DNA of 62,073 bases from a virus (IMGVR_UViG_3300045918_000207:1-62073); one strand, 5' to 3'; positions 1 through 62,073 are shown, numbered from the stretch's first letter. Notes: generated by a model not told the origin, from the letters alone. Translations and numbers: made by a program.

Positions 1-127
1 AATGATAGGTAGGGGAAAGGGGGTTATTTGGTTTGTTGGGGTGTATTAGGCTTATGGTGGGGTTTTAATCTTTGGTTGGGGTAATGTGTTCAGGGTTTGG
101 TTATCTTCTGTTTTTGGGGTGTTTTAT
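1..127. repeat. Left copy of exact 127-bp terminal inverted repeat
   Basis: 1-127 is the exact reverse complement of 61947-62073; identity breaks at 128/61946. Confidence 0.97.
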
Positions 128-149
128 TGAATGATATGTGGTTTATTGA

Positions 150-184
150 TTAACGTAGCTTTAACAGTTTTAAGGGGATTTTAA
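150..184. promoter_or_regulatory. Two TTAA-N7-TTAA boxes (putative operators)
   Basis: ttaacgtagctttaa 150-164 and ttaaggggattttaa 170-184; the same motif recurs at other intergenic sites. Confidence 0.5.
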
Positions 185-261
185 TTGTTATGTGTGAAAT
201 CAATGGAGTAGATTTGAGGTATTAAATACTTTTACTCTATTAAATTAAACCCGTTACCGTA

Positions 262-456
262 ATGAAAAAAATAGAACAACAACCTGAAAATCAGCCAATT
301 AAAAAGAAAGGTGGTGCAAGAATAGGTGCAGGGAGAAAGCCAAAAACACCCGAAACCAAGTGCAAACAAGTCTATTTCTACGTTCCCACCCATTTAATAC
401 CCAAATTCAAAGAAAAAGTAAGTGAAGTATTGGATAGATTGTTGGATAATATTTAG
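262..456 (+). CDS. Small DNA-binding protein (GGARxGAGRKP motif plus ribbon-helix-helix-like C-terminus)
   Basis: KKKGGARIGAGRKP followed by VYFYVP strand and a helix. Confidence 0.6.
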   Translation: MKKIEQQPENQPIKKKGGARIGAGRKPKTPETKCKQVYFYVPTHLIPKFKEKVSEVLDRLLDNI

Positions 457-534
457 ATTTTAAGGACTTTTTAATTAGATTTATTAGATTAATTAGAAAA
501 TACGATATACTTTTGAGTTCTAAATAATCTAATT

Positions 535-900
535 ATGCAAGAACAAGTAAAAGGTATTTTATTCGATTTTAAAAACGGTGGTTGGTCAGTTCAAAAACTT
601 GAAAAGGGATTGGGGTTTTCAAACGGTTCTTTGGGAAAGGCAGCTTCGGGGAAAGTTAATCTTTCAGAAGTTCGGTTTATTAAGTTGATTGACCTGCACC
701 AAAAAACGTTTAAAAAAACACCTGCCGTAACCGAAAAGTTAAAAACGCAAATCAAAGAAAACAATACTTCACCTAAAAAAGAAGCTATTTTAGAACAAAG
801 AAACCCCGAAAAAACAGACGAACCGACTTCTCTTTCCGATTTATTTAAGGGTAGAAACGGGGCTACATCAAATTATGTAAACCCAAAACGACTAAAATAA
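535..900 (+). CDS. XRE/Cro-like HTH protein
   Basis: WSVQKLEKGLGFSNGSLGKA HTH pattern. Confidence 0.6.
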   Translation: MQEQVKGILFDFKNGGWSVQKLEKGLGFSNGSLGKAASGKVNLSEVRFIKLIDLHQKTFKKTPAVTEKLKTQIKENNTSPKKEAILEQRNPEKTDEPTSLSDLFKGRNGATSNYVNPKRLK

Positions 901-1071
901 CCTTAATTAAAGAACATAAAGCGTAAAATATGAAATTATGGGTTTTAATATTAGAAAAAGAAGGGAGGTGGTCAGAAGAGCCATATTGGTGTAATATTAG
1001 GTATATGATTGGGAAGTATTTTTTGAAAGAATTAAAATCCGTAATTCAACTAAAACTTGATAAATAAAAAC

Positions 1072-1395
1072 ATGGCACAAATACATTTACAAAAAGAAAC
1101 GGAACGTAGACTTTGGGCTGAATTGGAAGGTGGTTTATTTGTTCACGTTTATATTTCAACATTTCACGGATATAAGCAGAAGATATTTAACCTTAGCCAA
1201 GACTATTATACTGTAAAAGATGCCAAAGTATTACAAATACATAAAAATGGACTATCTGAAACAAATGATGATTTATGGACTTTTGTAACTCAATGTAAAA
1301 AAGTAGGCAAATACAACCCAAACAAAAAGTACAAAAACAAGCATACAGAAATACCCTACAACGTCATATTACCACTTTTCAAGCCAACTAAATAA
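1072..1395 (+). CDS. Hypothetical protein
   Basis: ORF; ATG at 1072 after an A-rich leader preferred over TTG 1057. Confidence 0.6.
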   Translation: MAQIHLQKETERRLWAELEGGLFVHVYISTFHGYKQKIFNLSQDYYTVKDAKVLQIHKNGLSETNDDLWTFVTQCKKVGKYNPNKKYKNKHTEIPYNVILPLFKPTK

Positions 1396-1405
1396 AGAAA
1401 TACCT

Positions 1406-1654
1406 ATGGTAAATACAAATTTTATTCCCCGAACCTATACCCCTAAAAGAAAAGTCAATTACCATAAAAGGGATAATTATGAATCGTTGCTGAAAAAATT
1501 GTATGAAGAAAGCAATAAAACAAAGTACAATGGTGACTTATCCTACCTATCTGATAATGAATTACTTGTTTCTATAAATGGGTTGCTTAGTAAATTAGGG
1601 TTAACTACGATGGATGAAAACGAACTATCCCGACCATTATCCTTACGAAATTAA
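1406..1654 (+). CDS. Hypothetical protein
   Basis: 82-aa ORF in operon context. Confidence 0.55.
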   Translation: MVNTNFIPRTYTPKRKVNYHKRDNYESLLKKLYEESNKTKYNGDLSYLSDNELLVSINGLLSKLGLTTMDENELSRPLSLRN

Positions 1655-1703
1655 AATCACCTTAAATCTAACCAATATAATATATAATACTAACTATTGG
1701 TTT

Positions 1704-1711
1704 TATCTTTG
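1704..1711 (+). promoter_or_regulatory. Bacteroidota sigma-A -7 element TATCTTTG
   Basis: Exact TAnnTTTG match, intergenic, directly upstream of a structured non-coding tract. Confidence 0.65.
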
Positions 1712-1731
1712 GTTGATGTTCTTTTAAATAG

Positions 1732-1985
1732 TTGTTTGTGATGGGTGCAAAATTTTGTACGCAGTAGTTAGGGGTAATGCTCGAAGTTGCAACGATGCGG
1801 GGTATGAGCAACTAATCAATACCTACCCAAAGCAAACAATAACGGTCATTACCTGATGTGTGTGAAGTTCGTAAAATCGAATGACAAGGCTAACTCACAA
1901 GGTTAGATACAGAGATACTTCCTTCACGTTAAATGCGTAGGGGCAAGCGCACGTATCATTCACACCACAAAGGGTAATGCCGTTT
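1732..1985 (+). ncRNA. Candidate structured non-coding RNA (two closed multi-stem domains)
   Basis: 1732-1746 pairs with 1825-1839 and 1841-1866 pairs with 1959-1985; internal hairpins; no ORF of 60 aa or more; upstream promoter element. Confidence 0.55.
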
Positions 1986-2011
1986 ATTTTAAACAATTAA
2001 AAAAGCGAAAT

Positions 2012-2263
2012 ATGACAAGTCTTGAATTGTACAAGTTTGTAGATGATAACCAAATTGAATATCATTGGCATGATGAAGATGTAATAGCCTTTGTAACCGT
2101 ATGGGATATTGAAGATTTTAATAAAATGTTAGGAGTATCAATACTGGATGAAGAAGGTATTAAGTGTACTATGAAAGAAAAATACTTCTGTTTTTGGATG
2201 AAAGACATTTGTGAATACTTCGATATTAAATTAGATGAAATTTTCCCAAACAAATCTAACTAA
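2012..2263 (+). CDS. Hypothetical acidic protein
   Basis: 83-aa ORF with A-rich leader. Confidence 0.65.
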   Translation: MTSLELYKFVDDNQIEYHWHDEDVIAFVTVWDIEDFNKMLGVSILDEEGIKCTMKEKYFCFWMKDICEYFDIKLDEIFPNKSN

Positions 2264-2299
2264 CCACCCATAACAGTAATTAACTTTTAATTCAAAAGT

Positions 2300-2686
2300 A
2301 TGAGAGAGATAAAATTCAGAGTTTGGGATAAAAAATATAATTCTTATTCAGAAGAACCGTATTATAGATTGCTATTATCAAAAAATGGGCAAGTTTATAA
2401 TTCAGAAAATGATGAATGGCATAAAATTGATGGTAGGTATGTAATTCAGCAATTCACCGGCTTAACCGACAAGAACGGTAAAGAGATTTATGAAGGGGAT
2501 ATAGTTGAATCAGAAAAATGGGTTAGTATAGGTAAATATGAAAGGTGTATCGGAATTATTGAGTATCAGTATTGTTCATTTACTATTGACTGTATAAAAG
2601 AATGGTCAGGAAGTAATGCCGTATTAAATGGTAACGCAACCGTAATCGGGAACATCTATGAAAACCCTAACCTACTTAACCCCTAA
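2300..2686 (+). CDS. YopX family protein
   Basis: MREIKFRVWD...QFTGLTDKNGKEIYEGDIV...VIGNIYENP. Confidence 0.93.
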   Translation: MREIKFRVWDKKYNSYSEEPYYRLLLSKNGQVYNSENDEWHKIDGRYVIQQFTGLTDKNGKEIYEGDIVESEKWVSIGKYERCIGIIEYQYCSFTIDCIKEWSGSNAVLNGNATVIGNIYENPNLLNP

Positions 2687-2689
2687 CCC

Positions 2690-3373
2690 ATGAATAAGCA
2701 AATAAAAACAGGTAATAGCACAGAAGGTATTGAAGTAATTAAAATCACTAAAGAAGAATATAAAAGCCTTGATGCCAACCTTAAATTTTTCGGGAAAGAA
2801 GGATTGCAATTAAAACCAAAAGAACCCATGCCACAAGAGAAAGAGTTAACAGCCATGATGCCCAGTAAAGAAACATTAGAATTTGCTAAATGGTATAGCG
2901 GAATGGAAGAAAGTAAAGTAATTTCTGTTTACCAAAGATGGCAAAATGAACAGCCATTACCTATTGAGGAAGAAAAAACAGTAACTCAAATATGGGAAGA
3001 ACTTAATACCCACCCATCCCAAAAGGAAGAAGTGAATAACCATCTATATTCAGGACTTACCTATATAGAAAAGAAAATGGAATCCCAAAAGGAAGTAACA
3101 GATAGTAGTTTGGTGAGAGAAGCGGAAGAACTTTACCCGTTTGATAATTGGGCGGCTGATGCTAATATAGGTACAAGAGCAGCAGCAAGATACAATGATT
3201 CACAAGCGCACAAACGTGAAGCCCATATAAATTCCGCCCAACTACACCGTAATGATGGATTGAATCAGCTTATTGAGTGGTTAGATGTTCAGGTTACAAT
3301 GTCATCGGATGTCGAATTATTCCAAACAGAAATCCTCACCAAAGCAAAAGAAATACAATCTAATAACCAATAA
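2690..3373 (+). CDS. Hypothetical, mosaic-looking protein
   Basis: 227-aa ORF; internal 14-bp repeat atcccaaaaggaag at 3016 and 3082. Confidence 0.6.
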   Translation: MNKQIKTGNSTEGIEVIKITKEEYKSLDANLKFFGKEGLQLKPKEPMPQEKELTAMMPSKETLEFAKWYSGMEESKVISVYQRWQNEQPLPIEEEKTVTQIWEELNTHPSQKEEVNNHLYSGLTYIEKKMESQKEVTDSSLVREAEELYPFDNWAADANIGTRAAARYNDSQAHKREAHINSAQLHRNDGLNQLIEWLDVQVTMSSDVELFQTEILTKAKEIQSNNQ

Positions 3374-3383
3374 ACCAAACACA

Positions 3384-3665
3384 ATGAAGCAAACAGTATA
3401 TATCCCTTTTGAATATTCAGAAAAAATGACAAGGCATCAACTGCCGAAGTTTAAATTATCTGTTTCTAATGGGATTGATTTTGATACCGTATCTCACTTG
3501 CAAAAAGTTGAAGGCTATTTCTTCACCGAATCAGAAATGGAAATCCTCAAACGAATAGCCAAAAAAGACAAAGAAGATAACACCAATGTACTTCAAGAAA
3601 TAATCTTAGGAACGGAGTACGGGGTGAAGTTTATGGAGAATCTAAATAAATTAAAAAATGAATAA
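3384..3665 (+). CDS. Hypothetical protein
   Basis: Start moved to ATG 3384 (MKQTVYIP) after an A/C-rich leader. Confidence 0.6.
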   Translation: MKQTVYIPFEYSEKMTRHQLPKFKLSVSNGIDFDTVSHLQKVEGYFFTESEMEILKRIAKKDKEDNTNVLQEIILGTEYGVKFMENLNKLKNE

Positions 3666-3963
3666 AACAACCGAAATACTAAGTAAAAAGGTAGCCATAG
3701 ACTTCCCTGATGGTAATGGAAATGATTTAAAAGTATATAGGGAAGAAGCCGTAATAGGTATGTTAGATGAAATGGCAGAAGTGTTTCCCTGTAATATATG
3801 TGTACTGGATAAGAATTATTTGACGGATAAAGAAGAAATAGAGCGTTTAGAAAAGATAATATTTCAACAATCAGATACTATTACAAGTCTACAACAAAGA
3901 TTAGTAGCATTACAACATGTTAATAATGAGTTATTAGGTTTGGGTAATATTAAAAGATATTAA
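3658..3963 (+). CDS. Hypothetical protein with C-terminal coiled coil
   Basis: Overlaps upstream stop; heptad-like C-terminus. Confidence 0.6.
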   Translation: MNKTTEILSKKVAIDFPDGNGNDLKVYREEAVIGMLDEMAEVFPCNICVLDKNYLTDKEEIERLEKIIFQQSDTITSLQQRLVALQHVNNELLGLGNIKRY

Positions 3964-3994
3964 AGTCTGTTCATTGGTGTTTTGGTTAAAGGTT

Positions 3995-4029
3995 AAGCCC
4001 CGTCTAATATTGATTAGCGGGGCTTTTTG
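3995..4029. terminator. Intrinsic terminator between convergent units
   Basis: aagccccg...cggggctt stem followed by a T run. Confidence 0.8.
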
Positions 4030-4051
4030 TACTGCTATATGTATAGGGGGA

Positions 4052-4276
4052 TTAGTTAAGGTAGTATATTCCGTTCTTTATTGCATAGATAGCTATACCC
4101 ACAGCGTTCTTTGATTCTGTTTCAGCCATTATTTTATTACGCATTGTTTCTACGCCACGCTTGCTGATACCCATCTCTATTGCGATTTCTTTGCTTGTTT
4201 TTTGCTCGCAAATTAAGCGGATTAACTTCTTTCTTCGCTCAATTCTAACGGTTCTCTTGAGTGCCATAACTCCCAA
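4052..4276 (-). CDS. LuxR/GerE-type HTH regulator
   Basis: TSKEIAIEMGISKRGVETMRNKIMAE...IAIYAIKNG. Confidence 0.85.
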   Translation of the reverse strand: MGVMALKRTVRIERRKKLIRLICEQKTSKEIAIEMGISKRGVETMRNKIMAETESKNAVGIAIYAIKNGIYYLN

Positions 4277-4488
4277 TGTGGTTTAATGATAAATGAACAT
4301 TGATGATTTGCATTTGCAGGATATAGCCATTTAAAGCTATCTATAAACTTTTGTCTTTCCTTGACACTTCTATACTCTAATCTCTTAATTAATTGACCAT
4401 TTATATAAAACTCTATTACAGGCTTTATACTACCACCACCTGTATGTATTGACTTAGTATTGTTTTGCTTTTTTTCTAATACTTCCAT
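4222..4488 (-). CDS. Hypothetical protein
   Basis: 88-aa ORF in minus-strand operon. Confidence 0.5.
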   Translation of the reverse strand: MEVLEKKQNNTKSIHTGGGSIKPVIEFYINGQLIKRLEYRSVKERQKFIDSFKWLYPANANHQCSFIIKPHWELWHSREPLELSEERS

Positions 4489-4491
4489 AGC

Positions 4492-4659
4492 TTAAGGATT
4501 TGGTGTACCCCACTTTTTAGTTGCCCTTTCAAGTAGTCTGTAAATAGTACCAGTTGGGATACCCAATTCAGCACTTACCTGCTTAAATATTAACCCTTGT
4601 GAGAATAAATCCCATACAAGTCTTTCGTCTGTTTCTGTATAAGTTTTCTTACCTGCCAT
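4492..4659 (-). CDS. Small HTH protein (55 aa, not in the ORF track)
   Basis: Hand translation MAGKKTYTETDERLVWDLFSQGLIFKQVSAELGIPTGTIYRLLERATKKWGTPNP; fills the gap between neighbours. Confidence 0.7.
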   Translation of the reverse strand: MAGKKTYTETDERLVWDLFSQGLIFKQVSAELGIPTGTIYRLLERATKKWGTPNP

Positions 4660-4662
4660 AGT

Positions 4663-5319
4663 TTACATTTCAGTTTTTAAATATTCAATAAGTATAGGCG
4701 GTATCCTTTTACGTTCTGTTAAGGCTATTGACGGGTATATCTTTACAAACCTTTCTATCACTATCCCAAAGCAATTTAAGTCTACTATGTCAATCATGTG
4801 GTCGTCAAAATTCTTGTGGCAAGATTTTCCATAGTAGCACAATTCAATCCAATTATCAGGATGCGTAGATACGGAAGGGAACAAATTCTTAGGTAGGATG
4901 TGGCAAACAGAATAATGGAATTTAGAATCTGCATCTTTATTCAATATCATTGTATCCCCGTTGCAGTGCATACACCTGCCTGTCATTTCCATCTTTCGTT
5001 CAATAAACCACCTGCCTAACTCTCCCCTACCTTCAAATGGCTTTAATTCAGCTTTTATATCGTTAGCTTCATTTTCCATCCATTTAGGCGGTACGAATGA
5101 TGTTACAGATGATTTAGGTTCTTCCACTAATCCAAATGCTTCTTTTACATCAAACCAACCTGCTTTGGTAGGCTTACGTTTTTGTTCTTCTTTGTGCTTA
5201 TCTATACCACGTTGTACAATACTTCTACGGTCAAAATCTTCCCTTTTATATTGGTGGGAACGACAAAACCCTTTACCAAAAACGGGATTATTGCAGCCAT
5301 TAAAATTACAAAACTTCAT
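4663..5319 (-). CDS. Zn-binding HNH/NinG(Rap)-like nuclease
   Basis: N-terminal CxxxxC...CxxH; CMHC...CHILPK...NWIELC...CH. Confidence 0.65.
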   Translation of the reverse strand: MKFCNFNGCNNPVFGKGFCRSHQYKREDFDRRSIVQRGIDKHKEEQKRKPTKAGWFDVKEAFGLVEEPKSSVTSFVPPKWMENEANDIKAELKPFEGRGELGRWFIERKMEMTGRCMHCNGDTMILNKDADSKFHYSVCHILPKNLFPSVSTHPDNWIELCYYGKSCHKNFDDHMIDIVDLNCFGIVIERFVKIYPSIALTERKRIPPILIEYLKTEM

Positions 5320-5429
5320 ATCTTAAATAATTTATCCCCAACAAATCTATAATGAATACTACCTACTATTATTACATAGTCTAACCTCTTAGCTAATTCA
5401 TATATTAGTAGTCTTTGTTGGTTAGTCAT
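5316..5429 (-). CDS. Small hypothetical protein (37 aa)
   Basis: MTNQQRLLIYELAKRLD...; ATGA overlap with the downstream gene. Confidence 0.5.
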   Translation of the reverse strand: MTNQQRLLIYELAKRLDYVIIVGSIHYRFVGDKLFKI

Positions 5430-5432
5430 TGA

Positions 5433-5855
5433 TTATTTATTTAGCCATTTTAAGAAACGTTCCCATCTTGTAGGTTTTTTAGGTGGCAGGAAAACGTGAA
5501 TTGGCTGTGGTGGTTCTTTCATTATGTATTCGGTGAACTTATCTTGTAATTCTTTTTGACCGTCAATTAGAATTTGTATTATATCGTAAGGGCTTTTGTT
5601 ACGCATAAGTTCTTCCATTACTCTTTTAAAAACGGGAGAAGTGTGCCAATATTTTTGTGCAAATTCGGGTGTAAACTTGTCTAATATCTCTTTACGTTTA
5701 AGATAATAGCTTTCTTCGTCATCCAATGGAGTATAACTCTCAATAGCCTTAACAACAAAACTATTCCAATGATGATTTTCGGTAGCCAATTTATCGTAAT
5801 GCTGCAAAGCATCCTCCCGTAACATTTCTACTGTTGGCTTATACGTTTGTTCCAT
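5433..5855 (-). CDS. Hypothetical protein flanked by an 18-bp direct repeat
   Basis: 140-aa ORF; tatattagtagtctttgt at 5401-5418 and 5866-5883. Confidence 0.65.
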   Translation of the reverse strand: MEQTYKPTVEMLREDALQHYDKLATENHHWNSFVVKAIESYTPLDDEESYYLKRKEILDKFTPEFAQKYWHTSPVFKRVMEELMRNKSPYDIIQILIDGQKELQDKFTEYIMKEPPQPIHVFLPPKKPTRWERFLKWLNK

Positions 5856-5890
5856 ATTTTTATTTTATATTAGTAGTCTTTGTGTTTCTG

Positions 5891-6058
5891 TCATGGGTTA
5901 CGGGTTATTAGTGTTTCATCTATTTCTTCAAAATGAATATCTATAAAACATTCATCCGAACCTATTACATCCCACCATTTATCTTCTTCATCCCAAAATG
6001 CAACTACCCATTCTTCATACCATTTAACCCAATAGTATCCGTATTTTCTATTTTCCAT
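5891..6058 (-). CDS. Small Trp-rich hypothetical protein (55 aa)
   Basis: Hand translation MENRKYGYYWVKWYEEWVVAFWDEEDKWW... Confidence 0.6.
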   Translation of the reverse strand: MENRKYGYYWVKWYEEWVVAFWDEEDKWWDVIGSDECFIDIHFEEIDETLITRNP

Positions 6059-6082
6059 TTTATTTTTATTTAGGTGTGTGGG

Positions 6083-6493
6083 TTAGTGGGTTATTAATTC
6101 GGGATTTTGATAAATATCCCCTATGATTTCATACGTTGCAGGTTTACTTCTTTCGCTATATGTTTTTTGGGTATTTAATGAATAGCCGAAATAGGTACTA
6201 CCAAATTCATTTGACGATACTTTTAGTTCCACTACTTCCCTTGTTTTCATTGTTGGGTCTGCATATATAAAGTTATTACCCGTCATAAAAATATCTTTAC
6301 TGCCAACTCTTTCTAAAATATCTCCTTCATAAATATCTTTGCCATTTTTATCTTTTAATCCTGTAAACTGCATAACCTCTCCTGTATGCCATACATCCCT
6401 CATTAAATCACAGCAGAACATACTATTATCAAATGATTGAAGGTCATAAAACATACTACCTTTTGACCAACCACGAAACTTTAATTCACGCAT
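6083..6493 (-). CDS. YopX family protein (second paralogue)
   Basis: MRELKFRGW...QFTGLKDKNGKDIYEGDIL...IIGDIYQNP. Confidence 0.93.
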   Translation of the reverse strand: MRELKFRGWSKGSMFYDLQSFDNSMFCCDLMRDVWHTGEVMQFTGLKDKNGKDIYEGDILERVGSKDIFMTGNNFIYADPTMKTREVVELKVSSNEFGSTYFGYSLNTQKTYSERSKPATYEIIGDIYQNPELITH

Positions 6494-6542
6494 ATATTTA
6501 AAATTGAACTGTAAAACTAATAAACCTATTAAAGCAAATGTA

Positions 6543-6604
6543 TTAAAATACCCTTAAAATACTGCAAGAAAAATTTTTGTTATTGAGATAAAGTTATACA
6601 TTTG
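6543..6604 (+). promoter_or_regulatory. Divergent control region: TTAA-N7-TTAA box plus Bacteroidota promoter
   Basis: Box 6543-6557; TTTG 6576-6579; TACATTTG 6597-6604 (17-nt spacer). Confidence 0.7.
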
Positions 6605-6622
6605 TCAAAAATAGTTACATAA

Positions 6623-6847
6623 ATGACAGATAAAATAGAACTCACTTTAGAAGAAAAAATTGACCGTTCAAGGGAAGGTCGCAGTCAAATGTGGATTGTA
6701 AGCAAGTTAAGGGAAATGGGTTGTGGTATGTCAGAAGCCCAATTTACCCGTAAAAAGAAGGATATATACACCACAGATAGCTTCACAGAAACAGAACTTT
6801 CTGCCCTTTCAACAATACTAAACACCGACTTTACTATCCAAAAGTAA
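6623..6847 (+). CDS. Cro-like HTH protein
   Basis: RSQMWIVSKL...MSEAQFTRKK...FTETELSALSTIL; first gene of the replication operon. Confidence 0.65.
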   Translation: MTDKIELTLEEKIDRSREGRSQMWIVSKLREMGCGMSEAQFTRKKKDIYTTDSFTETELSALSTILNTDFTIQK

Positions 6848-6889
6848 GGTCTTTTTTATTTTTTACTAACGCTATATACTGGCTTACAC

Positions 6890-7648
6890 ATGGCTCGTCC
6901 CGTCAAGAATTATTGCGACTACTTCCCCCACGATAGGGATATGCGTAACCATAGAAAGGTTAAGGCTATCCGTACTAAGTTTGGTATAGAAGGGTATGCT
7001 TTATGGTCAATGTTATTGGAATACCTAACAGGTATTGATGGCAATGTTTTTGAATATTCAGAGGATGAATTTGAACTAATTGGCGGTGACTTCGGGGTTT
7101 CTGTAGAAACAATACGGTGGGTGGTTGATTACTGCATCAAATTGGAACTTTTATTCTTAAAAGAAGGGTTTATTAGTTCAGAAAGCCTTGATGAAAACCT
7201 GAAACCCGTATATGAAAAAAGGGGTAAGAGTAAGGATAATAGCAAGAAACAACAACGTAAGAACGGTAAGTTTGTACCAAACAATACCGTATTAAACGGA
7301 GTTTCTGTAGCAGAAATACCGCAAAGTAAAGTAGATAATAGTAAAGTAGATGAAAGTAAAGAAAGTAAGGCTATTCCAAAAAAGGAAGATTTTATGCAAT
7401 ACGTGAAGGAAAGGTGTGCTTTTATTAGTGAAAATTTTGAATTACACAAACAAGGGGCTTCTGTAAAATACGATGCTTGGGTAGCGGCGGGTTGGAAGGA
7501 TGGATACGGGAATAAAATAAATAATTGGAAAAGCAAGATTATCTCAAACCTGCAATATTTTAAGAAAGTTAATGGCAATGGTCATACGGTAAAAGCGGGT
7601 ATAGTAGAAGTACCAAAAGATATTAATTACGAAAATCAGCAAATGTAA
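6890..7648 (+). CDS. Replication initiator, DUF4373 (Lin1244/Lin1753-like) N-terminal domain
   Basis: MARPVKNYCDYFPHD...KFGIEGYALWSMLLEYL; C-terminal GWKDGYGNKINNWKS; internal repeats. Confidence 0.85.
   Translation: MARPVKNYCDYFPHDRDMRNHRKVKAIRTKFGIEGYALWSMLLEYLTGIDGNVFEYSEDEFELIGGDFGVSVETIRWVVDYCIKLELLFLKEGFISSESLDENLKPVYEKRGKSKDNSKKQQRKNGKFVPNNTVLNGVSVAEIPQSKVDNSKVDESKESKAIPKKEDFMQYVKERCAFISENFELHKQGASVKYDAWVAAGWKDGYGNKINNWKSKIISNLQYFKKVNGNGHTVKAGIVEVPKDINYENQQM
7300..7369. repeat. Iteron-like repeats in the initiator gene (putative origin)
   Basis: agtaaagtagat x2 plus further agtaa(a)g units 7325-7369; gtttctgtag at 7301 also at 7097. Confidence 0.55.
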
Positions 7649-8241
7649 TGAGGGGTTCAGAAGCTATAAAAATTATAGGTAATGAGTTTATTGATGGGTT
7701 TTCCATTGATAAAGAACCCTTATTAACAGGCTATAGGCTTGTGTATGAGAACCTTTCTTCGGGGTTGGATGTGAAAAGTAAAACAAAGGGCTTGTTAATT
7801 ATAGGCTCAATAGGGGTAGGTAAGTCATTAATGATGCGTATATATCAAAAGTTGTTTAAAGATTCGTGTAGGGCTTTTAAATGGGTTTCAGCATCGGTTT
7901 TAAGGGATATGTTAGATGAAACTACGCTTTCAAACATAAAAGCATCCTACGGGTACGATTGTAAGATGGATTTATATATTGACGATGTGGGGGTTAGTCA
8001 TTCAGACGTAAAAAGGTATGGGAATACGGTTAATGTTATTTCTGAAATATTAATGGAACGATACGAACTATTTTGTAATGAAGGGTATAAAACACATATT
8101 TCAACCAATTTATTAGCAAGGCTTGAAAATAATCCACAGAACATTCCTACAATGGAAAATTATTTATCCAATAGAGTATATGACAGGATAAAAGAAATGT
8201 GCGAATTAGTTGTAATTAATGGACAAAGTTTAAGAAAATAA
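7648..8241 (+). CDS. DnaC/IstB-like P-loop ATPase (helicase loader)
   Basis: Walker A GSIGVGKS, Walker B LYIDDVG, ISTNL, RVYDRIKEMC. Confidence 0.85.
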   Translation: MRGSEAIKIIGNEFIDGFSIDKEPLLTGYRLVYENLSSGLDVKSKTKGLLIIGSIGVGKSLMMRIYQKLFKDSCRAFKWVSASVLRDMLDETTLSNIKASYGYDCKMDLYIDDVGVSHSDVKRYGNTVNVISEILMERYELFCNEGYKTHISTNLLARLENNPQNIPTMENYLSNRVYDRIKEMCELVVINGQSLRK

Positions 8242-8243
8242 CG

Positions 8244-9656
8244 ATGCGGGAAAAGAAAGACTTATCACATTTAATATACGCCAAAGTACCCCCAAATGCA
8301 AAAGATTTGGAAGGACAGGTATTGGGTGCAATGATGATGGATAATTCTATTATTGTTACCGTCAAGGAAATATTACAGGTAGAAGATTTTTATATAGAAT
8401 CACATCAAGAAGTTTTTGGGGCTATTTGTGATGTATTTGAATTTGCGCCAGTAGATATAGAAATGGTGGCAGAACGTTTATTGTTTTTAGAACAACTTGA
8501 AAATAGTGGTGGGTTATTTGGTTTAACAAAACTTACCAATAAAGTAGTTTCAACCGCTAATATTAAAAACTATTGCTTAATTATTAAGCAAAAAAGCATA
8601 TCCCGTAAGTTGATAACGTATGCACAAAATATTATTTGGAAGTCTTATGAAGATTCAGAAGATGTTTTTAATGTTTTGGATGAAGCAGGATTTGAGATAA
8701 AAAATATAAATAACATAATTAGTGAACTTAAAATAACACAACTTAGTACAATAGCTATGAGAGTTATTGAAAGGTTTGATACTAAGGTTCACAATGCAAG
8801 AAATAATATAGAATCGGTTAATGAAGTTTATACAGGTATGCCTGAATGGGATGAAATAAACGGTGCGCTTTTTAATGGGTTATATGTGGTAGCAGGTCGC
8901 CCTGCAATGGGTAAGGGCGTACATTTAACAGAACTTGCTTGTAGGATGGGTAAGAAATACGATATAGGAATTATAAACGGTGAAATGAGTAATGAGCAGT
9001 TACTTACACGTATTGGCTGTAACCTTATGAGTATTGATAACTATTTATGGAAGAAAAACCCTGCGTGGGTAACAGATGAAGAATTAGAATTGGTTAAATT
9101 AGCGATGAACGAAACATTGAACTTAAAATTACACATTGATAAGAATAGAAATATAAATAAGATTTCAAACAAAATAAGGTTGTGGGTAGAAAAGTATAAT
9201 GTAAAGTGTGTATTGGTTGATTTCCTAACAATACTTAAAGTAGGCGATGAATTAGGCAAGTATTTTACAGATACACAAAAGGTAAATTATATTTTAGATA
9301 TTCTTGTTTCACTTTGCGAAGAATTAAAAATACCAATTATCCTTTATGTTCAGATGAATAGAGAGATATTAGGTAGGTCGGGAACAAAAGAACCAAACAT
9401 GGGAGATTTGAAACAATCAGGTAGCATTGAAGAACTTGCTTATCAAGTTTCATTCCTTCACCGACCTGAATATTACGAACCCGATAATATTGTAGATGAA
9501 ATGGGAGAAAGCACAAAAGACTTATGCTATCAAATAGTAGCTAAACATAGGGATGGAATGACAAAAAGATTAAAACATAAGGCAGTATTAAAATGTAGTC
9601 AACTTAAAGAATGGAACACAAGTAATTTTACACCAACAAAAGATATGCCTTTTTAA
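8244..9656 (+). CDS. dnaB: Replicative DNA helicase
   Basis: VPP..E..VLG N-domain, AGRPAMGK, VDFL, QMNR, DLKQSGSIEE, AKHRDG. Confidence 0.95.
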   Translation: MREKKDLSHLIYAKVPPNAKDLEGQVLGAMMMDNSIIVTVKEILQVEDFYIESHQEVFGAICDVFEFAPVDIEMVAERLLFLEQLENSGGLFGLTKLTNKVVSTANIKNYCLIIKQKSISRKLITYAQNIIWKSYEDSEDVFNVLDEAGFEIKNINNIISELKITQLSTIAMRVIERFDTKVHNARNNIESVNEVYTGMPEWDEINGALFNGLYVVAGRPAMGKGVHLTELACRMGKKYDIGIINGEMSNEQLLTRIGCNLMSIDNYLWKKNPAWVTDEELELVKLAMNETLNLKLHIDKNRNINKISNKIRLWVEKYNVKCVLVDFLTILKVGDELGKYFTDTQKVNYILDILVSLCEELKIPIILYVQMNREILGRSGTKEPNMGDLKQSGSIEELAYQVSFLHRPEYYEPDNIVDEMGESTKDLCYQIVAKHRDGMTKRLKHKAVLKCSQLKEWNTSNFTPTKDMPF

Positions 9657-9658
9657 TT

Positions 9659-9979
9659 ATGAAAAAATTTAACAACGGTAACGATTGGGATAGTAGGTCT
9701 ATTTCAATTAAAATTGACAATGATGTTATATCATTTTATTTAGAAGATAGGTTAAGATATTTTAGCCAACGGCAACAGTATATTTTAGAAAACGAAATAG
9801 AAGTGGACGATGATGAACCAACAGAACCCGAAACAATGTACTGGATACCGAAAGATGAATGGATAAAAGATAAAACCGAAAGACAAGATAGGGATGATAA
9901 TTGGCATAAGCACATGAAAAGAAAGTCATGGTTCATACAAGAAATGGAAAACTACATCAACCAACAAACTAACCAATGA
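9659..9979 (+). CDS. Hypothetical protein
   Basis: 106-aa ORF; YWIP...NWHKHMKRKSW. Confidence 0.6.
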   Translation: MKKFNNGNDWDSRSISIKIDNDVISFYLEDRLRYFSQRQQYILENEIEVDDDEPTEPETMYWIPKDEWIKDKTERQDRDDNWHKHMKRKSWFIQEMENYINQQTNQ

Positions 9980-10020
9980 CCAAGAAACAAATACAACTAC
10001 TTAATAAATAAAATTAGTAA

Positions 10021-10881
10021 ATGAAGAAAAAATTAGTTATATCATTTTCAGGTGGTCGCACTTCTGCTTATATGCTTTGGTGGTTATTAAATGAATGGGA
10101 GGACAGGCATAATTGGGAGATATTGGTTGTATTTGCTAACACAGGACTTGAAGCAGAAGGAACTTTATTTTTTGTAGACGAATGTAGCCAAGAATGGAAT
10201 ATACCCATTATATGGGTGGAGGCTAAATGTAAAGATGAAAATGGTGTACCTTATTCTGAAAAAGGGTGGTCGGTAAGGCATAAAATAGTAACATACGAAA
10301 CAGCAAGCAGGAACGGTGAGCCATTTGAAGAAATGATTAGTATTTTAGGTATCCCTTCAACAGAAGCACCATTTTGTTCTTATCAACTTAAAAAATTAGG
10401 TATTGAAGATTTTGTAGATAGCGTAGGATGGAAAGATTATTATTTAGCTATTGGAGTAAGATTTGATGAATTATCAAGGATAAACCCAAACAGAGAGAAG
10501 CTTAAAATAATATATCCATTTGCTGAAATATTTCCAGTTGTTAAAAGACAAGTATCTGAATGGTGGGGTAAACAATCTTTTGACTTAAATATTCACGCTG
10601 ATGAAGGTAATTGCATAAACTGTTGGAAAAAAGACTTTCCAAGACTTGCAAGGAACGCAATAAGGATACCCGAAAGTTTTGATTGGTGGAAACGAATGGA
10701 AATACAATATGGTAACTTGAACCCAAGAAATACAGACTTATTACCACCATTTAACTTTTACAGAAACAATAGAGGAACAATAGATATATTTAAGATGGCA
10801 GAATTATCCCAAGCAGAACTGAAACAATTAACAATGTTTGATGTATTAGATGGCTGTCAAGAATCCTGTGAAGTATTTTAA
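10021..10881 (+). CDS. PAPS-reductase-like (adenine nucleotide alpha hydrolase) protein
   Basis: PP-loop SFSGGRTS, FANTG, C..QLK, GNCINCWKK, terminal GCQESCE. Confidence 0.88.
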   Translation: MKKKLVISFSGGRTSAYMLWWLLNEWEDRHNWEILVVFANTGLEAEGTLFFVDECSQEWNIPIIWVEAKCKDENGVPYSEKGWSVRHKIVTYETASRNGEPFEEMISILGIPSTEAPFCSYQLKKLGIEDFVDSVGWKDYYLAIGVRFDELSRINPNREKLKIIYPFAEIFPVVKRQVSEWWGKQSFDLNIHADEGNCINCWKKDFPRLARNAIRIPESFDWWKRMEIQYGNLNPRNTDLLPPFNFYRNNRGTIDIFKMAELSQAELKQLTMFDVLDGCQESCEVF

Positions 10882-10893
10882 AACAAAAACACA

Positions 10894-11031
10894 ATGACCA
10901 AAACCCAAATAAAAAGACTAACCCTACTTAACATTACCCCATCTAAGTATTTTGGTGGATTAAGATATTATAATTATAGGTTACGGGGGAGAATGAAAAA
11001 ATACAGGGAAGTATTAGAAGGTAATTTTTAA
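10894..11031 (+). CDS. Small basic hypothetical protein (45 aa)
   Basis: MTKTQIKRLTLLNITP... with A-rich leader. Confidence 0.45.
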   Translation: MTKTQIKRLTLLNITPSKYFGGLRYYNYRLRGRMKKYREVLEGNF

Positions 11032-11091
11032 GCCTATTTTAATCTATAATTAATCTAAGCATATTTAACTTTACATCCAACAATAAATTTT

Positions 11092-11337
11092 ATGAAAATA
11101 GCATTAAGTGTTTCTTTATTTGTTATTATAGTTTTTTCTTATTTCTATTCAATGTATTGGTGCTTCCAACTTATGGACATTGCTAATACTATATTAAATA
11201 TCATAGGTTTATTGCTTATGGTGTTCCTAACAACATTATTTATTTTATTCATTATCAAAAAAACAAAAAACAGTTATGAAAAAGGCACTTTGCGTTCTAT
11301 CATTGATGGTATTTCTTTATTCATGCACAAGGATTAA
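11092..11337 (+). CDS. Small two-TM membrane protein
   Basis: Two hydrophobic stretches; precedes the SPFH gene. Confidence 0.6.
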   Translation: MKIALSVSLFVIIVFSYFYSMYWCFQLMDIANTILNIIGLLLMVFLTTLFILFIIKKTKNSYEKGTLRSIIDGISLFMHKD

Positions 11338-12133
11338 TCCTACCGAAGCGGGTTTTTCAATTAGTAATTCAGGTAATTATCGTGGGATTGATAGTTTGCC
11401 ATTACTTACGGGTTATCAGTGGTACTTCCCGTTCACTACAAAGATTGTTACTATCCCAACAACACAACAACATATTGTATGGAGTGAGGCAAAGGGAGAA
11501 GGTAAAGCAGAAGGACAGGAAATAACTGTTTCTTGTTTGGGTGGTGCAGGATTTAAAATTGATGTTGGCATGAACTATCGTGTTAATCCATTTAAGGCAT
11601 CTAAGATTTATCTAAAGTATAATACAGACGATCTTGAAAGTATTTCAGAAACGTATTTACGAAATGCAGTTAGAGGTGCAATGCAAGACGTATCTGGCAC
11701 TTTGACCGTAGATAGTATATTAAACAATCTCCCTGCATTTGAACACCAAGTTGCACAAAACCTAAGCGTAAGACTATATCCCGAAGGTTTTATTGTTGAC
11801 CTATTTAACATTTTATCTCAACCACGACCAACCGATGCAGATTTGGCTAAATCAATTAATGCAAAAATTAAAGCAAAGCAAGATGCAGAACGTACAAAGA
11901 TGGAATTACAATCTTCTTTAGCAGAAGCACAAAAAATGATAGCAACTGCAAGGGGTGATAGTTCTTCCCGTATCATTAATGCAATGGCTGATGCAAAAGC
12001 AATCCAAGTAACACAGGCGGCACTTAGTTCTTCACCACAATATGTGGAACTTATTAAAGCCCAAAAATGGAACGGTGTATTACCAACAGTTGTTACAAGT
12101 GGACAGGGAACCTTCCTCCAATTAAAACAATAA
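11276..12133 (+). CDS. SPFH/Band-7 (prohibitin-like) lipoprotein
   Basis: Lipobox-like FLYSC; SINAKIKAKQDAER coiled coil; QKWNGVLP. Confidence 0.9.
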   Translation: MKKALCVLSLMVFLYSCTRINPTEAGFSISNSGNYRGIDSLPLLTGYQWYFPFTTKIVTIPTTQQHIVWSEAKGEGKAEGQEITVSCLGGAGFKIDVGMNYRVNPFKASKIYLKYNTDDLESISETYLRNAVRGAMQDVSGTLTVDSILNNLPAFEHQVAQNLSVRLYPEGFIVDLFNILSQPRPTDADLAKSINAKIKAKQDAERTKMELQSSLAEAQKMIATARGDSSSRIINAMADAKAIQVTQAALSSSPQYVELIKAQKWNGVLPTVVTSGQGTFLQLKQ

Positions 12134-12164
12134 AATAATTAATCTAAACAATAAAAACAAAACA

Positions 12165-12374
12165 ATGACCAAAATAGTAGATTTATCAGACGTATTAACT
12201 ATTGGATTAGAAGATGAATCAATACTTGTTTCTAAGAATGATTATAATTCAGGATGGGTATTAATTGCTCAAACCGATAAAGAAGAACAATGGTTTGATA
12301 TAAAAATAGTACTTAATCCCCCCTACTTAAAAACAGGATACACAATGTATATACTAACTAAACATATTAAATAA
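12165..12374 (+). CDS. Hypothetical protein
   Basis: 69-aa ORF, A-rich leader. Confidence 0.55.
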   Translation: MTKIVDLSDVLTIGLEDESILVSKNDYNSGWVLIAQTDKEEQWFDIKIVLNPPYLKTGYTMYILTKHIK

Positions 12375-12378
12375 GACT

Positions 12379-12831
12379 ATGAGTACAGAAACAGTAGAAC
12401 ATTTAATTGATAGTTGGAGTGATTCTTTATCCGAGCGTATAATTGAAATACGTTTTGTAGATAAATCAGAAATGAAAGCAGCCATGAGTATCCATTTAAA
12501 GTCTGCACTATACGACTGTTTAAAGATTCAGCTACCACAGATTGAAAAGGATTTAATAGAAGCAAAGAGAGAATATGCAGAATATATTTCATTAAAAGGG
12601 TTTAATAAGTCAAACCTACAAGAAAAAATAATTTCTTTAAAAGCCAAACTGAAAGAACAAAATAAGTTGTTTGCATCATTAGATGTTAGCAATATGAATA
12701 AAGAAATGGTTCTTTGGTTTAGGAAAAATAGTGAAGAAAAATTATTAGAATTTTATGATTATTATAATTCTAATTTCAGAACACCACATAGTTTATTAAC
12801 CAATAATAATACAAATGGCAAAAGTTCCTAA
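12379..12831 (+). CDS. Hypothetical coiled-coil protein
   Basis: 150-aa ORF. Confidence 0.6.
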   Translation: MSTETVEHLIDSWSDSLSERIIEIRFVDKSEMKAAMSIHLKSALYDCLKIQLPQIEKDLIEAKREYAEYISLKGFNKSNLQEKIISLKAKLKEQNKLFASLDVSNMNKEMVLWFRKNSEEKLLEFYDYYNSNFRTPHSLLTNNNTNGKSS

Positions 12832-13216
12832 AACATCATTAGAAGCATACCATTCCATTACCAACGAACAATTAGCTAAAGACTATCAAAGGGTAATAGA
12901 TGCTTTAAAAGTATTGGGGGAAGGGTGTATAAATTCCATTGCATTATTTATGAAAGTGGATGATAATAAAATATCCCGCAGAACAAAAGAAATGGTACTA
13001 AAAGGAATCCTATACAAAACAGGTAAACGTATGCAAACAAAAAGTGGAAGATGGGCAGATACATTAGGACTAACAGAGAACATAGGTAAGGATATAAAAC
13101 CCCTACATGAATCTATAATACCTAACGGACAATTAACAGACAGAGTAAAGAAAAACGAACCTTCCGTTGAAAGTCATGCAAAAAATATCATAGATTTACA
13201 AACAACTTTATTCTAA
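12815..13216 (+). CDS. Winged-HTH DNA-binding protein
   Basis: SLEAY...ISRRTKEMVLKGILYKTG...TKSGRWA. Confidence 0.65.
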   Translation: MAKVPKTSLEAYHSITNEQLAKDYQRVIDALKVLGEGCINSIALFMKVDDNKISRRTKEMVLKGILYKTGKRMQTKSGRWADTLGLTENIGKDIKPLHESIIPNGQLTDRVKKNEPSVESHAKNIIDLQTTLF

Positions 13217-13229
13217 ATAAAAACAATAT

Positions 13230-13529
13230 ATGGAAATAAAATTTCAATTTAAGCCCTTTGGTAGAAAGCTGCTTATCGAAAAAACGGGTAAATTAAACCT
13301 TACAGAAGGTAGTAGCATTATACAAGCTGAAAGTATAAATGTGCCATTAACGGGTATTGTTATTGAAGCAGGGGATGGTGAGTGGAATGAAATGAGTGGG
13401 CAATGGATGGAAACAAAAATAAAGGTTGGCGAAAGGGTGTTGTTTTTAGAAAGTGCGGTAGCTGATATTAGAAGTCATGGTAAAGACCTGTTTTTGCTTC
13501 AAGAAAATGCCGTATTAGGCACATATTAA
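13230..13529 (+). CDS. groES: GroES-like co-chaperonin
   Basis: FKPFGRKLLIEK...GIVIEAGDG...IKVGERVLF...LLQENAVLG. Confidence 0.88.
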   Translation: MEIKFQFKPFGRKLLIEKTGKLNLTEGSSIIQAESINVPLTGIVIEAGDGEWNEMSGQWMETKIKVGERVLFLESAVADIRSHGKDLFLLQENAVLGTY

Positions 13530-13530
13530 T

Positions 13531-14364
13531 ATGATACCACAACACATTGATAATTACTTACTTACGTTAGATACTAAATATACGGAAGAAATATTTTTAG
13601 AGGGAGGATTGAAACTTTACATAGACCCGTCATTTAGACCTGAATGGAATTGTACGGTAGTCGGAACAGTAGCTTCTATACCTAAAAATAACACAGGGGC
13701 AATAAATATAGGGGATACTGTATTGTTTAGTTATACGGTAGTTGGGCAACGTGATTTTTCGGGTATTGGTCATGTATTTCACTCTATGTTTGATAAGTAT
13801 AATGACGATTTTCAGAGGTTTTCAAATGGTCGTGGTGAAATGATAACTATTGTTGCTTTTACGGGGGTAATTAGTAAAATTTACGCATGTTGTCATTTAG
13901 ACGAAAGGGGACGATTGATAGGAGAAGGTATGCAGGGGAGTTTTTCACAAATGGAAAGATGGAAAAGCCAGTTTACATTTGATAGTGGGGGTGCATATAA
14001 GTATAAAAACCTGCTTCCTATAAACTCAAAGGATTATTGGATATGTAGACCAACGGAGATATTTGCTAAGATAGTTGATGGAGAATTACAGTCAGTAGGC
14101 GATAGGGTAATTATGCAGCCGCTTGAAACTGAATTGCCATCGGAAATATATTCTCAAATGGGGCTTGCTGTACCAAATTCATCGGTATCAGTTAGATATT
14201 ACGATAGGGCTATTGTTTTATCGTTTGGTGAATCAAAACACATCCATAATGGTCAAATAGTAGCCTTTGACCAAAAATACCTTGAAAAATACGAATACAA
14301 TAGCAAGCAATACTTTCTTATTAAGAAAAAAAGGATTTTAGGAGAGTATAAAAAAATATCTTAA
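13531..14364 (+). CDS. Tandem GroES-like protein
   Basis: GTVASIP...INIGDTVLF and VGDRVIMQP...GQIVAF...FLIKKKRILG. Confidence 0.65.
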   Translation: MIPQHIDNYLLTLDTKYTEEIFLEGGLKLYIDPSFRPEWNCTVVGTVASIPKNNTGAINIGDTVLFSYTVVGQRDFSGIGHVFHSMFDKYNDDFQRFSNGRGEMITIVAFTGVISKIYACCHLDERGRLIGEGMQGSFSQMERWKSQFTFDSGGAYKYKNLLPINSKDYWICRPTEIFAKIVDGELQSVGDRVIMQPLETELPSEIYSQMGLAVPNSSVSVRYYDRAIVLSFGESKHIHNGQIVAFDQKYLEKYEYNSKQYFLIKKKRILGEYKKIS

Positions 14365-14463
14365 ATTAGCATATCACAAGCCAACAGCGTAATTGCGCAA
14401 CGATGTTGGTTTTTTAGGAAACCTTAAAAGGTAGGTAATGGCGCAATCATTATCTGCCTTTTT
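14362..14463 (+). promoter_or_regulatory. Promoter-like element plus double-hairpin leader of the HNH gene
   Basis: TAAATTAG 14362-14369; hairpins 14379-14411 and 14426-14462, both with GCGCAA in the loop. Confidence 0.55.
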
Positions 14464-14468
14464 ATTTT

Positions 14469-15116
14469 ATGAAAAAAAACGTATCAGATGGCGATGTTTT
14501 TCACCGATTAACTATTATTTCTAAAAGCCAAACAAAAAAATATCATTGGAATTGTTTGTGTATTTGTGGTAAAGAATGTGTTGTAGCCACAACTAATTTA
14601 ATAAGAGATAGAACAAGGTCTTGCGGGTGCTATCATTCTGACCAAACAAAATTATCAAATACAAAACATGGGTGTTGTAGAAGATTAGAAGAAAGGACTT
14701 CGGAGTATACGGCATGGTGCAAAATGAAAGAAAGGTGTTATAATATAAACATATATGGGTACAAAAATTATGGTGGGAGAGGTGTCAAAGTTTGCGATAG
14801 GTGGTTGGAATGTTTTGATAATTTTTTAGAGGATATGGGAAAAAGACCGTCACCCAAACACAGTTTGGATAGATTCCCTGACATAAATGGGAATTATGAG
14901 CCAAGTAATTGCAGATGGGGTACTAAATTTGAACAAGACAGGGGTATGAGAAGGAATAAGTGGTATGAATATAATGGAATTAAAATGGTACAAATAGATT
15001 GGGCAAGATACTTAAACATTAGCCAACCTAAAATATGGGTATTGTTAAAGACAAAAACAATTGGTGAAATATATGAACATTATCTAAAAGAAGGAAAATT
15101 TACAGAAAAACGGTAA
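14469..15116 (+). CDS. HNH homing-endonuclease-like protein
   Basis: WNCLCICG..RSCGC, YGGRGVKVCDRW, SLDR..NGNYEPSNCRW. Confidence 0.9.
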   Translation: MKKNVSDGDVFHRLTIISKSQTKKYHWNCLCICGKECVVATTNLIRDRTRSCGCYHSDQTKLSNTKHGCCRRLEERTSEYTAWCKMKERCYNINIYGYKNYGGRGVKVCDRWLECFDNFLEDMGKRPSPKHSLDRFPDINGNYEPSNCRWGTKFEQDRGMRRNKWYEYNGIKMVQIDWARYLNISQPKIWVLLKTKTIGEIYEHYLKEGKFTEKR

Positions 15117-15158
15117 GTGTTTAATTTTTTGGTATATTTATGCCAAATTGTTACATAA

Positions 15159-15809
15159 ATGGCTTGGACTGTAAAGACTATTTTTGATTTCATGGACTTT
15201 CAGATACGAAAGCAGGTCGGGTCGTTCATTACGATTCAAGAAGGGATGGACGCATTAGACCATGCACAGCTTGAAAAAATGGAGGATGACTTCAAAATTT
15301 ACGGCATTAATCAAATAATCCACGATAGTTTAAAACCTTTTAAAATAATTCAGTACCAATTTACGAGTGCATCTGACGGAAGCGTTTCATTCCCAAGCAA
15401 TTACGTTCACTTTCTTGACGGGGCATTTACAGTTTACGGTTCTACGGTAAATCAAATAAACTTTATAAACGGGGATGAAAAGGCAAAGGTTTTAACTAAT
15501 CAACTTCGTGCCATAAGCCTTTCAAATCCAGTAGCAGAAGATAATTCAACAGGGTTTCAGCTATACCCACAATCAACCCAAACAGGATTTTATAACTATT
15601 TGCGTAGACCCGCAGTTCCAGTATATGCCTATACGCAAGTGGGTAGGGTTATCACATACGATTCAAATAACAGCACTCAACTTGAATGGCAGGATAACTA
15701 TATAGACAATATTATCGCAAGGGCTATGGCTTATTTAGGCATAAATCTTTCTGAAAATGAGGTTGTGCAGTTCTCCCAATTAAAACAACAGCAAACTAAT
15801 TCACAATGA
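15159..15809 (+). CDS. Tail ring/adaptor protein (crAss-like)
   Basis: NYLRRP..P.YAY...QLEW...IIARAMAYLGINL; first gene of tail module. Confidence 0.65.
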   Translation: MAWTVKTIFDFMDFQIRKQVGSFITIQEGMDALDHAQLEKMEDDFKIYGINQIIHDSLKPFKIIQYQFTSASDGSVSFPSNYVHFLDGAFTVYGSTVNQINFINGDEKAKVLTNQLRAISLSNPVAEDNSTGFQLYPQSTQTGFYNYLRRPAVPVYAYTQVGRVITYDSNNSTQLEWQDNYIDNIIARAMAYLGINLSENEVVQFSQLKQQQTNSQ

Positions 15810-16438
15810 GCCTTACTAAAAGATTAGCGAGCGACCAAGTTTTATATCGTCTATATGGTGGTAATCCTGATAGTGCAGCCCCCGTACAAGAGCAAGACGT
15901 ACAAAAGGCGTTAGAACAGAAAATTAATTCAAAATTTAGAGTAAGACAGCTTGAAAATATGCAAATGGGAGAAACTATCCCTGATGGGCTTTGCTTTGCT
16001 ACTTATACAGGAGTAGCAGTAACGGCTGATGGAGATAGAAGTAAATCGGTATTGCCAGTTATGCCAATTTCCTTGCCACGAAACATGGGTGTTTTCGATA
16101 TTCGGTATAACGATAACAGCTTTATTCCCCTGCAAGTTGGACAAAGAAGTTTGCTTAAAACCGACACCCTTTTAAATAATTTACTTAATCAGGTCGGTTA
16201 TGAGCCAAAAGGGAAAACAGTTTATTATACTCAAAATATTGCTTTATTAGGTTGGACTACGGTAGACATGGATTTAATTGTTTCTGATTTATCAGTATTA
16301 AGTGATACCGACCCATTGCCCATTCCCGCCTCTTACGAGGAGGAGTTAATAAATGAGTTGGTAGCACAGTTTATTACAGTTCAGCCTGAATCAGCAACGG
16401 TAAACGCATTTACAACCGCTAATCAACAAACTAAATGA
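15806..16438 (+). CDS. Putative tail ring protein
   Basis: LPVMPISLP..G; PLPIPA.YEEELI; ATGA-coupled. Confidence 0.55.
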   Translation: MSLTKRLASDQVLYRLYGGNPDSAAPVQEQDVQKALEQKINSKFRVRQLENMQMGETIPDGLCFATYTGVAVTADGDRSKSVLPVMPISLPRNMGVFDIRYNDNSFIPLQVGQRSLLKTDTLLNNLLNQVGYEPKGKTVYYTQNIALLGWTTVDMDLIVSDLSVLSDTDPLPIPASYEEELINELVAQFITVQPESATVNAFTTANQQTK

Positions 16439-17214
16439 CACTATATACTTTAGATTTTTCGGTTCGCAATTACTTGTTAAAAAACGGGTACAGCTTACAT
16501 TGGTATATGCAAGCCCTTTTACATGCAGTTGACTGCCTTGCGGATTTGCATATAGATGATTTACACGTTGTACAAACAAGAATATTGCCCGTAAACGATT
16601 ATAATGCTTGCGACCTTCCCGAAACATTTACACAAGAAGTGGGGGTGTTTATAAAATCAGGGGATAAATTACAACCACTAACACAAGACGATAGTATTAA
16701 TCCATTGAACAACTACGATAGTGATTTTGCTATTACAAGGTGGGATAACCCAACAACAACAGATAGTACAGACCAATCAGTAGTACAGATAAGTGGGTTG
16801 CTAAATACGTGGTGGTATGGATTCAGTCCGTATGACAGTTTAGGTGAGCCAACGGGAAGATTTTTTGGTATAGGCAATCCCACAAATAAGACGTATAAAA
16901 TTATAAAAGAAAGAAATCAGATTCAGTTAAGCGAAAGTATGTCAACGCCTGAAATAGTTTTGCAATGGATTGACGATGGAAGAAATTCTGATGCCGTTAC
17001 AAGCGTAGAACCGTTTGCATTACCTGTAATTAATCAGTATATAAAATACGGGTTAAAGAATTGCAATAGAACTTATAGCCGTAGCGAAGTTGAATATGAA
17101 TATCAAAAATATATTCAACAAAGAAAGATACTTCGTTCCCGTAAAAGTGATTTGACAATAACAGCACTAAGGCAAATAATTTATCGTAACACCCGTTTAA
17201 GCGCAAGTAAATAG
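16435..17214 (+). CDS. Putative tail ring protein
   Basis: ATGA-coupled, precedes nozzle; IQL..IVLQWIDDG. Confidence 0.55.
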   Translation: MTLYTLDFSVRNYLLKNGYSLHWYMQALLHAVDCLADLHIDDLHVVQTRILPVNDYNACDLPETFTQEVGVFIKSGDKLQPLTQDDSINPLNNYDSDFAITRWDNPTTTDSTDQSVVQISGLLNTWWYGFSPYDSLGEPTGRFFGIGNPTNKTYKIIKERNQIQLSESMSTPEIVLQWIDDGRNSDAVTSVEPFALPVINQYIKYGLKNCNRTYSRSEVEYEYQKYIQQRKILRSRKSDLTITALRQIIYRNTRLSASK

Positions 17215-20200
17215 ATGTTAAATTCAAAGAAATATTTCCTACCTAATTGTGGTTTTAACAATGATGATGCGTTAAATGTATTGTCAGAAGAAGAATATAC
17301 GAATTTGCAAAATGCACGTATTGGATTAAGTGAATTAGGTAAGGCTAATAGGTTGGAGAATTTAAGAGGTACAACACAGGTTACAAATAATAAACTTCCA
17401 CCTTATGGTACAATGTTTACATTTGGAAGTTGTGTAGATAGTGCAAGAAATTATATTATTTATGCAGATTATTGTAGTCATGGCGACCACGGAATTTATG
17501 CGTATGATACGGTAGCGGGTACTACCTATGCGGTAGTATATGATAGTCAGATAATTGGTGGGTTGGGTTTCTCAAAAAGCTATAGGATTGACCGCAATAT
17601 GTATGTTGTGGGAGATTTACTCTTTTGGTCTGATGGATTAGGAGAACCACGCTGCATTAATTATATAGCAGGGATTAAGTCAAATCAATCAAGCTATGTT
17701 ACCGATGTAGCACCGTATTACTTCCCTATTAAATATCAATCTTCAACGGTTATAGTACGTCCACCTATTTATATTTTAACGGCAACTAAACAAACGGATA
17801 GTGGATTTTCAAACAACTTTATTAAATTAAATTCGTACCAGTTTACCTATCAGTATGTGTTTATTAATAATCAATATTCAGCATTAGCAGATTTTAGTTT
17901 ATCAGTACCGTACAATTCAAGTGCAGATACATATAATAATATACTTGTAAAAGTACCATTTGCAGAGTTTATTGATAATGAAGTACAGCAAGTTAATTTG
18001 ATTGCTAAGTATGGTAATACGGGTAAATCATTCACTATAAAATCATGGAACAAAGATAATAGTGCAGATGCAGCAGCTATCTTTAGTCATAATTTAGGTA
18101 ACGTACAATTACAATATACATTCTATGATAACGTTGCAGGGGTAGCAGTAGACGATGTAACTTCTGTTACTCAATATAGTAATGTACCACTTACTTCAAA
18201 GACATTAGTACCTGCAAAAAATAGATTGTTCTTAGCTAATAATAAGTTGGGATATGATACACCAATGGCAACAAGTAGCTTATCTGTAACTACGGGTACT
18301 TCGGGTTCTGATACTGTTATTTTTAAAAGTGGTGGTACGATAAGATTAAGCATACAGTTTTTTGATAGATTTAAAAGAAAATGTGGTGCTATTGTAAGTA
18401 GTGTTTCTGTAACCATACCTATTAGGACATATACCCAAACTACTTTTTATAACGCAATAAATTGGGCTTTAAGTAATACAAACGCTCTTACTGAAATACC
18501 TGATTGGGCTTATTACTATCAAATACTTTGGACTAAAAACCTTATCAATTCATTCTTTATTCAAGGTATGGTACAAGATATGTACTATGCAGAAAAAGAT
18601 AATGACGGAGTTTATACGTTTACCCAAACAACTTTTAATTCTGTTTCTACAAAAGCATTGGCAGTAAGTTTAGCTACATTAAATTCATTAGGTATAGGAT
18701 ATACTTATACAGAAGGTGATTTAGCTATTATATATAGATATACTGATGTAAACTACAATTCATCTGTATTGGGTGTTTCGGGTAATTTTGTTCTTCTTTC
18801 CCCAGTTGATATTGGAAAATTAAATAACGCATATAGTTTTTCAATAGTACCATTTTCATCAGTTAATGCCGCAGATACGCTATGGTGTCCAGTAGTATGT
18901 AACAACCCTGTTAATGGTGTTGAAATGATTGTGCAAAGCGCACCCATAGCAGGACTTAACCCAGACCCACCTGATTTGGGGGATGCAAATTATATAATAG
19001 ATAATTTAACATTTGCAACAAGGACTTTTACGGTAAGTGGTTCTGTAACATTTAATATTACAGGCACACCAATTACGTACCCTAATGTTATACTTAGCGT
19101 TTATTGTACTAAAATACCCGGAACGATTTCTGATGTGTCTATAACAACATTATTTACAGAAGCGGCTACGGCAGGTTCACATACAGTTAGTTTTTCTGCT
19201 ACAGTAACAATACCGTCAGGATATAATAGGGTCAGTTTAATATATTTTTTACCCGATGTAATAACATTTAATGCTACACTTGGTAGCTTATCGTTTATAG
19301 AAACAGGTGCTTTAAATTTACTTGAACTATACACACCAAATCAAGATACAGTTACTCAATCTTATTATGGTTATGGTAGTGTGTACGATGTAACAAACCC
19401 AACTACAAATACAAGAACATACAGTACACTTTCGGGAACAATATTAGGGGATGCTTTTAAGATTTCAAGAACAATAAACACATCTACTATTTATTATCCC
19501 GAAGCAATGTCACCAAATGATTTAAGATGGCAGCTTTGGCAAAGAAGTTTGAGTTTCTTTAACGTAGTAGATTATATAGGACAGCAAATAAAAACAGATA
19601 GTGTAGCATTTAGTGATACCTATATTAATGGTAGTAATACAAATGGGTTATGTTCATTCCAACCACTTAATCAAACGGATATTGGTTCAAGTAGTGGACA
19701 GATACAGAAACTAATATTGACAAATAAGCAACAAGAAGCAGGAACGGTAATGCTTATCCTTACAGATAATGAATGTTTATCAGCTTACTTAGGGGAAACA
19801 CAGATAGTTGCTTCTGCAAAAAATACATTCGTTTCGGTATCAGACGGTACAATAGGTACAATAAATGAATTGCGTGGTAATAGCGGTACAATGAACCCTG
19901 AAAGCGTTATTCAATACTTAGGCGAAGTATATTGGGTTGACATAAATAACGGATGGGTAACACAGTATTCAAGCAATGGTTTGTTCCCTATAAGTAGCTT
20001 TAAAATGTCACGTTTCTTCCAAAGATATTTAAAGAATTACGCAGCAGCAAGTACGGGTAATTTGGATAATATAAACGGGTTTCACCATATTTCAATGATG
20101 ATTGACCCATTCCATAAAAGGGTTCAAGTGGTATTGCCTGCACTTATCTATGAAAACTATGCAGCTACGTTACCTTCATATTCAAGTGTTCCATCTTATG

Positions 20201-20790
20201 CTACTTCAATAGTAAATAGATTTGATGCTTATGATGAATTGGGTAAAACAATGACATTTGACTTTATAAACAACAAATGGAAAGAAAGTTTTCAATACCT
20301 ACCCGAATGGAGCGAATATGTAGGGGACAAGATGTATGGGTTCAAAGCAGGGTTAATGTACATACACGATGCAGATACAACCAACTACAACAGATTCTAC
20401 GGTACAAACTATCCCGTAAGATTCATGTTCACCAATAATTTACCCCCTTCGGCAGTAAAAGATATGTTCGATATGTCTATTGAGGGTAATGTTATTCCTG
20501 ACTTTACGGTGCTTTATTCAACGTTCCCATGGACGCAAATTACAGATTTAACAAGTAGTGATTACAGGGCAGAAGAAGGGGTACAATATGCAAGGTTTTT
20601 AAGAGATAGGCTTTCTGTTAATACGGGTAGTTCAGACCCCGATTTGAACCTTAATATTGGTCAAATTGTACAGTCAGAAGTGCCACAAATACAAATCGAA
20701 TTGCAAGCATACACATCCTTAATTTATATTAACGCTATAAATGTCGGATGGGCTATTTCAAAAGGACAAGCCAAAATAGTCAATAAATGA
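17215..20790 (+). CDS. Tail nozzle/stabilisation protein (P22 gp10 / crAss muzzle-like)
   Basis: 1191-aa beta-rich protein; LFWSDG.GEPRCIN, NRLFLAN, NPESV..Y.GEVYWVD. Confidence 0.75.
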   Translation: MLNSKKYFLPNCGFNNDDALNVLSEEEYTNLQNARIGLSELGKANRLENLRGTTQVTNNKLPPYGTMFTFGSCVDSARNYIIYADYCSHGDHGIYAYDTVAGTTYAVVYDSQIIGGLGFSKSYRIDRNMYVVGDLLFWSDGLGEPRCINYIAGIKSNQSSYVTDVAPYYFPIKYQSSTVIVRPPIYILTATKQTDSGFSNNFIKLNSYQFTYQYVFINNQYSALADFSLSVPYNSSADTYNNILVKVPFAEFIDNEVQQVNLIAKYGNTGKSFTIKSWNKDNSADAAAIFSHNLGNVQLQYTFYDNVAGVAVDDVTSVTQYSNVPLTSKTLVPAKNRLFLANNKLGYDTPMATSSLSVTTGTSGSDTVIFKSGGTIRLSIQFFDRFKRKCGAIVSSVSVTIPIRTYTQTTFYNAINWALSNTNALTEIPDWAYYYQILWTKNLINSFFIQGMVQDMYYAEKDNDGVYTFTQTTFNSVSTKALAVSLATLNSLGIGYTYTEGDLAIIYRYTDVNYNSSVLGVSGNFVLLSPVDIGKLNNAYSFSIVPFSSVNAADTLWCPVVCNNPVNGVEMIVQSAPIAGLNPDPPDLGDANYIIDNLTFATRTFTVSGSVTFNITGTPITYPNVILSVYCTKIPGTISDVSITTLFTEAATAGSHTVSFSATVTIPSGYNRVSLIYFLPDVITFNATLGSLSFIETGALNLLELYTPNQDTVTQSYYGYGSVYDVTNPTTNTRTYSTLSGTILGDAFKISRTINTSTIYYPEAMSPNDLRWQLWQRSLSFFNVVDYIGQQIKTDSVAFSDTYINGSNTNGLCSFQPLNQTDIGSSSGQIQKLILTNKQQEAGTVMLILTDNECLSAYLGETQIVASAKNTFVSVSDGTIGTINELRGNSGTMNPESVIQYLGEVYWVDINNGWVTQYSSNGLFPISSFKMSRFFQRYLKNYAAASTGNLDNINGFHHISMMIDPFHKRVQVVLPALIYENYAATLPSYSSVPSYATSIVNRFDAYDELGKTMTFDFINNKWKESFQYLPEWSEYVGDKMYGFKAGLMYIHDADTTNYNRFYGTNYPVRFMFTNNLPPSAVKDMFDMSIEGNVIPDFTVLYSTFPWTQITDLTSSDYRAEEGVQYARFLRDRLSVNTGSSDPDLNLNIGQIVQSEVPQIQIELQAYTSLIYINAINVGWAISKGQAKIVNK

Positions 20791-21296
20791 ACCAAATAAT
20801 CAGAAATAACGATGCCAAAATAGATGAATTGGAAGCGGCTATGTTAGATGGTTATGAAGTAGTAGATTTACCATTGAATCATGTATTTACCCCTAAGATG
20901 TATGTAAGGCAGATATTTATGCCAAAGGGTACATTGCTAACGAGTAGGATTCATAATACAACTCACCCGTATTGTGTATCTTTGGGAAGTGTAAATGTGC
21001 AAATTGATTTAGGGGAATGGGTTACTATAAAAGCACCCTATTTAGGGGTAACAAACGCAGGAACGAGAAGGGTATTATTTATATTGGAAGATTGTGTTTG
21101 GCAGACGTTCCACCCCTTAGATTGGATTACTGGCGAAGAAAATGATTGGGATGAAGAAGAAAAACGTAAATTAGTGGATAAAATAGAAAGTATGATATTA
21201 GAACCACATATTAATGAATTAACGGGTACTGATGTTCATACTGAATATTTGCAAGAATTAAATAACAACATAAATAAACTACAATGGCATTCGTAG
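20787..21296 (+). CDS. Cupin-like phage protein
   Basis: HVFTPKMYVRQIFMPKGTLLTSRIHNTTHP...GTRRVL..LEDCVW.TFH. Confidence 0.65.
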   Translation: MNQIIRNNDAKIDELEAAMLDGYEVVDLPLNHVFTPKMYVRQIFMPKGTLLTSRIHNTTHPYCVSLGSVNVQIDLGEWVTIKAPYLGVTNAGTRRVLFILEDCVWQTFHPLDWITGEENDWDEEEKRKLVDKIESMILEPHINELTGTDVHTEYLQELNNNINKLQWHS

Positions 21297-22063
21297 GCAT
21301 AGCGATAGGCGGTGCAGCCCTTAGTGCAGGGTCAAAAATATATAGCGGTATTCAGCAGGGCAAAGCGGCTAATAAAATTAACCCGCAATACAAAGCCTAT
21401 ACAGAAAGCCCCTATGCAAAACAATCATTAGGACTTGCACAGCAAATGTTTAATGGTAGAATGGCAGGTGCAGCAGACGCAAGTAGGGGTATCCAAAACA
21501 CACAAGGAAACCAAATAGCCAATATCCAAAGAAACGCAACAGATAGTTCAACAGCATTAGCATTAGGGGCAGCAGCACAAGGTCAAGCCGATAGTTCTGT
21601 AAATAACCTTGCAATGCAGGAAGGACAATATAAAACAGGGTTACTTGATAACGTACAGAACGCTTACAACCAACTTACCAAAGAACACCAAAACATTTAT
21701 CAAGACCAATTCGATAAATACAAATTAGATTCAGCAGCCAAACAACAACTTAAAAACGCAAGTACAGCTAACATAGTAGGTGGTATTAGTGATGTAGCTT
21801 CGGGTGCATTGGGATTTGCAGGTGCAGGGATTGGCGGCGGGGGTGGTGCAATGAAATCGCTTGCAGGTGGTGTGCCAAATAGTTTAGGCAAAAACCAAGT
21901 AACACAAAATGCTGCAATGTCAAGCGGATTTGTACAGCAAACACAAGCACCACAACAATTTATGGGTAATCAAAATCCTTTATTATCAGCAGACCAAATG
22001 AATACAGGGTTTATAAAACCAAGCGAATTTACCTTCAAGAACAAATATTTTAAAACAAAATAA
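21284..22063 (+). CDS. Internal virion/ejection protein
   Basis: Gly/Ala-rich hydrophobic N-terminus, Gln/Ala-rich helical body; position after nozzle. Confidence 0.65.
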   Translation: MAFVGIAIGGAALSAGSKIYSGIQQGKAANKINPQYKAYTESPYAKQSLGLAQQMFNGRMAGAADASRGIQNTQGNQIANIQRNATDSSTALALGAAAQGQADSSVNNLAMQEGQYKTGLLDNVQNAYNQLTKEHQNIYQDQFDKYKLDSAAKQQLKNASTANIVGGISDVASGALGFAGAGIGGGGGAMKSLAGGVPNSLGKNQVTQNAAMSSGFVQQTQAPQQFMGNQNPLLSADQMNTGFIKPSEFTFKNKYFKTK

Positions 22064-23572
22064 ATGGCAGGAGATTACAATTCAGCAGAAGCCAATATAG
22101 AACTACCAAGTCAATTCGGTAGTATTGGTAATGCCTTGCAAAATTACACAGCCACTAAAGAAAGAAGGCAACAGCGTGAAGATGCTTTATCTGAAAGAAG
22201 GTTTGAATTTGACCAACGAAATCAACTTGCCCAACAAGAAAAAGCAGATAGAAACAGACTGTTTAATTTAAAGCAAATACAAGATGCTACTGCACAAAAA
22301 CAATTTGAAACACCTAACCATATAATTGATAACCAAATAGGTACAGAACTAAAATCAATACATGATGATTCTTTTCAATTTTTAGATAAAGACCCTGCAT
22401 TTGTAGACCAATACATTAAAAACAGAATAGGGAAGGTTTCTCAATGGAGTGACTTAGCAAAACAGCATGCACAACAAATAAAAGACGGGATTACAGAATT
22501 TAATAAAACAGTACCCAATACCGATTTAAACAAAACATACGAATATACAAATCAGCAGTTCAAAGATAATTTCTTCGATAAAGACCAAATGGGAAATTAT
22601 TCAGGACTTAAAGACCCACATTTAATAGCACAAAACGTAAATTATCTCGAACAGTTCAACGACCCTAATAAACTTGCAACCATTGTAAATAATACAGAAC
22701 CACTATATAAATTTTTCAAAGAGATACCAAAAGAAGCAATACATGGTAGTGAGTATGTAAATAAAAAAGGGAATGTAGTTAGCAATAAATGGTCAGGATG
22801 GGGTACACCATATACCCAAGTAGTAGGTGATGAAAATGACAAACCAACAGCCCAAGTACCATATCAAGCAGCAATGGTGACAGAACAAGGTGAACCAATA
22901 AAAATAGCTACTCCACAATTAAGACAAGCTATGATTGGTAATCCTGCCGTAGAAGCATCTTTTATAAAAGAATGGGGTAATGAAGTAGCAAGAAAAGGGT
23001 TACAAAATGTAGATTCTCATGCCTTAGATATTTTAAAAGAAAATTTCAGACATAGATTTGCAGAACAACAATTACTACCAACTCACCAAGTTAATTTAGA
23101 TGAAAAGGTAGTAACACCAACAACCAAAAATTATATAAGTACAGGTTCAAAAGAAACATCATTTAATGATATAGCCCAACAGTTAGAAGATTTTTTACCA
23201 AAAGAGGGGCTTGCACCATTAACAAGCGCACCTTCGGAAGTAAGAGAATATTTATCTAATTCAGTAAATAAAAGTAGAGGAATAGATAACCATTTAGACA
23301 TAGATAAATTAAGTGTAGTAAAGGCAAATAATGGTTCTTATAGGGTTTTGGATATGAATAATGACGGTGAAGTAGTAGGGGTATTTTCAAGAAAGGGAAT
23401 TAACCTATCGGGGGCAAAGGGGAAAAACGAAAGAGAAGCAGCTAAAAAGGATAATCAACAAGCTGCACCACAAACAAAAATGACACCTACGCAATGGAAT
23501 GATTCGTGGACTAAATTAAAAGTAGGTCAAACAATGGTAGGATTAGATGGTAAAACTTATACAAAGAAATAA
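22064..23572 (+). CDS. Internal virion/ejection protein
   Basis: 502-aa helical protein between the small ejection gene and the giant gene. Confidence 0.6.
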   Translation: MAGDYNSAEANIELPSQFGSIGNALQNYTATKERRQQREDALSERRFEFDQRNQLAQQEKADRNRLFNLKQIQDATAQKQFETPNHIIDNQIGTELKSIHDDSFQFLDKDPAFVDQYIKNRIGKVSQWSDLAKQHAQQIKDGITEFNKTVPNTDLNKTYEYTNQQFKDNFFDKDQMGNYSGLKDPHLIAQNVNYLEQFNDPNKLATIVNNTEPLYKFFKEIPKEAIHGSEYVNKKGNVVSNKWSGWGTPYTQVVGDENDKPTAQVPYQAAMVTEQGEPIKIATPQLRQAMIGNPAVEASFIKEWGNEVARKGLQNVDSHALDILKENFRHRFAEQQLLPTHQVNLDEKVVTPTTKNYISTGSKETSFNDIAQQLEDFLPKEGLAPLTSAPSEVREYLSNSVNKSRGIDNHLDIDKLSVVKANNGSYRVLDMNNDGEVVGVFSRKGINLSGAKGKNEREAAKKDNQQAAPQTKMTPTQWNDSWTKLKVGQTMVGLDGKTYTKK

Positions 23573-23575
23573 AAA

Positions 23576-26500
23576 ATGGCAGAATTAGAATACTTAGAAG
23601 AAGAACAAGATACGCAATGGAAACCACCAACCGATGCTATTGCTACTTCCAATGATAATTCATGGAAGCCACCTACTGATGCCGTTGAAAAAAAAAATCA
23701 AGTTGGGAACGTTTTAAAAAATGGTACTACACCTACTTCCCAATCCAAATCACAATTACCATCAATATTTCAAGAGGGAACAAACCTAACGAATAACAAT
23801 GCTTTCAAGCAAATAGGTAAACAAATACCACCCGAATTACAGCAAAGACACGATGAAATAACTAATAGAATTACTGAACTAAATAAACAGCCCAAACCTG
23901 AAAATCAAACACCATTACAGAAGTTTGATAATATGGCTGCACCCCTATTAGGATTTAATAGAGATATTACAGAATCAGTAAGTCCAAAGAAGCGTGGGGA
24001 AATAGACCAAATGCAAGCAGGGATGTTGCACGATGTAAATGGACATTGGGGCAACATAGTAGGTAATGTATTAGGGCAGTTTAATAATACTGCATTAAAA
24101 TTAGCTTCGGGTGGGTTATCGTTAGCTACGGATTTGAAAAATACACTTCAAAATCCCATATCAGCATCCTTACCAAGTGGAGCAACTTCCAATGAAGATG
24201 AACCAATGAATAAGTTAATTGTTGGATTAAACGGACTTCAAAAACAAACGGAACAATACATAGGTGAAAACCCATTACCAAGTTCAAATGTAATAACACC
24301 TGATACTAAATTAGGTAAAGTAAATTCATACTTAGGTACTATTACAGAAGCACTTTCTTCATTCGCACCTGATTTAGCAGCTACCATTGCATTGCCTGAA
24401 ACTAAGGTAGCACAAGGGGCAAGTGCTTTACAGAAAGTAGGTTCATTTTTAGCCAACCCTTTTACAAAGTATTTAGCTACTAAAGGTGCAATATCGGATT
24501 ATGGACAAGCAAAGCAAGAAGGCAAATCAATACCACAAGCGGCAGTATCAGGATTAAAAGGTGGTGCAGAAGGGGCAAAAACGGGTATTGAATTAGCATT
24601 GTTAGGTGCGGGTAGTGGTATGGCTACAAATGCGGTAATGAGAAAAGCAGAGCAATTAGGATTAGCAGGAACAAAGGCTATTGCTACCCGTCAATTAGTT
24701 GGATTAAGTTCTGATATAGTTGCTTACGGGTTATTACAATCTGAATTAAATTCATTAACAGAAGAAGGTAAGTTTGCCACAGCAAAACAGATAGCAGATG
24801 GGATAGGCATTGCAGCAGCATTTAGAATTAAACACGGTGCATCTGAACTATCCCAACACAGAAAGCTAAACAAAGCCATAGAAGAAACACAAAACCAAAG
24901 ACAAGGTGTAGCAATGGCAAACTTTGTAGATGCCGACCACGAAGCTATAAAGACTGTTTACGACCAACCCGAAACAGCACAAGAACTAAACTTACAAGCC
25001 TTAGATGCAGCTAAGAAAGCAAAAGAAACAAGCGACCTTTCTAAAAAACAAGAATACGTTGCCAAAGCAATTACTTTAACCAAAGCATCTAATGTAAAAT
25101 CAGTTGCAGATTTAGTATTAAACAACCCGCAAGCATTAGAAGATTTTAAAAATAATCCTGATATACCCGATGCAGTAAAAGAACCATTTTTAAAGAAAGC
25201 ACAGGAAATTACTGATTTATTAAAACCAAAAACAGAAAGTTCCACTACTGAAAATGTTCCACTCGAAACAGTTCCAGATGGGAACATTGAACAACCAACG
25301 GTATTGCAGCAAGATGTTCAAGAAGCGGAGCAGCAAGGACAGCCCGAACAAATAACCAAACCAATAGAACTATCCCCTGAAATAACTAACCCCGAACAAC
25401 CCTTAACAGAACCTACACCTTCAAATAAAATAAAAACAGAAAGTGGGAATGTAATAGAAAGGGATGTAGAAAGTGAAAAAATAAGGGGTGATGAAGGGCA
25501 TAGATTATATCAAATAAAAGATAGCAATGGGAAAAGATTAGGGAGTATTTCTTTAAATGAAAGAAATGACTTAGGTGGGTATCAAATAGAAGTAGCTACC
25601 GTTTTTAATAAAAAACAAGGAACGGGTAAAGATGCGTATAAGTCATTAATAAAATCATTAGATAAACCATTAATATCAGATAGTAGCCTAACGGCAGATG
25701 CTAAAGGTTTATGGGAATCATTAGTTAAAGATGGGTATGCTAAATATGATAAAGAAGCGGGGAAATACATTTCAATTAAACCAATCGAACAAACCCCTAC
25801 ACCTTCTACTGTAAAGAGTGGTGAAGGATTGAAAGATATAGAAAGTACGGTAAAGGCTTTAGATAAAATAAATGAAGTAGATAAAATAGGGTTTAATAAT
25901 TTAATAGGATTTGCAGACCCTAAAGTAGAAAAGGTAGGGATTAAAATACCTATTGCAGATATTAATGAAACAAATTTATATGGGCAAAAACTATCAGATG
26001 CGGTAGATAATGTAAAAAATGGTCATTCTTCAAAAGAAGTTATTTCCCCAACAGTTTATGAAGAAAACGGTAAGTATATAATCGTTGATGGTTTTCATAG
26101 AATAGCCAAAGCGAAATTAAATGGGGAAAGTAATATCAAGGTAGATATAGTATCGCCCGATACAAATAAAATATCTGAATTATATCACAAGGCAAAAGCA
26201 GATGGAAGTAACCCTGAATTTGTAAAAGAAGTAGAAAATTTAATAAATAAAAATGAAACTACCCAAGATACCAAGCAAGCAGAGGGATTGAAAGACTATG
26301 ATACAAGTCAGGTTTATTATCGTGGCAGCGAAAATCCTGAATTAGAATTAAAGGAAAGTGAAGGTCACGACCATTTTACAAAGGGGGTATCTACTACAAA
26401 GACGGAAGAATATGCTAAGTTTCATGGGGACAATGTTAAAAAATATTACGGTAAGAAAGGTGATTTTATAGAATATTTTGACTTAGTTGATAGGTACGAA

Positions 26501-29500
26501 AAAGAATTTGGAACTGATGATTGGACGGGGGAAGAATTATCTAATTATGGTAAAAAATTAGGGTTTGTTGGAAGTAGATTAAATGACCCAAATGCAGGAG
26601 TTGATTATAGATTTTTCGATGCTTCGTCTTTAAAAGAAGTACCCGCAAAAAAAGAACCAATAAAACAAAAAATAACAGTAGTAGAAGATAGAAACGATAC
26701 GCCAATTAATATAGATGATATTGGTGAAGGATTTGTATTGCATAGGGGTAGTAAGGATGGAAGTCAAGAAGGATTTAATTCATTACAGTCTAATAATGGG
26801 TACGGATATGACAAGGGAAGCGTATTAGTATCGTCTGTAATTAAAAAAGGTGCTAAAGTCTTAAAGTTAGTAGAAGGTAATACTGAAAATTACAAGAATA
26901 ATGAAAATGGCATAAATGAGTTTTATAAAATAGTAGGGGATAAATTAAGAAACCAAAAAAGTGAATGGCTTAATGAACCAGACCCGTCTGATATTACTCA
27001 AAGATTATGGGGTAACAAAGCAGCAGTTGAAAAATTAAGAAAAGCAGGGGTAGATATTGTGATTGGGAATACCATAGACGGGGTAGATGCCTTTATTGTA
27101 AACAAAGATGCAGTAGAAAAATATGATATAAATGAGCATTTTAAAAAATATGGCAGAGTAGAACCTAAAGAAGATGATGTTGCAGCTAATTTCTTGAAAA
27201 AAATTGAAGCAGAAAAAAATGAAAATTACAAAAATAATAAGCAAGCAGAAGCAGAGAAGCAACAACCTGAAAAACTTAGTGATAATAGCGGAACAGCAGA
27301 AGAAGGAAAGATTACAGAACCAACTGACAACGGAAAAGAACCACCAATAGAACCACCTACTGATAACACCTTCATGTATGAAGGTTCTAAAAAACAACGT
27401 GAATTAGGGTTACTTAATCACCTAATGAACGCTACTGAAATACCCGAAGGATATAAAAATGGGTTAAAAGAAAAAGGACTTGATTATGAAGTATCAAATC
27501 AATATGAAGCGGCTGAATCAGCCAAAGGGGTTATAAACTCTATTGGTAGAAATGATGCTATGGAAGCTGCAAGAACAGAAATGGTAGACCCATCCGTTGG
27601 TTCTGCTATATATGGTGAATCATTGAATCAAATATTTAATGAAGAACAAGCATTAAGGGCAGAGGGTAAAAATGCAGAAGCAGATATATTAGCTAAAGAA
27701 TGGTCTGATACAAGCTACGAGTATGCACAGCTATCAAATAAAAAGGGTAAATGGAACGCACAGATAGCATATTTCTATAAAACAAGTCCAATGGGATTTG
27801 TAATGAGAATTAAGGAAGCTAAAGCACAACAATTTGAAGAATGGTTTAAAAATAAAGAAGAAGGATATAAGGAAGTATTTGACGAATTACTGAAAGGTGA
27901 AGAAGGGCAAGCATTACTCAAAGAAGAAGTAGAAAAGATAAGAATAGAAGAAAGGGTAGCTGAAAGGGCAGCTAAAAAAGAAAAGGTACATAAATCCATA
28001 GACGATTGGGCTGATAAATGGATTGACAAATTAACACCTAAAGGAACGAAAGGAGTACAGAAACAAGGCATTGGAGTTCCTGAAATAATAAAAACAGCAG
28101 CAGATGTGGCTAAAAAAGCCTACGATGCAGGTATTGGTATTGAAAAAATATTGCAAGATGCAGTAAAGTATGTTTCCGAAAAATTAGAAACAGAAAATTG
28201 GGATAAGGCTGCTTTCCAAAAAGAATTATCTGAAAGACTTAAAACTGGTGGTGTTAAAACAGAAAAAACAGAAACACAGTTATTAGAAGCAAGGATAAAG
28301 GATTTAGAAAAACAAATAAGCGATTACAATAAATTAATAGAAGAAGGTGGTGGCAGAAAAAATAAGCCCAAAGAAGAACAATTTAAGGATAATGAAAAAG
28401 TAGCTGAATTAGTAAAAGAAAGAGATAGGTTAAGAAAAGAAAATGAGAAATTAGTTAGAGAAGCTACGTCTGCACCTAAAACAACTTCCGAAGAAGCACT
28501 TCAAAAAAGGATAGCCAAATTAGAAGAAGAATTAGACCGTGTAACATTTAGACGTTCAAAGGAAAAGGTAGAAAAAGGGACGGCAAAAGATAAAGAAATA
28601 ACCCAACGTGAAAAAGAGTTAAAAGAAGATATTGAGAAAGAGAATGAAAAGTGGGATGCAGAAATAGATAATGCAAGGGCAGTTGCCAAAGACTATCAAA
28701 AACTTGAAACTGAAAGAAACCGTCAATTAAAAAGGGTAACTGAATTAAAAGATAAGTTAGATGTGTTATTGGCAGGTGAATTACCTGAAACAAAAAAGAA
28801 TGAAGTAAAGGTAGATACCCCTGAAATAGAATCGTTAAAATCTGAAATTAAAGTTGCTGAAAAATCGGTGCGTGAAAGTATTGCCCACGAAAACAAATTA
28901 AAAAGATTAGAGAAAGAATTAGATAGGTTAAAAGAAAGGAAGAAACGTGAAAAAAATACCGATGATAAAAAAGAACTTACCGAAGATGAATCCGCTATAA
29001 GACAAGAAATTGAAGCCGAAAGGTTAGCGTGGAAAATAGAAGATAATATCGGTAAACTTAACGAAGAATTAGAAAGAGTAAAAAACAGGAAAGAAAAAGA
29101 AACCGAACCTAATAATAAAAGAAAACTTACCCAAGAAGAACAGTCTATAAAAGACCAAATCAAAGCAGAAAATGAAAGGTGGGCTAAAGAATTAGAACCC
29201 GCAAGGAAAGCTGCATCTGAAATAAAACGCAAACTTGCAGCTATAAAAGAATTAAATAGAAGGATTGAAGAATCTGATTACAGTAAAGAAGCGTATCAAG
29301 CTAAGAAACAAAAAACAGAACTTGATAAAGAATTGGATAAAGTAAAGGAAGCCTACAATGAAGCAAGAAAGACTTCCCAAGAATACATAGATAAAAAAGC
29401 AAAACAGTACCTAAACGGTCTTAGGAAAAGATTATCAGGATTGAATGAAAAGCAAAAAGAAGATATAGTAAGACGTTCTATTAAAAAGATAATAGATAAC

Positions 29501-31825
29501 GGTGGTTTACAGTACGATGAATTTAAGGATATAGTATCTGATGTAATGGGTATTAAAAATTTAACACCCGAAAACATAAAAAGAATTGAAGAACTAACAG
29601 AACAAGCAAATTCAGTTGACCAAAAAGAGTTAGACTTTTTAAATAACCCAACAAAGGAAACTTTAAAAGAATTTAAAATAGCGAAACAAGCAGGGTTACA
29701 AGCTGATAGAGAACTTTTTGAATTAACACATAATGAACCTGATATAATAGGTACAGTAAAATCAATAGCTACATTAAACTTATTGGGTGTTCCTACCTTG
29801 ATAAAGAACTATGCACAAAACGTAATATATCAGGGAGTAGTTAGATTCCCTACTTCGGTAGTTATTACTGCATCAGAGAAAGCAGCTTATTATAGTTCGG
29901 TATTGTCAAATAGATTTTTTGGTACAAAATTATTTAAACCAACAGTTGAATTATCGGCTGCACAACAAGGATACTTTAAAGAGTATAATGAAGGTATAAT
30001 TAGAGGTTGGAATCAAATGATTAAAGGGGTTGATGAAAAAGACTATTTTGCAAAAAATCAGTATGCAAGTACATTGAACCCAAGCAAATCATTAAGAGAT
30101 TTAAAGTCAGCAATAAAGGGTGATTTGTTTTTAACTACGGCACAAAAAATAGATAAAGGTATTCAAGCTACATTAGGTTGGCAGCCATACGCTATTTCAA
30201 GAGGTATGATATATGGGGATAAGCCACCAAGATATGCAGCACAAGGGGCAGCAGCTATACAGATTGCACATACAGAATTAAATATTAAAGACCCTGTACA
30301 GATGGAAGCATTTATCCTTTCACCTGAAAAATACTCATACAATCAATATATTAAAGAAGGTAAAAACAGTAAACAAGCAGGTGAGTTATCAAAAGGGGTA
30401 GCACAAAGGATTATTGATGCAGGTGCTAAAGCTACATTCCAAAATGAAAACTATCTAAATGATTTCTTATCAAAAATAGACGAGTGGGCTAAAGTAGGTG
30501 ATAAGGATAAGGCGGCTGCTAAAGTAATAAAACCAGTAGGGGCAATAGGGAAAGCACTTACATTGCCATTTATTAAGACACCTGCAAATATTATGTGGGC
30601 TTATTTTAAAATGGCTAATCCTACCTTAACATTAGGTAAATCAATAGCAGAAGAAGCATACGCAAAAAACAGACTTTCAAAAGGTGATATAGTTGGGTAT
30701 AGGGAGTATCAGAAGAAAGCAAAAGAAAGTTTTGCCACAGCAGTAGTAGGATATGGATTTACATTAGCAGCAGTAGCTTTGGCTCAAAAGGGATTAATTA
30801 GAACATCTAATGATGAAGATGATAAAGCAAGAGAAAGTGCAGGGGAATCATTTTTCGGGAAAGACAATGAATTGAATTTAGGCAAATTATTAGGTAGTGA
30901 TGATATGTGGGTAGACTTATCTTGGTTTAGTGCAGTTGGTACAATACTTGATACACAAGCAAGAATAATTGAAGATAAAAAAGCAAAAGGGAAGAAAGAT
31001 TTGAGTTACGATTATGTAGACGACTTTTTAAGTACATTAAAATATTCAGCATCAGCATCAATGAATACACTTGTATTTGACCAAGGGGCTAAAACAATAG
31101 ATGCACTTAGAAAAGGTGGTAGCTATTTCGATTATTGGGCTACTCAAACATTTAATACGGTATCTAATATGTTTACAGGTGGTACTTTCCCTGCAATAAG
31201 TAAAGCCCTTTTGCCTGAAAAATCAAATCTGAAAGCAGATAATTTAGTAGACCAAATAATGAATAACCAAAAGCAAAGAAACTTATTTGTTAGATGGGCA
31301 GCAGGTTATCCAACATCAAAAATATCAATGTGGGGAGAACCAATTAAAAATGATAATAGCGTAAAAGGGGTAATGAATCAGATGTTAGGATTTGAGCAAA
31401 GTCATGCAAATAAATTCGGTGCTATTTTATATGACGACCAACAAAGAACAGGTAGAAACGAATTTTTCCCAACAGTAGAAGATTATAAAGTAAGAGTAAA
31501 TGGTAAAGATGTACCAATAACAGTAGAACAAAAAAGAGATTTAGATATTTTTATAGGAACAGCAAGAAAAAGTTTAATATCCCCTTTTGTTTATGATAAA
31601 GCATACATACCCGGATATAATAACGTTTATTCAAAACTTAATGACGATGATAAAATAGATGCACTAAGCGTTATTTATAAAAAAGCTAAAGAAGCGGGAT
31701 TTTCAAAATTCAAAGAAAAATATAAACAATACAATAACACAAAATTATCAAACAATGAATTGCTTGAAAAAAGAGAAGATAAAGTAAAAAAAAGAATCTT
31801 AAATCACGCACTACCGAAAAATTAA
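23576..31825 (+). CDS. Giant (2749 aa) ejected polyvalent protein with GNAT-like, ParB-like and ADP-ribosyltransferase-like modules
   Basis: KKQGTGKDAY..LISDSSLT..A..LWESL; IVDGFHR; VYYRGS..GVSTT..YA; LHRGS; long coiled coil. Confidence 0.75.
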   Translation: MAELEYLEEEQDTQWKPPTDAIATSNDNSWKPPTDAVEKKNQVGNVLKNGTTPTSQSKSQLPSIFQEGTNLTNNNAFKQIGKQIPPELQQRHDEITNRITELNKQPKPENQTPLQKFDNMAAPLLGFNRDITESVSPKKRGEIDQMQAGMLHDVNGHWGNIVGNVLGQFNNTALKLASGGLSLATDLKNTLQNPISASLPSGATSNEDEPMNKLIVGLNGLQKQTEQYIGENPLPSSNVITPDTKLGKVNSYLGTITEALSSFAPDLAATIALPETKVAQGASALQKVGSFLANPFTKYLATKGAISDYGQAKQEGKSIPQAAVSGLKGGAEGAKTGIELALLGAGSGMATNAVMRKAEQLGLAGTKAIATRQLVGLSSDIVAYGLLQSELNSLTEEGKFATAKQIADGIGIAAAFRIKHGASELSQHRKLNKAIEETQNQRQGVAMANFVDADHEAIKTVYDQPETAQELNLQALDAAKKAKETSDLSKKQEYVAKAITLTKASNVKSVADLVLNNPQALEDFKNNPDIPDAVKEPFLKKAQEITDLLKPKTESSTTENVPLETVPDGNIEQPTVLQQDVQEAEQQGQPEQITKPIELSPEITNPEQPLTEPTPSNKIKTESGNVIERDVESEKIRGDEGHRLYQIKDSNGKRLGSISLNERNDLGGYQIEVATVFNKKQGTGKDAYKSLIKSLDKPLISDSSLTADAKGLWESLVKDGYAKYDKEAGKYISIKPIEQTPTPSTVKSGEGLKDIESTVKALDKINEVDKIGFNNLIGFADPKVEKVGIKIPIADINETNLYGQKLSDAVDNVKNGHSSKEVISPTVYEENGKYIIVDGFHRIAKAKLNGESNIKVDIVSPDTNKISELYHKAKADGSNPEFVKEVENLINKNETTQDTKQAEGLKDYDTSQVYYRGSENPELELKESEGHDHFTKGVSTTKTEEYAKFHGDNVKKYYGKKGDFIEYFDLVDRYEKEFGTDDWTGEELSNYGKKLGFVGSRLNDPNAGVDYRFFDASSLKEVPAKKEPIKQKITVVEDRNDTPINIDDIGEGFVLHRGSKDGSQEGFNSLQSNNGYGYDKGSVLVSSVIKKGAKVLKLVEGNTENYKNNENGINEFYKIVGDKLRNQKSEWLNEPDPSDITQRLWGNKAAVEKLRKAGVDIVIGNTIDGVDAFIVNKDAVEKYDINEHFKKYGRVEPKEDDVAANFLKKIEAEKNENYKNNKQAEAEKQQPEKLSDNSGTAEEGKITEPTDNGKEPPIEPPTDNTFMYEGSKKQRELGLLNHLMNATEIPEGYKNGLKEKGLDYEVSNQYEAAESAKGVINSIGRNDAMEAARTEMVDPSVGSAIYGESLNQIFNEEQALRAEGKNAEADILAKEWSDTSYEYAQLSNKKGKWNAQIAYFYKTSPMGFVMRIKEAKAQQFEEWFKNKEEGYKEVFDELLKGEEGQALLKEEVEKIRIEERVAERAAKKEKVHKSIDDWADKWIDKLTPKGTKGVQKQGIGVPEIIKTAADVAKKAYDAGIGIEKILQDAVKYVSEKLETENWDKAAFQKELSERLKTGGVKTEKTETQLLEARIKDLEKQISDYNKLIEEGGGRKNKPKEEQFKDNEKVAELVKERDRLRKENEKLVREATSAPKTTSEEALQKRIAKLEEELDRVTFRRSKEKVEKGTAKDKEITQREKELKEDIEKENEKWDAEIDNARAVAKDYQKLETERNRQLKRVTELKDKLDVLLAGELPETKKNEVKVDTPEIESLKSEIKVAEKSVRESIAHENKLKRLEKELDRLKERKKREKNTDDKKELTEDESAIRQEIEAERLAWKIEDNIGKLNEELERVKNRKEKETEPNNKRKLTQEEQSIKDQIKAENERWAKELEPARKAASEIKRKLAAIKELNRRIEESDYSKEAYQAKKQKTELDKELDKVKEAYNEARKTSQEYIDKKAKQYLNGLRKRLSGLNEKQKEDIVRRSIKKIIDNGGLQYDEFKDIVSDVMGIKNLTPENIKRIEELTEQANSVDQKELDFLNNPTKETLKEFKIAKQAGLQADRELFELTHNEPDIIGTVKSIATLNLLGVPTLIKNYAQNVIYQGVVRFPTSVVITASEKAAYYSSVLSNRFFGTKLFKPTVELSAAQQGYFKEYNEGIIRGWNQMIKGVDEKDYFAKNQYASTLNPSKSLRDLKSAIKGDLFLTTAQKIDKGIQATLGWQPYAISRGMIYGDKPPRYAAQGAAAIQIAHTELNIKDPVQMEAFILSPEKYSYNQYIKEGKNSKQAGELSKGVAQRIIDAGAKATFQNENYLNDFLSKIDEWAKVGDKDKAAAKVIKPVGAIGKALTLPFIKTPANIMWAYFKMANPTLTLGKSIAEEAYAKNRLSKGDIVGYREYQKKAKESFATAVVGYGFTLAAVALAQKGLIRTSNDEDDKARESAGESFFGKDNELNLGKLLGSDDMWVDLSWFSAVGTILDTQARIIEDKKAKGKKDLSYDYVDDFLSTLKYSASASMNTLVFDQGAKTIDALRKGGSYFDYWATQTFNTVSNMFTGGTFPAISKALLPEKSNLKADNLVDQIMNNQKQRNLFVRWAAGYPTSKISMWGEPIKNDNSVKGVMNQMLGFEQSHANKFGAILYDDQQRTGRNEFFPTVEDYKVRVNGKDVPITVEQKRDLDIFIGTARKSLISPFVYDKAYIPGYNNVYSKLNDDDKIDALSVIYKKAKEAGFSKFKEKYKQYNNTKLSNNELLEKREDKVKKRILNHALPKN
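28520..29185 (+). repeat. Three degenerate ~40-aa coiled-coil repeats in the giant protein
   Basis: EELDRV..ITQREKELKEDIEKENEKW / KELDRL..LTEDESAIRQEIEAERLAW / EELERV..LTQEEQSIKDQIKAENERW. Confidence 0.75.
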
Positions 31826-31828
31826 AAA

Positions 31829-32170
31829 ATGGAATCAATAGAAGAACTAAAGAAGAAGATAGCAGAGTATGAGAAACGTATGGGTATAGGTCAATTTGAC
31901 CCTACTAAAGACGCTTACTTAGTGTTAGTAGATATATTGAAGCAGCAAACTGAATTTTTAAGAGAGTTCAAGTTGAAGTCAAAAATATCTTCTGATGAAA
32001 AAGCAGACACAATTACATACAAAAATGCCAAAGATTTATGGGAAGGACTTCCCGACCAAATAAAGGCAGTAAACAACTTAAAGGTTGATTTGAAAATGGA
32101 AGGTGAAGAAAAGAAGATTGAGGAAATTCCAGTTTCGCCTGAATCATTGTCTAACCGAAAGCAGTTTTAA
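31829..32170 (+). CDS. Hypothetical protein, possible terminase small subunit
   Basis: 113-aa helical ORF directly upstream of TerL; positional inference only. Confidence 0.45.
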   Translation: MESIEELKKKIAEYEKRMGIGQFDPTKDAYLVLVDILKQQTEFLREFKLKSKISSDEKADTITYKNAKDLWEGLPDQIKAVNNLKVDLKMEGEEKKIEEIPVSPESLSNRKQF

Positions 32171-32173
32171 TAT

Positions 32174-34276
32174 ATGTTTTTTCCTATTGAGGGTGGTTCT
32201 GAATTTGAGGTTAAGGATAATTCATTTGGATTTATATTCAAGTGTCAATTAGCCCCTATTGGGTATGGTAAAGATGTAATGACAGGGGAGATAAAAAAGA
32301 CAGATGTATTAAAAAGTAGCGAAATACCCACCGAACAAAGGTTATTTAGAATACCCCTACCTTCTGATTATAAAGAAAGAAGATTACGAGAGCAGCAAAT
32401 ACAAAAGATAAATAAAAAACACGTTGACTATTATTTAGAGGATTTTAGAAAAAAAGAATGGAATAGAAGATTATGTGGTGTATGGTTTTGGAGATGGAAT
32501 AAACACCTAAATAAGAACGAATGTGTGTACATGACAGGTCAGCATTGGTTGTATTATAATTGGTGGATTTATCAGGGTAAGTACATGGATTACCGTGAAC
32601 CCGATAGGGAAACATTTTATGTTGCAGCCTATTGTCAAGAAGACCCAAGATGTTTAGGATTAAATGAAATAACCCAACGTAAATCAGGTAAGACAGGTAG
32701 AAGCGGATGTATTGGGTATGAAAGGACTTCAAGATTTTTTAACCATCATTGCGGTTTACAATCTAAAACGGACAAAGATGGCGAAACCATGTTTAAAAAA
32801 GCAATGGTTGGTCCGTGGAGAAAATTGCCGCATTTTTATAGACCAGTTTATGACTTAATGAAAGGTGACGACCCTTCTGTAAGCCTATCGTTTTTTGCGA
32901 CATCCCGTAGAGGTCAATCGGCATTGGATGAAGAACCCGAAGAAGCGTTAGATTCTTTTATAGATGTTGGTACTTCGGAAGAAGGTTTTTATGATGGTCC
33001 TGAATTGCACACATATATTAGTGATGAAACTGGAAAGACAAGACGACAAGTAAGCGTTAAAGAGAGAATGAGAGTAGTAAGGGAAGCTACTGAAATTGAA
33101 GGTGAAATAAGAGGATTTCACATGAGTACCACTACCGTAGAGGTAGAGAAAGATGAAACCGAAAATGAAGAATTTCAAGAATTTACAGCACAAAGCAACC
33201 CGTTAGATAGGGATGATAACGGAATGACTACAAGCGGTTATTACACGCTATTCCAACCATGTACAAAGTATATGTACTTTGATGAACAAGGTTTCCCTGA
33301 TGAAGAACGTGCTTTAACCTATGTAATGAATCGTAGGAGAAAATTGGAAGAAGAAGGGGATTTACGTGGGTTATCTTCTTACAAAAGAAAAAAACCAATT
33401 ACCTTTAAAGAAGCATTTTCAGTTGACGGTGCATTTTCATTATATAATCCTGAATTAATAAACCCACAATTAGATACTGTATCGTGGTCAAAAAACATAG
33501 TAGAACGTGGAGATTTAGTTTGGGTTGGTGGATTTAAAGTAAAAAAAGAAGTAGAAGAAGTTTCAGGACAAAAGAAATATGTACCAAGTAAGGTAGAATG
33601 GATAGCTAACCCCAAAGGAAAGTTTGAAAAGGTATTTGGGTGGTTTCCAAAAGAAGAAAATAAAGTATTTGAACGAGGCGGTAAGTTTCATCCAAACAAT
33701 AATTTTTCATATAAGATAGGATGTGACCCATTTAAGTACGACAAAACAAAGGATAAAAGAAGGTCAAATTGTGCCGCTTTTGTATATCAGGTAGCAGACG
33801 ATATTTTCCCAAGCGAATTTGACGATACACTTGTATTGAAATATGCTCACAGAGAAGAAAGTACAAGATTGGCTAATGAAGATGTTTTGAAAATGGCATG
33901 GTGGTGTGGTTGTGAAGTTTTATTTGAACGTAACGTAAACCATTGGAAAAATGATTTTATTGATTGGGAGTGTGCTAAGTTCTTAACGTGGTTGCCGGGA
34001 GAAGTAGAGCCGGGAATAGTAGCAACACCCGCAAGTATCCAAACAATTTGCAACTATACCGAAGCATATATAAATGAGCATATAACCAAAGTAAGGTTTA
34101 AATCATTGCTTACAAAAGATACAGGATGGTTAGGATTTAAAGTAGAGGATACAGAAAAATTCGATGAACCATGTGCGGTTGGATATGCCCTTATAGCTGT
34201 TAAAGGTCTTTCAAGAAAATCAAAAGTAAAAAACATGAACATAACCGATATTTTCCCCCAACGTAAAACAGCTTAA
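32174..34276 (+). CDS. terL: Terminase large subunit
   Basis: Walker A TQRKSGKT, Walker B YISDETGK, STT motif, nuclease IGCDP...FERN...D. Confidence 0.9.
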   Translation: MFFPIEGGSEFEVKDNSFGFIFKCQLAPIGYGKDVMTGEIKKTDVLKSSEIPTEQRLFRIPLPSDYKERRLREQQIQKINKKHVDYYLEDFRKKEWNRRLCGVWFWRWNKHLNKNECVYMTGQHWLYYNWWIYQGKYMDYREPDRETFYVAAYCQEDPRCLGLNEITQRKSGKTGRSGCIGYERTSRFFNHHCGLQSKTDKDGETMFKKAMVGPWRKLPHFYRPVYDLMKGDDPSVSLSFFATSRRGQSALDEEPEEALDSFIDVGTSEEGFYDGPELHTYISDETGKTRRQVSVKERMRVVREATEIEGEIRGFHMSTTTVEVEKDETENEEFQEFTAQSNPLDRDDNGMTTSGYYTLFQPCTKYMYFDEQGFPDEERALTYVMNRRRKLEEEGDLRGLSSYKRKKPITFKEAFSVDGAFSLYNPELINPQLDTVSWSKNIVERGDLVWVGGFKVKKEVEEVSGQKKYVPSKVEWIANPKGKFEKVFGWFPKEENKVFERGGKFHPNNNFSYKIGCDPFKYDKTKDKRRSNCAAFVYQVADDIFPSEFDDTLVLKYAHREESTRLANEDVLKMAWWCGCEVLFERNVNHWKNDFIDWECAKFLTWLPGEVEPGIVATPASIQTICNYTEAYINEHITKVRFKSLLTKDTGWLGFKVEDTEKFDEPCAVGYALIAVKGLSRKSKVKNMNITDIFPQRKTA

Positions 34277-34281
34277 TATTT

Positions 34282-34899
34282 ATGTGGACTGATTTCTTCG
34301 ATAGAATAATTGTTATTAATCTTCCATCCCGCTTAGACCGTCTATTGCAGGTAACAGAAGAAATGGATAAGTACGGAATAGATTTTGAATTAGTGGATGG
34401 AATGACTTCTGAAATTGGCGGTGCAGAAGGATTACGTTTAACGGTAGAAAAGATATTTAAAGAATCTATTGAAAAGAAACATTCGCATATTTTAGTTTTT
34501 GAAGATGACGTAGTTTTCAATGAGAACCCCAATAGTTTTATGGGGGAAGTAATAAAACAACTACCCGATAATTATTGGATAACCTATCTTGGCGCACAAT
34601 GCACAAGGGGTTTTAAGCGTAGATATTCTGCAAATCTTTTACAGCTTGACGGTGCATTTGCTACACACGCATGGATGATTTCACTACAAGGGATGAAAGA
34701 AATAATTGGGTTAGGATTAGAAGCACCGATAGATAATTTTATAGTAGATAAAATTCAGCCCGCACAAAATTGTTACATAACATTCCCTTTATTAGCAACA
34801 CAACGAGCAGGAATTAGTTCAATAGGCGGTCAATTTATTGAGTGGGATTTTTTTATTACCCCAAGATATTATCAAAAACTTGCAGAAATGCCACAATAA
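34282..34899 (+). CDS. Glycosyltransferase family 25-like
   Basis: VINLPSRLDR, ILVFEDD, ATHAWMIS, PID. Confidence 0.88.
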   Translation: MWTDFFDRIIVINLPSRLDRLLQVTEEMDKYGIDFELVDGMTSEIGGAEGLRLTVEKIFKESIEKKHSHILVFEDDVVFNENPNSFMGEVIKQLPDNYWITYLGAQCTRGFKRRYSANLLQLDGAFATHAWMISLQGMKEIIGLGLEAPIDNFIVDKIQPAQNCYITFPLLATQRAGISSIGGQFIEWDFFITPRYYQKLAEMPQ

Positions 34900-34900
34900 T

Positions 34901-35596
34901 ATGAGAACAATAAGCCTTTGTTTAACTAACTACAATCGTTTAGAACTACTGTTAAAATCATTTGCAGATGTGTATGATGATGAAAGGATAAGTGAAATAG
35001 TAATATCAGATGATGCAAGTGATATTGGAATATACAACGACCTGAAACGGATAACTAATACAATGCCAAAAGTAAAACTGCATCGTAATGGTCATAACAT
35101 GGATTGTTTTGTAAATAAAGCAATATCAATAACACTTGCTACCAACAAATACTGCATCTTACTGGATAGCGATAATCACATAGATAAATCATACATTGAT
35201 GCAATATATGAGTATGAATGGCAGGAAAACGTAGCATTAATGCCCGATTGGGCAATGCCCTTATTTTCATACACAGATTATAGTGGTGTAGTAATAACCA
35301 AAGAAAACATAAGCCAATACATAGATAAGCCAATGCTCGAAACGTGTCTTAATTGTGCAAACTACTTTGTAAACAGAGAATTTTATCTTAACGCATTTAA
35401 TGATAGTGTAGACCCTGTAACTTCTGATAGCCTTTGGCAGAACTATAATTGGCTTTTAAATGGGGGTAAAATACATATAGTTGATGGGTTAAGGTATCAA
35501 CATTTAGTACATGACGGTTCGCACTACAAGATAAATAATTCAAGAACAGGAAATTTTAAGGACATTTTAATCGAAAAGATAAGACTACTTAGTTAA
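34901..35596 (+). CDS. Glycosyltransferase family 2 (GT-A)
   Basis: ISLCLTNYNR, VISDDASD, LLDSDN (DxD); start moved to ATG 34901. Confidence 0.88.
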   Translation: MRTISLCLTNYNRLELLLKSFADVYDDERISEIVISDDASDIGIYNDLKRITNTMPKVKLHRNGHNMDCFVNKAISITLATNKYCILLDSDNHIDKSYIDAIYEYEWQENVALMPDWAMPLFSYTDYSGVVITKENISQYIDKPMLETCLNCANYFVNREFYLNAFNDSVDPVTSDSLWQNYNWLLNGGKIHIVDGLRYQHLVHDGSHYKINNSRTGNFKDILIEKIRLLS

Positions 35597-35605
35597 TATT
35601 GTGTT

Positions 35606-36349
35606 ATGGTAACTTTTACAAACGCAGGTCGTTTTGGGAACTGGTTCATGGAAGCGTGTACGATGTTATCGTATGCAATTAAACATGACTTAGAATTTAC
35701 AGTACCATCCCATTCAGAAAATCCACAATGGAATCCAATTTACGCTTTGCACTTAGTTAATCCAAATTATAATCCTTCACTTGAAACAATACATTTATGG
35801 GAAGGACAGCACAACTACGAACCATTACCATTTGAAGAAAGTTGGAGGCATAAAAACATTTGTATCGAAGGTTACAGACAGACAGAAAAATACTTTGTAG
35901 AACATAGGGATGAAATACTTTACCTTTTGAACTTCCCATACGAAAAGAAAGATAATTTTGTTGGATTGCATTGCAGGTTTGGGGATTACGAGCAATTAAG
36001 AATGAAACACCCTTTAGTTACAAGGGAATATTACGAGAAAGCAATGGCAATGTTCCCTAACTATAAGTTTAAGGTATTTTCAGACGAGATACATAAGGCA
36101 GTAGAACTATTAAAAGGTATTGAAGGATTAGAGTTTTCAAGCAATACAAGTGAAGTAGATGATGCAGTAGAGTTAAGTTGTTGTGAACATCAAATCTGTT
36201 CTGCAAGTACATTTAGTTGGGCTGCAATGTGGATGAATAGAAACAAAGATAAAAAAGTAATATTCCCCGATTTTTGGTTTACCCCTAATTGGGATAATTG
36301 TAACACAGAAGATATAGTTCCTGAATGGTGCATTAAATTAAGTATATGA
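35606..36349 (+). CDS. GT11 alpha-1,2-fucosyltransferase-like
   Basis: GRFGN, EGYRQTEKYF, HCRFGDY, VFSDE, ASTFSW. Confidence 0.9.
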   Translation: MVTFTNAGRFGNWFMEACTMLSYAIKHDLEFTVPSHSENPQWNPIYALHLVNPNYNPSLETIHLWEGQHNYEPLPFEESWRHKNICIEGYRQTEKYFVEHRDEILYLLNFPYEKKDNFVGLHCRFGDYEQLRMKHPLVTREYYEKAMAMFPNYKFKVFSDEIHKAVELLKGIEGLEFSSNTSEVDDAVELSCCEHQICSASTFSWAAMWMNRNKDKKVIFPDFWFTPNWDNCNTEDIVPEWCIKLSI

Positions 36350-36897
36350 TAGTACAACATAGAGTTCAATTAGTTTCTCTTTTGAAAGAACGTAACCTTC
36401 CATTAGTTGCGGTTGAAGTAGGTGTGGCGGAATCAAGGTTTAGTGAAGAATTAATGAACGCAGGATTGGATAAGTTATATTTGGTGGATATATGGCAAAA
36501 AGTACCTTTTATTACAGGATGTGCTTCTTTTGAAGATAGTTGGCACAAGTCTAATGAAGAACAAACAAGAGAGAAGTTTAAAAAAGAAATTAAGGATGGA
36601 AGTGTAGTAATGTTGAAGGGGTTTTCATATCAGATGGCGAAGCATATACCCGACAACTCACTTGGATTAGTTTATATTGATTGTGACCATACATACAATG
36701 GGGTAAGAACAGACATTGATTACTACCTACCTAAATTAGTTAAAGGGGGTATAATGGCTTTCCATGATTATGATAAAAGCAATACAAGTTATGGAGTAGT
36801 TGGTGCAGTAAATGATTTTACAAAAGGACATGGAATAGTAGAAATACACGAAGATGGCAGACCTGAAAATATGGGTGCTTACTTTATAAAAGAATAA
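36346..36897 (+). CDS. Class I SAM methyltransferase (Methyltransf_24-like)
   Basis: VEVGV, LVDIW, VYIDCDHTY, GGIMAFHDY. Confidence 0.9.
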   Translation: MIVQHRVQLVSLLKERNLPLVAVEVGVAESRFSEELMNAGLDKLYLVDIWQKVPFITGCASFEDSWHKSNEEQTREKFKKEIKDGSVVMLKGFSYQMAKHIPDNSLGLVYIDCDHTYNGVRTDIDYYLPKLVKGGIMAFHDYDKSNTSYGVVGAVNDFTKGHGIVEIHEDGRPENMGAYFIKE

Positions 36898-36899
36898 TT

Positions 36900-37622
36900 A
36901 TGGGTTATAAAACAAACGGATGCGATACAGGTAGCATACCAATGTATTTAATTTTACCACTGCTTGAAAAGCATAGTATTCCTTACTTAATTGAAACGGG
37001 TACAGCTAATGGACAATCAGTAAGGGATGCAGCACCATACTTTAAAAAATGCACTACCATAGAATTAATAAGTGATAGACCTGCAATAAAAGATGCACCA
37101 AAAAATATTGAATTTTTAATAGGGCAAAGTGTTGAATTGTTACCTGATATAATTGAAGAATTAAATGAACTAAAACAAACGGAAGGTAACTTAACAGAAA
37201 ATAATGTAAAGCAACAATTCGTTCTTTTCTTTCTTGATGCACACTATTCAGATGATGTACCAAACACAAGTGATATTCCCGAATGTCCTGTACTTGAAGA
37301 AATAAAATTAATAAGTAAATACGGGGATGATGCTATATTATTAATTGATGATTTACGTTTATTTATAGGAAGTACACCATACCCTTGTAATGCTAATGAA
37401 TGGGCTTCACTTGATGATATAATGAACACACTAAGAACACTATTCCCATATCATTACAATACCATTGTTGATGATTACATAATTTCAATACCTGTACACA
37501 TAAAAGAAGTATGGGATAAAGAATGGAGAGATAGATTTGAAATACGTTACCCTTCCGAACAACAAAAACTAAAGGCTAACGCTCAATACGTTTATAAAGA
37601 ATTTTTAAATTATATAAAATGA
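36900..37622 (+). CDS. Class I SAM methyltransferase-like
   Basis: LIETGT.NG, TIEL, FFLDAH, PVLEEI, LIDDLRLF. Confidence 0.75.
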   Translation: MGYKTNGCDTGSIPMYLILPLLEKHSIPYLIETGTANGQSVRDAAPYFKKCTTIELISDRPAIKDAPKNIEFLIGQSVELLPDIIEELNELKQTEGNLTENNVKQQFVLFFLDAHYSDDVPNTSDIPECPVLEEIKLISKYGDDAILLIDDLRLFIGSTPYPCNANEWASLDDIMNTLRTLFPYHYNTIVDDYIISIPVHIKEVWDKEWRDRFEIRYPSEQQKLKANAQYVYKEFLNYIK

Positions 37623-38599
37623 TAAAAAAAATATTGGTAACGGGGTCAAGTGGTTTTATTGGTTCTCACTTAATAAGACATTTTAACAAAACAATGGGGT
37701 ATGTTACTTATGGCATTGATATAGTAGAACCTAAATATGAAAAGCCTGATTATTTTAGTAAAATTGATTTAAGAAAATCAGAAGATGTTCAAAATTATTT
37801 CAGTAGAGAATCTTTTGATGAAGTATATAATTTAGCCTGTTTGATGGGTGGTATGGGATACATCGGGGATAGTTCTCATAGTTATGATATAATGGTTGGA
37901 AGTACCCAAATAGTTTCAAATGTTTTACAAGGAGTTTTGTTTGGGTTAGGTGGTGCATTGAAAAAAACAAAAATGTTTTATAGTAGTTCAGCTTGCGTGT
38001 ATAATATGTACAAACAAGAAACAACGGATAATGTTTCATTGAAAGAAGAATATGCCTATCCTGCAATGCCTGATTTAGTGTATGGATGGCAGAAACTACA
38101 ATCAGAAATAATGTATCAGGCAGCACATGAACAACATGGGTTAGATATAAGAATTGCACGTTTCCATAATATTTTTGGTGAAGAAGGAACATGGGATGGT
38201 GGTAAAGAGAAGTATCCTGCCGCTATATGTAGAAAATGTGCTATGTCAAAAAACGGTGATACTATTTCTATTTGGGGTGATGGATTGCAAACACGTTCTT
38301 TCCTACACGTTTCAGAATGTATTACAGGTATAATGAAATTGATGGATAGCAATGTAATTGAACCGTTAAATATTGGAAGTGATGAATTAGTATCGGTTAA
38401 TCAGGTAGCTGAAATGGTTATCAAACTTTCAGGTAAGGATTTAAAAATAGAACATGATTTAACCAAACCACAAGGAGTAAGAGGACGTAATAGCAATAAC
38501 GAATTAATATTTCAGAAATTAGGATGGAAACCTGAAACAAAATTGATTGATGGGTTACGGTCAACCTATAACTGGATTTCAAAACAAGTAAACGGATAA
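37619..38599 (+). CDS. GDP-mannose 3,5-epimerase-like extended SDR
   Basis: TGSSGFIG, MGGMGYI, SSACVY, YGWQK, RFHNIFG..GTWDGGKEK.PAA, WGDGLQTRSF, GVRGRNSNN. Confidence 0.9.
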   Translation: MIKKILVTGSSGFIGSHLIRHFNKTMGYVTYGIDIVEPKYEKPDYFSKIDLRKSEDVQNYFSRESFDEVYNLACLMGGMGYIGDSSHSYDIMVGSTQIVSNVLQGVLFGLGGALKKTKMFYSSSACVYNMYKQETTDNVSLKEEYAYPAMPDLVYGWQKLQSEIMYQAAHEQHGLDIRIARFHNIFGEEGTWDGGKEKYPAAICRKCAMSKNGDTISIWGDGLQTRSFLHVSECITGIMKLMDSNVIEPLNIGSDELVSVNQVAEMVIKLSGKDLKIEHDLTKPQGVRGRNSNNELIFQKLGWKPETKLIDGLRSTYNWISKQVNG

Positions 38600-38603
38600 G
38601 TAT

Positions 38604-39239
38604 ATGATGCTACCATTTAAAGAATTAATTGCAAAGCATAACCTGAATATTACAGGTGTTTGCCATTTAGGTGCAAATGCAGGACAAGAAAGATTTATAT
38701 ATGATGAACTAATAAATGGCAAAGTGCTATGGGTAGAAGCTATACCTATTGTAGCACATCAACTAATTGATAATTTAAAGCCTTTCCCAAAACAAAGTGC
38801 ATTACAGTCTTGTTTAAGTGATACCGATGGCGAAGTAGTTGCATTTAATATATCAGATAATGAATCCCAAAGTTCAAGTATGCTTAAATTCGGTGTACAT
38901 GAAATTATTCACCCAAATGTAACTTTTATTGATACTATAAGGTTAGTTACTGATAGATTTGATACTTTGATTAGTTCATTGAAAATGGATATATCAGGGC
39001 TGAACTTATTATCGCTTGACGTTCAGGGAAGTGAGTTGAAAGTTTTAAAAGGAATGGGCAATTACTTACAACAATTCGATTATATAATTTCAGAAATTAA
39101 TTCAGTAGAAACTTATCAAGGTTGTGCATTAGTGGGAGAAATAGATGAATTTCTTTGGGATTACGAAAGAGTTGAAACAGGTGAATTAGTTGGTGGGGCA
39201 TGGTCGGATGCCTTGTACTGCAAAAAGAAACTTATATGA
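38604..39239 (+). CDS. FkbM-family methyltransferase
   Basis: HLGANAGQE, VEA, SSSML, LDVQGSELKVLKG, SEI...Y.G, WSDALY. Confidence 0.9.
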   Translation: MMLPFKELIAKHNLNITGVCHLGANAGQERFIYDELINGKVLWVEAIPIVAHQLIDNLKPFPKQSALQSCLSDTDGEVVAFNISDNESQSSSMLKFGVHEIIHPNVTFIDTIRLVTDRFDTLISSLKMDISGLNLLSLDVQGSELKVLKGMGNYLQQFDYIISEINSVETYQGCALVGEIDEFLWDYERVETGELVGGAWSDALYCKKKLI

Positions 39240-40096
39240 TATACGTACCTGATTACCTAAAGCCACATATCAATACCAACTATCCCGAAAGTAATAAACT
39301 TATCTTTGAGGAATGGCTAACGCAACAAACATTGCCCGAATTAGAACGTGAGTTTATTCCAATACACATTACTGCATACCACGTAAATAATTCTTACGGA
39401 CAAGATAGAGAATGTATATACAAACTACAAGAGTTCTTTGATGGGTTAGATAGAAGTAAAAAGTATTGGTGCGTATGGCAGTATGACGATGGACTTTTAA
39501 TTGATACCAAAGACTTAGATATAGTAACCTTTGGTATGTCTTATAGATTACCTGAACAAAAACCTACTTATGTTATACCATTGATAGGACAGATGGGGGA
39601 TAGGTTAATTAAAGAGAAAAAATATAAAGCAAGTTTTATAGGAAGTCGGACACATCCGATAAGGGATGAAATAGTTTCAGCATTAAATAATAGAAAAGAG
39701 TATTTCGTTTCAACCGAGCAATTTAGACCACAGGATTATTTTGAAATAATGGCTGAATCAGTATTTACTATTTGCCCAAGAGGATATGGATTGCCAAGTT
39801 TCAGAACTTTTGAAGCAATACATAATTATTCTATTCCAGTATATGTATCTGATGAATTTATGATACCTTACGGTAAAGATTTTAGTGAGTATGGTGTTAT
39901 AGTTCGTTCTGATGAAATAGCAATTTTACCCGAAATATTATCGTCTTTCTCCCAATATACCATTAATCAAAAAATGAAACGAATGGAAGAATTATATTGG
40001 TGGTTATGTACCTATGAGGGAGTAAAGGATAGGATTATTCAAACATTGAATTTACATGATGCATCAGAAAAGTACGAAAGATTAAAACATATATAA
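39236..40096 (+). CDS. Exostosin-like glycosyltransferase (GT47)
   Basis: ASFIGS.THPIR, SVFTICPRGYGLPSFRTFEAI...IPVYVSD; start moved to the ATGA overlap at 39236. Confidence 0.88.
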   Translation: MIYVPDYLKPHINTNYPESNKLIFEEWLTQQTLPELEREFIPIHITAYHVNNSYGQDRECIYKLQEFFDGLDRSKKYWCVWQYDDGLLIDTKDLDIVTFGMSYRLPEQKPTYVIPLIGQMGDRLIKEKKYKASFIGSRTHPIRDEIVSALNNRKEYFVSTEQFRPQDYFEIMAESVFTICPRGYGLPSFRTFEAIHNYSIPVYVSDEFMIPYGKDFSEYGVIVRSDEIAILPEILSSFSQYTINQKMKRMEELYWWLCTYEGVKDRIIQTLNLHDASEKYERLKHI

Positions 40097-40097
40097 A

Positions 40098-40466
40098 ATG
40101 ATGTTTGAAAATGGTGATATATTGAAAGTAAAAGTAGCAAGTCATTCCCATGTCATTGAGCCATATTATGTTTTAGTTGAAAATGGCGGTGGTGACGGTT
40201 TTTCATTTACTACAAGTATTCCGAATGTAATGAAAAGACTTTGGTGTAATTCAAAAGCCCCTGAATATGAATACCATAAAGATAGATGTTCAAAAGTTGG
40301 TACAATGGAAACACATGGATATTTATTATACAATCAAAAATTAAGAATGAATGGTAAGACAATATATTCCGCAAATACTACATGGTGGTCATTCCCCAAG
40401 AATACCAATTTTATTAAAAGAATTAGAGCAGCAGGGAATATCAGACTACAAAATATGGGAAGGTAA
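40098..40466 (+). CDS. Hypothetical protein inside the glycan cluster
   Basis: 122-aa ORF overlapping the next gene by 116 bp. Confidence 0.45.
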   Translation: MMFENGDILKVKVASHSHVIEPYYVLVENGGGDGFSFTTSIPNVMKRLWCNSKAPEYEYHKDRCSKVGTMETHGYLLYNQKLRMNGKTIYSANTTWWSFPKNTNFIKRIRAAGNIRLQNMGR

Positions 40467-40914
40467 ACACGATAAGGATTCAGTAGTGAAAGCAATCAAT
40501 TTATCTCATAAAATGATAGTTGAAGATGCCTTAGAGCAAGGGTTGGAGTTTACTATAATTTTCGAGGACGACATTAAATTTACAGATATTGGTGCATGGG
40601 ATTACTTCTTAGCCAACAAACCAAAATCATTTGACCTTTACTTAGGTGGTATTTATTTAGGGGATATTTTACCCGACAATACCGTAAAATCATTCACAGC
40701 ATTACATTGCTATATTATCCATTGTAAGTTCTACTCCACTTTCCTTTCTACTCCCGATAACATCCATATAGACAACTCATTAGCTAATTTAGGGGATTAT
40801 CATGTATGTAACCCTATGGTAGCAATTCAATATGGTGGCTACTCATCAAACACAGGTAAGGACGAAACCTACGATAACCTTCTCCAAAACAGGGTACTTT
40901 ACACTAAAAATTAA
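40351..40914 (+). CDS. Glycosyltransferase family 25-like (second copy)
   Basis: INLSHKMIV, IIFEDDI, FDLYLGG, ALHCYII, HID. Confidence 0.8.
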   Translation: MVRQYIPQILHGGHSPRIPILLKELEQQGISDYKIWEGKHDKDSVVKAINLSHKMIVEDALEQGLEFTIIFEDDIKFTDIGAWDYFLANKPKSFDLYLGGIYLGDILPDNTVKSFTALHCYIIHCKFYSTFLSTPDNIHIDNSLANLGDYHVCNPMVAIQYGGYSSNTGKDETYDNLLQNRVLYTKN

Positions 40915-40984
40915 CATTAAGGCAACTTTTTTTAAAAAAAGATTAAAAAAAACTTTAAGAAACCTTAAAATAACATTAATTTCG
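40911..40984 (+). promoter_or_regulatory. Phased TTAA array and putative promoter upstream of the head operon
   Basis: TTAA at 40932, 40943, 40955, 40965 and 40976, ending in TAATTTCG. Confidence 0.45.
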
Positions 40985-41001
40985 GGAAACACTATTTCCC
41001 A

Positions 41002-43437
41002 TTGGCAAGTACGTCCCCTTATAATTACCCTGATGCCTCGATAGACCCCCGCAAAAAGGGGCTTGAATGGCTTATAAAATACGCAAATGCGGCTTTTTAT
41101 GACCGTAAAGGTTACCAACCATTGTCAATCAATCAGGCGACAATAGGTAACCAAAAAATGTCTGAAATAAGGCTTTACTCATTAGGTAAGCAGCCTATTA
41201 ACAAATACAGAAAGATACTTACAGGAACAGAACAGGAAGATAATACATGGCTTAATTTAGATTGGTCAGTAGCTAATATCCTTTCAAAATTCAGAGAAAT
41301 AGCCATTTCAAAGATAATGCAGGTCATGTACGATGTACAGGCAAGTGCAGTAGACCCAATGTCACGTACCATAGAAGATGAATATTTTAACAAGATGAAG
41401 GTTAAAATAATGATGCGTCAGGCAGCAGAACAAGCAGGTAATCAGGAATTAGCCCAACACCCAATGTTAAAGGCTCAAACAGGTGAACCCGAAGATGAAG
41501 AACAGCTACAAATAGATATGGAATATGGCTACAAGACCGAAATGGAAATGGAAGCCGAACAAGCCATAACATTAATTCTCCAACAAAACGATAGCGAAGA
41601 ATACCGCAAAAGCACCATTGAAGATTGGTATGATTTCGGTATTGCAGGGTATAAGCAATGGATTGATGAAAATGGGATGGTGAAATTCAGGGCAGTAAAA
41701 CCTGAAAATCTTGTTATTTCATACTGCCAAAACAGAAACTTTTCGGATGCAGTACACATGGGAGAAGGAATACAGGTACAAGTTAATGACTTAGTACCTT
41801 TTTTCACACGTGACCAAATAATTTATATATGCAAAAATATAGCAGGTAAATGGGGTAATCCTGCATCCTTCACACCAACAGTAGATAGGTTTTGGGATAG
41901 CTTTAAGGTACTTGTTTTTGACCTTGAGTTAATCACATGGAACACATACGTTTATAAGGATGAAATAGACGGAAGGGGTAATGAAAGGTTTGGTAAAACA
42001 GCCTACGAAAACCTGCAATTTGTAAAGGGTGGGCAATCAAAAGAAGATGCAGAATACTTAGCACCAATGGAAGATTCTGCACAGAAACAAGGTTCAGCTA
42101 CACCTAAATACATGAACATTACCAAAAAAGTAAAGTATAAAATTAAGTGGATAGTAGGAACAGATTTTGCCTATGATTATGGTGAAGCAGAAAACCAACC
42201 ACGTAAACTTTCTTCATGGTGGGATACACAACTTAACTACCATTGCTACGCATGGAACTTTAATAAAATGATGTTTAGTGGTATTACTGAAAGGCTTATA
42301 CCTATTCAAGATAACTACCAATTAACATGGATGCGTTTACAGAACCTTAAAGCAAAACTTATCCCGTACTTAATTACATTGGATTTGGATGCTTTGGAGA
42401 ATGTAGCATTGGGTAAGGGTGGGGAAGATATGACACCAAAAGAAATCGTAAACTTCATGTTTGAAAATAACGTGTTCGTTTATAGAAGTGGTGAAGTATT
42501 TAGTGGTAAGCAAGCCAACTATAACCCCGCAGCAATATTGCCATCAGGACAATTACAAGCCTTTACACAACTATACGAAGATTTGCGTTTCTCTATTCAA
42601 CAAATGAGAGATATATCAGGGTTGAATGAAGTTACAGACGGTAGTTCACCTAACGCAAAAATGCTTACCACAGGATTAGAACTTGCTAATCAAGGAACAA
42701 ACAATGCCATATACATGATAATGGATGCCGATAGGAAATTATTGGGTAAGCATTATGATGGTATCATGCAGAACATACAGATAGCAGTTAAGTTAGGTAA
42801 GGTTGAAGGGTACGTAAAAGCATTGGGTACAGGTACAGTTAGATTCTTGAATATTAGCCCCGACATTGCATTATCTGAATTTGGAATATTTGTTAATCCA
42901 GTACCAACAGCAGAAGAAAGACAACAGCTTATCGCTGAACTTAATTTAAAGGATAGTCAAGGCTTAATAGACCCCGCAGATAAGATAACAGTAATGACTT
43001 GCACCAACTTAAAACAGGCTGCAAAATTACTTGCTTACAGGGTTAAAAAACGTCAAGAACAGCAGCAGCAATTTGCACTACAACAGACCCAAGTTAAGCA
43101 ACAAGGGGATGCACAGATAGCTATGCAGATTGAACAAATGAGGCAGCAGACTATAATGATGCAAACACAAGGCACATTACAAATAGAAAACTTGAAAGGT
43201 GAGTGGATGTATAAGACTGAAATGATGAAGAAAACAAGTGACCAAACAGAAGCACAAATACAAGCAGAATCCAAAACAGTAGGTAATCAAATTCAGGCAG
43301 AAGCTAAAAAAGAAGCAGCACATATAGCAGCAGGTAGTCATTTAGCAGGTACACATTTGAAAGGACAGGCAGATTTACTAATGACTGAAATGGATAATAA
43401 CACAGCAAAAGAAACTGCTAAGAAAAAAACAGCTTAA
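41002..43437 (+). CDS. Portal protein (large, crAss-like/Bacteroidota podovirus type)
   Basis: 811 aa; WLNLDWS, ERLIPIQD.YQLT, RDISGLNEVTDGSSP; Gln-rich C-terminal coiled coil; TTG start. Confidence 0.85.
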   Translation: MASTSPYNYPDASIDPRKKGLEWLIKYANAAFYDRKGYQPLSINQATIGNQKMSEIRLYSLGKQPINKYRKILTGTEQEDNTWLNLDWSVANILSKFREIAISKIMQVMYDVQASAVDPMSRTIEDEYFNKMKVKIMMRQAAEQAGNQELAQHPMLKAQTGEPEDEEQLQIDMEYGYKTEMEMEAEQAITLILQQNDSEEYRKSTIEDWYDFGIAGYKQWIDENGMVKFRAVKPENLVISYCQNRNFSDAVHMGEGIQVQVNDLVPFFTRDQIIYICKNIAGKWGNPASFTPTVDRFWDSFKVLVFDLELITWNTYVYKDEIDGRGNERFGKTAYENLQFVKGGQSKEDAEYLAPMEDSAQKQGSATPKYMNITKKVKYKIKWIVGTDFAYDYGEAENQPRKLSSWWDTQLNYHCYAWNFNKMMFSGITERLIPIQDNYQLTWMRLQNLKAKLIPYLITLDLDALENVALGKGGEDMTPKEIVNFMFENNVFVYRSGEVFSGKQANYNPAAILPSGQLQAFTQLYEDLRFSIQQMRDISGLNEVTDGSSPNAKMLTTGLELANQGTNNAIYMIMDADRKLLGKHYDGIMQNIQIAVKLGKVEGYVKALGTGTVRFLNISPDIALSEFGIFVNPVPTAEERQQLIAELNLKDSQGLIDPADKITVMTCTNLKQAAKLLAYRVKKRQEQQQQFALQQTQVKQQGDAQIAMQIEQMRQQTIMMQTQGTLQIENLKGEWMYKTEMMKKTSDQTEAQIQAESKTVGNQIQAEAKKEAAHIAAGSHLAGTHLKGQADLLMTEMDNNTAKETAKKKTA

Positions 43438-43452
43438 TCAAACTAAAAATAT

Positions 43453-44541
43453 ATGACAATTTCAGATTTAGTAAAAGCAGAAGAAACAAAACAAACGCAA
43501 GATACAGTAATACCCGAAGCGTCAACTACAACAGTAACACCCGAAGGTGATTTACAAAATAATGTAGTACCCGAAGCACCCGTAATTACACCCGAAGCAG
43601 AAGAAAACGTTTCTACTTTTACCATACCTGAATTTACAGAACCTACCCAAACAGGGGTATCAGAAAAAACAGAAACAACTACTGCAACACCGTCAACTAA
43701 TTGGCAGGATATTGTTAAGACGGTAGATAAAAAAGAGTTAGCCAAAGCAGCAGGTATATCAGACTTCGCACTTGAATTGAATGAGTATATTAATAGTGGT
43801 GGGGATGCTTCTGATTATATAGCAGCAAAAGGAATTGATTGGAATAAAATACCCGATGCAGATTTAATTATTGATGAATTAAGAAAAGAATACCCCGATG
43901 CTAATAACCAACAGTTACAAAGGTTATTTAATAAAAAGTATAACCAAACTGATTTAGCAGACGATGAAGATAGAGAAGATGGAGAGTTACTAATGAAAGC
44001 AGATGCCCGTAAAGTAAGGCAAGCAAGAATTGAGTATCAGCAGAAATTTAAAATGCCTGAACAAGTGAAACAGCAAGAATCACTTGATTTAGAACAAATA
44101 AAGTTGGAAGCCGAGCAAGCACAGATGGCAGAATTTGAAAAGGTTAAGTCATTTTATGACAACCACGAAGCAACCAAAAACCTAATTAATAGCAAGAGAG
44201 TTGCCGTCAAGTTAGGTGAAAAAGGTTCTTTCAATTTCAATATTGACAAGCCCGAAGTGCTTATGCAAATGTTGTTGGATGGTAAGACATGGCAAGCAGT
44301 AACATCTAATAAGCAGGGAGAGCCTGACGTAGAAAAGTTACAAGAAATTGCCCTGCATGCCGCAAATCCAAATTACAACATGGACTTAGTAAACTACGGC
44401 ATCGCTTTAGGAAAAAAGATGATGGTAGAAGAAGGTCAAAATGCGAAGCGTCCAATAGGTTCAGTACCCGGAAGTGATGGAGTAAGTAAAGGACTTGTTA
44501 TTAAAGGAACAGGTACGCTAAAACAGCACATGGGTAATTAG
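43453..44541 (+). CDS. Capsid scaffolding protein
   Basis: Acidic low-complexity N-terminus, helical body, lies between portal and capsid genes. Confidence 0.7.
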   Translation: MTISDLVKAEETKQTQDTVIPEASTTTVTPEGDLQNNVVPEAPVITPEAEENVSTFTIPEFTEPTQTGVSEKTETTTATPSTNWQDIVKTVDKKELAKAAGISDFALELNEYINSGGDASDYIAAKGIDWNKIPDADLIIDELRKEYPDANNQQLQRLFNKKYNQTDLADDEDREDGELLMKADARKVRQARIEYQQKFKMPEQVKQQESLDLEQIKLEAEQAQMAEFEKVKSFYDNHEATKNLINSKRVAVKLGEKGSFNFNIDKPEVLMQMLLDGKTWQAVTSNKQGEPDVEKLQEIALHAANPNYNMDLVNYGIALGKKMMVEEGQNAKRPIGSVPGSDGVSKGLVIKGTGTLKQHMGN

Positions 44542-44565
44542 TAAACAATTTAAACTAAAAATCAA

Positions 44566-45909
44566 ATGTCAAGTTACGGTAATATAACCAAATCGTATGT
44601 GTCTGCCGTTGACCCTGTAATTGATACAAGGGAAATCAACAAAAATGTAGCCGATGTAAACAATCAGGACTACTTAACAGACATAATGAACTGGGGCGAC
44701 AGAAAAAAAGTAATCGCCACAGGTCAACCAATTTACTACACTTTCGTAAATGAAAGCGTATTCAAAAAAGTAACTGTTACATCAGTAACAAGTGGTAGTG
44801 GAACAACTACTCTTATTCTTGTATTGACAGCAGCTACATCAGGTCAAACTAAAGTTCAGGACTTGCTGAAATTCACAGATAATAATGTGGGTATCGTGTA
44901 TGCAGTATCTACTTCATCAGGGGTTGATACTATCACAGTTAAGAGTGTTGCAGGTGCAAACATCGTTTGTACAGCAGCAGATAAATTAGCTGTATTTTCA
45001 GTTGCAATGGGTGAAAGAAGTGATGCTCCATCAAACGAGCGTTTCGGATTAACCCGTTACTCTAACAAGTATCAAATTTTCTCTGTAACATCTGAAATTA
45101 CAGACGTTCAAAATGCAGCTACCGTAGAGGTAGACTTTGAAGGTCAACCTAAATGGGTAGTTAAAGACCACATTGAGAAGAAATTGAAACTTAAAGGAGT
45201 AGTTAATGCTGCATTTATCGGTGGTGATATTTCAGTTACTTCATTCTCTGATACCAACCCTTACTTAGTTGACCAAAACATCGTAACAGGTGGTGGTGGT
45301 AGCGGTGCAGTACAGACCACAAGAGGTACTGATAAGTATTGCGAATTATACGGTACTACCCTTAATACAGGTGGTGGTGCTTATACCATTGGTGCAGTAG
45401 ACGATGCTTTGGATAACCTTACAGCATTGAAAGCACCTACTGACTACTTAGTAGTTGGTGGTAAAAAAGCCCGTAGAAAAGTTGATACTTTTTGGAAAAA
45501 TCTTGGTTCTTCAGGGGTAACTTCTGTACGTCTTAACATTGACGGAAAAGAACTGGATTTGGAAGTAGATAAAGTGGATTATGGTGGTTATTCACTGCAC
45601 TACATGACAATGCCTATTTTGGATAACCCTGATATGTTCTCCGAAGTAGTTATCTCAAAATCTCTGTACTACATGCCATACAACGCAAGCGTTAAGGTAA
45701 TGGGCGGTGGTTTTGAACCTGCAATGCAGATTCGTTATGTACCTGCACAGAATTTGTACGGTAGTGAAATGATTGGTGAAACCCATAGCGGTGCATTATC
45801 TCCAATTAATCCTAACGGAACAGTTCAGGAGTGGAAAATGATTTACACTACCAAACAAGGTAATGAAATCTTAGCCCCTTCATTCTTGTTACGTCAGCAA
45901 GTTAGTTAG
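44566..45909 (+). CDS. Major capsid protein
   Basis: 447 aa after scaffold; NKYQIF...EITD, TTRG; biased codon use; downstream terminator. Confidence 0.85.
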   Translation: MSSYGNITKSYVSAVDPVIDTREINKNVADVNNQDYLTDIMNWGDRKKVIATGQPIYYTFVNESVFKKVTVTSVTSGSGTTTLILVLTAATSGQTKVQDLLKFTDNNVGIVYAVSTSSGVDTITVKSVAGANIVCTAADKLAVFSVAMGERSDAPSNERFGLTRYSNKYQIFSVTSEITDVQNAATVEVDFEGQPKWVVKDHIEKKLKLKGVVNAAFIGGDISVTSFSDTNPYLVDQNIVTGGGGSGAVQTTRGTDKYCELYGTTLNTGGGAYTIGAVDDALDNLTALKAPTDYLVVGGKKARRKVDTFWKNLGSSGVTSVRLNIDGKELDLEVDKVDYGGYSLHYMTMPILDNPDMFSEVVISKSLYYMPYNASVKVMGGGFEPAMQIRYVPAQNLYGSEMIGETHSGALSPINPNGTVQEWKMIYTTKQGNEILAPSFLLRQQVS

Positions 45910-45916
45910 TAACCAT

Positions 45917-45950
45917 AGGGGAGGGATGAAATACTCTCTCCCCTTTTTTT
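45917..45950 (+). terminator. Intrinsic terminator after the capsid gene
   Basis: aggggaggga...tctctcccct stem plus T run. Confidence 0.85.
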
Positions 45951-45968
45951 ATAAAACAAAAATAACGT

Positions 45969-46847
45969 ATGAAAACAGTTAAAGACTTCAACAACATTTC
46001 TGAAAAACTAAAAGCAGAAATACCTGTATTAGCACCCGAACAAGTGGCAACATTTCAAATGCTAAATGGCAGACCTAACCCCGATGATGATGATAAGAAA
46101 AAGAATCCAATGTTGTTTGGTAAGAAACAATTACAAACACAATTCAGAATCTTTGACAAGTACAAGAAAGATAGTACAGGAAAAGAAGTAGGTGGTTATG
46201 TTGACATTGTATTAGCAGAAGATTGGGTTGAGGATAAGCCTACCAAATCTAAAATGTATGTAGCAGGATTTGGGGATGGTTTCTTTACAGGTAAATTTGA
46301 TTTAGTTGGTGGCAGAATTGAAGATGAAGAACTTTACGAAGTATTAATGCTTTCACCCGAAAGAGAAGGTTCACCATGTCCTAATAAATCAATTCAACCA
46401 TTATTTAAATTGGTTGATTTCAAAAAAGAAGCAGAAAAGAAAACAAAAGATTTAACCAAATTCCGTAGAGCAGTTGATTTGGCTATTAGTATTAATGCCG
46501 ATGATGCAGCAGTAGTATTACGTTCTATTAACAGAAGCTATACCGATGCAGACGAAAGAATTGCAGCAGTAGGAGAATTAGCACGTACTAACCCTGATTT
46601 ATTCCTTACTATCTATGACGACCCACAGAAAGCAACCAAAGCAACTTTAAAAGAAGCAATGGAAGCAGGTATCATTGGAATAGATGCAAAAGGAGTAGTA
46701 TCAATGGGTACAGAAACATTAACCACTATCAAAACAAAAGATGGTGTTGAATTACTTGAAAAACTTACATCATGGGTAAATTCAGCACAAAATGGTAAAG
46801 ATGTTTTTGATTTAATTAAAAAGCAATTACAGCCAACAATGGCTTAA
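45969..46847 (+). CDS. Conserved-position head-associated protein
   Basis: 292 aa directly after the capsid gene; ARTNPDLFL...EAGII resembles proteins at this position in crAss-like phages. Confidence 0.55.
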   Translation: MKTVKDFNNISEKLKAEIPVLAPEQVATFQMLNGRPNPDDDDKKKNPMLFGKKQLQTQFRIFDKYKKDSTGKEVGGYVDIVLAEDWVEDKPTKSKMYVAGFGDGFFTGKFDLVGGRIEDEELYEVLMLSPEREGSPCPNKSIQPLFKLVDFKKEAEKKTKDLTKFRRAVDLAISINADDAAVVLRSINRSYTDADERIAAVGELARTNPDLFLTIYDDPQKATKATLKEAMEAGIIGIDAKGVVSMGTETLTTIKTKDGVELLEKLTSWVNSAQNGKDVFDLIKKQLQPTMA

Positions 46848-46856
46848 ATGATAACT

Positions 46857-46886
46857 ACCTACCCAATGTAAAAGTTGGGTAGGTTT
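46857..46886 (+). terminator. Hairpin / weak terminator
   Basis: acctacccaa...ttgggtaggt perfect 10-bp stem. Confidence 0.6.
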
Positions 46887-46899
46887 AAAAATTACCATT

Positions 46900-47418
46900 A
46901 TGAGTTTTACGCAAAACTTTAGCATAACAGCTAATATTACGACACCTTCCGCATTTAGTCTTTCCGATACAAGCGTTGGAAGCGATGGTGCAATTACGGG
47001 AAGGTATGTATATGTACAAACAAATGATGGTAGTTATTTAACTCCTACAGGAAATTCAGGGAATGGAATAAACTGGACATTAGCAAGTGGGGCAGCTATT
47101 ACGATTGATTGTATGGATAAAGACTATGCTTTAAACATTACAGTATTTTGGATAGGGGGAAGTACAATACTTTATCAAAAAACAATACTTGCAGAATTTA
47201 ATGCTTACGCAAGAACATATAGAGCAAAACTATTCAAATCAATAGCTACTAATCCTAAACAATTAGATAACGCTAACTTCTTTAATGTTTACTCTAATAT
47301 CACAACGTATATCAATGGTGCTAACGAAGCCGTAACATTAATGAGTGACATTACGTTGGCACAATTAGGAAATAATAAGGCTAAATTTTATATAGATAAT
47401 CCTCAACTCGCTTTCTGA
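46900..47418 (+). CDS. Putative structural protein (fibre hub/collar)
   Basis: Beta-rich N-terminal half plus helical C-terminal half; position before fibre. Confidence 0.5.
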   Translation: MSFTQNFSITANITTPSAFSLSDTSVGSDGAITGRYVYVQTNDGSYLTPTGNSGNGINWTLASGAAITIDCMDKDYALNITVFWIGGSTILYQKTILAEFNAYARTYRAKLFKSIATNPKQLDNANFFNVYSNITTYINGANEAVTLMSDITLAQLGNNKAKFYIDNPQLAF

Positions 47419-47936
47419 TGTCAATAGCAAACACACTAAATATCGCCAAAGTTTGTGTATCCTTAACTATTCAAGCAATCGAACAGGGCTTGGAAAAGGA
47501 TTTATTATTGCCATTGAAAATTGATATATCACAGCAAGTAGTAAATGATATTAATACAGACGATTCAAGTAATGCTGATTTAACTGCAATGAGTAATCAG
47601 CTTTTTGCTATGTGTGGTGGGTATGCTTTTGAAGCACAACGAGTATTAAACTTAGGTGGCGGTGGAATAGTTGCTACAACACCTGCGGGAAGCGGATTAA
47701 CACCTTTTCCTATATCTCATGTAGTTACAGTAGGTGAATCAGGTTCTATGACTATAAGCAGTACAGCATGGGTGGGGCTTGAAGATATTAACCAAGTGGT
47801 TATTAATCAATCAGTATTCCAAGTGGGTTATCAGTTTACATTTAACCCACTTTCAGGCGTATTCGATTTCTCATTAACAGGATATACATTACAAACGGGC
47901 GACATAATTACATCATTCGGCTTCATGCCTGTTTAA
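47418..47936 (+). CDS. Putative structural protein
   Basis: Helical N-terminus, LFAMCG.Y, Gly linker, beta C-domain. Confidence 0.5.
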   Translation: MSIANTLNIAKVCVSLTIQAIEQGLEKDLLLPLKIDISQQVVNDINTDDSSNADLTAMSNQLFAMCGGYAFEAQRVLNLGGGGIVATTPAGSGLTPFPISHVVTVGESGSMTISSTAWVGLEDINQVVINQSVFQVGYQFTFNPLSGVFDFSLTGYTLQTGDIITSFGFMPV

Positions 47937-47948
47937 ATAATACAATCA

Positions 47949-50900
47949 ATGAAAAAAACATTAATACTACTAAGTTTTATTTTAGCAGCAGTAGCTTTAT
48001 TTTCTTTTAAGAGTGGAGTTGGTAAAATGCCAACTTCTTCTTTAGATACTTTTATTAATAAGCTATCAGTAGGTGCAGCTACTACTTTATATTATAGCAA
48101 GGGTGGTTTACAGGGGGATTCAGCATTAATACTTCCTAAAAATAGTTTTGCAGATACCACAGCAGCTAATTTTAGTCGTGCAGCAGCATACAATGGTAGT
48201 CTTATATTAGTAGGTAGTGATGTTTGGGTAAGAACATTAAACCCTAATCGTTGGAATAAATTTGCGACAAGTAGCGGCGGTGCTTATGTTTTGGTAGCAG
48301 ATACATCAACAATGTTATTGCCATATTTAAGAAAAACTGATACTGCCTATATGCTTGCAAACAGATTGAAAATATCTGATACTGCTAATATGTTAGCTAA
48401 CCGTTTGAAGATAAGTGATACTACTAATATGATGAGTGGGTATTTAAGAAGTGGCAATGCTAAAAATGGTACAGTAACAAATGTTTCAGGTACAGGTGCT
48501 TTATCCTTTGCAAATGCTACTACTACACCCGTAGGAACTATTGATACATCATGGGCAGACGGATTGACTACAAGGAAAAGGATGCGTCAAATAGCAGATA
48601 GCTTACAAGCAAATATTACGGCTTCCGTTACAGGGGTAAGTTCCTTTGCTTTTACAAATGCAAATGGTATTTCAGGTTCAGTAGCTACGCCAACAACCAC
48701 ACCAAATCTTACATTAAGTTTAGGTGATATTACTCCTACATCAGTAAATGCAAGCGGTAATATTACAGCAACAAATTTCTATGGTAATGGTGCAACATTA
48801 AGTGGTATAGAAAGATACACGGATACGGCATCATTAGTAGCACCTTATTTACGTAAAAGTGATACAGCGTATATGTTGAGTAACAGACTTAAAATATCTG
48901 ATACTGCTAATATGCTTACGGGGTACACAAGGGTATTAAGATTTACTGATTCATTAAGTGCAATACAAGGTAGAATACAAACTAAGTTAGCTATATCAGA
49001 TAGCCTTACAGGTGGATATACTTCTTGGCTTTTAACAAAGAAAAAAATAGATAGTTTAGGAACAGTAATTGGTACAAAAGGAACGGGTACATTAACATCG
49101 GCAGCATTAATATTGCCTTCTTTTATTACAGTATCAGGTTCGCCAATAACTACATCAGGAACATTTGTTGGTACGTTAGCAAATCAAACTGCTAATAAAG
49201 TGTTTGCTTCTGCTACATCAGGTGCAGCAGCACAACCAACATTTCGTGCATTAGTAGCAGGTGATATACCTGCATTGCCTTATGTGTTAATTTCAGATAC
49301 AGCAGCAATGCTCGCAGGGGTAACATTAGATAGGGTTTTAACAAATGGTAATACAAGTAGCAGGGATGCAACAGTAGGAATGTTTACGGCAACAACAAGA
49401 CCTACATTATACACCCCAACAATAAGAGTAGGAACTTTATCGGGTTCATCTAATACATCTACTCAAACAGGATTAAATATAAGTACAGATTACAATGATG
49501 ATTTAATCGAATCAGGTCACGGTATAGCGGTTAGAGATAAATGGAGAGTAACAGGTATGCCTTATGCAAGTGCTGATTTTAGTACAACTTTTACAGGGTC
49601 AACTACTTTGCGTGACCATGCAATAGGTGTGCAGGTAACACCGAGTGATAGTTCAGTAGCATTGAATTTCACAAATCTAAACGGGTATAATTACACTCCT
49701 CACATGGCAGCTACTACTACCGATTCCATTGTAGGGTTTAAAATGTCCTCTTTACAAATAGGAACAGCCAGTTACAAAGCGGCTTTATTATCAAACGATA
49801 ACACAGCCATTATTGATATTGGTGGTAGATATAAGTCACGTTCTGCCCCTGTTGGTTATGCAACAGGATTTAAAACAGGTGGATGGTTAGATAGTATACC
49901 AATTTATAATCACCCTACCATTGGTTCATTTCAGTATAATACAACATCATGGCCTTCGACAGACGCTGCACAATTAAGAGGGAGGGCGTTATTTAATTCA
50001 GATGCCTTTTTTATTTGGAATAATACGACAGTAGCACCGGGCGTTCAAACTATTTTTGAGATGGGTTCTCCCAATGGGTTAGGTGCTAATAGGCTTTCAG
50101 GTATGTTATTTAAAACCGTTTTATACAACCAATACACAGGGGCAGCACAATTACAGCAGTACACAAGTAAATCAGATGGAACTTTTGGGTTATGGTCAAC
50201 CGTAGATAGTTTGCAAAAGGTAACATCATACGGTATTGATAGTTATGATAATAATAAACATTCGCAGTTTGGAACATATACAAAGGTAGATAAGTCTTAC
50301 GTTGATAGCGTTATTACTGCAAGCCCTTCGGGAACAGTTACAAGCATAGCAACAAATACAGGTAGTGGTATTACAGGTGGAACTATTACATCTACGGGAA
50401 CTATTGCAGCAGATACTACCACCACTCTTTCTACTAAAGCTAATGTTACTGCCCTATTATTAGGTAAGTTAAATTTGAGTGATACTGCTTCTATGCTTTC
50501 TAACTTATTACGTAAAACAGATACATCATTAATGCTTTCTCCGTATGTAAATTACGCAGGTAGTGGATTAACTAAATTAGGTCAATCATTGAGATTAGGT
50601 GGGTTATTAAGTCAAAATGCAATAGTAACGGATAGTACATTCTCAATGGTCTTTTCTAACACTAAAAAAATAAATAATAGTTCAAAATTTGGGGTGAACG
50701 GGGAACTTAATTTATGGGGTGTGACATCAGACGATAACACACAAAATTTATATTCAGGTGGGTATAATTCGATGTCTGTTAATTCAGCAGCATCGTATAA
50801 CCTTAATTATAAAAGTGTGTACGGGGCAAATGTAAATGCACTATTTATGAACAATACAGGTTCAGTAAGTGGTGGTAGCCCTATTGCATCATCAGTAGCT

Positions 50901-51875
50901 TGGGGGTTATTTGCTAATACAGGAACAATAGCTAATGCAGTTGGATTCCATATAAAACCACCTGCACAATTATTTGGTGGAACAACAGTAAGTAATAAGA
51001 TAACAACTTATGCAGGATTACAAATTGATAATTTAAGAGATAGTTCAGATATTCAAAGTAATGTGCAGAATATGTATGCTATCAACCAAAAAGGGGTACA
51101 TGATACTTCATTATTCAATGGTATAATTACAGGAAATATAATCAATGCAAATACCTTAGGTGGTACACTTTCAACAGCAGCCCAAACAAACATAACATCT
51201 ATCGGTGTACTACCCGCAAATACTACGGGTCTGCAAATGGATTTTAGTTCTATTGGTATTCAGTCTTATTCATTAAATGATGCTTGGATAGGGGATAACA
51301 TTTATTATAATGGGGGGTTTAAATATACAAGAACAGGAACAATAGGGCGTGTTTATTTTTCAGGTGGGGGTATTCAATTAGGGGTAGCAGCATCGGGAAC
51401 AGCAGGTTCAGCAGCATCAATTACTCCCGGTATAACTATCGCAGCAACCACAGCGAATACTACTATTAATACATTAGGAACAGGAACAGTACAAGCTACC
51501 GCAGGGGTACTATCTGTTATTTCTGATAGTAGGGTTAAGACTAAACATGGATATTTTAATGGAAGTGCTTTAGATGCCGTAATGAAAATAAATAAACCTC
51601 AATATTGGAACTACAATCAAAAAAGTAAATTACCAATAGAGGCACAAAAAGTAAAACAATTCGGTCTATTTGCTGATAGTGTACACTACGCATTAGGCGA
51701 ACAGTTTGCACCAACAGGGAAGGATGGATACTACTCATTAGCAGATAGGGCTTTACTTTCATTAACCATTCAGGCTTTACAGGAAAAAAGTAAGAAAGAT
51801 GATTTGAAATTTGCTGATTTACAAGATAAGTACGATGCACTATTACAGAGAATCATAAAACTGGAAAAGAAATGA
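47949..51875 (+). CDS. Trimeric fibre protein with signal peptide, DTAxML repeats and C-terminal peptidase-S74 intramolecular chaperone
   Basis: MKK + hydrophobic core N-terminus; SDSRVK..GLFADSV..LTIQALQE..coiled coil; GTVTS fibre motifs. Confidence 0.85.
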   Translation: MKKTLILLSFILAAVALFSFKSGVGKMPTSSLDTFINKLSVGAATTLYYSKGGLQGDSALILPKNSFADTTAANFSRAAAYNGSLILVGSDVWVRTLNPNRWNKFATSSGGAYVLVADTSTMLLPYLRKTDTAYMLANRLKISDTANMLANRLKISDTTNMMSGYLRSGNAKNGTVTNVSGTGALSFANATTTPVGTIDTSWADGLTTRKRMRQIADSLQANITASVTGVSSFAFTNANGISGSVATPTTTPNLTLSLGDITPTSVNASGNITATNFYGNGATLSGIERYTDTASLVAPYLRKSDTAYMLSNRLKISDTANMLTGYTRVLRFTDSLSAIQGRIQTKLAISDSLTGGYTSWLLTKKKIDSLGTVIGTKGTGTLTSAALILPSFITVSGSPITTSGTFVGTLANQTANKVFASATSGAAAQPTFRALVAGDIPALPYVLISDTAAMLAGVTLDRVLTNGNTSSRDATVGMFTATTRPTLYTPTIRVGTLSGSSNTSTQTGLNISTDYNDDLIESGHGIAVRDKWRVTGMPYASADFSTTFTGSTTLRDHAIGVQVTPSDSSVALNFTNLNGYNYTPHMAATTTDSIVGFKMSSLQIGTASYKAALLSNDNTAIIDIGGRYKSRSAPVGYATGFKTGGWLDSIPIYNHPTIGSFQYNTTSWPSTDAAQLRGRALFNSDAFFIWNNTTVAPGVQTIFEMGSPNGLGANRLSGMLFKTVLYNQYTGAAQLQQYTSKSDGTFGLWSTVDSLQKVTSYGIDSYDNNKHSQFGTYTKVDKSYVDSVITASPSGTVTSIATNTGSGITGGTITSTGTIAADTTTTLSTKANVTALLLGKLNLSDTASMLSNLLRKTDTSLMLSPYVNYAGSGLTKLGQSLRLGGLLSQNAIVTDSTFSMVFSNTKKINNSSKFGVNGELNLWGVTSDDNTQNLYSGGYNSMSVNSAASYNLNYKSVYGANVNALFMNNTGSVSGGSPIASSVAWGLFANTGTIANAVGFHIKPPAQLFGGTTVSNKITTYAGLQIDNLRDSSDIQSNVQNMYAINQKGVHDTSLFNGIITGNIINANTLGGTLSTAAQTNITSIGVLPANTTGLQMDFSSIGIQSYSLNDAWIGDNIYYNGGFKYTRTGTIGRVYFSGGGIQLGVAASGTAGSAASITPGITIAATTANTTINTLGTGTVQATAGVLSVISDSRVKTKHGYFNGSALDAVMKINKPQYWNYNQKSKLPIEAQKVKQFGLFADSVHYALGEQFAPTGKDGYYSLADRALLSLTIQALQEKSKKDDLKFADLQDKYDALLQRIIKLEKK

Positions 51876-51979
51876 AATGGTATCATAAGTTACTAATAGT
51901 ATTTTCAGGGCTTATTATAGGTTGTGGATTTGCTATTAGTTTTATTTTTCTTCTTAAATTGTATTACAATAGCAAATAA
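51872..51979 (+). CDS. 35-aa single-TM peptide
   Basis: MKWYHKLLIVFSGLIIGCGFAISFIFLLKLYYNSK; ATGA-coupled to the fibre gene. Confidence 0.45.
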   Translation: MKWYHKLLIVFSGLIIGCGFAISFIFLLKLYYNSK

Positions 51980-52035
51980 TATGTAGTAGTTATACTATAA
52001 AAATAGGGTGATTTCACCGACAGGGGAATGCAATT

Positions 52036-52695
52036 ATGAGTAAAAAATGCAATAACTTAGCAATGTCAACTTTAACATTTAAAAATATGGACTTTTCGCT
52101 ATCTGAATTTTTTGCGGGAAGTGCTATGGGTATAGTCGTGAAGGAGGGGATAAGTTATTGGAAGCGTAAGACCGAAACGAAAGTAGACTTAGCACAAAAT
52201 ACAAAGGATATAAGTGATGTACACCGAATTATGGAACATGTAGTGAACACAACTTTTTATAATAGGTTTATGGTTTTTGTAGGGGAAGATAGTGCAGGGG
52301 TATTAGCTGCGGGAAAAAACTTATATGTTACTGCTCAATATGAAAAAATAACCCATGACGAAGGGGTTGAAATAAGACCAATTATAGACCAAATACAACG
52401 ATGGAAAGCAGATGCTAATTATTATGATATGTTCAGTAAGATGCTTTCGGAAGGAAGCGTAAAAGTGAAAACGCATGATATGTCACCTTGCCGATTGAAA
52501 GATATTTACTTAATGCAAGGGGTAAAATCATGTAAGATATACCATCTAATGACTACAAAAGACCACTCAAAAGTATTTTATTGTTCAGTGGCAAGTACAG
52601 TAAGAGAAGAAGCTACTGATGAAGATAGGGTAGTAATCGGTTCAGCAGTAGATAAGCTAACTAATATTTTCAATAGGCATAAAAAATTCTATTAA
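52036..52695 (+). CDS. Membrane-anchored GAF-like protein, possible holin/antiholin
   Basis: Weak N-terminal hydrophobic segment plus alpha/beta domain; first gene of lysis cassette; start may be 52063 or 52087. Confidence 0.45.
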   Translation: MSKKCNNLAMSTLTFKNMDFSLSEFFAGSAMGIVVKEGISYWKRKTETKVDLAQNTKDISDVHRIMEHVVNTTFYNRFMVFVGEDSAGVLAAGKNLYVTAQYEKITHDEGVEIRPIIDQIQRWKADANYYDMFSKMLSEGSVKVKTHDMSPCRLKDIYLMQGVKSCKIYHLMTTKDHSKVFYCSVASTVREEATDEDRVVIGSAVDKLTNIFNRHKKFY

Positions 52696-52712
52696 TCTTA
52701 AAAAACAAAACT

Positions 52713-53075
52713 ATGCAACAGCAACCTAATATGTTAATCGCTTTTTTGCAGGAATTACTGCAACGTTTTTTCACTAAGTCCCCAAAGTTTTTCAGGATAT
52801 GGCAAACAATAACTGCTATTGCAGCAGCTATTACAGGTATCCCCGAAGCATGTGCTTACTTCGGTATTACCTTACCTGATTCAGTAACTATATTGCAAAA
52901 TAAATTCATTGCAGCAGTAAGTACAGGTATGTTTATTATGTCTGCCTTAACAACCCAAAGTAAAACAACAGGTGATTCCGTTAATGGACAGCCATTAAAA
53001 ATTACAGATGCCAAATCTCTACCATTTACTTCTGCACAAGAAATTAAAAAAACAGAAGAAAATAAACCATTATGA
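52713..53075 (+). CDS. Putative holin
   Basis: RFFTKSPKFF followed by two hydrophobic segments. Confidence 0.7.
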   Translation: MQQQPNMLIAFLQELLQRFFTKSPKFFRIWQTITAIAAAITGIPEACAYFGITLPDSVTILQNKFIAAVSTGMFIMSALTTQSKTTGDSVNGQPLKITDAKSLPFTSAQEIKKTEENKPL

Positions 53076-53740
53076 GAAAGCCTGACCTTAATCCTTTTGT
53101 AGTTAAATGGGGTCTTTTTTTTATACTCCTAATAGCTACATTCTTTTTTATAATGTCTATGTTTTTAAGTGGGTGTAATGCTGAAAAACGGGCAGTACGA
53201 AAGCAAGACAAAGCATACGGAATAACGGTTTCTACTCCCCGTACATTCGCACAAGCGGGTGCAAATTGGTTAGCTATCCACCCTTGCATTACCCCAATTA
53301 TAAAGGATAGTATCATATTCCATACCGATACTTTAGTAGCAGAAAAGAAAGTATTTATCCCAATCAAAACAATCCAGTTCAAAGAAAAAATACTTGATAC
53401 CATAATAGATAACATATCAATATATGCAGATAGCTTGGGTATTACAGTAAAGAACTTACAAGAAGCTATCACTAATACCAAAACAATCATTCAAACAAAG
53501 GTTGACCAAACAAGAGTAAATAACTTAACCGATAGCCTTAATTCAGAAAAAAGAACTTCGGCAACAAAGGATGGTATTATCCAAACAATTAGTGAGAACA
53601 ATTCAGGGCTAAAAAAATCAAATACTAATCTTTGGTGGTTAGTAGTAGCAATATCAGTAGCAGGTGTATTGTCTCACGTTATCAGAAGTTACGCTACGGG
53701 TTGGTTTAGTTCGGTTAAAGGGCTGTTTAAAAAATCGTAG
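53072..53740 (+). CDS. Putative unimolecular spanin
   Basis: Lipobox FLSGC after a signal region, beta/coiled-coil body, C-terminal TM WWLVVAISVAGVL. Confidence 0.7.
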   Translation: MRKPDLNPFVVKWGLFFILLIATFFFIMSMFLSGCNAEKRAVRKQDKAYGITVSTPRTFAQAGANWLAIHPCITPIIKDSIIFHTDTLVAEKKVFIPIKTIQFKEKILDTIIDNISIYADSLGITVKNLQEAITNTKTIIQTKVDQTRVNNLTDSLNSEKRTSATKDGIIQTISENNSGLKKSNTNLWWLVVAISVAGVLSHVIRSYATGWFSSVKGLFKKS

Positions 53741-53784
53741 TTCCTTAGTCTTGTTTCTCATAGGTTTAGTTTTTGGTTAAACTA

Positions 53785-53821
53785 AAAGCCCCCACATTTC
53801 TATGTAAGGGCTTTACTTTTT
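53785..53821. terminator. Bidirectional intrinsic terminator
   Basis: aaagccc...gggcttt stem between convergent late and early units. Confidence 0.75.
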
Positions 53822-53846
53822 AGTGGTTAATAATAGGAAACTATCA

Positions 53847-54353
53847 TCAAAAAATACATACCATAACAGACAATCCATAGTGCATCATTCTTGAACCTAC
53901 TGCACCTATATAAAGTCCATCGTTTATTTTATATCCTGCTCTTAATCCATAATCACAATAGTTTTGTGTTCCTGCTGCAAAGAAAGGGGATAGCTGTATT
54001 TTATCATCCATAAGAAAGTATCTACCTGCAATAGTAACTGCACCATCCCTTGTAGCTTTGGTACTATCATTCAATTTACTTTCTACATATCCTACAAACA
54101 AACCTATCCTATCTGCCCATATACCTGCATGTACTCCCGTACCTATAAATCCAAGTGAACCAATAGGTTTAGCTGACCAATCAACTAATACCCCTGCTTT
54201 AATTACACTACCTGAATGTCCTTTATTAAGCCAACATTCTTGTGCCTTTACCCCTTGTGAAAAAAGAAATAATAACAATAGTAATAAACATACAATCTGA
54301 ATTATCCTTTCAAGTGGTGTTATTGGTTTTGGTTGTTTTGGTGAGTAGTACAT
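53847..54353 (-). CDS. Putative small outer-membrane beta-barrel protein
   Basis: Hydrophobic leader ending VKA-Q, about 8 amphipathic strands, C-terminal Phe. Confidence 0.6.
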   Translation of the reverse strand: MYYSPKQPKPITPLERIIQIVCLLLLLLFLFSQGVKAQECWLNKGHSGSVIKAGVLVDWSAKPIGSLGFIGTGVHAGIWADRIGLFVGYVESKLNDSTKATRDGAVTIAGRYFLMDDKIQLSPFFAAGTQNYCDYGLRAGYKINDGLYIGAVGSRMMHYGLSVMVCIF

Positions 54354-54359
54354 AAAAGA

Positions 54360-54644
54360 TTATTTAATAGTGGTAAAAAATGATTTTACAAAATATAGTG
54401 AATCAGACTTCCAATACTTATCCAAATCTTCATGTTGTCTTTGTCTTACTCCACCCATATAATACCCTGCTTTTAAAATATCCATTGCTTTGCTTTGATT
54501 GATTGTATCATAATGAGTGTAAAGCGTACCCGTTCCTAATGATTTGTATGTAGGGGCTGCCTTAAATAAATTATCATTATCCAATACACAAAACACAGCA
54601 CATGATGTAAGGATACACATAAATATTACAATAGTTGTTTTCAT
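54360..54644 (-). CDS. Exported/membrane hypothetical protein
   Basis: MKTT + hydrophobic segment with LTSC. Confidence 0.55.
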   Translation of the reverse strand: MKTTIVIFMCILTSCAVFCVLDNDNLFKAAPTYKSLGTGTLYTHYDTINQSKAMDILKAGYYMGGVRQRQHEDLDKYWKSDSLYFVKSFFTTIK

Positions 54645-54648
54645 AGAT

Positions 54649-54921
54649 TTAGTTAATTTTAATATGACTTAATTCTCCATCCGATAAATCCTTTATATCC
54701 ATTTCTAACCTGCTATTGTTGAGCGTTCCTTCGCACTTCACAATGCTATGGGTAGGATGCTCTGTAAACTTAACAGGAACACCATCTTTTAATTCTACCA
54801 TATCCCCGTTAGTAAATCTTATCTTACCTATCCATATTGCATTTAGTGGGAATAGGTCGGTAATAGGTTTCATTGATGCTGCAAGAAGGTCAAACATGGA
54901 ATCTAAATTTTCAGTTTTCAT
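54649..54921 (-). CDS. Hypothetical protein
   Basis: ORF in minus-strand early arm. Confidence 0.55.
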   Translation of the reverse strand: MKTENLDSMFDLLAASMKPITDLFPLNAIWIGKIRFTNGDMVELKDGVPVKFTEHPTHSIVKCEGTLNNSRLEMDIKDLSDGELSHIKIN

Positions 54922-54928
54922 AATTTGG

Positions 54929-55204
54929 TTAATTAAAGGTTATAGTAATAGGGTTAGCAGTTAGGTTTATTTCGGTCAAACACTTTTGTACAAAGTCTAT
55001 TTCATCCAATGTATTAGATAGCTTATTAAGGTAGGATTTAGCGTCTAATAACTTTCCTTTTGAATATGGTCGGGTACATTCAGGAAAACCGATTGTAGGT
55101 ACACCTAAAGCCTTGTGTAATATCCTTTCTTTATCGTTATCGTTTAGGTGGAAGTATGCAAAATCTTCCCCTTTAAAGTTTTTGGCAAATAAATGAAATC
55201 CCAT
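54929..55204 (-). CDS. Hypothetical protein
   Basis: ORF in minus-strand early arm. Confidence 0.6.
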   Translation of the reverse strand: MGFHLFAKNFKGEDFAYFHLNDNDKERILHKALGVPTIGFPECTRPYSKGKLLDAKSYLNKLSNTLDEIDFVQKCLTEINLTANPITITFN

Positions 55205-55354
55205 TTGGTTAAGGTTTTAAAATTGGTGAATAATGTTTTCTAACTGGTTTATTTTTCTTTTGAGTAGCAGTAAATACTAACCTTGCCTCTACGTATTTTT
55301 GAGCGAATAAACCTTTTAATAGGTTATCTGTCTTTTGGGCTGTTGTCATAGGTT

Positions 55355-55591
55355 TTATTTTGGTAAAATTTCGCCACCACTTGGGCTACTATAAATAGTT
55401 AATTCTTTTGCTGAAAGCAAATCTTTTGCATTGAATGGACTTCCATAATCATAAATATCACCTTCTTTTATTGCTCTCCAACTCCATGCACCGTTACTTC
55501 TTTGCCAATATCCGTGATAGCATCTTTCAAAATTAATTAACTTAATACCTAATTCTTCTTCGATTCGTTTTTGTAATTTAATAAAACTCAT
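55355..55591 (-). CDS. Hypothetical protein
   Basis: GYWQRSNGAWSW motif. Confidence 0.6.
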   Translation of the reverse strand: MSFIKLQKRIEEELGIKLINFERCYHGYWQRSNGAWSWRAIKEGDIYDYGSPFNAKDLLSAKELTIYSSPSGGEILPK

Positions 55592-55878
55592 AATCCAAAC
55601 ATTTTAAAAGTATATCCCAATATAACAACCAATACAGATACAGAACATATAAAGGCTATGGCGTATAATAGTTTTTCTAATGTTGTTTCAGGTTTGCGTA
55701 TCATGTCTAATGGTATTTAATGTCTTGTTGGCGAAGTATTTTCCAATCTTTCTTACTTATTACGTTCCCTTCTTCATCCAAATAAGCGTGGTCAAAGAAA
55801 AGAAGATACCATCCGTACACAAATAGTCCAATAATTATATATGTAATAATGTTATGTAGTGTGAACATAGGTTAAGGT

Positions 55879-56076
55879 TTAAGCGTTATTTATGGTTGTT
55901 TGTAATTTGTCTAATTTTAATACAGTCCATTGGTTTAATGAATAAAGGATATGCTTATCTAATTCATCTTTTAATTCCTGCAATGAACCGTGTCTATAAA
56001 TGGCAGAAAATCTATCATCCGTCTTAACCAAATTAAGTAACCACCTATCACTTGCTTGTAAAATATCTTGTTTCAT
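55879..56076 (-). CDS. Hypothetical protein
   Basis: 65-aa ORF with aacctATG leader. Confidence 0.55.
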   Translation of the reverse strand: MKQDILQASDRWLLNLVKTDDRFSAIYRHGSLQELKDELDKHILYSLNQWTVLKLDKLQTTINNA

Positions 56077-56137
56077 AGGTTAAAGATTAAATAGTATGGT
56101 TAGGATTAAGATTACTTTTAATATGTCAATAGTTAGC

Positions 56138-56482
56138 TTATTCATTGGGGCTGCTTTTAATGATTTCGTATATATTTCTTACCTTCTCTAAGGATAAGGG
56201 TAAATCGCCAAAAGTGCCTATCATCTTTCTTATCTCCCTTGATAGTTCGCTAAGTTCTATTTTATCTAATATTTCCTGTTTATCTAAATAAATAAAGTAA
56301 GTCGTATTAAAATCATTTTCTTCATCAAGTGTATCAATCCAAAACTTACTTCTATTACTTTTAAGGTAAAAAAACTTATTACCAATTTTAGATATTTCAT
56401 CCTGAACGGGGTCTGATTCGTAATTATTTCTAAGTCGGGTAGTAACCCATACTTTTTGCCCTACCTTCAAATTATGTTTCAT
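56138..56482 (-). CDS. Hypothetical beta-barrel-like protein
   Basis: LKVGQKVWV...ISKIGNKFFYL; start moved to ATG 56482. Confidence 0.65.
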   Translation of the reverse strand: MKHNLKVGQKVWVTTRLRNNYESDPVQDEISKIGNKFFYLKSNRSKFWIDTLDEENDFNTTYFIYLDKQEILDKIELSELSREIRKMIGTFGDLPLSLEKVRNIYEIIKSSPNE

Positions 56483-56623
56483 ATCAATTATATTTTTTAA
56501 AGTAAACAATCCATTTATCCCAATCGTCAGACAAAATTCCAGTAAACGTTGGGTCAAGTTTAAATAACTCCCCGCTATTTAACATGACGTAATATTTGGC
56601 TTCGCAGGGGCTTAGTTCAGTTC

Positions 56624-56827
56624 TCATGCTTCAAAGAATTGGATATTATTAAGTTCCTGCATCATTTCGTGCTGAAAATCTAAGCATCCACGTTTGGTAT
56701 CTTCGTACAGGATGGCGTACCCTATTTGTTGCATATCCCAAAATTCAGGACTATTTTTAGAAACAACGGATGGCATACCCCCTACATTTTCATTGGCTAC
56801 TACTGCATAAGTTAGGTTACTGTTCAT
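56624..56827 (-). CDS. Hypothetical protein
   Basis: 67-aa ORF. Confidence 0.55.
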   Translation of the reverse strand: MNSNLTYAVVANENVGGMPSVVSKNSPEFWDMQQIGYAILYEDTKRGCLDFQHEMMQELNNIQFFEA

Positions 56828-56840
56828 GGTTAGTTAGTAT

Positions 56841-57008
56841 TTAATTTTTAGTTATAGTTTGATACAAGTCTTTAAGAAATTCCAATTCTGATTTCAGTTC
56901 TTTTTTTAAATGTTTCCATTCAATACTTTCTATTTTATTTTGAATAGATGCCATTTGTTTTATCAGTAAAACCTGTAAAGTCTTTGTTTGGTGTCCTGTA
57001 AGTTTCAT
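56841..57008 (-). CDS. Small hypothetical protein (55 aa, not in the ORF track)
   Basis: MKLTGHQTKTLQVLL...; first ORF after a regulatory cassette. Confidence 0.55.
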   Translation of the reverse strand: MKLTGHQTKTLQVLLIKQMASIQNKIESIEWKHLKKELKSELEFLKDLYQTITKN

Positions 57009-57023
57009 AGGTTATTTTATAAA

Positions 57024-57070
57024 GTGAAATTACTATTGTGTTTGAATAAAGCAAATTAAAATTACATTAA
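57024..57070 (-). promoter_or_regulatory. Repeated early promoter/operator cassette, copy 1
   Basis: Plus-strand GTGAARTTA...GCAAA-TTAA-N7-TTAA with a fixed 32-nt offset. Confidence 0.7.
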
Positions 57071-57074
57071 AATA

Positions 57075-57290
57075 CTAAAAATCAATATCTACTGTTAAGA
57101 TGTGAGAAAAGCCAACCCTATCGTACTTTATGACTTCGGGAAGAATTAGTCCTTTCTTTATCCTGTGTTTAATTGCCTGTGCTGTTATCGGCTTATCAGG
57201 GTATTTTCTATTCTGCCTGAACCTTGCGGGATTAGCTTTTTCTACGTATTGGGCTATTGTTATTTGTTTTGTTTGTGGTTTCTTTGCCAT
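57075..57290 (-). CDS. Small DNA-binding protein (wHTH/excisionase-like)
   Basis: ITIAQYVE...ITAQAIKHRIKKG...RVGFSHIL. Confidence 0.55.
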   Translation of the reverse strand: MAKKPQTKQITIAQYVEKANPARFRQNRKYPDKPITAQAIKHRIKKGLILPEVIKYDRVGFSHILTVDIDF

Positions 57291-57329
57291 TTCTTATTTT
57301 TTATTTATTTTAATTGTGGTGTTTAGGGG

Positions 57330-57572
57330 TTAGTATTTGAACAAATCGGATAATGAGTTGTTTTTATGGGTATAATATGCGCTTTCCCATCCTTTAAAAG
57401 CTACTTTGGCAGGTTCACTTATCCTTTTATCATTTGCCCATATTGCCCCGTATTTAAAGTCCCCTTGTTGTATAAATATCCATTTAGCATTGGGGTAAAC
57501 TTTTAATACTTCTTTTTTGTAGCTTAATTTTATGCCGTTTACTTCTTGCGGTGGTCTGCCTTTTAAAAACAT
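57330..57572 (-). CDS. Hypothetical protein
   Basis: KEVLKVYPNAK...GWESAY. Confidence 0.55.
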   Translation of the reverse strand: MFLKGRPPQEVNGIKLSYKKEVLKVYPNAKWIFIQQGDFKYGAIWANDKRISEPAKVAFKGWESAYYTHKNNSLSDLFKY

Positions 57573-57573
57573 A

Positions 57574-57765
57574 CTAATTGGTTATAAAGGTAAAAACTGT
57601 TTTTATAATTCCTCTTTTTTCGGTTGTTTGTTCGGTGTATTTATTCAAGTCAAGCAACCTTTTAAACATTGGTTGGGTTAAAATTATTGCACCATGTAAC
57701 CCATTTATAAAAAGTTTTCTTTGTGTTTTCCCGTTTAATTGAGTAGTAACTTCTAAAGTTGTCAT
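57574..57765 (-). CDS. Hypothetical protein
   Basis: Start moved to ATG 57765, downstream of cassette copy 2. Confidence 0.55.
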   Translation of the reverse strand: MTTLEVTTQLNGKTQRKLFINGLHGAIILTQPMFKRLLDLNKYTEQTTEKRGIIKTVFTFITN

Positions 57766-57784
57766 GTTGTTTATATTTAATACT

Positions 57785-57831
57785 GTGAAGTTATTAGTAA
57801 GTTTCAATACTGCAAATTAAAATATCATTAA
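57785..57831 (-). promoter_or_regulatory. Repeated early promoter/operator cassette, copy 2
   Basis: gtgaagtta...tgcaaattaaaatatcattaa. Confidence 0.7.
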
Positions 57832-58019
57832 AGTTTACATATTGGTGCTTTCCCCTGAAATTGATTTGGAAGTACATAATTCATACCCTTGTGAGAATAG
57901 TATTTTCTACCTTCAAAAGTCTTTATTTCAGCCTCAAAAGTTCCTTTACCTATCATTGTATCTATTGAGTATAAAAGCCTCTTATTATCGCTGTATATCA
58001 TTATTATTTGTGGTTGCAT
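57828..58019 (-). CDS. Hypothetical protein
   Basis: 63-aa ORF. Confidence 0.5.
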   Translation of the reverse strand: MQPQIIMIYSDNKRLLYSIDTMIGKGTFEAEIKTFEGRKYYSHKGMNYVLPNQFQGKAPICKL

Positions 58020-58026
58020 GGTTGTT

Positions 58027-58365
58027 TTATTTACTTAGGTTATCAATTATAACGTTATCACATTTAGGGCAACCGTGATAGTCATAAAATCCACTATCGC
58101 TACTATCTGAACGGTGGATAGTTTCCCCTATTGTACCTTCCCATTTACATATCTCACATTCATATATTATTTCTTCTTTTATTCCAGTTTCATCCATCCA
58201 TTCACTTACTATCCTTTGGGCTTCATCGTGTGTTTCTCCCATTTCACCCATTCCCCTTTCCATTACTTCTCCATCACTTTCATCTATAAAAGGGGTTATC
58301 ATTAAGGTATCATATATCTTATCCTCTAATGACTTTATTTGATTTGTTGTTAGTGTATTTTGCAT
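58027..58365 (-). CDS. Hypothetical protein with C-terminal Zn ribbon
   Basis: CEICKWEG...GCPKC. Confidence 0.65.
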   Translation of the reverse strand: MQNTLTTNQIKSLEDKIYDTLMITPFIDESDGEVMERGMGEMGETHDEAQRIVSEWMDETGIKEEIIYECEICKWEGTIGETIHRSDSSDSGFYDYHGCPKCDNVIIDNLSK

Positions 58366-58464
58366 TTTATTAGATTTTAGTTATTATATAGAATATTGAT
58401 ATTAATAGTCCAATCACCCAACCAATTAGAACAGGCTTATAAAAGTTATTATCCTTATTCATTT

Positions 58465-58698
58465 TTAGTATTTTAGTTTATATGTAGTAAAATGAGTAGA
58501 TGGTTTTGTGATCGTGCAATGACTGGCTAAATTCCTTATAAACTTGTCTGCCGTTGCTTTGTGTACCTTATCCGCTTTGCCGTCTGAATATCTTAAAAAG
58601 TATCCTGCATCCGTTCCTACATATTGGTATCTTTCTAACGTTGCACCCGTACTTTCTAATGTTTTTATTAGTTTATTACAATTATTAATCGTTTCCAT
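58465..58698 (-). CDS. Hypothetical protein
   Basis: 77-aa ORF. Confidence 0.55.
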   Translation of the reverse strand: METINNCNKLIKTLESTGATLERYQYVGTDAGYFLRYSDGKADKVHKATADKFIRNLASHCTITKPSTHFTTYKLKY

Positions 58699-58736
58699 AA
58701 ATAGAGGGTATTAGTTTGTTTTTAGTTAATTAGATT

Positions 58737-59045
58737 TTATTTGTTACGAATTGATTTTATACTTTTTGCCCGTTGTACTTTGCTTACCCATTTAGCTATT
58801 TCATCGCTGCTCACATATCCTTTAACGGTATCACTCCCGAAGTTGTGCCAAACATCTGACTTATCCCATATCGCTATTTCTGCGGTGCTACAATCCCATA
58901 TTTCCTTTTTCATTGGGGCTGAATAGTCGCTATATTGCCTATTTTCACAATAATTACCTACTCCCCATTGTACCGATATGGTTAACCCGTTTTCAAAGGT
59001 TAATTGAAAACCTTTGTTTCCTGTACTTATAATTTGCTTATACAT
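58737..59045 (-). CDS. Conserved phage hypothetical protein
   Basis: GFQLTFENGLTISVQWGVGNYC...AEIAIW...VKGYVS.DE. Confidence 0.7.
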   Translation of the reverse strand: MYKQIISTGNKGFQLTFENGLTISVQWGVGNYCENRQYSDYSAPMKKEIWDCSTAEIAIWDKSDVWHNFGSDTVKGYVSSDEIAKWVSKVQRAKSIKSIRNK

Positions 59046-59085
59046 AGTTGTGTTTTTTATTAAATTAGTTATTATCTTATTTACT

Positions 59086-59424
59086 TTATAAGGTGGCTTT
59101 GTTAATTGCTTCTATTGAACTTTTATAGGACGGTGAAAACATTTTTTCTTTTAATATTGTGCTATCTGCTTGCATAGGATTCACACTATGTATGTAGTCT
59201 TGCATATTCTCTATAAGTTTGCAAGCTGCTTTTAAGGCTTCCAATAGTTCTGGGGCAGATGCTATTAACTTAGCGTTTGCCTCTGCTTCGTTAATTAGTG
59301 TAGGGTCTGAATTATATAACCCCGTTCCAACTATTGCTAAACAACCCTTATTTGATTGGTCGCTATGGATAATATAATTACCCTCTTTTCTTGTTGATTT
59401 CCAGTTACCTTGTGTATATCTCAT
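59086..59424 (-). CDS. Conserved phage hypothetical protein
   Basis: YTQGNW...EANAKLIASAPELLEAL. Confidence 0.75.
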   Translation of the reverse strand: MRYTQGNWKSTRKEGNYIIHSDQSNKGCLAIVGTGLYNSDPTLINEAEANAKLIASAPELLEALKAACKLIENMQDYIHSVNPMQADSTILKEKMFSPSYKSSIEAINKATL

Positions 59425-59470
59425 AATAAATAGATTTATTAAATTAGTTAGATTAATTAGTTATTGAAAT

Positions 59471-59737
59471 TTATTGATTTTCGATAGCTTTAAATGCTTC
59501 GGATTCTGTCTTGTACATTTTAGAGCCAAACGAACTGATTAAGTCGTATGAGCCGTATTGGTTCTTAGTTACTTTCCCAATAGTCCACCAATCATTCTCC
59601 CAAAAGGCACAATTACCTGTACTAATATTCCTGAAATATCCTTCACGGAAAGCACACCAAAAGCTATCTTGATTTTCCCAACTATCATCAATAGTGACAA
59701 AATCTTCTATCTGTAATTCAAATTGTGTAGGTTGCAT
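59471..59737 (-). CDS. Hypothetical protein
   Basis: 88-aa ORF. Confidence 0.55.
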   Translation of the reverse strand: MQPTQFELQIEDFVTIDDSWENQDSFWCAFREGYFRNISTGNCAFWENDWWTIGKVTKNQYGSYDLISSFGSKMYKTESEAFKAIENQ

Positions 59738-59784
59738 ATCTTTATTTTTTAGATTAATTAGTGATTTTAAAGTTAGTTAAGGGG

Positions 59785-59946
59785 TTAAAGGTTTTTACCT
59801 AATACTGAATTATATTTTTCAATGGTAACAAGTACGGGAGTAAGGGTATATTTAATGCCATCTTCCCATCTTAGTAATTTAACTTCTGACGGCATAAGAT
59901 ACTGGCTAAATTTTCCATTGATTGACAATTCAAATAAACGTTTCAT
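59785..59946 (-). CDS. Small hypothetical protein (53 aa, not in the ORF track)
   Basis: MKRLFELSINGKFSQY...; first ORF after cassette copy 3. Confidence 0.55.
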   Translation of the reverse strand: MKRLFELSINGKFSQYLMPSEVKLLRWEDGIKYTLTPVLVTIEKYNSVLGKNL

Positions 59947-59963
59947 AAGTTGTTATTTATAGA

Positions 59964-60010
59964 GTGAAGTTATTTATATATTGTGATACTGCAAATTAAA
60001 ATTACCTTAA
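59964..60010 (-). promoter_or_regulatory. Repeated early promoter/operator cassette, copy 3
   Basis: gtgaagtta...tgcaaattaaaattaccttaa. Confidence 0.7.
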
Positions 60011-60066
60011 AAAAATACGGGTTTAAAGGGTTTCCCGTTCCCTTGTTTGGGTTAATGAATATTAGT

Positions 60067-60465
60067 TTACAGTTCTTTTACGGTAATGGTTTTTTTATTC
60101 AAGTCAATAGTGTAGATATATTCCAGATCACCATGATTACCTACGTTAGTGGTAGGTTCGTAGCTGCCAACTTTCCAGCCAGTAGGGGCATCCAAAGTAT
60201 CTAAATTACATTTTTCAACCATCCTGCCTCCGTATGAAGGTTCTAAAGTTTTTGCAACTTCTGGGATAGTATTATATTCCATTGCCCCTATAATTACTAA
60301 CCATCCTGCGCTTTGCATGGCATCGTTACGAATAACACCATCTTTAAGCCATCTAAGGAATATGTTAAGGGTTGGCATTGTGCCATCTGGGTAACCATCT
60401 GAATGACGGTAAAAATGTACTTCGTTGTAACTGTCTTTAATGATTATTCCGGCTCTTGTTGACAT
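60067..60465 (-). CDS. Conserved phage early protein (YxHxDGYP type)
   Basis: MSTRAGI...FYRHSDGYPDG...EYIYTID. Confidence 0.75.
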   Translation of the reverse strand: MSTRAGIIIKDSYNEVHFYRHSDGYPDGTMPTLNIFLRWLKDGVIRNDAMQSAGWLVIIGAMEYNTIPEVAKTLEPSYGGRMVEKCNLDTLDAPTGWKVGSYEPTTNVGNHGDLEYIYTIDLNKKTITVKEL

Positions 60466-60541
60466 TGTATAAAGTTTATTAGTTAGATTAATGTATTAAA
60501 TAGGCAGTTATACGATACTGCCAAACGTTACAAACACCGTC

Positions 60542-61402
60542 TTAATTAGCCATTTCCAGTATATGACTAAATATCTTGCTATCGGTCTGCTTTTGAGCCT
60601 CAAACCCTTTCTTTAATTTGTTGTGCAATACTTCATTAAAAGCATTGTAACCGAGCCAAAGGTTAGGGCGGGTATTTAATACGCTGCTTTCCCTATTAAT
60701 TATATCCATTACCAAACGGGCATTTAATGATGGGTCGGGGTTCTTTTCGCTTGCCTCAAACTGAAATAAAGCCGTCTTTGCACATACTGACTTAACAAAG
60801 TCCTGAATATTAGAAACCTGTGTTTCTGCCAATACTTCAAATTTGCGCTGCAATTCGTAAAACTCATTATTCATAAACGTGCGAACAAGCCCGCTAATTT
60901 CAGGTAATACTATCTCCGCAATATCTCCCCTATGCTTAACAGAAAAGCCTATTTCTGAATGTGCTACGTGTAAGCCATTAGAACATACTTCACGAAAAAA
61001 ACCAAAATGTCCTGAAGTCTTTGCGCTGCCATCGTAGGAATTAGTAAAACGTAGCATTGGTTTAATCTTATCCATGCCGTTTTTAATGTTAATATGTAGG
61101 CTTTCATCATTCAGGATATAATCTACTGCAAATGATCTGTTTTCCCGGTTAATACTGCGAATGTCATAATTGATATCTGCATCAATCAATTTTCGTTCTA
61201 CTTCCACAAAAAATTGCTCATTAGGCAAATGCCCGTAACTGTTAGATACTACATTTACTATGCTGCCTTCGCTTATTACGACTTTTTCCAGTCCTTTACG
61301 TGTAGGCATCCCGCTAATTTCAGAAAGGCTTTTCAATTCTGAATTAACAAATACATTGTCTTGTTGCAATGCTGCTTTGAAGTTTACATTTGTACTTTTC
61401 AT
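60542..61402 (-). CDS. DUF932 family protein
   Basis: VVSNSYGHLPN, NSYDGS, FREVCSNGL, NLWLGYNAFNE. Confidence 0.88.
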   Translation of the reverse strand: MKSTNVNFKAALQQDNVFVNSELKSLSEISGMPTRKGLEKVVISEGSIVNVVSNSYGHLPNEQFFVEVERKLIDADINYDIRSINRENRSFAVDYILNDESLHINIKNGMDKIKPMLRFTNSYDGSAKTSGHFGFFREVCSNGLHVAHSEIGFSVKHRGDIAEIVLPEISGLVRTFMNNEFYELQRKFEVLAETQVSNIQDFVKSVCAKTALFQFEASEKNPDPSLNARLVMDIINRESSVLNTRPNLWLGYNAFNEVLHNKLKKGFEAQKQTDSKIFSHILEMAN

Positions 61403-61494
61403 GGTGGTGTTTGTTTATTTGGTTTGTAATTGGTTTATTTTATTGGTTAATGGTGTTATCTTGTTAGGGGTTAATCTTAGTAGGTAAGGGGTAA

Positions 61495-61689
61495 TTAGTT
61501 TCTACTTTGGTTAATTTTAAAGCCATCCCAATGTATCAATACTCTATTATCTAAGGTATTGGCAGTAATAGAATGTATGCCAGTTTTAGGACTAAGCATC
61601 CAAAATATATTGTTTTCTTGTCTAAGTTGACAATCGTTAAATTCAGCTATTAAAACTGAATTACTGATAATTTTAATCCTGCTTTGCAT
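61495..61689 (-). CDS. Hypothetical protein (first gene of right arm)
   Basis: Start likely ATG 61689 (MQSRIKII). Confidence 0.5.
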   Translation of the reverse strand: MQSRIKIISNSVLIAEFNDCQLRQENNIFWMLSPKTGIHSITANTLDNRVLIHWDGFKINQSRN

Positions 61690-61747
61690 AATTGATAATG
61701 TTTTAATGAATAATTTATACAAACCTAATCATTCTAAGTATCAATAG

Positions 61748-61943
61748 TGCAAATTAGGTAAAGTATTTTTAAAATTTAATCTTTCTTTAAGGTCGTATAG
61801 ATAATCAGTATATTATAAATATAAAAAATAGTAAATATCTTCAAATTTCCCCTATCTCCCAATAGGTAAGGGTAAGTATAATAAATTAGATAAGTCCTGA
61901 AAATAAGGCTCTAAATAGGCTTTATTTCGATTGTGCAAATTAG
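61748..61943 (-). promoter_or_regulatory. Two CTAATTTGCA promoter-like elements firing inward from the right end
   Basis: tgcaaattag at 61748-61757 and 61934-61943; same core as the repeated cassettes. Confidence 0.5.
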
Positions 61944-61946
61944 AAT

Positions 61947-62073
61947 ATAAAACACCCCAAAAACAGAAGATAACCAAACCCTGAACACATTACCCCAACC
62001 AAAGATTAAAACCCCACCATAAGCCTAATACACCCCAACAAACCAAATAACCCCCTTTCCCCTACCTATCATT
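61947..62073. repeat. Right copy of exact 127-bp terminal inverted repeat
   Basis: Reverse complement of 1-127. Confidence 0.97.

Follow-up and report, generated by a model that had tools for sequence, protein, structure and literature searches.

A phage fibre gene with an export-type leader and Bacteroidota O-glycosylation sequons, a candidate for fibre maturation outside the cytoplasm

Textbooks place the assembly of tailed phages in the cytoplasm. To our knowledge, all the tailed phages studied so far assemble their fibres there, the S74 fibres of T5, GA-1 and S16 carry no leader, and there is no route from a periplasmic fibre to a cytoplasmic particle. Glycosylated virions occur among mycobacteriophages, in which the phage glycosyltransferase genes adjoin the structural genes; the capsid and tail-tube proteins concerned are modified in the cytoplasm and are not known to carry export signals or a sequon of the kind considered here. 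Outside phages, the mosaic adhesive trimer (MAT) fibres of Bdellovibrio bacteriovorus show that proteins combining a signal peptide with an S74 domain can fold after export (PMC10769870). For the general O-glycosylation system of Bacteroidota, enrichment of the sequon is limited to exported proteins (PMC8729774, PMC12871550, PMC8550257), and phages of Porphyromonas gingivalis are reported to encode five functionally uncharacterised Q-rule signal-peptide genes, whose products are believed there to modify the envelope of the host (PMC10367356). Supplementary gene lists and glycoproteome site lists apart, no paper found in the literature searches describes a Sec signal peptide on the tail fibre of a phage; the word "phage" is absent from a 2025 review of O-glycosylation, which hence discusses no phage protein.

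Here, we analyse a fibre gene in a viral DNA stretch of 62,073 nucleotides (the window). Our main reading, with a probability of roughly 0.55, is that its product is a trimeric fibre that would be carried from the cytoplasm by the host Sec system and then O-glycosylated.

The fibre gene and its leader

The gene and the parts of its product are as follows.

47949..51875, + strand: fibre open reading frame, 1308 aa plus stop, no cysteine
47949..48008, + strand: signal-peptide-like leader, residues 1-20 (MKK, hydrophobic core, A-V-A at 14-16)
48045..48287, + strand: phage-specific N-terminal domain, residues ~33-113 (alignment A2; 121 cluster representatives)
48294..48458, + strand: repeat block 1, 13-residue S/T-D-T-x-x-M-L units, D at 118, 131, 144, 157
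48816..48938, + strand: repeat block 2, D at 292, 305, 318
48939..49073, + strand: degenerate D-S-L modules, D at 334, 351, 368, every one a strict sequon
49071..49298, + strand: motif of ~75 residues common to fibres of unrelated phages, residues 375-450 (tblastn, 5 phage records)
50475..50558, + strand: repeat block 3, D at 845 and 858
51522..51872, + strand: S74-type intramolecular chaperone with putative catalytic Ser1192 and Lys1197 (SDSRVK), by profile

The frame opens at the first start codon after a stop, 12 nt from the end of the upstream gene, and its N-terminal residues read MKKTLILLSFILAAVALFSFKSGVGK. The chance that it is no real gene, or an assembly artefact, is negligible: no point in support of this was found, and it is contradicted because homologues (41-80% identity, on many contigs) and synteny in the related phage loci L004 and L006 exist; moreover, the open frame spans 3.9 kb, and the copies of its DNA repeat are merely 79% alike. 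As a whole, the protein matched no Pfam family, no NCBIfam family and nothing in a PDB sequence search, and it hit PHROG 33119, "long tail fiber distal subunit", weakly (E=0.0068). A megablast search with 22 kb matched zero phage records, tblastn with residues 1-180 gave no phage record even at E≤5 and no isolate with the same N-terminus, and the ESM Atlas hits, all scoring ≤0.85, are leads at best. Scanning IMG/VR with the single protein returned one distant locus, and with an alignment four.

The initial annotation had called the N-terminus Sec-like, and its composition bears this out. The leader, MKK followed by LILLSFILAAVALFSF, has a charged start and then a hydrophobic core of the length (7-15 residues) and position (the first ~25) looked for. 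Its hydrophobicity reaches 2.98 (Kyte-Doolittle, 12-aa window), the same level as in the membrane proteins and lipoproteins of this phage, and no other open reading frame of the structural module shares that value. Here and below, leaders were called by a heuristic of hydrophobicity and charge, and cleavage sites were read by eye. By eye, A-V-A at 14-16 fits a signal peptidase I site (AVA|S in relatives), yet it lies inside the hydrophobic stretch; it could be such a site, or the leader could serve as an uncleaved signal anchor. AlphaFold2 models residues 2-19 as a helix, within a fold of the N-terminal 113 residues whose pLDDT of 60 is too poor for use.

The leader persists across relatives despite sequence divergence. 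The domain that follows it, with G52, D57, D69, T70, A73, N74, Y81, R95 and W102 invariant in alignment A2, lies 10-60 residues from the start in 115 of the 121 cluster representatives, and 113 of these 115 have a charged hydrophobic leader, the remaining two having a miscalled or cut start; such homologue counts are inflated through shared descent. A small-x-small-Gln site is present in 96 of the 113 leaders, and four more have Ile at -3, which brings those with Gln at the predicted +1 to ~100; the leaders of loci L004, L006, L007 and L050 all end in KAQ or YSQ. Gln at +1 is what the Q-rule describes for substrates of signal peptidase I in Bacteroidota (PMC5837995), and this match in the relatives supports the N-terminus as a real export signal. 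The fibre of the window belongs to a subclade (13 of the 113) that lacks the +1 Gln and has a 15-residue insert behind the hydrophobic core, so its own cleavage is the least certain in the family. From the leader we infer a location outside the cytoplasm, and we regard export of the fibre as probable.

The N-terminal domain was found in one of 301 Chitinophagaceae genomes sampled and in none of five Sediminibacterium genomes. A captured host gene was rejected as an origin, since the domain is absent from nearly all the host-family genomes sampled.

Alternatively, the protein could be an ordinary cytoplasmic tail fibre, of the kind known from all studied tailed phages, whose N-terminus is a buried attachment helix or is skipped at Met27 and whose D-T-A motifs are a structural by-product. 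A GGAG does lie 8 nt upstream of the Met27 codon, and three of the six fibres examined have a Met at codons 25-27, which together make a second, cytoplasmic form possible in this phage. However, the position is Leu in the close relatives P0003, P0004 and P0006, and in the L006 fibre and the second L004 fibre codon 1 is the sole in-frame start-type codon within the first 45. Met27 as the true start, one of the conditions under which the initial annotation would have fallen, is thus rejected for the family. A small-x-small-Gln site kept by ~100 of 113 relatives would likewise have no purpose in a buried helix. Together with the sequon data below, these observations leave an ordinary cytoplasmic fibre quite improbable in our estimate.

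Repeats, sequons and neighbouring genes

A recount reproduced exactly the 21 D[ST][AILVMT] sequons among 30 D[ST] dipeptides that had been counted by hand. Residue shuffles gave 6.8±2.4 and 15.2±3.3, respectively, and 0 of 5000 reached either observed value. The 13-residue spacing claimed earlier was also recovered (D at 131/144/157, 292/305/318 and 845/858). In the DNA, block 1 contains a 39-nt tandem repeat at 48335-48431 (2.5 copies, 79% matches); the degenerate D-S-L modules recur in homologues. Among 612 distinct repeats, position 3 is A in 55%, S in 19%, T in 11% and L in 10%, and 492 form a strict sequon. Under the extended O-glycosylation motif, as defined in PMC8729774, 610 of the 612 qualify, as do 28 of the 30 D[ST] sites in the window fibre.

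Much of the enrichment comes from conserved repeat modules that may serve a purely structural purpose, and sequons lying mostly in repeats would suit a cytoplasmic fibre. However, once the ten core repeats were taken out, 13 sequons were left against 5.5±2.2 expected (P=0.0012). The phage's other 82 open reading frames hold 53 sequons where 47.0 are expected, and the comparison with cytoplasmic proteins that the initial annotation had proposed ranks the fibre first (z=5.35). Two further genes and one gene cluster bear on its setting.

53072..53740, + strand: exported lipoprotein with a C-terminal membrane helix, spanin-like, 5 sequons vs 0.8 expected
34282..40914, + strand: sugar-gene cluster encoding GT25-like, GT2 and GT11 proteins, two methyltransferases, an epimerase/dehydratase and GT47

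The lipoprotein, second after the fibre in sequon enrichment (z=4.8), provides an internal control for it; lipoprotein homologues adjoin fibres in L004, L005 and L007. The top scores thus fall on products with export signals, which argues against a cytoplasmic fibre, with the exception of ORF 52713-53075, which reaches z=3.4 though a hydrophobicity scan gives it no export signal. ORF 54360-54644, which does have a signal, comes fifth (z=2.3).

Leaders and repeats also go together. Among homologues, 53 of the 58 with at least three repeats have a leader, against 15 of the 62 without repeats, and four of the five leaderless ones begin inside the protein or its repeats. The pattern R-L-K-I-S-D-T-A-x-M-L was found in 41 stretches from 185,579 species genomes, and by the heuristic 26 of the 27 such reading frames with a visible N-terminus have a leader. 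This near-constant pairing (53/58; 26/27) is difficult to reconcile with a cytoplasmic fibre. With 39 of the 41 stretches labelled Bacteroidota, the S-D-T-A-x-M-L repeat is nearly confined to that phylum, and its matches include cellular proteins, two of which sit among housekeeping genes of isolates; the host family is likely Chitinophagaceae. Two observations point the other way: the second signal-bearing fibre of L004 has just 2 sequons in 1440 aa, and no leader was seen in the large ORFs of two elemovirus-like loci.

The products of the sugar-gene cluster are all without export signals in the hydrophobicity scan. The co-occurrence of signal-bearing fibres with glycosyltransferase clusters held in both related phage lineages examined: L004 and L006 have an FkbM methyltransferase and a GT47 (plus a weak GT25) upstream of the portal gene. 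The cluster is possibly linked to the fibre. As for the exported, glycosylated fibre put forward at the outset, conservation of the export signal and sequon enrichment both came out in its favour; translocation, cleavage (at a site without the +1 Gln), O-glycosylation and attachment to the virion are steps that we infer.

C-terminal chaperone, proposed pathway and role

The S74 chaperone named in the initial annotation was recovered in part, by profile, although Pfam PF13884 itself stayed below threshold (E=0.013, 16.2 bits, cut-off 22). Ser1192 and Lys1197, in the SDxxxK spacing (SDSRVK), are invariant in alignment A3 with six other C-termini, four of which come from proteins listed with PF13884. 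Against the PDB, profile A3 matched the solved chaperone domains 6f45 (7.2e-13), 8jov (2.2e-7), 7dc3 (1.2e-6) and 3gud (0.0022). AlphaFold2 gave the last 129 residues a mean pLDDT of 55, again too poor for use, and was confident only at the last helix.

Ahead of the tip, the shared motif (~70 residues by tblastn) is also present in annotated fibres of other phages; homologues P0013, P0022 and P0036 score Pfam DUF5907, the window protein falling short of significance. In P0002, P0003, P0004 and P0006, the first ~450 residues are common and the rest differs, as expected of exchangeable C-termini. The gene sits between head genes and likely lysis genes, and the same order is found in a complete 33-kb phage. 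Because the N-terminal domain is conserved, the C-termini are swapped and the gene lies next to lysis genes, a receptor-binding fibre of the phage is the most likely role of the protein.

The main rival to a virion fibre is an adhesive trimer that is exported but stays apart from the particle, a phage-borne counterpart of the MAT fibres or of the host repeat proteins. Its architecture (signal peptide, N-domain, stalk, tip, S74) does match MAT fibres, its stalk is common to cellular exported proteins encoded among housekeeping genes, and one host protein gives a weak match to Bdello_MAT_N; the P. gingivalis Q-rule proteins, reported as presumed modifiers of the host envelope (PMC10367356), offer a parallel. 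Furthermore, a conserved tail module lies at 15-23 kb, away from the fibre gene, and includes a 1191-aa tail protein homologous to an elemovirus structural protein (1493 aa). Against this, the N-domain is phage-specific in the genomes sampled, the gene is retained in all relatives seen at a cost of 6% of the present genome and 11% of the complete 33-kb phage, and tip swapping resembles host-range evolution, no second fibre with a matching tip having been seen. Nor did an NCBIfam sequence search of the window fibre and six relatives detect a type IX (T9SS) C-terminal sorting domain. On balance, we consider an adhesin outside the virion unlikely. Such an adhesin would work within the envelope, at the infected cell's surface or after release from it, and could mask the receptor, block superinfection, keep progeny off debris or make infected cells stick to new hosts.

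Two candidates were set aside: T9SS cargo, in the absence of the sorting domain by NCBIfam, and the elemovirus 1493-aa protein as a fibre homologue, its match being the window's 1191-aa protein (ORF 17215-20790), which is a conserved tail protein and not a fibre by any search run.

In the exported and glycosylated virion fibre that we favour, the order from N to C terminus would be signal, an N-domain nearly restricted to phages, repeat stalk, shared motif, variable tip and S74 chaperone, with an S-D-T-A-x-M-L stalk that also appears in exported proteins of the likely host family. The host Sec system would take the protein out of the cytoplasm by way of a signal peptide or signal anchor, the S74 chaperone would drive trimer folding and then cleave itself, and periplasmic host O-glycosylation would load the D-S/T-x sites (21 strict, 28 extended). 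The fibre would meet the capsid-tail particle only when lysis or holin lesions let the contents of periplasm and cytoplasm mingle. To this whole chain of export, glycosylation and a virion role, judged from sequence, we would give somewhat less than an even chance. It is tempting to speculate further that a large, undescribed class of Bacteroidota phages, comprising no fewer than 113 clusters (50% identity) and three or more unrelated genome types, builds its receptor-binding fibres in the periplasm. Such phages would combine Sec export, a pyroglutamate cap and a host O-glycan on a stalk borrowed from host surface proteins; the glycosyltransferase/methyltransferase cluster may edit the glycan in the present lineage, and docking of fibres on the particle would have to wait until the inner membrane has been opened by the holin. 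We regard this broader proposal as rather doubtful.

If the main reading is true, a fibre family with an obligatory export signal would add an extracytoplasmic step to virion assembly, and host secretion and glycosylation would become part of virion maturation. It would also offer a reason, open to test, for sugar-gene clusters in phage genomes, connect the fibres of phages with the adhesive trimers that bacteria export, and predict glycan-coated fibres, which would matter for the host range, the stability and the engineering of phages in Bacteroidota. Even an adhesin outside the virion would be a new kind of phage-borne envelope factor.

Comparison with described systems

The T5 L-shaped fibre (8hqz), the GA-1 neck appendage (3gud) and the S16 long tail fibre (6f45) share with the window protein the Ser/Lys chaperone and a modular build. 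Cellulophaga phage phi38:1 encodes an S74 fibre, gp085, beside its endolysin, much as the window fibre lies near likely lysis genes; unlike the latter, gp085 and gp087, which are related podovirus fibres, have no leader, a point in favour of cytoplasmic assembly. Like substrates of Bacteroidota O-glycosylation (PMC8729774, PMC12871550, PMC8550257), the window fibre has an export signal together with D-(S/T)-(A/I/L/V/M/T) motifs. The P. gingivalis phage products are likewise predicted to be cut so as to expose an N-terminal Gln, and their description does not name them as fibres (PMC10367356).

MAT fibres resemble the window fibre in having a signal peptide, a conserved N-domain directly after it, a phage-fibre-like stalk and a variable tip, and 13 of 21 members have an S74 chaperone with SDxxxK (PMC10769870). 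They differ in being encoded by a predatory proteobacterium rather than a phage, and the MAT descriptions examined mention neither 13-residue repeats nor sequons, both of which the window fibre has. The NCBIfam model of the MAT N-domain, NF053851, did not match the window fibre. By analogy, the window fibre would resemble MAT fibres in its working while not being a member of their family.

The fibre gene and its genome

The window of 62,073 bp, which is the entire record of this genome, comes from a tailed phage; a search for a terminal repeat found none. No close relative occurs among 50,697 phage records, and the portal is ~25% identical to those of Flavobacteriia podoviruses (Cellulophaga phages phi38:1 and phi13:2, and Flavobacterium elemoviruses). 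Besides a DnaB helicase, the window holds these features:

11276-12133 (+), SPFH/Band-7 lipoprotein
13531-14364 (+), 277-aa protein with a Cpn10 domain at its C-terminus
15-23 kb, conserved tail module, whose 1191-aa protein matches a 1493-aa elemovirus structural protein
23576-31825 (+), 2749-aa giant protein
32174-34276, large terminase
34282-40914 (+), sugar-gene cluster between terminase and portal (GT25-like, GT2, GT11, two methyltransferases, epimerase/dehydratase, GT47)
41002-43437, portal
44566-45909, major capsid protein, SU10-type
47949-51875 (+), fibre, 1308 residues

The fibre, whose N-terminus reads MKKTLILLSFILAAVALFSFKSGVGK, opens at the first start codon of its frame, with a stop codon 12 nt before it. 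The initial annotation had credited it with a Sec-like start, 21 sequons, 13-residue repeats and an S74 (intramolecular chaperone) end; the first three were confirmed and the last stands in part. The whole protein matched no Pfam family, and its last 159 residues scored below the PF13884 threshold (E=0.013, 16.2 bits, cut-off 22). Ser1192 and Lys1197 (SDSRVK) show no variation when the fibre is aligned with six further C-termini, of which four belong to proteins with a PF13884 listing. The profile built from this alignment matched solved chaperone domains, from phage fibres as well as from MYRF (6f45 at 7e-13, then 8jov, 7dc3, 3gud and 8hqz).

Leader conservation and probable export

Leaders were called heuristically, by a hydrophobicity-plus-charge rule and evolutionary comparison. 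The first 26 residues of the fibre are nearly unchanged in four close homologues (P0002, P0003, P0004 and P0006), three of which carry Leu at the position of Met27; Met27 is thereby ruled out as the true start of the family. In more distant relatives the leaders are very unlike in sequence, yet all have signal-peptide form, with small-x-small followed by Gln (SFGQ, SIGQ, GYGQ, SFSQ, GYSQ). When the mature N-domain, the phage-specific region after the leader (residues 27-125), was used as query in an exhaustive search, 121 cluster representatives were returned. The domain begins 10-60 residues from the N-terminus in 115 of these, the others being three fragments and three internal occurrences; 113 of the 115 passed the leader rule, and the remaining two have miscalled or truncated starts. 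A small-x-small-Gln site is present in 96 of the 113, and four more have Ile at -3; Gln at +1 is reported as a hallmark of Bacteroidota signal peptidase I substrates (PMC5837995, PMC10653852). The window's own subclade (13/113) is without this Gln and has a 15-residue insert between hydrophobic core and N-domain. In the window's fibre the predicted leader may be cleaved at A-V-A (14-16) or kept as an anchor.

A GGAG lies 8 nt 5' of Met27 (48013-48029), and a Met at codon 25-27 recurs in the fibres of two other phages (L007 and L050), making a second start that yields a cytoplasmic form possible in the window phage. No such Met occurs in the L006 and L004 fibres. Within codons 1-45 of the L006 fibre and of the second L004 fibre, no in-frame ATG, GTG or TTG follows the start codon, which makes a leaderless form impossible for these two. 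We regard an ordinary cytoplasmic fibre as quite unlikely, and export as probable and well supported by this comparative evidence.

Sequons, repeats and sugar genes

The hand count of strict sequons, D-[ST]-[AILVMT], proved exact: 21 among 30 D-[ST] dipeptides. Permuting the fibre's own residues (n=5000) gave 6.8±2.4 sequons and 15.2±3.3 dipeptides, and no shuffle reached either observed value. Under the extended glycoproteome motif D-(S/T)-(A/I/L/V/M/T/S/G/F/C) reported in PMC8729774, 28 of the 30 sites qualify. The 13-residue repeats were borne out, with D at 131/144/157, 292/305/318 and 845/858, and are old, since their DNA copies, with a 39-nt period, match at only 79%. With the ten core repeats removed, 13 sequons are left against 5.5±2.2 expected (P=0.0012), and several of these belong to another conserved module, I/V-D-S-L.

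Across the other 82 window ORFs there are 53 sequons in total, where shuffling predicts 47.0. The fibre has the highest z-score (5.35), followed by ORF 53072-53740 (+) (4.8; 5 sequons versus 0.8 expected), ORF 52713-53075 (3.4; no export signal by hydrophobicity scan), ORF 3285-3665 (2.4; one sequon, without leader) and signal-bearing ORF 54360-54644 (2.3). Portal, capsid, scaffold-position and terminase proteins lie at or under expectation, and the giant protein has 0 strict sequons versus 6.5±2.5 expected (z=-2.6). This distribution is what would be expected if selection acts only where glycosylation machinery reaches. That the fibre is both exported and O-glycosylated appears reasonable, with the odds slightly in its favour. 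The 222-aa product of 53072-53740 resembles a one-piece spanin, combining a lipoprotein signal (FLSGC) with a membrane helix at the C-terminus; its homologues adjoin signal-bearing fibres in L004, L005 and L007.

Among 120 homologues of fibre residues 1-500, which share descent and are not independent counts, a leader occurs in 53/58 with at least three repeats versus 15/62 without repeats; four of the five leaderless repeat-bearing homologues start inside the protein or its repeats. Scanning one genome per species (185,579 species) with a back-translated R-L-K-I-S-D-T-A-x-M-L pattern matched 41 stretches, 39 of them labelled Bacteroidota: Sediminibacterium (14), Chitinophagaceae (9), "Chitinophaga pinensis" MAGs (6), Ferruginibacter (1), Bacteroidota or Bacteroidetes (8) and Sphingobacteriia (1). 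Of the remaining two, one is named just "bacterium" and one comes from a MAG labelled Caulobacter; the latter's 65-kb contig (L041), the sole match under a non-Bacteroidota name apart from the "bacterium" label, is phage-sized and may be mis-binned. For 27 repeat ORFs the retrieved DNA includes the N-terminus; 26 of these have a leader, most ending A-Q. Two isolates carry their repeat ORFs amid housekeeping genes: the neighbours are an antiporter and a transporter in S. salmoneum, and fusA and genes for ribosomal proteins in S. ginsengisoli. No relatives of the phage structural genes were found at the bacterial repeat loci. The phage therefore shares this repeat module with exported proteins of Chitinophagaceae, which likely points to that family as host. 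Position 3 of 612 distinct repeats is A in 339, S in 117, T in 67, L in 63, V in 15, I in 7 and another residue in 4, giving 492 strict sequons and 610 extended-motif sites. Cellular proteins in L042, L020 and L048 (Sediminibacterium or Chitinophagaceae genomes) hold ~95-126 D-T-x-x-M-L cores in reading frames of ~1900-2500 residues and look like very long exported fibrils.

In L004 (490-2551) and L006 (148-2974) the portal is preceded by an FkbM methyltransferase and a GT47, with a weak GT25 match. The cluster therefore accompanies the fibre in the lineage of the window, L004 and L006; the 20 kb of L007 examined contain no glycosyltransferase. According to a 2025 review, the outer O-glycan is species-specific, made on a lipid carrier by cytoplasmic glycosyltransferases and often methylated; the review makes no mention of phages. 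The phage cluster possibly edits the host O-glycan, but it may just as well alter the surface polysaccharide of the host.

Place of the fibre and comparison with known systems

The main rival to a virion fibre is an exported adhesin outside the virion. The N-domain is absent from five Sediminibacterium genomes with repeat proteins and occurs in one of 301 sampled genomes of the family, on a small contig; being phage-specific, it favours a virion role. The order portal, scaffold-position gene, capsid, three small genes, fibre is kept in two IMG/VR lineages (L004 and L006) with portals ~50% identical to the window's, and fibre C-termini are exchanged among close relatives. Two complete phages, L007 (72 kb) and L050/G307 (33 kb, terminal repeats), each carry a signal-bearing fibre, although the window's tail protein has just a distant homologue in L007 and none in L050; in L050 the fibre is a 1258-aa repeat protein, the sole ORF above 700 residues, directly 5' of a lipoprotein and an endolysin. 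In phi38:1 (L054), an S74 fibre (gp085) and a tail protein (gp087) also lie by the lysis genes. Gene order, C-terminal swaps, the complete-phage fibres and the phi38:1 layout would all speak for a virion fibre.

Against it speak the leaderless state of gp085, gp087 and, at two elemovirus-like loci, of the large ORFs, the separate tail module at 15-23 kb, and the searched phage isolates, none of which carries the fibre N-terminus. We also know of no route from a periplasmic fibre to a cytoplasmic particle; given the hole sizes known for holins, we propose that the two could meet by mixing of cytoplasm and periplasm once holin lesions form. The adhesin appears less likely, and the full chain of export, glycosylation, virion role and late docking is our preferred, unproven reading, at a probability of about 0.4.

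Some details of these loci stand apart. The last 90 residues of the L050 fibre match the final part of a PHROG annotated as polysaccharide deacetylase. In phi38:1, gp085 (4784-7714) and gp087 (8192-9523) have a common N-terminus, MARIKNT..., and gp085 is recorded without a structural label, its neighbours being labelled structural. L004 has tandem signal-bearing fibre-like genes (9941-11326 and 11336-15658), the second encoding 1440 aa with only 2 sequons.

In the literature searched, supplements aside, no paper describes a Sec signal on a tail fibre. Q-rule proteins of unassigned function are reported to be encoded by phages of P. gingivalis (PMC10367356). In architecture the fibre comes closest to the Bdellovibrio MAT fibres, a family reported to combine a signal peptide, a conserved N-domain directly after it, a phage-like stalk and variable tips, with S74 in 13/21 (PMC10769870); S74 fibres are therefore able to fold after export. 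The MAT N-domain model gave no match to the window fibre, and whereas MAT fibres are cell-encoded, the window fibre is phage-encoded.
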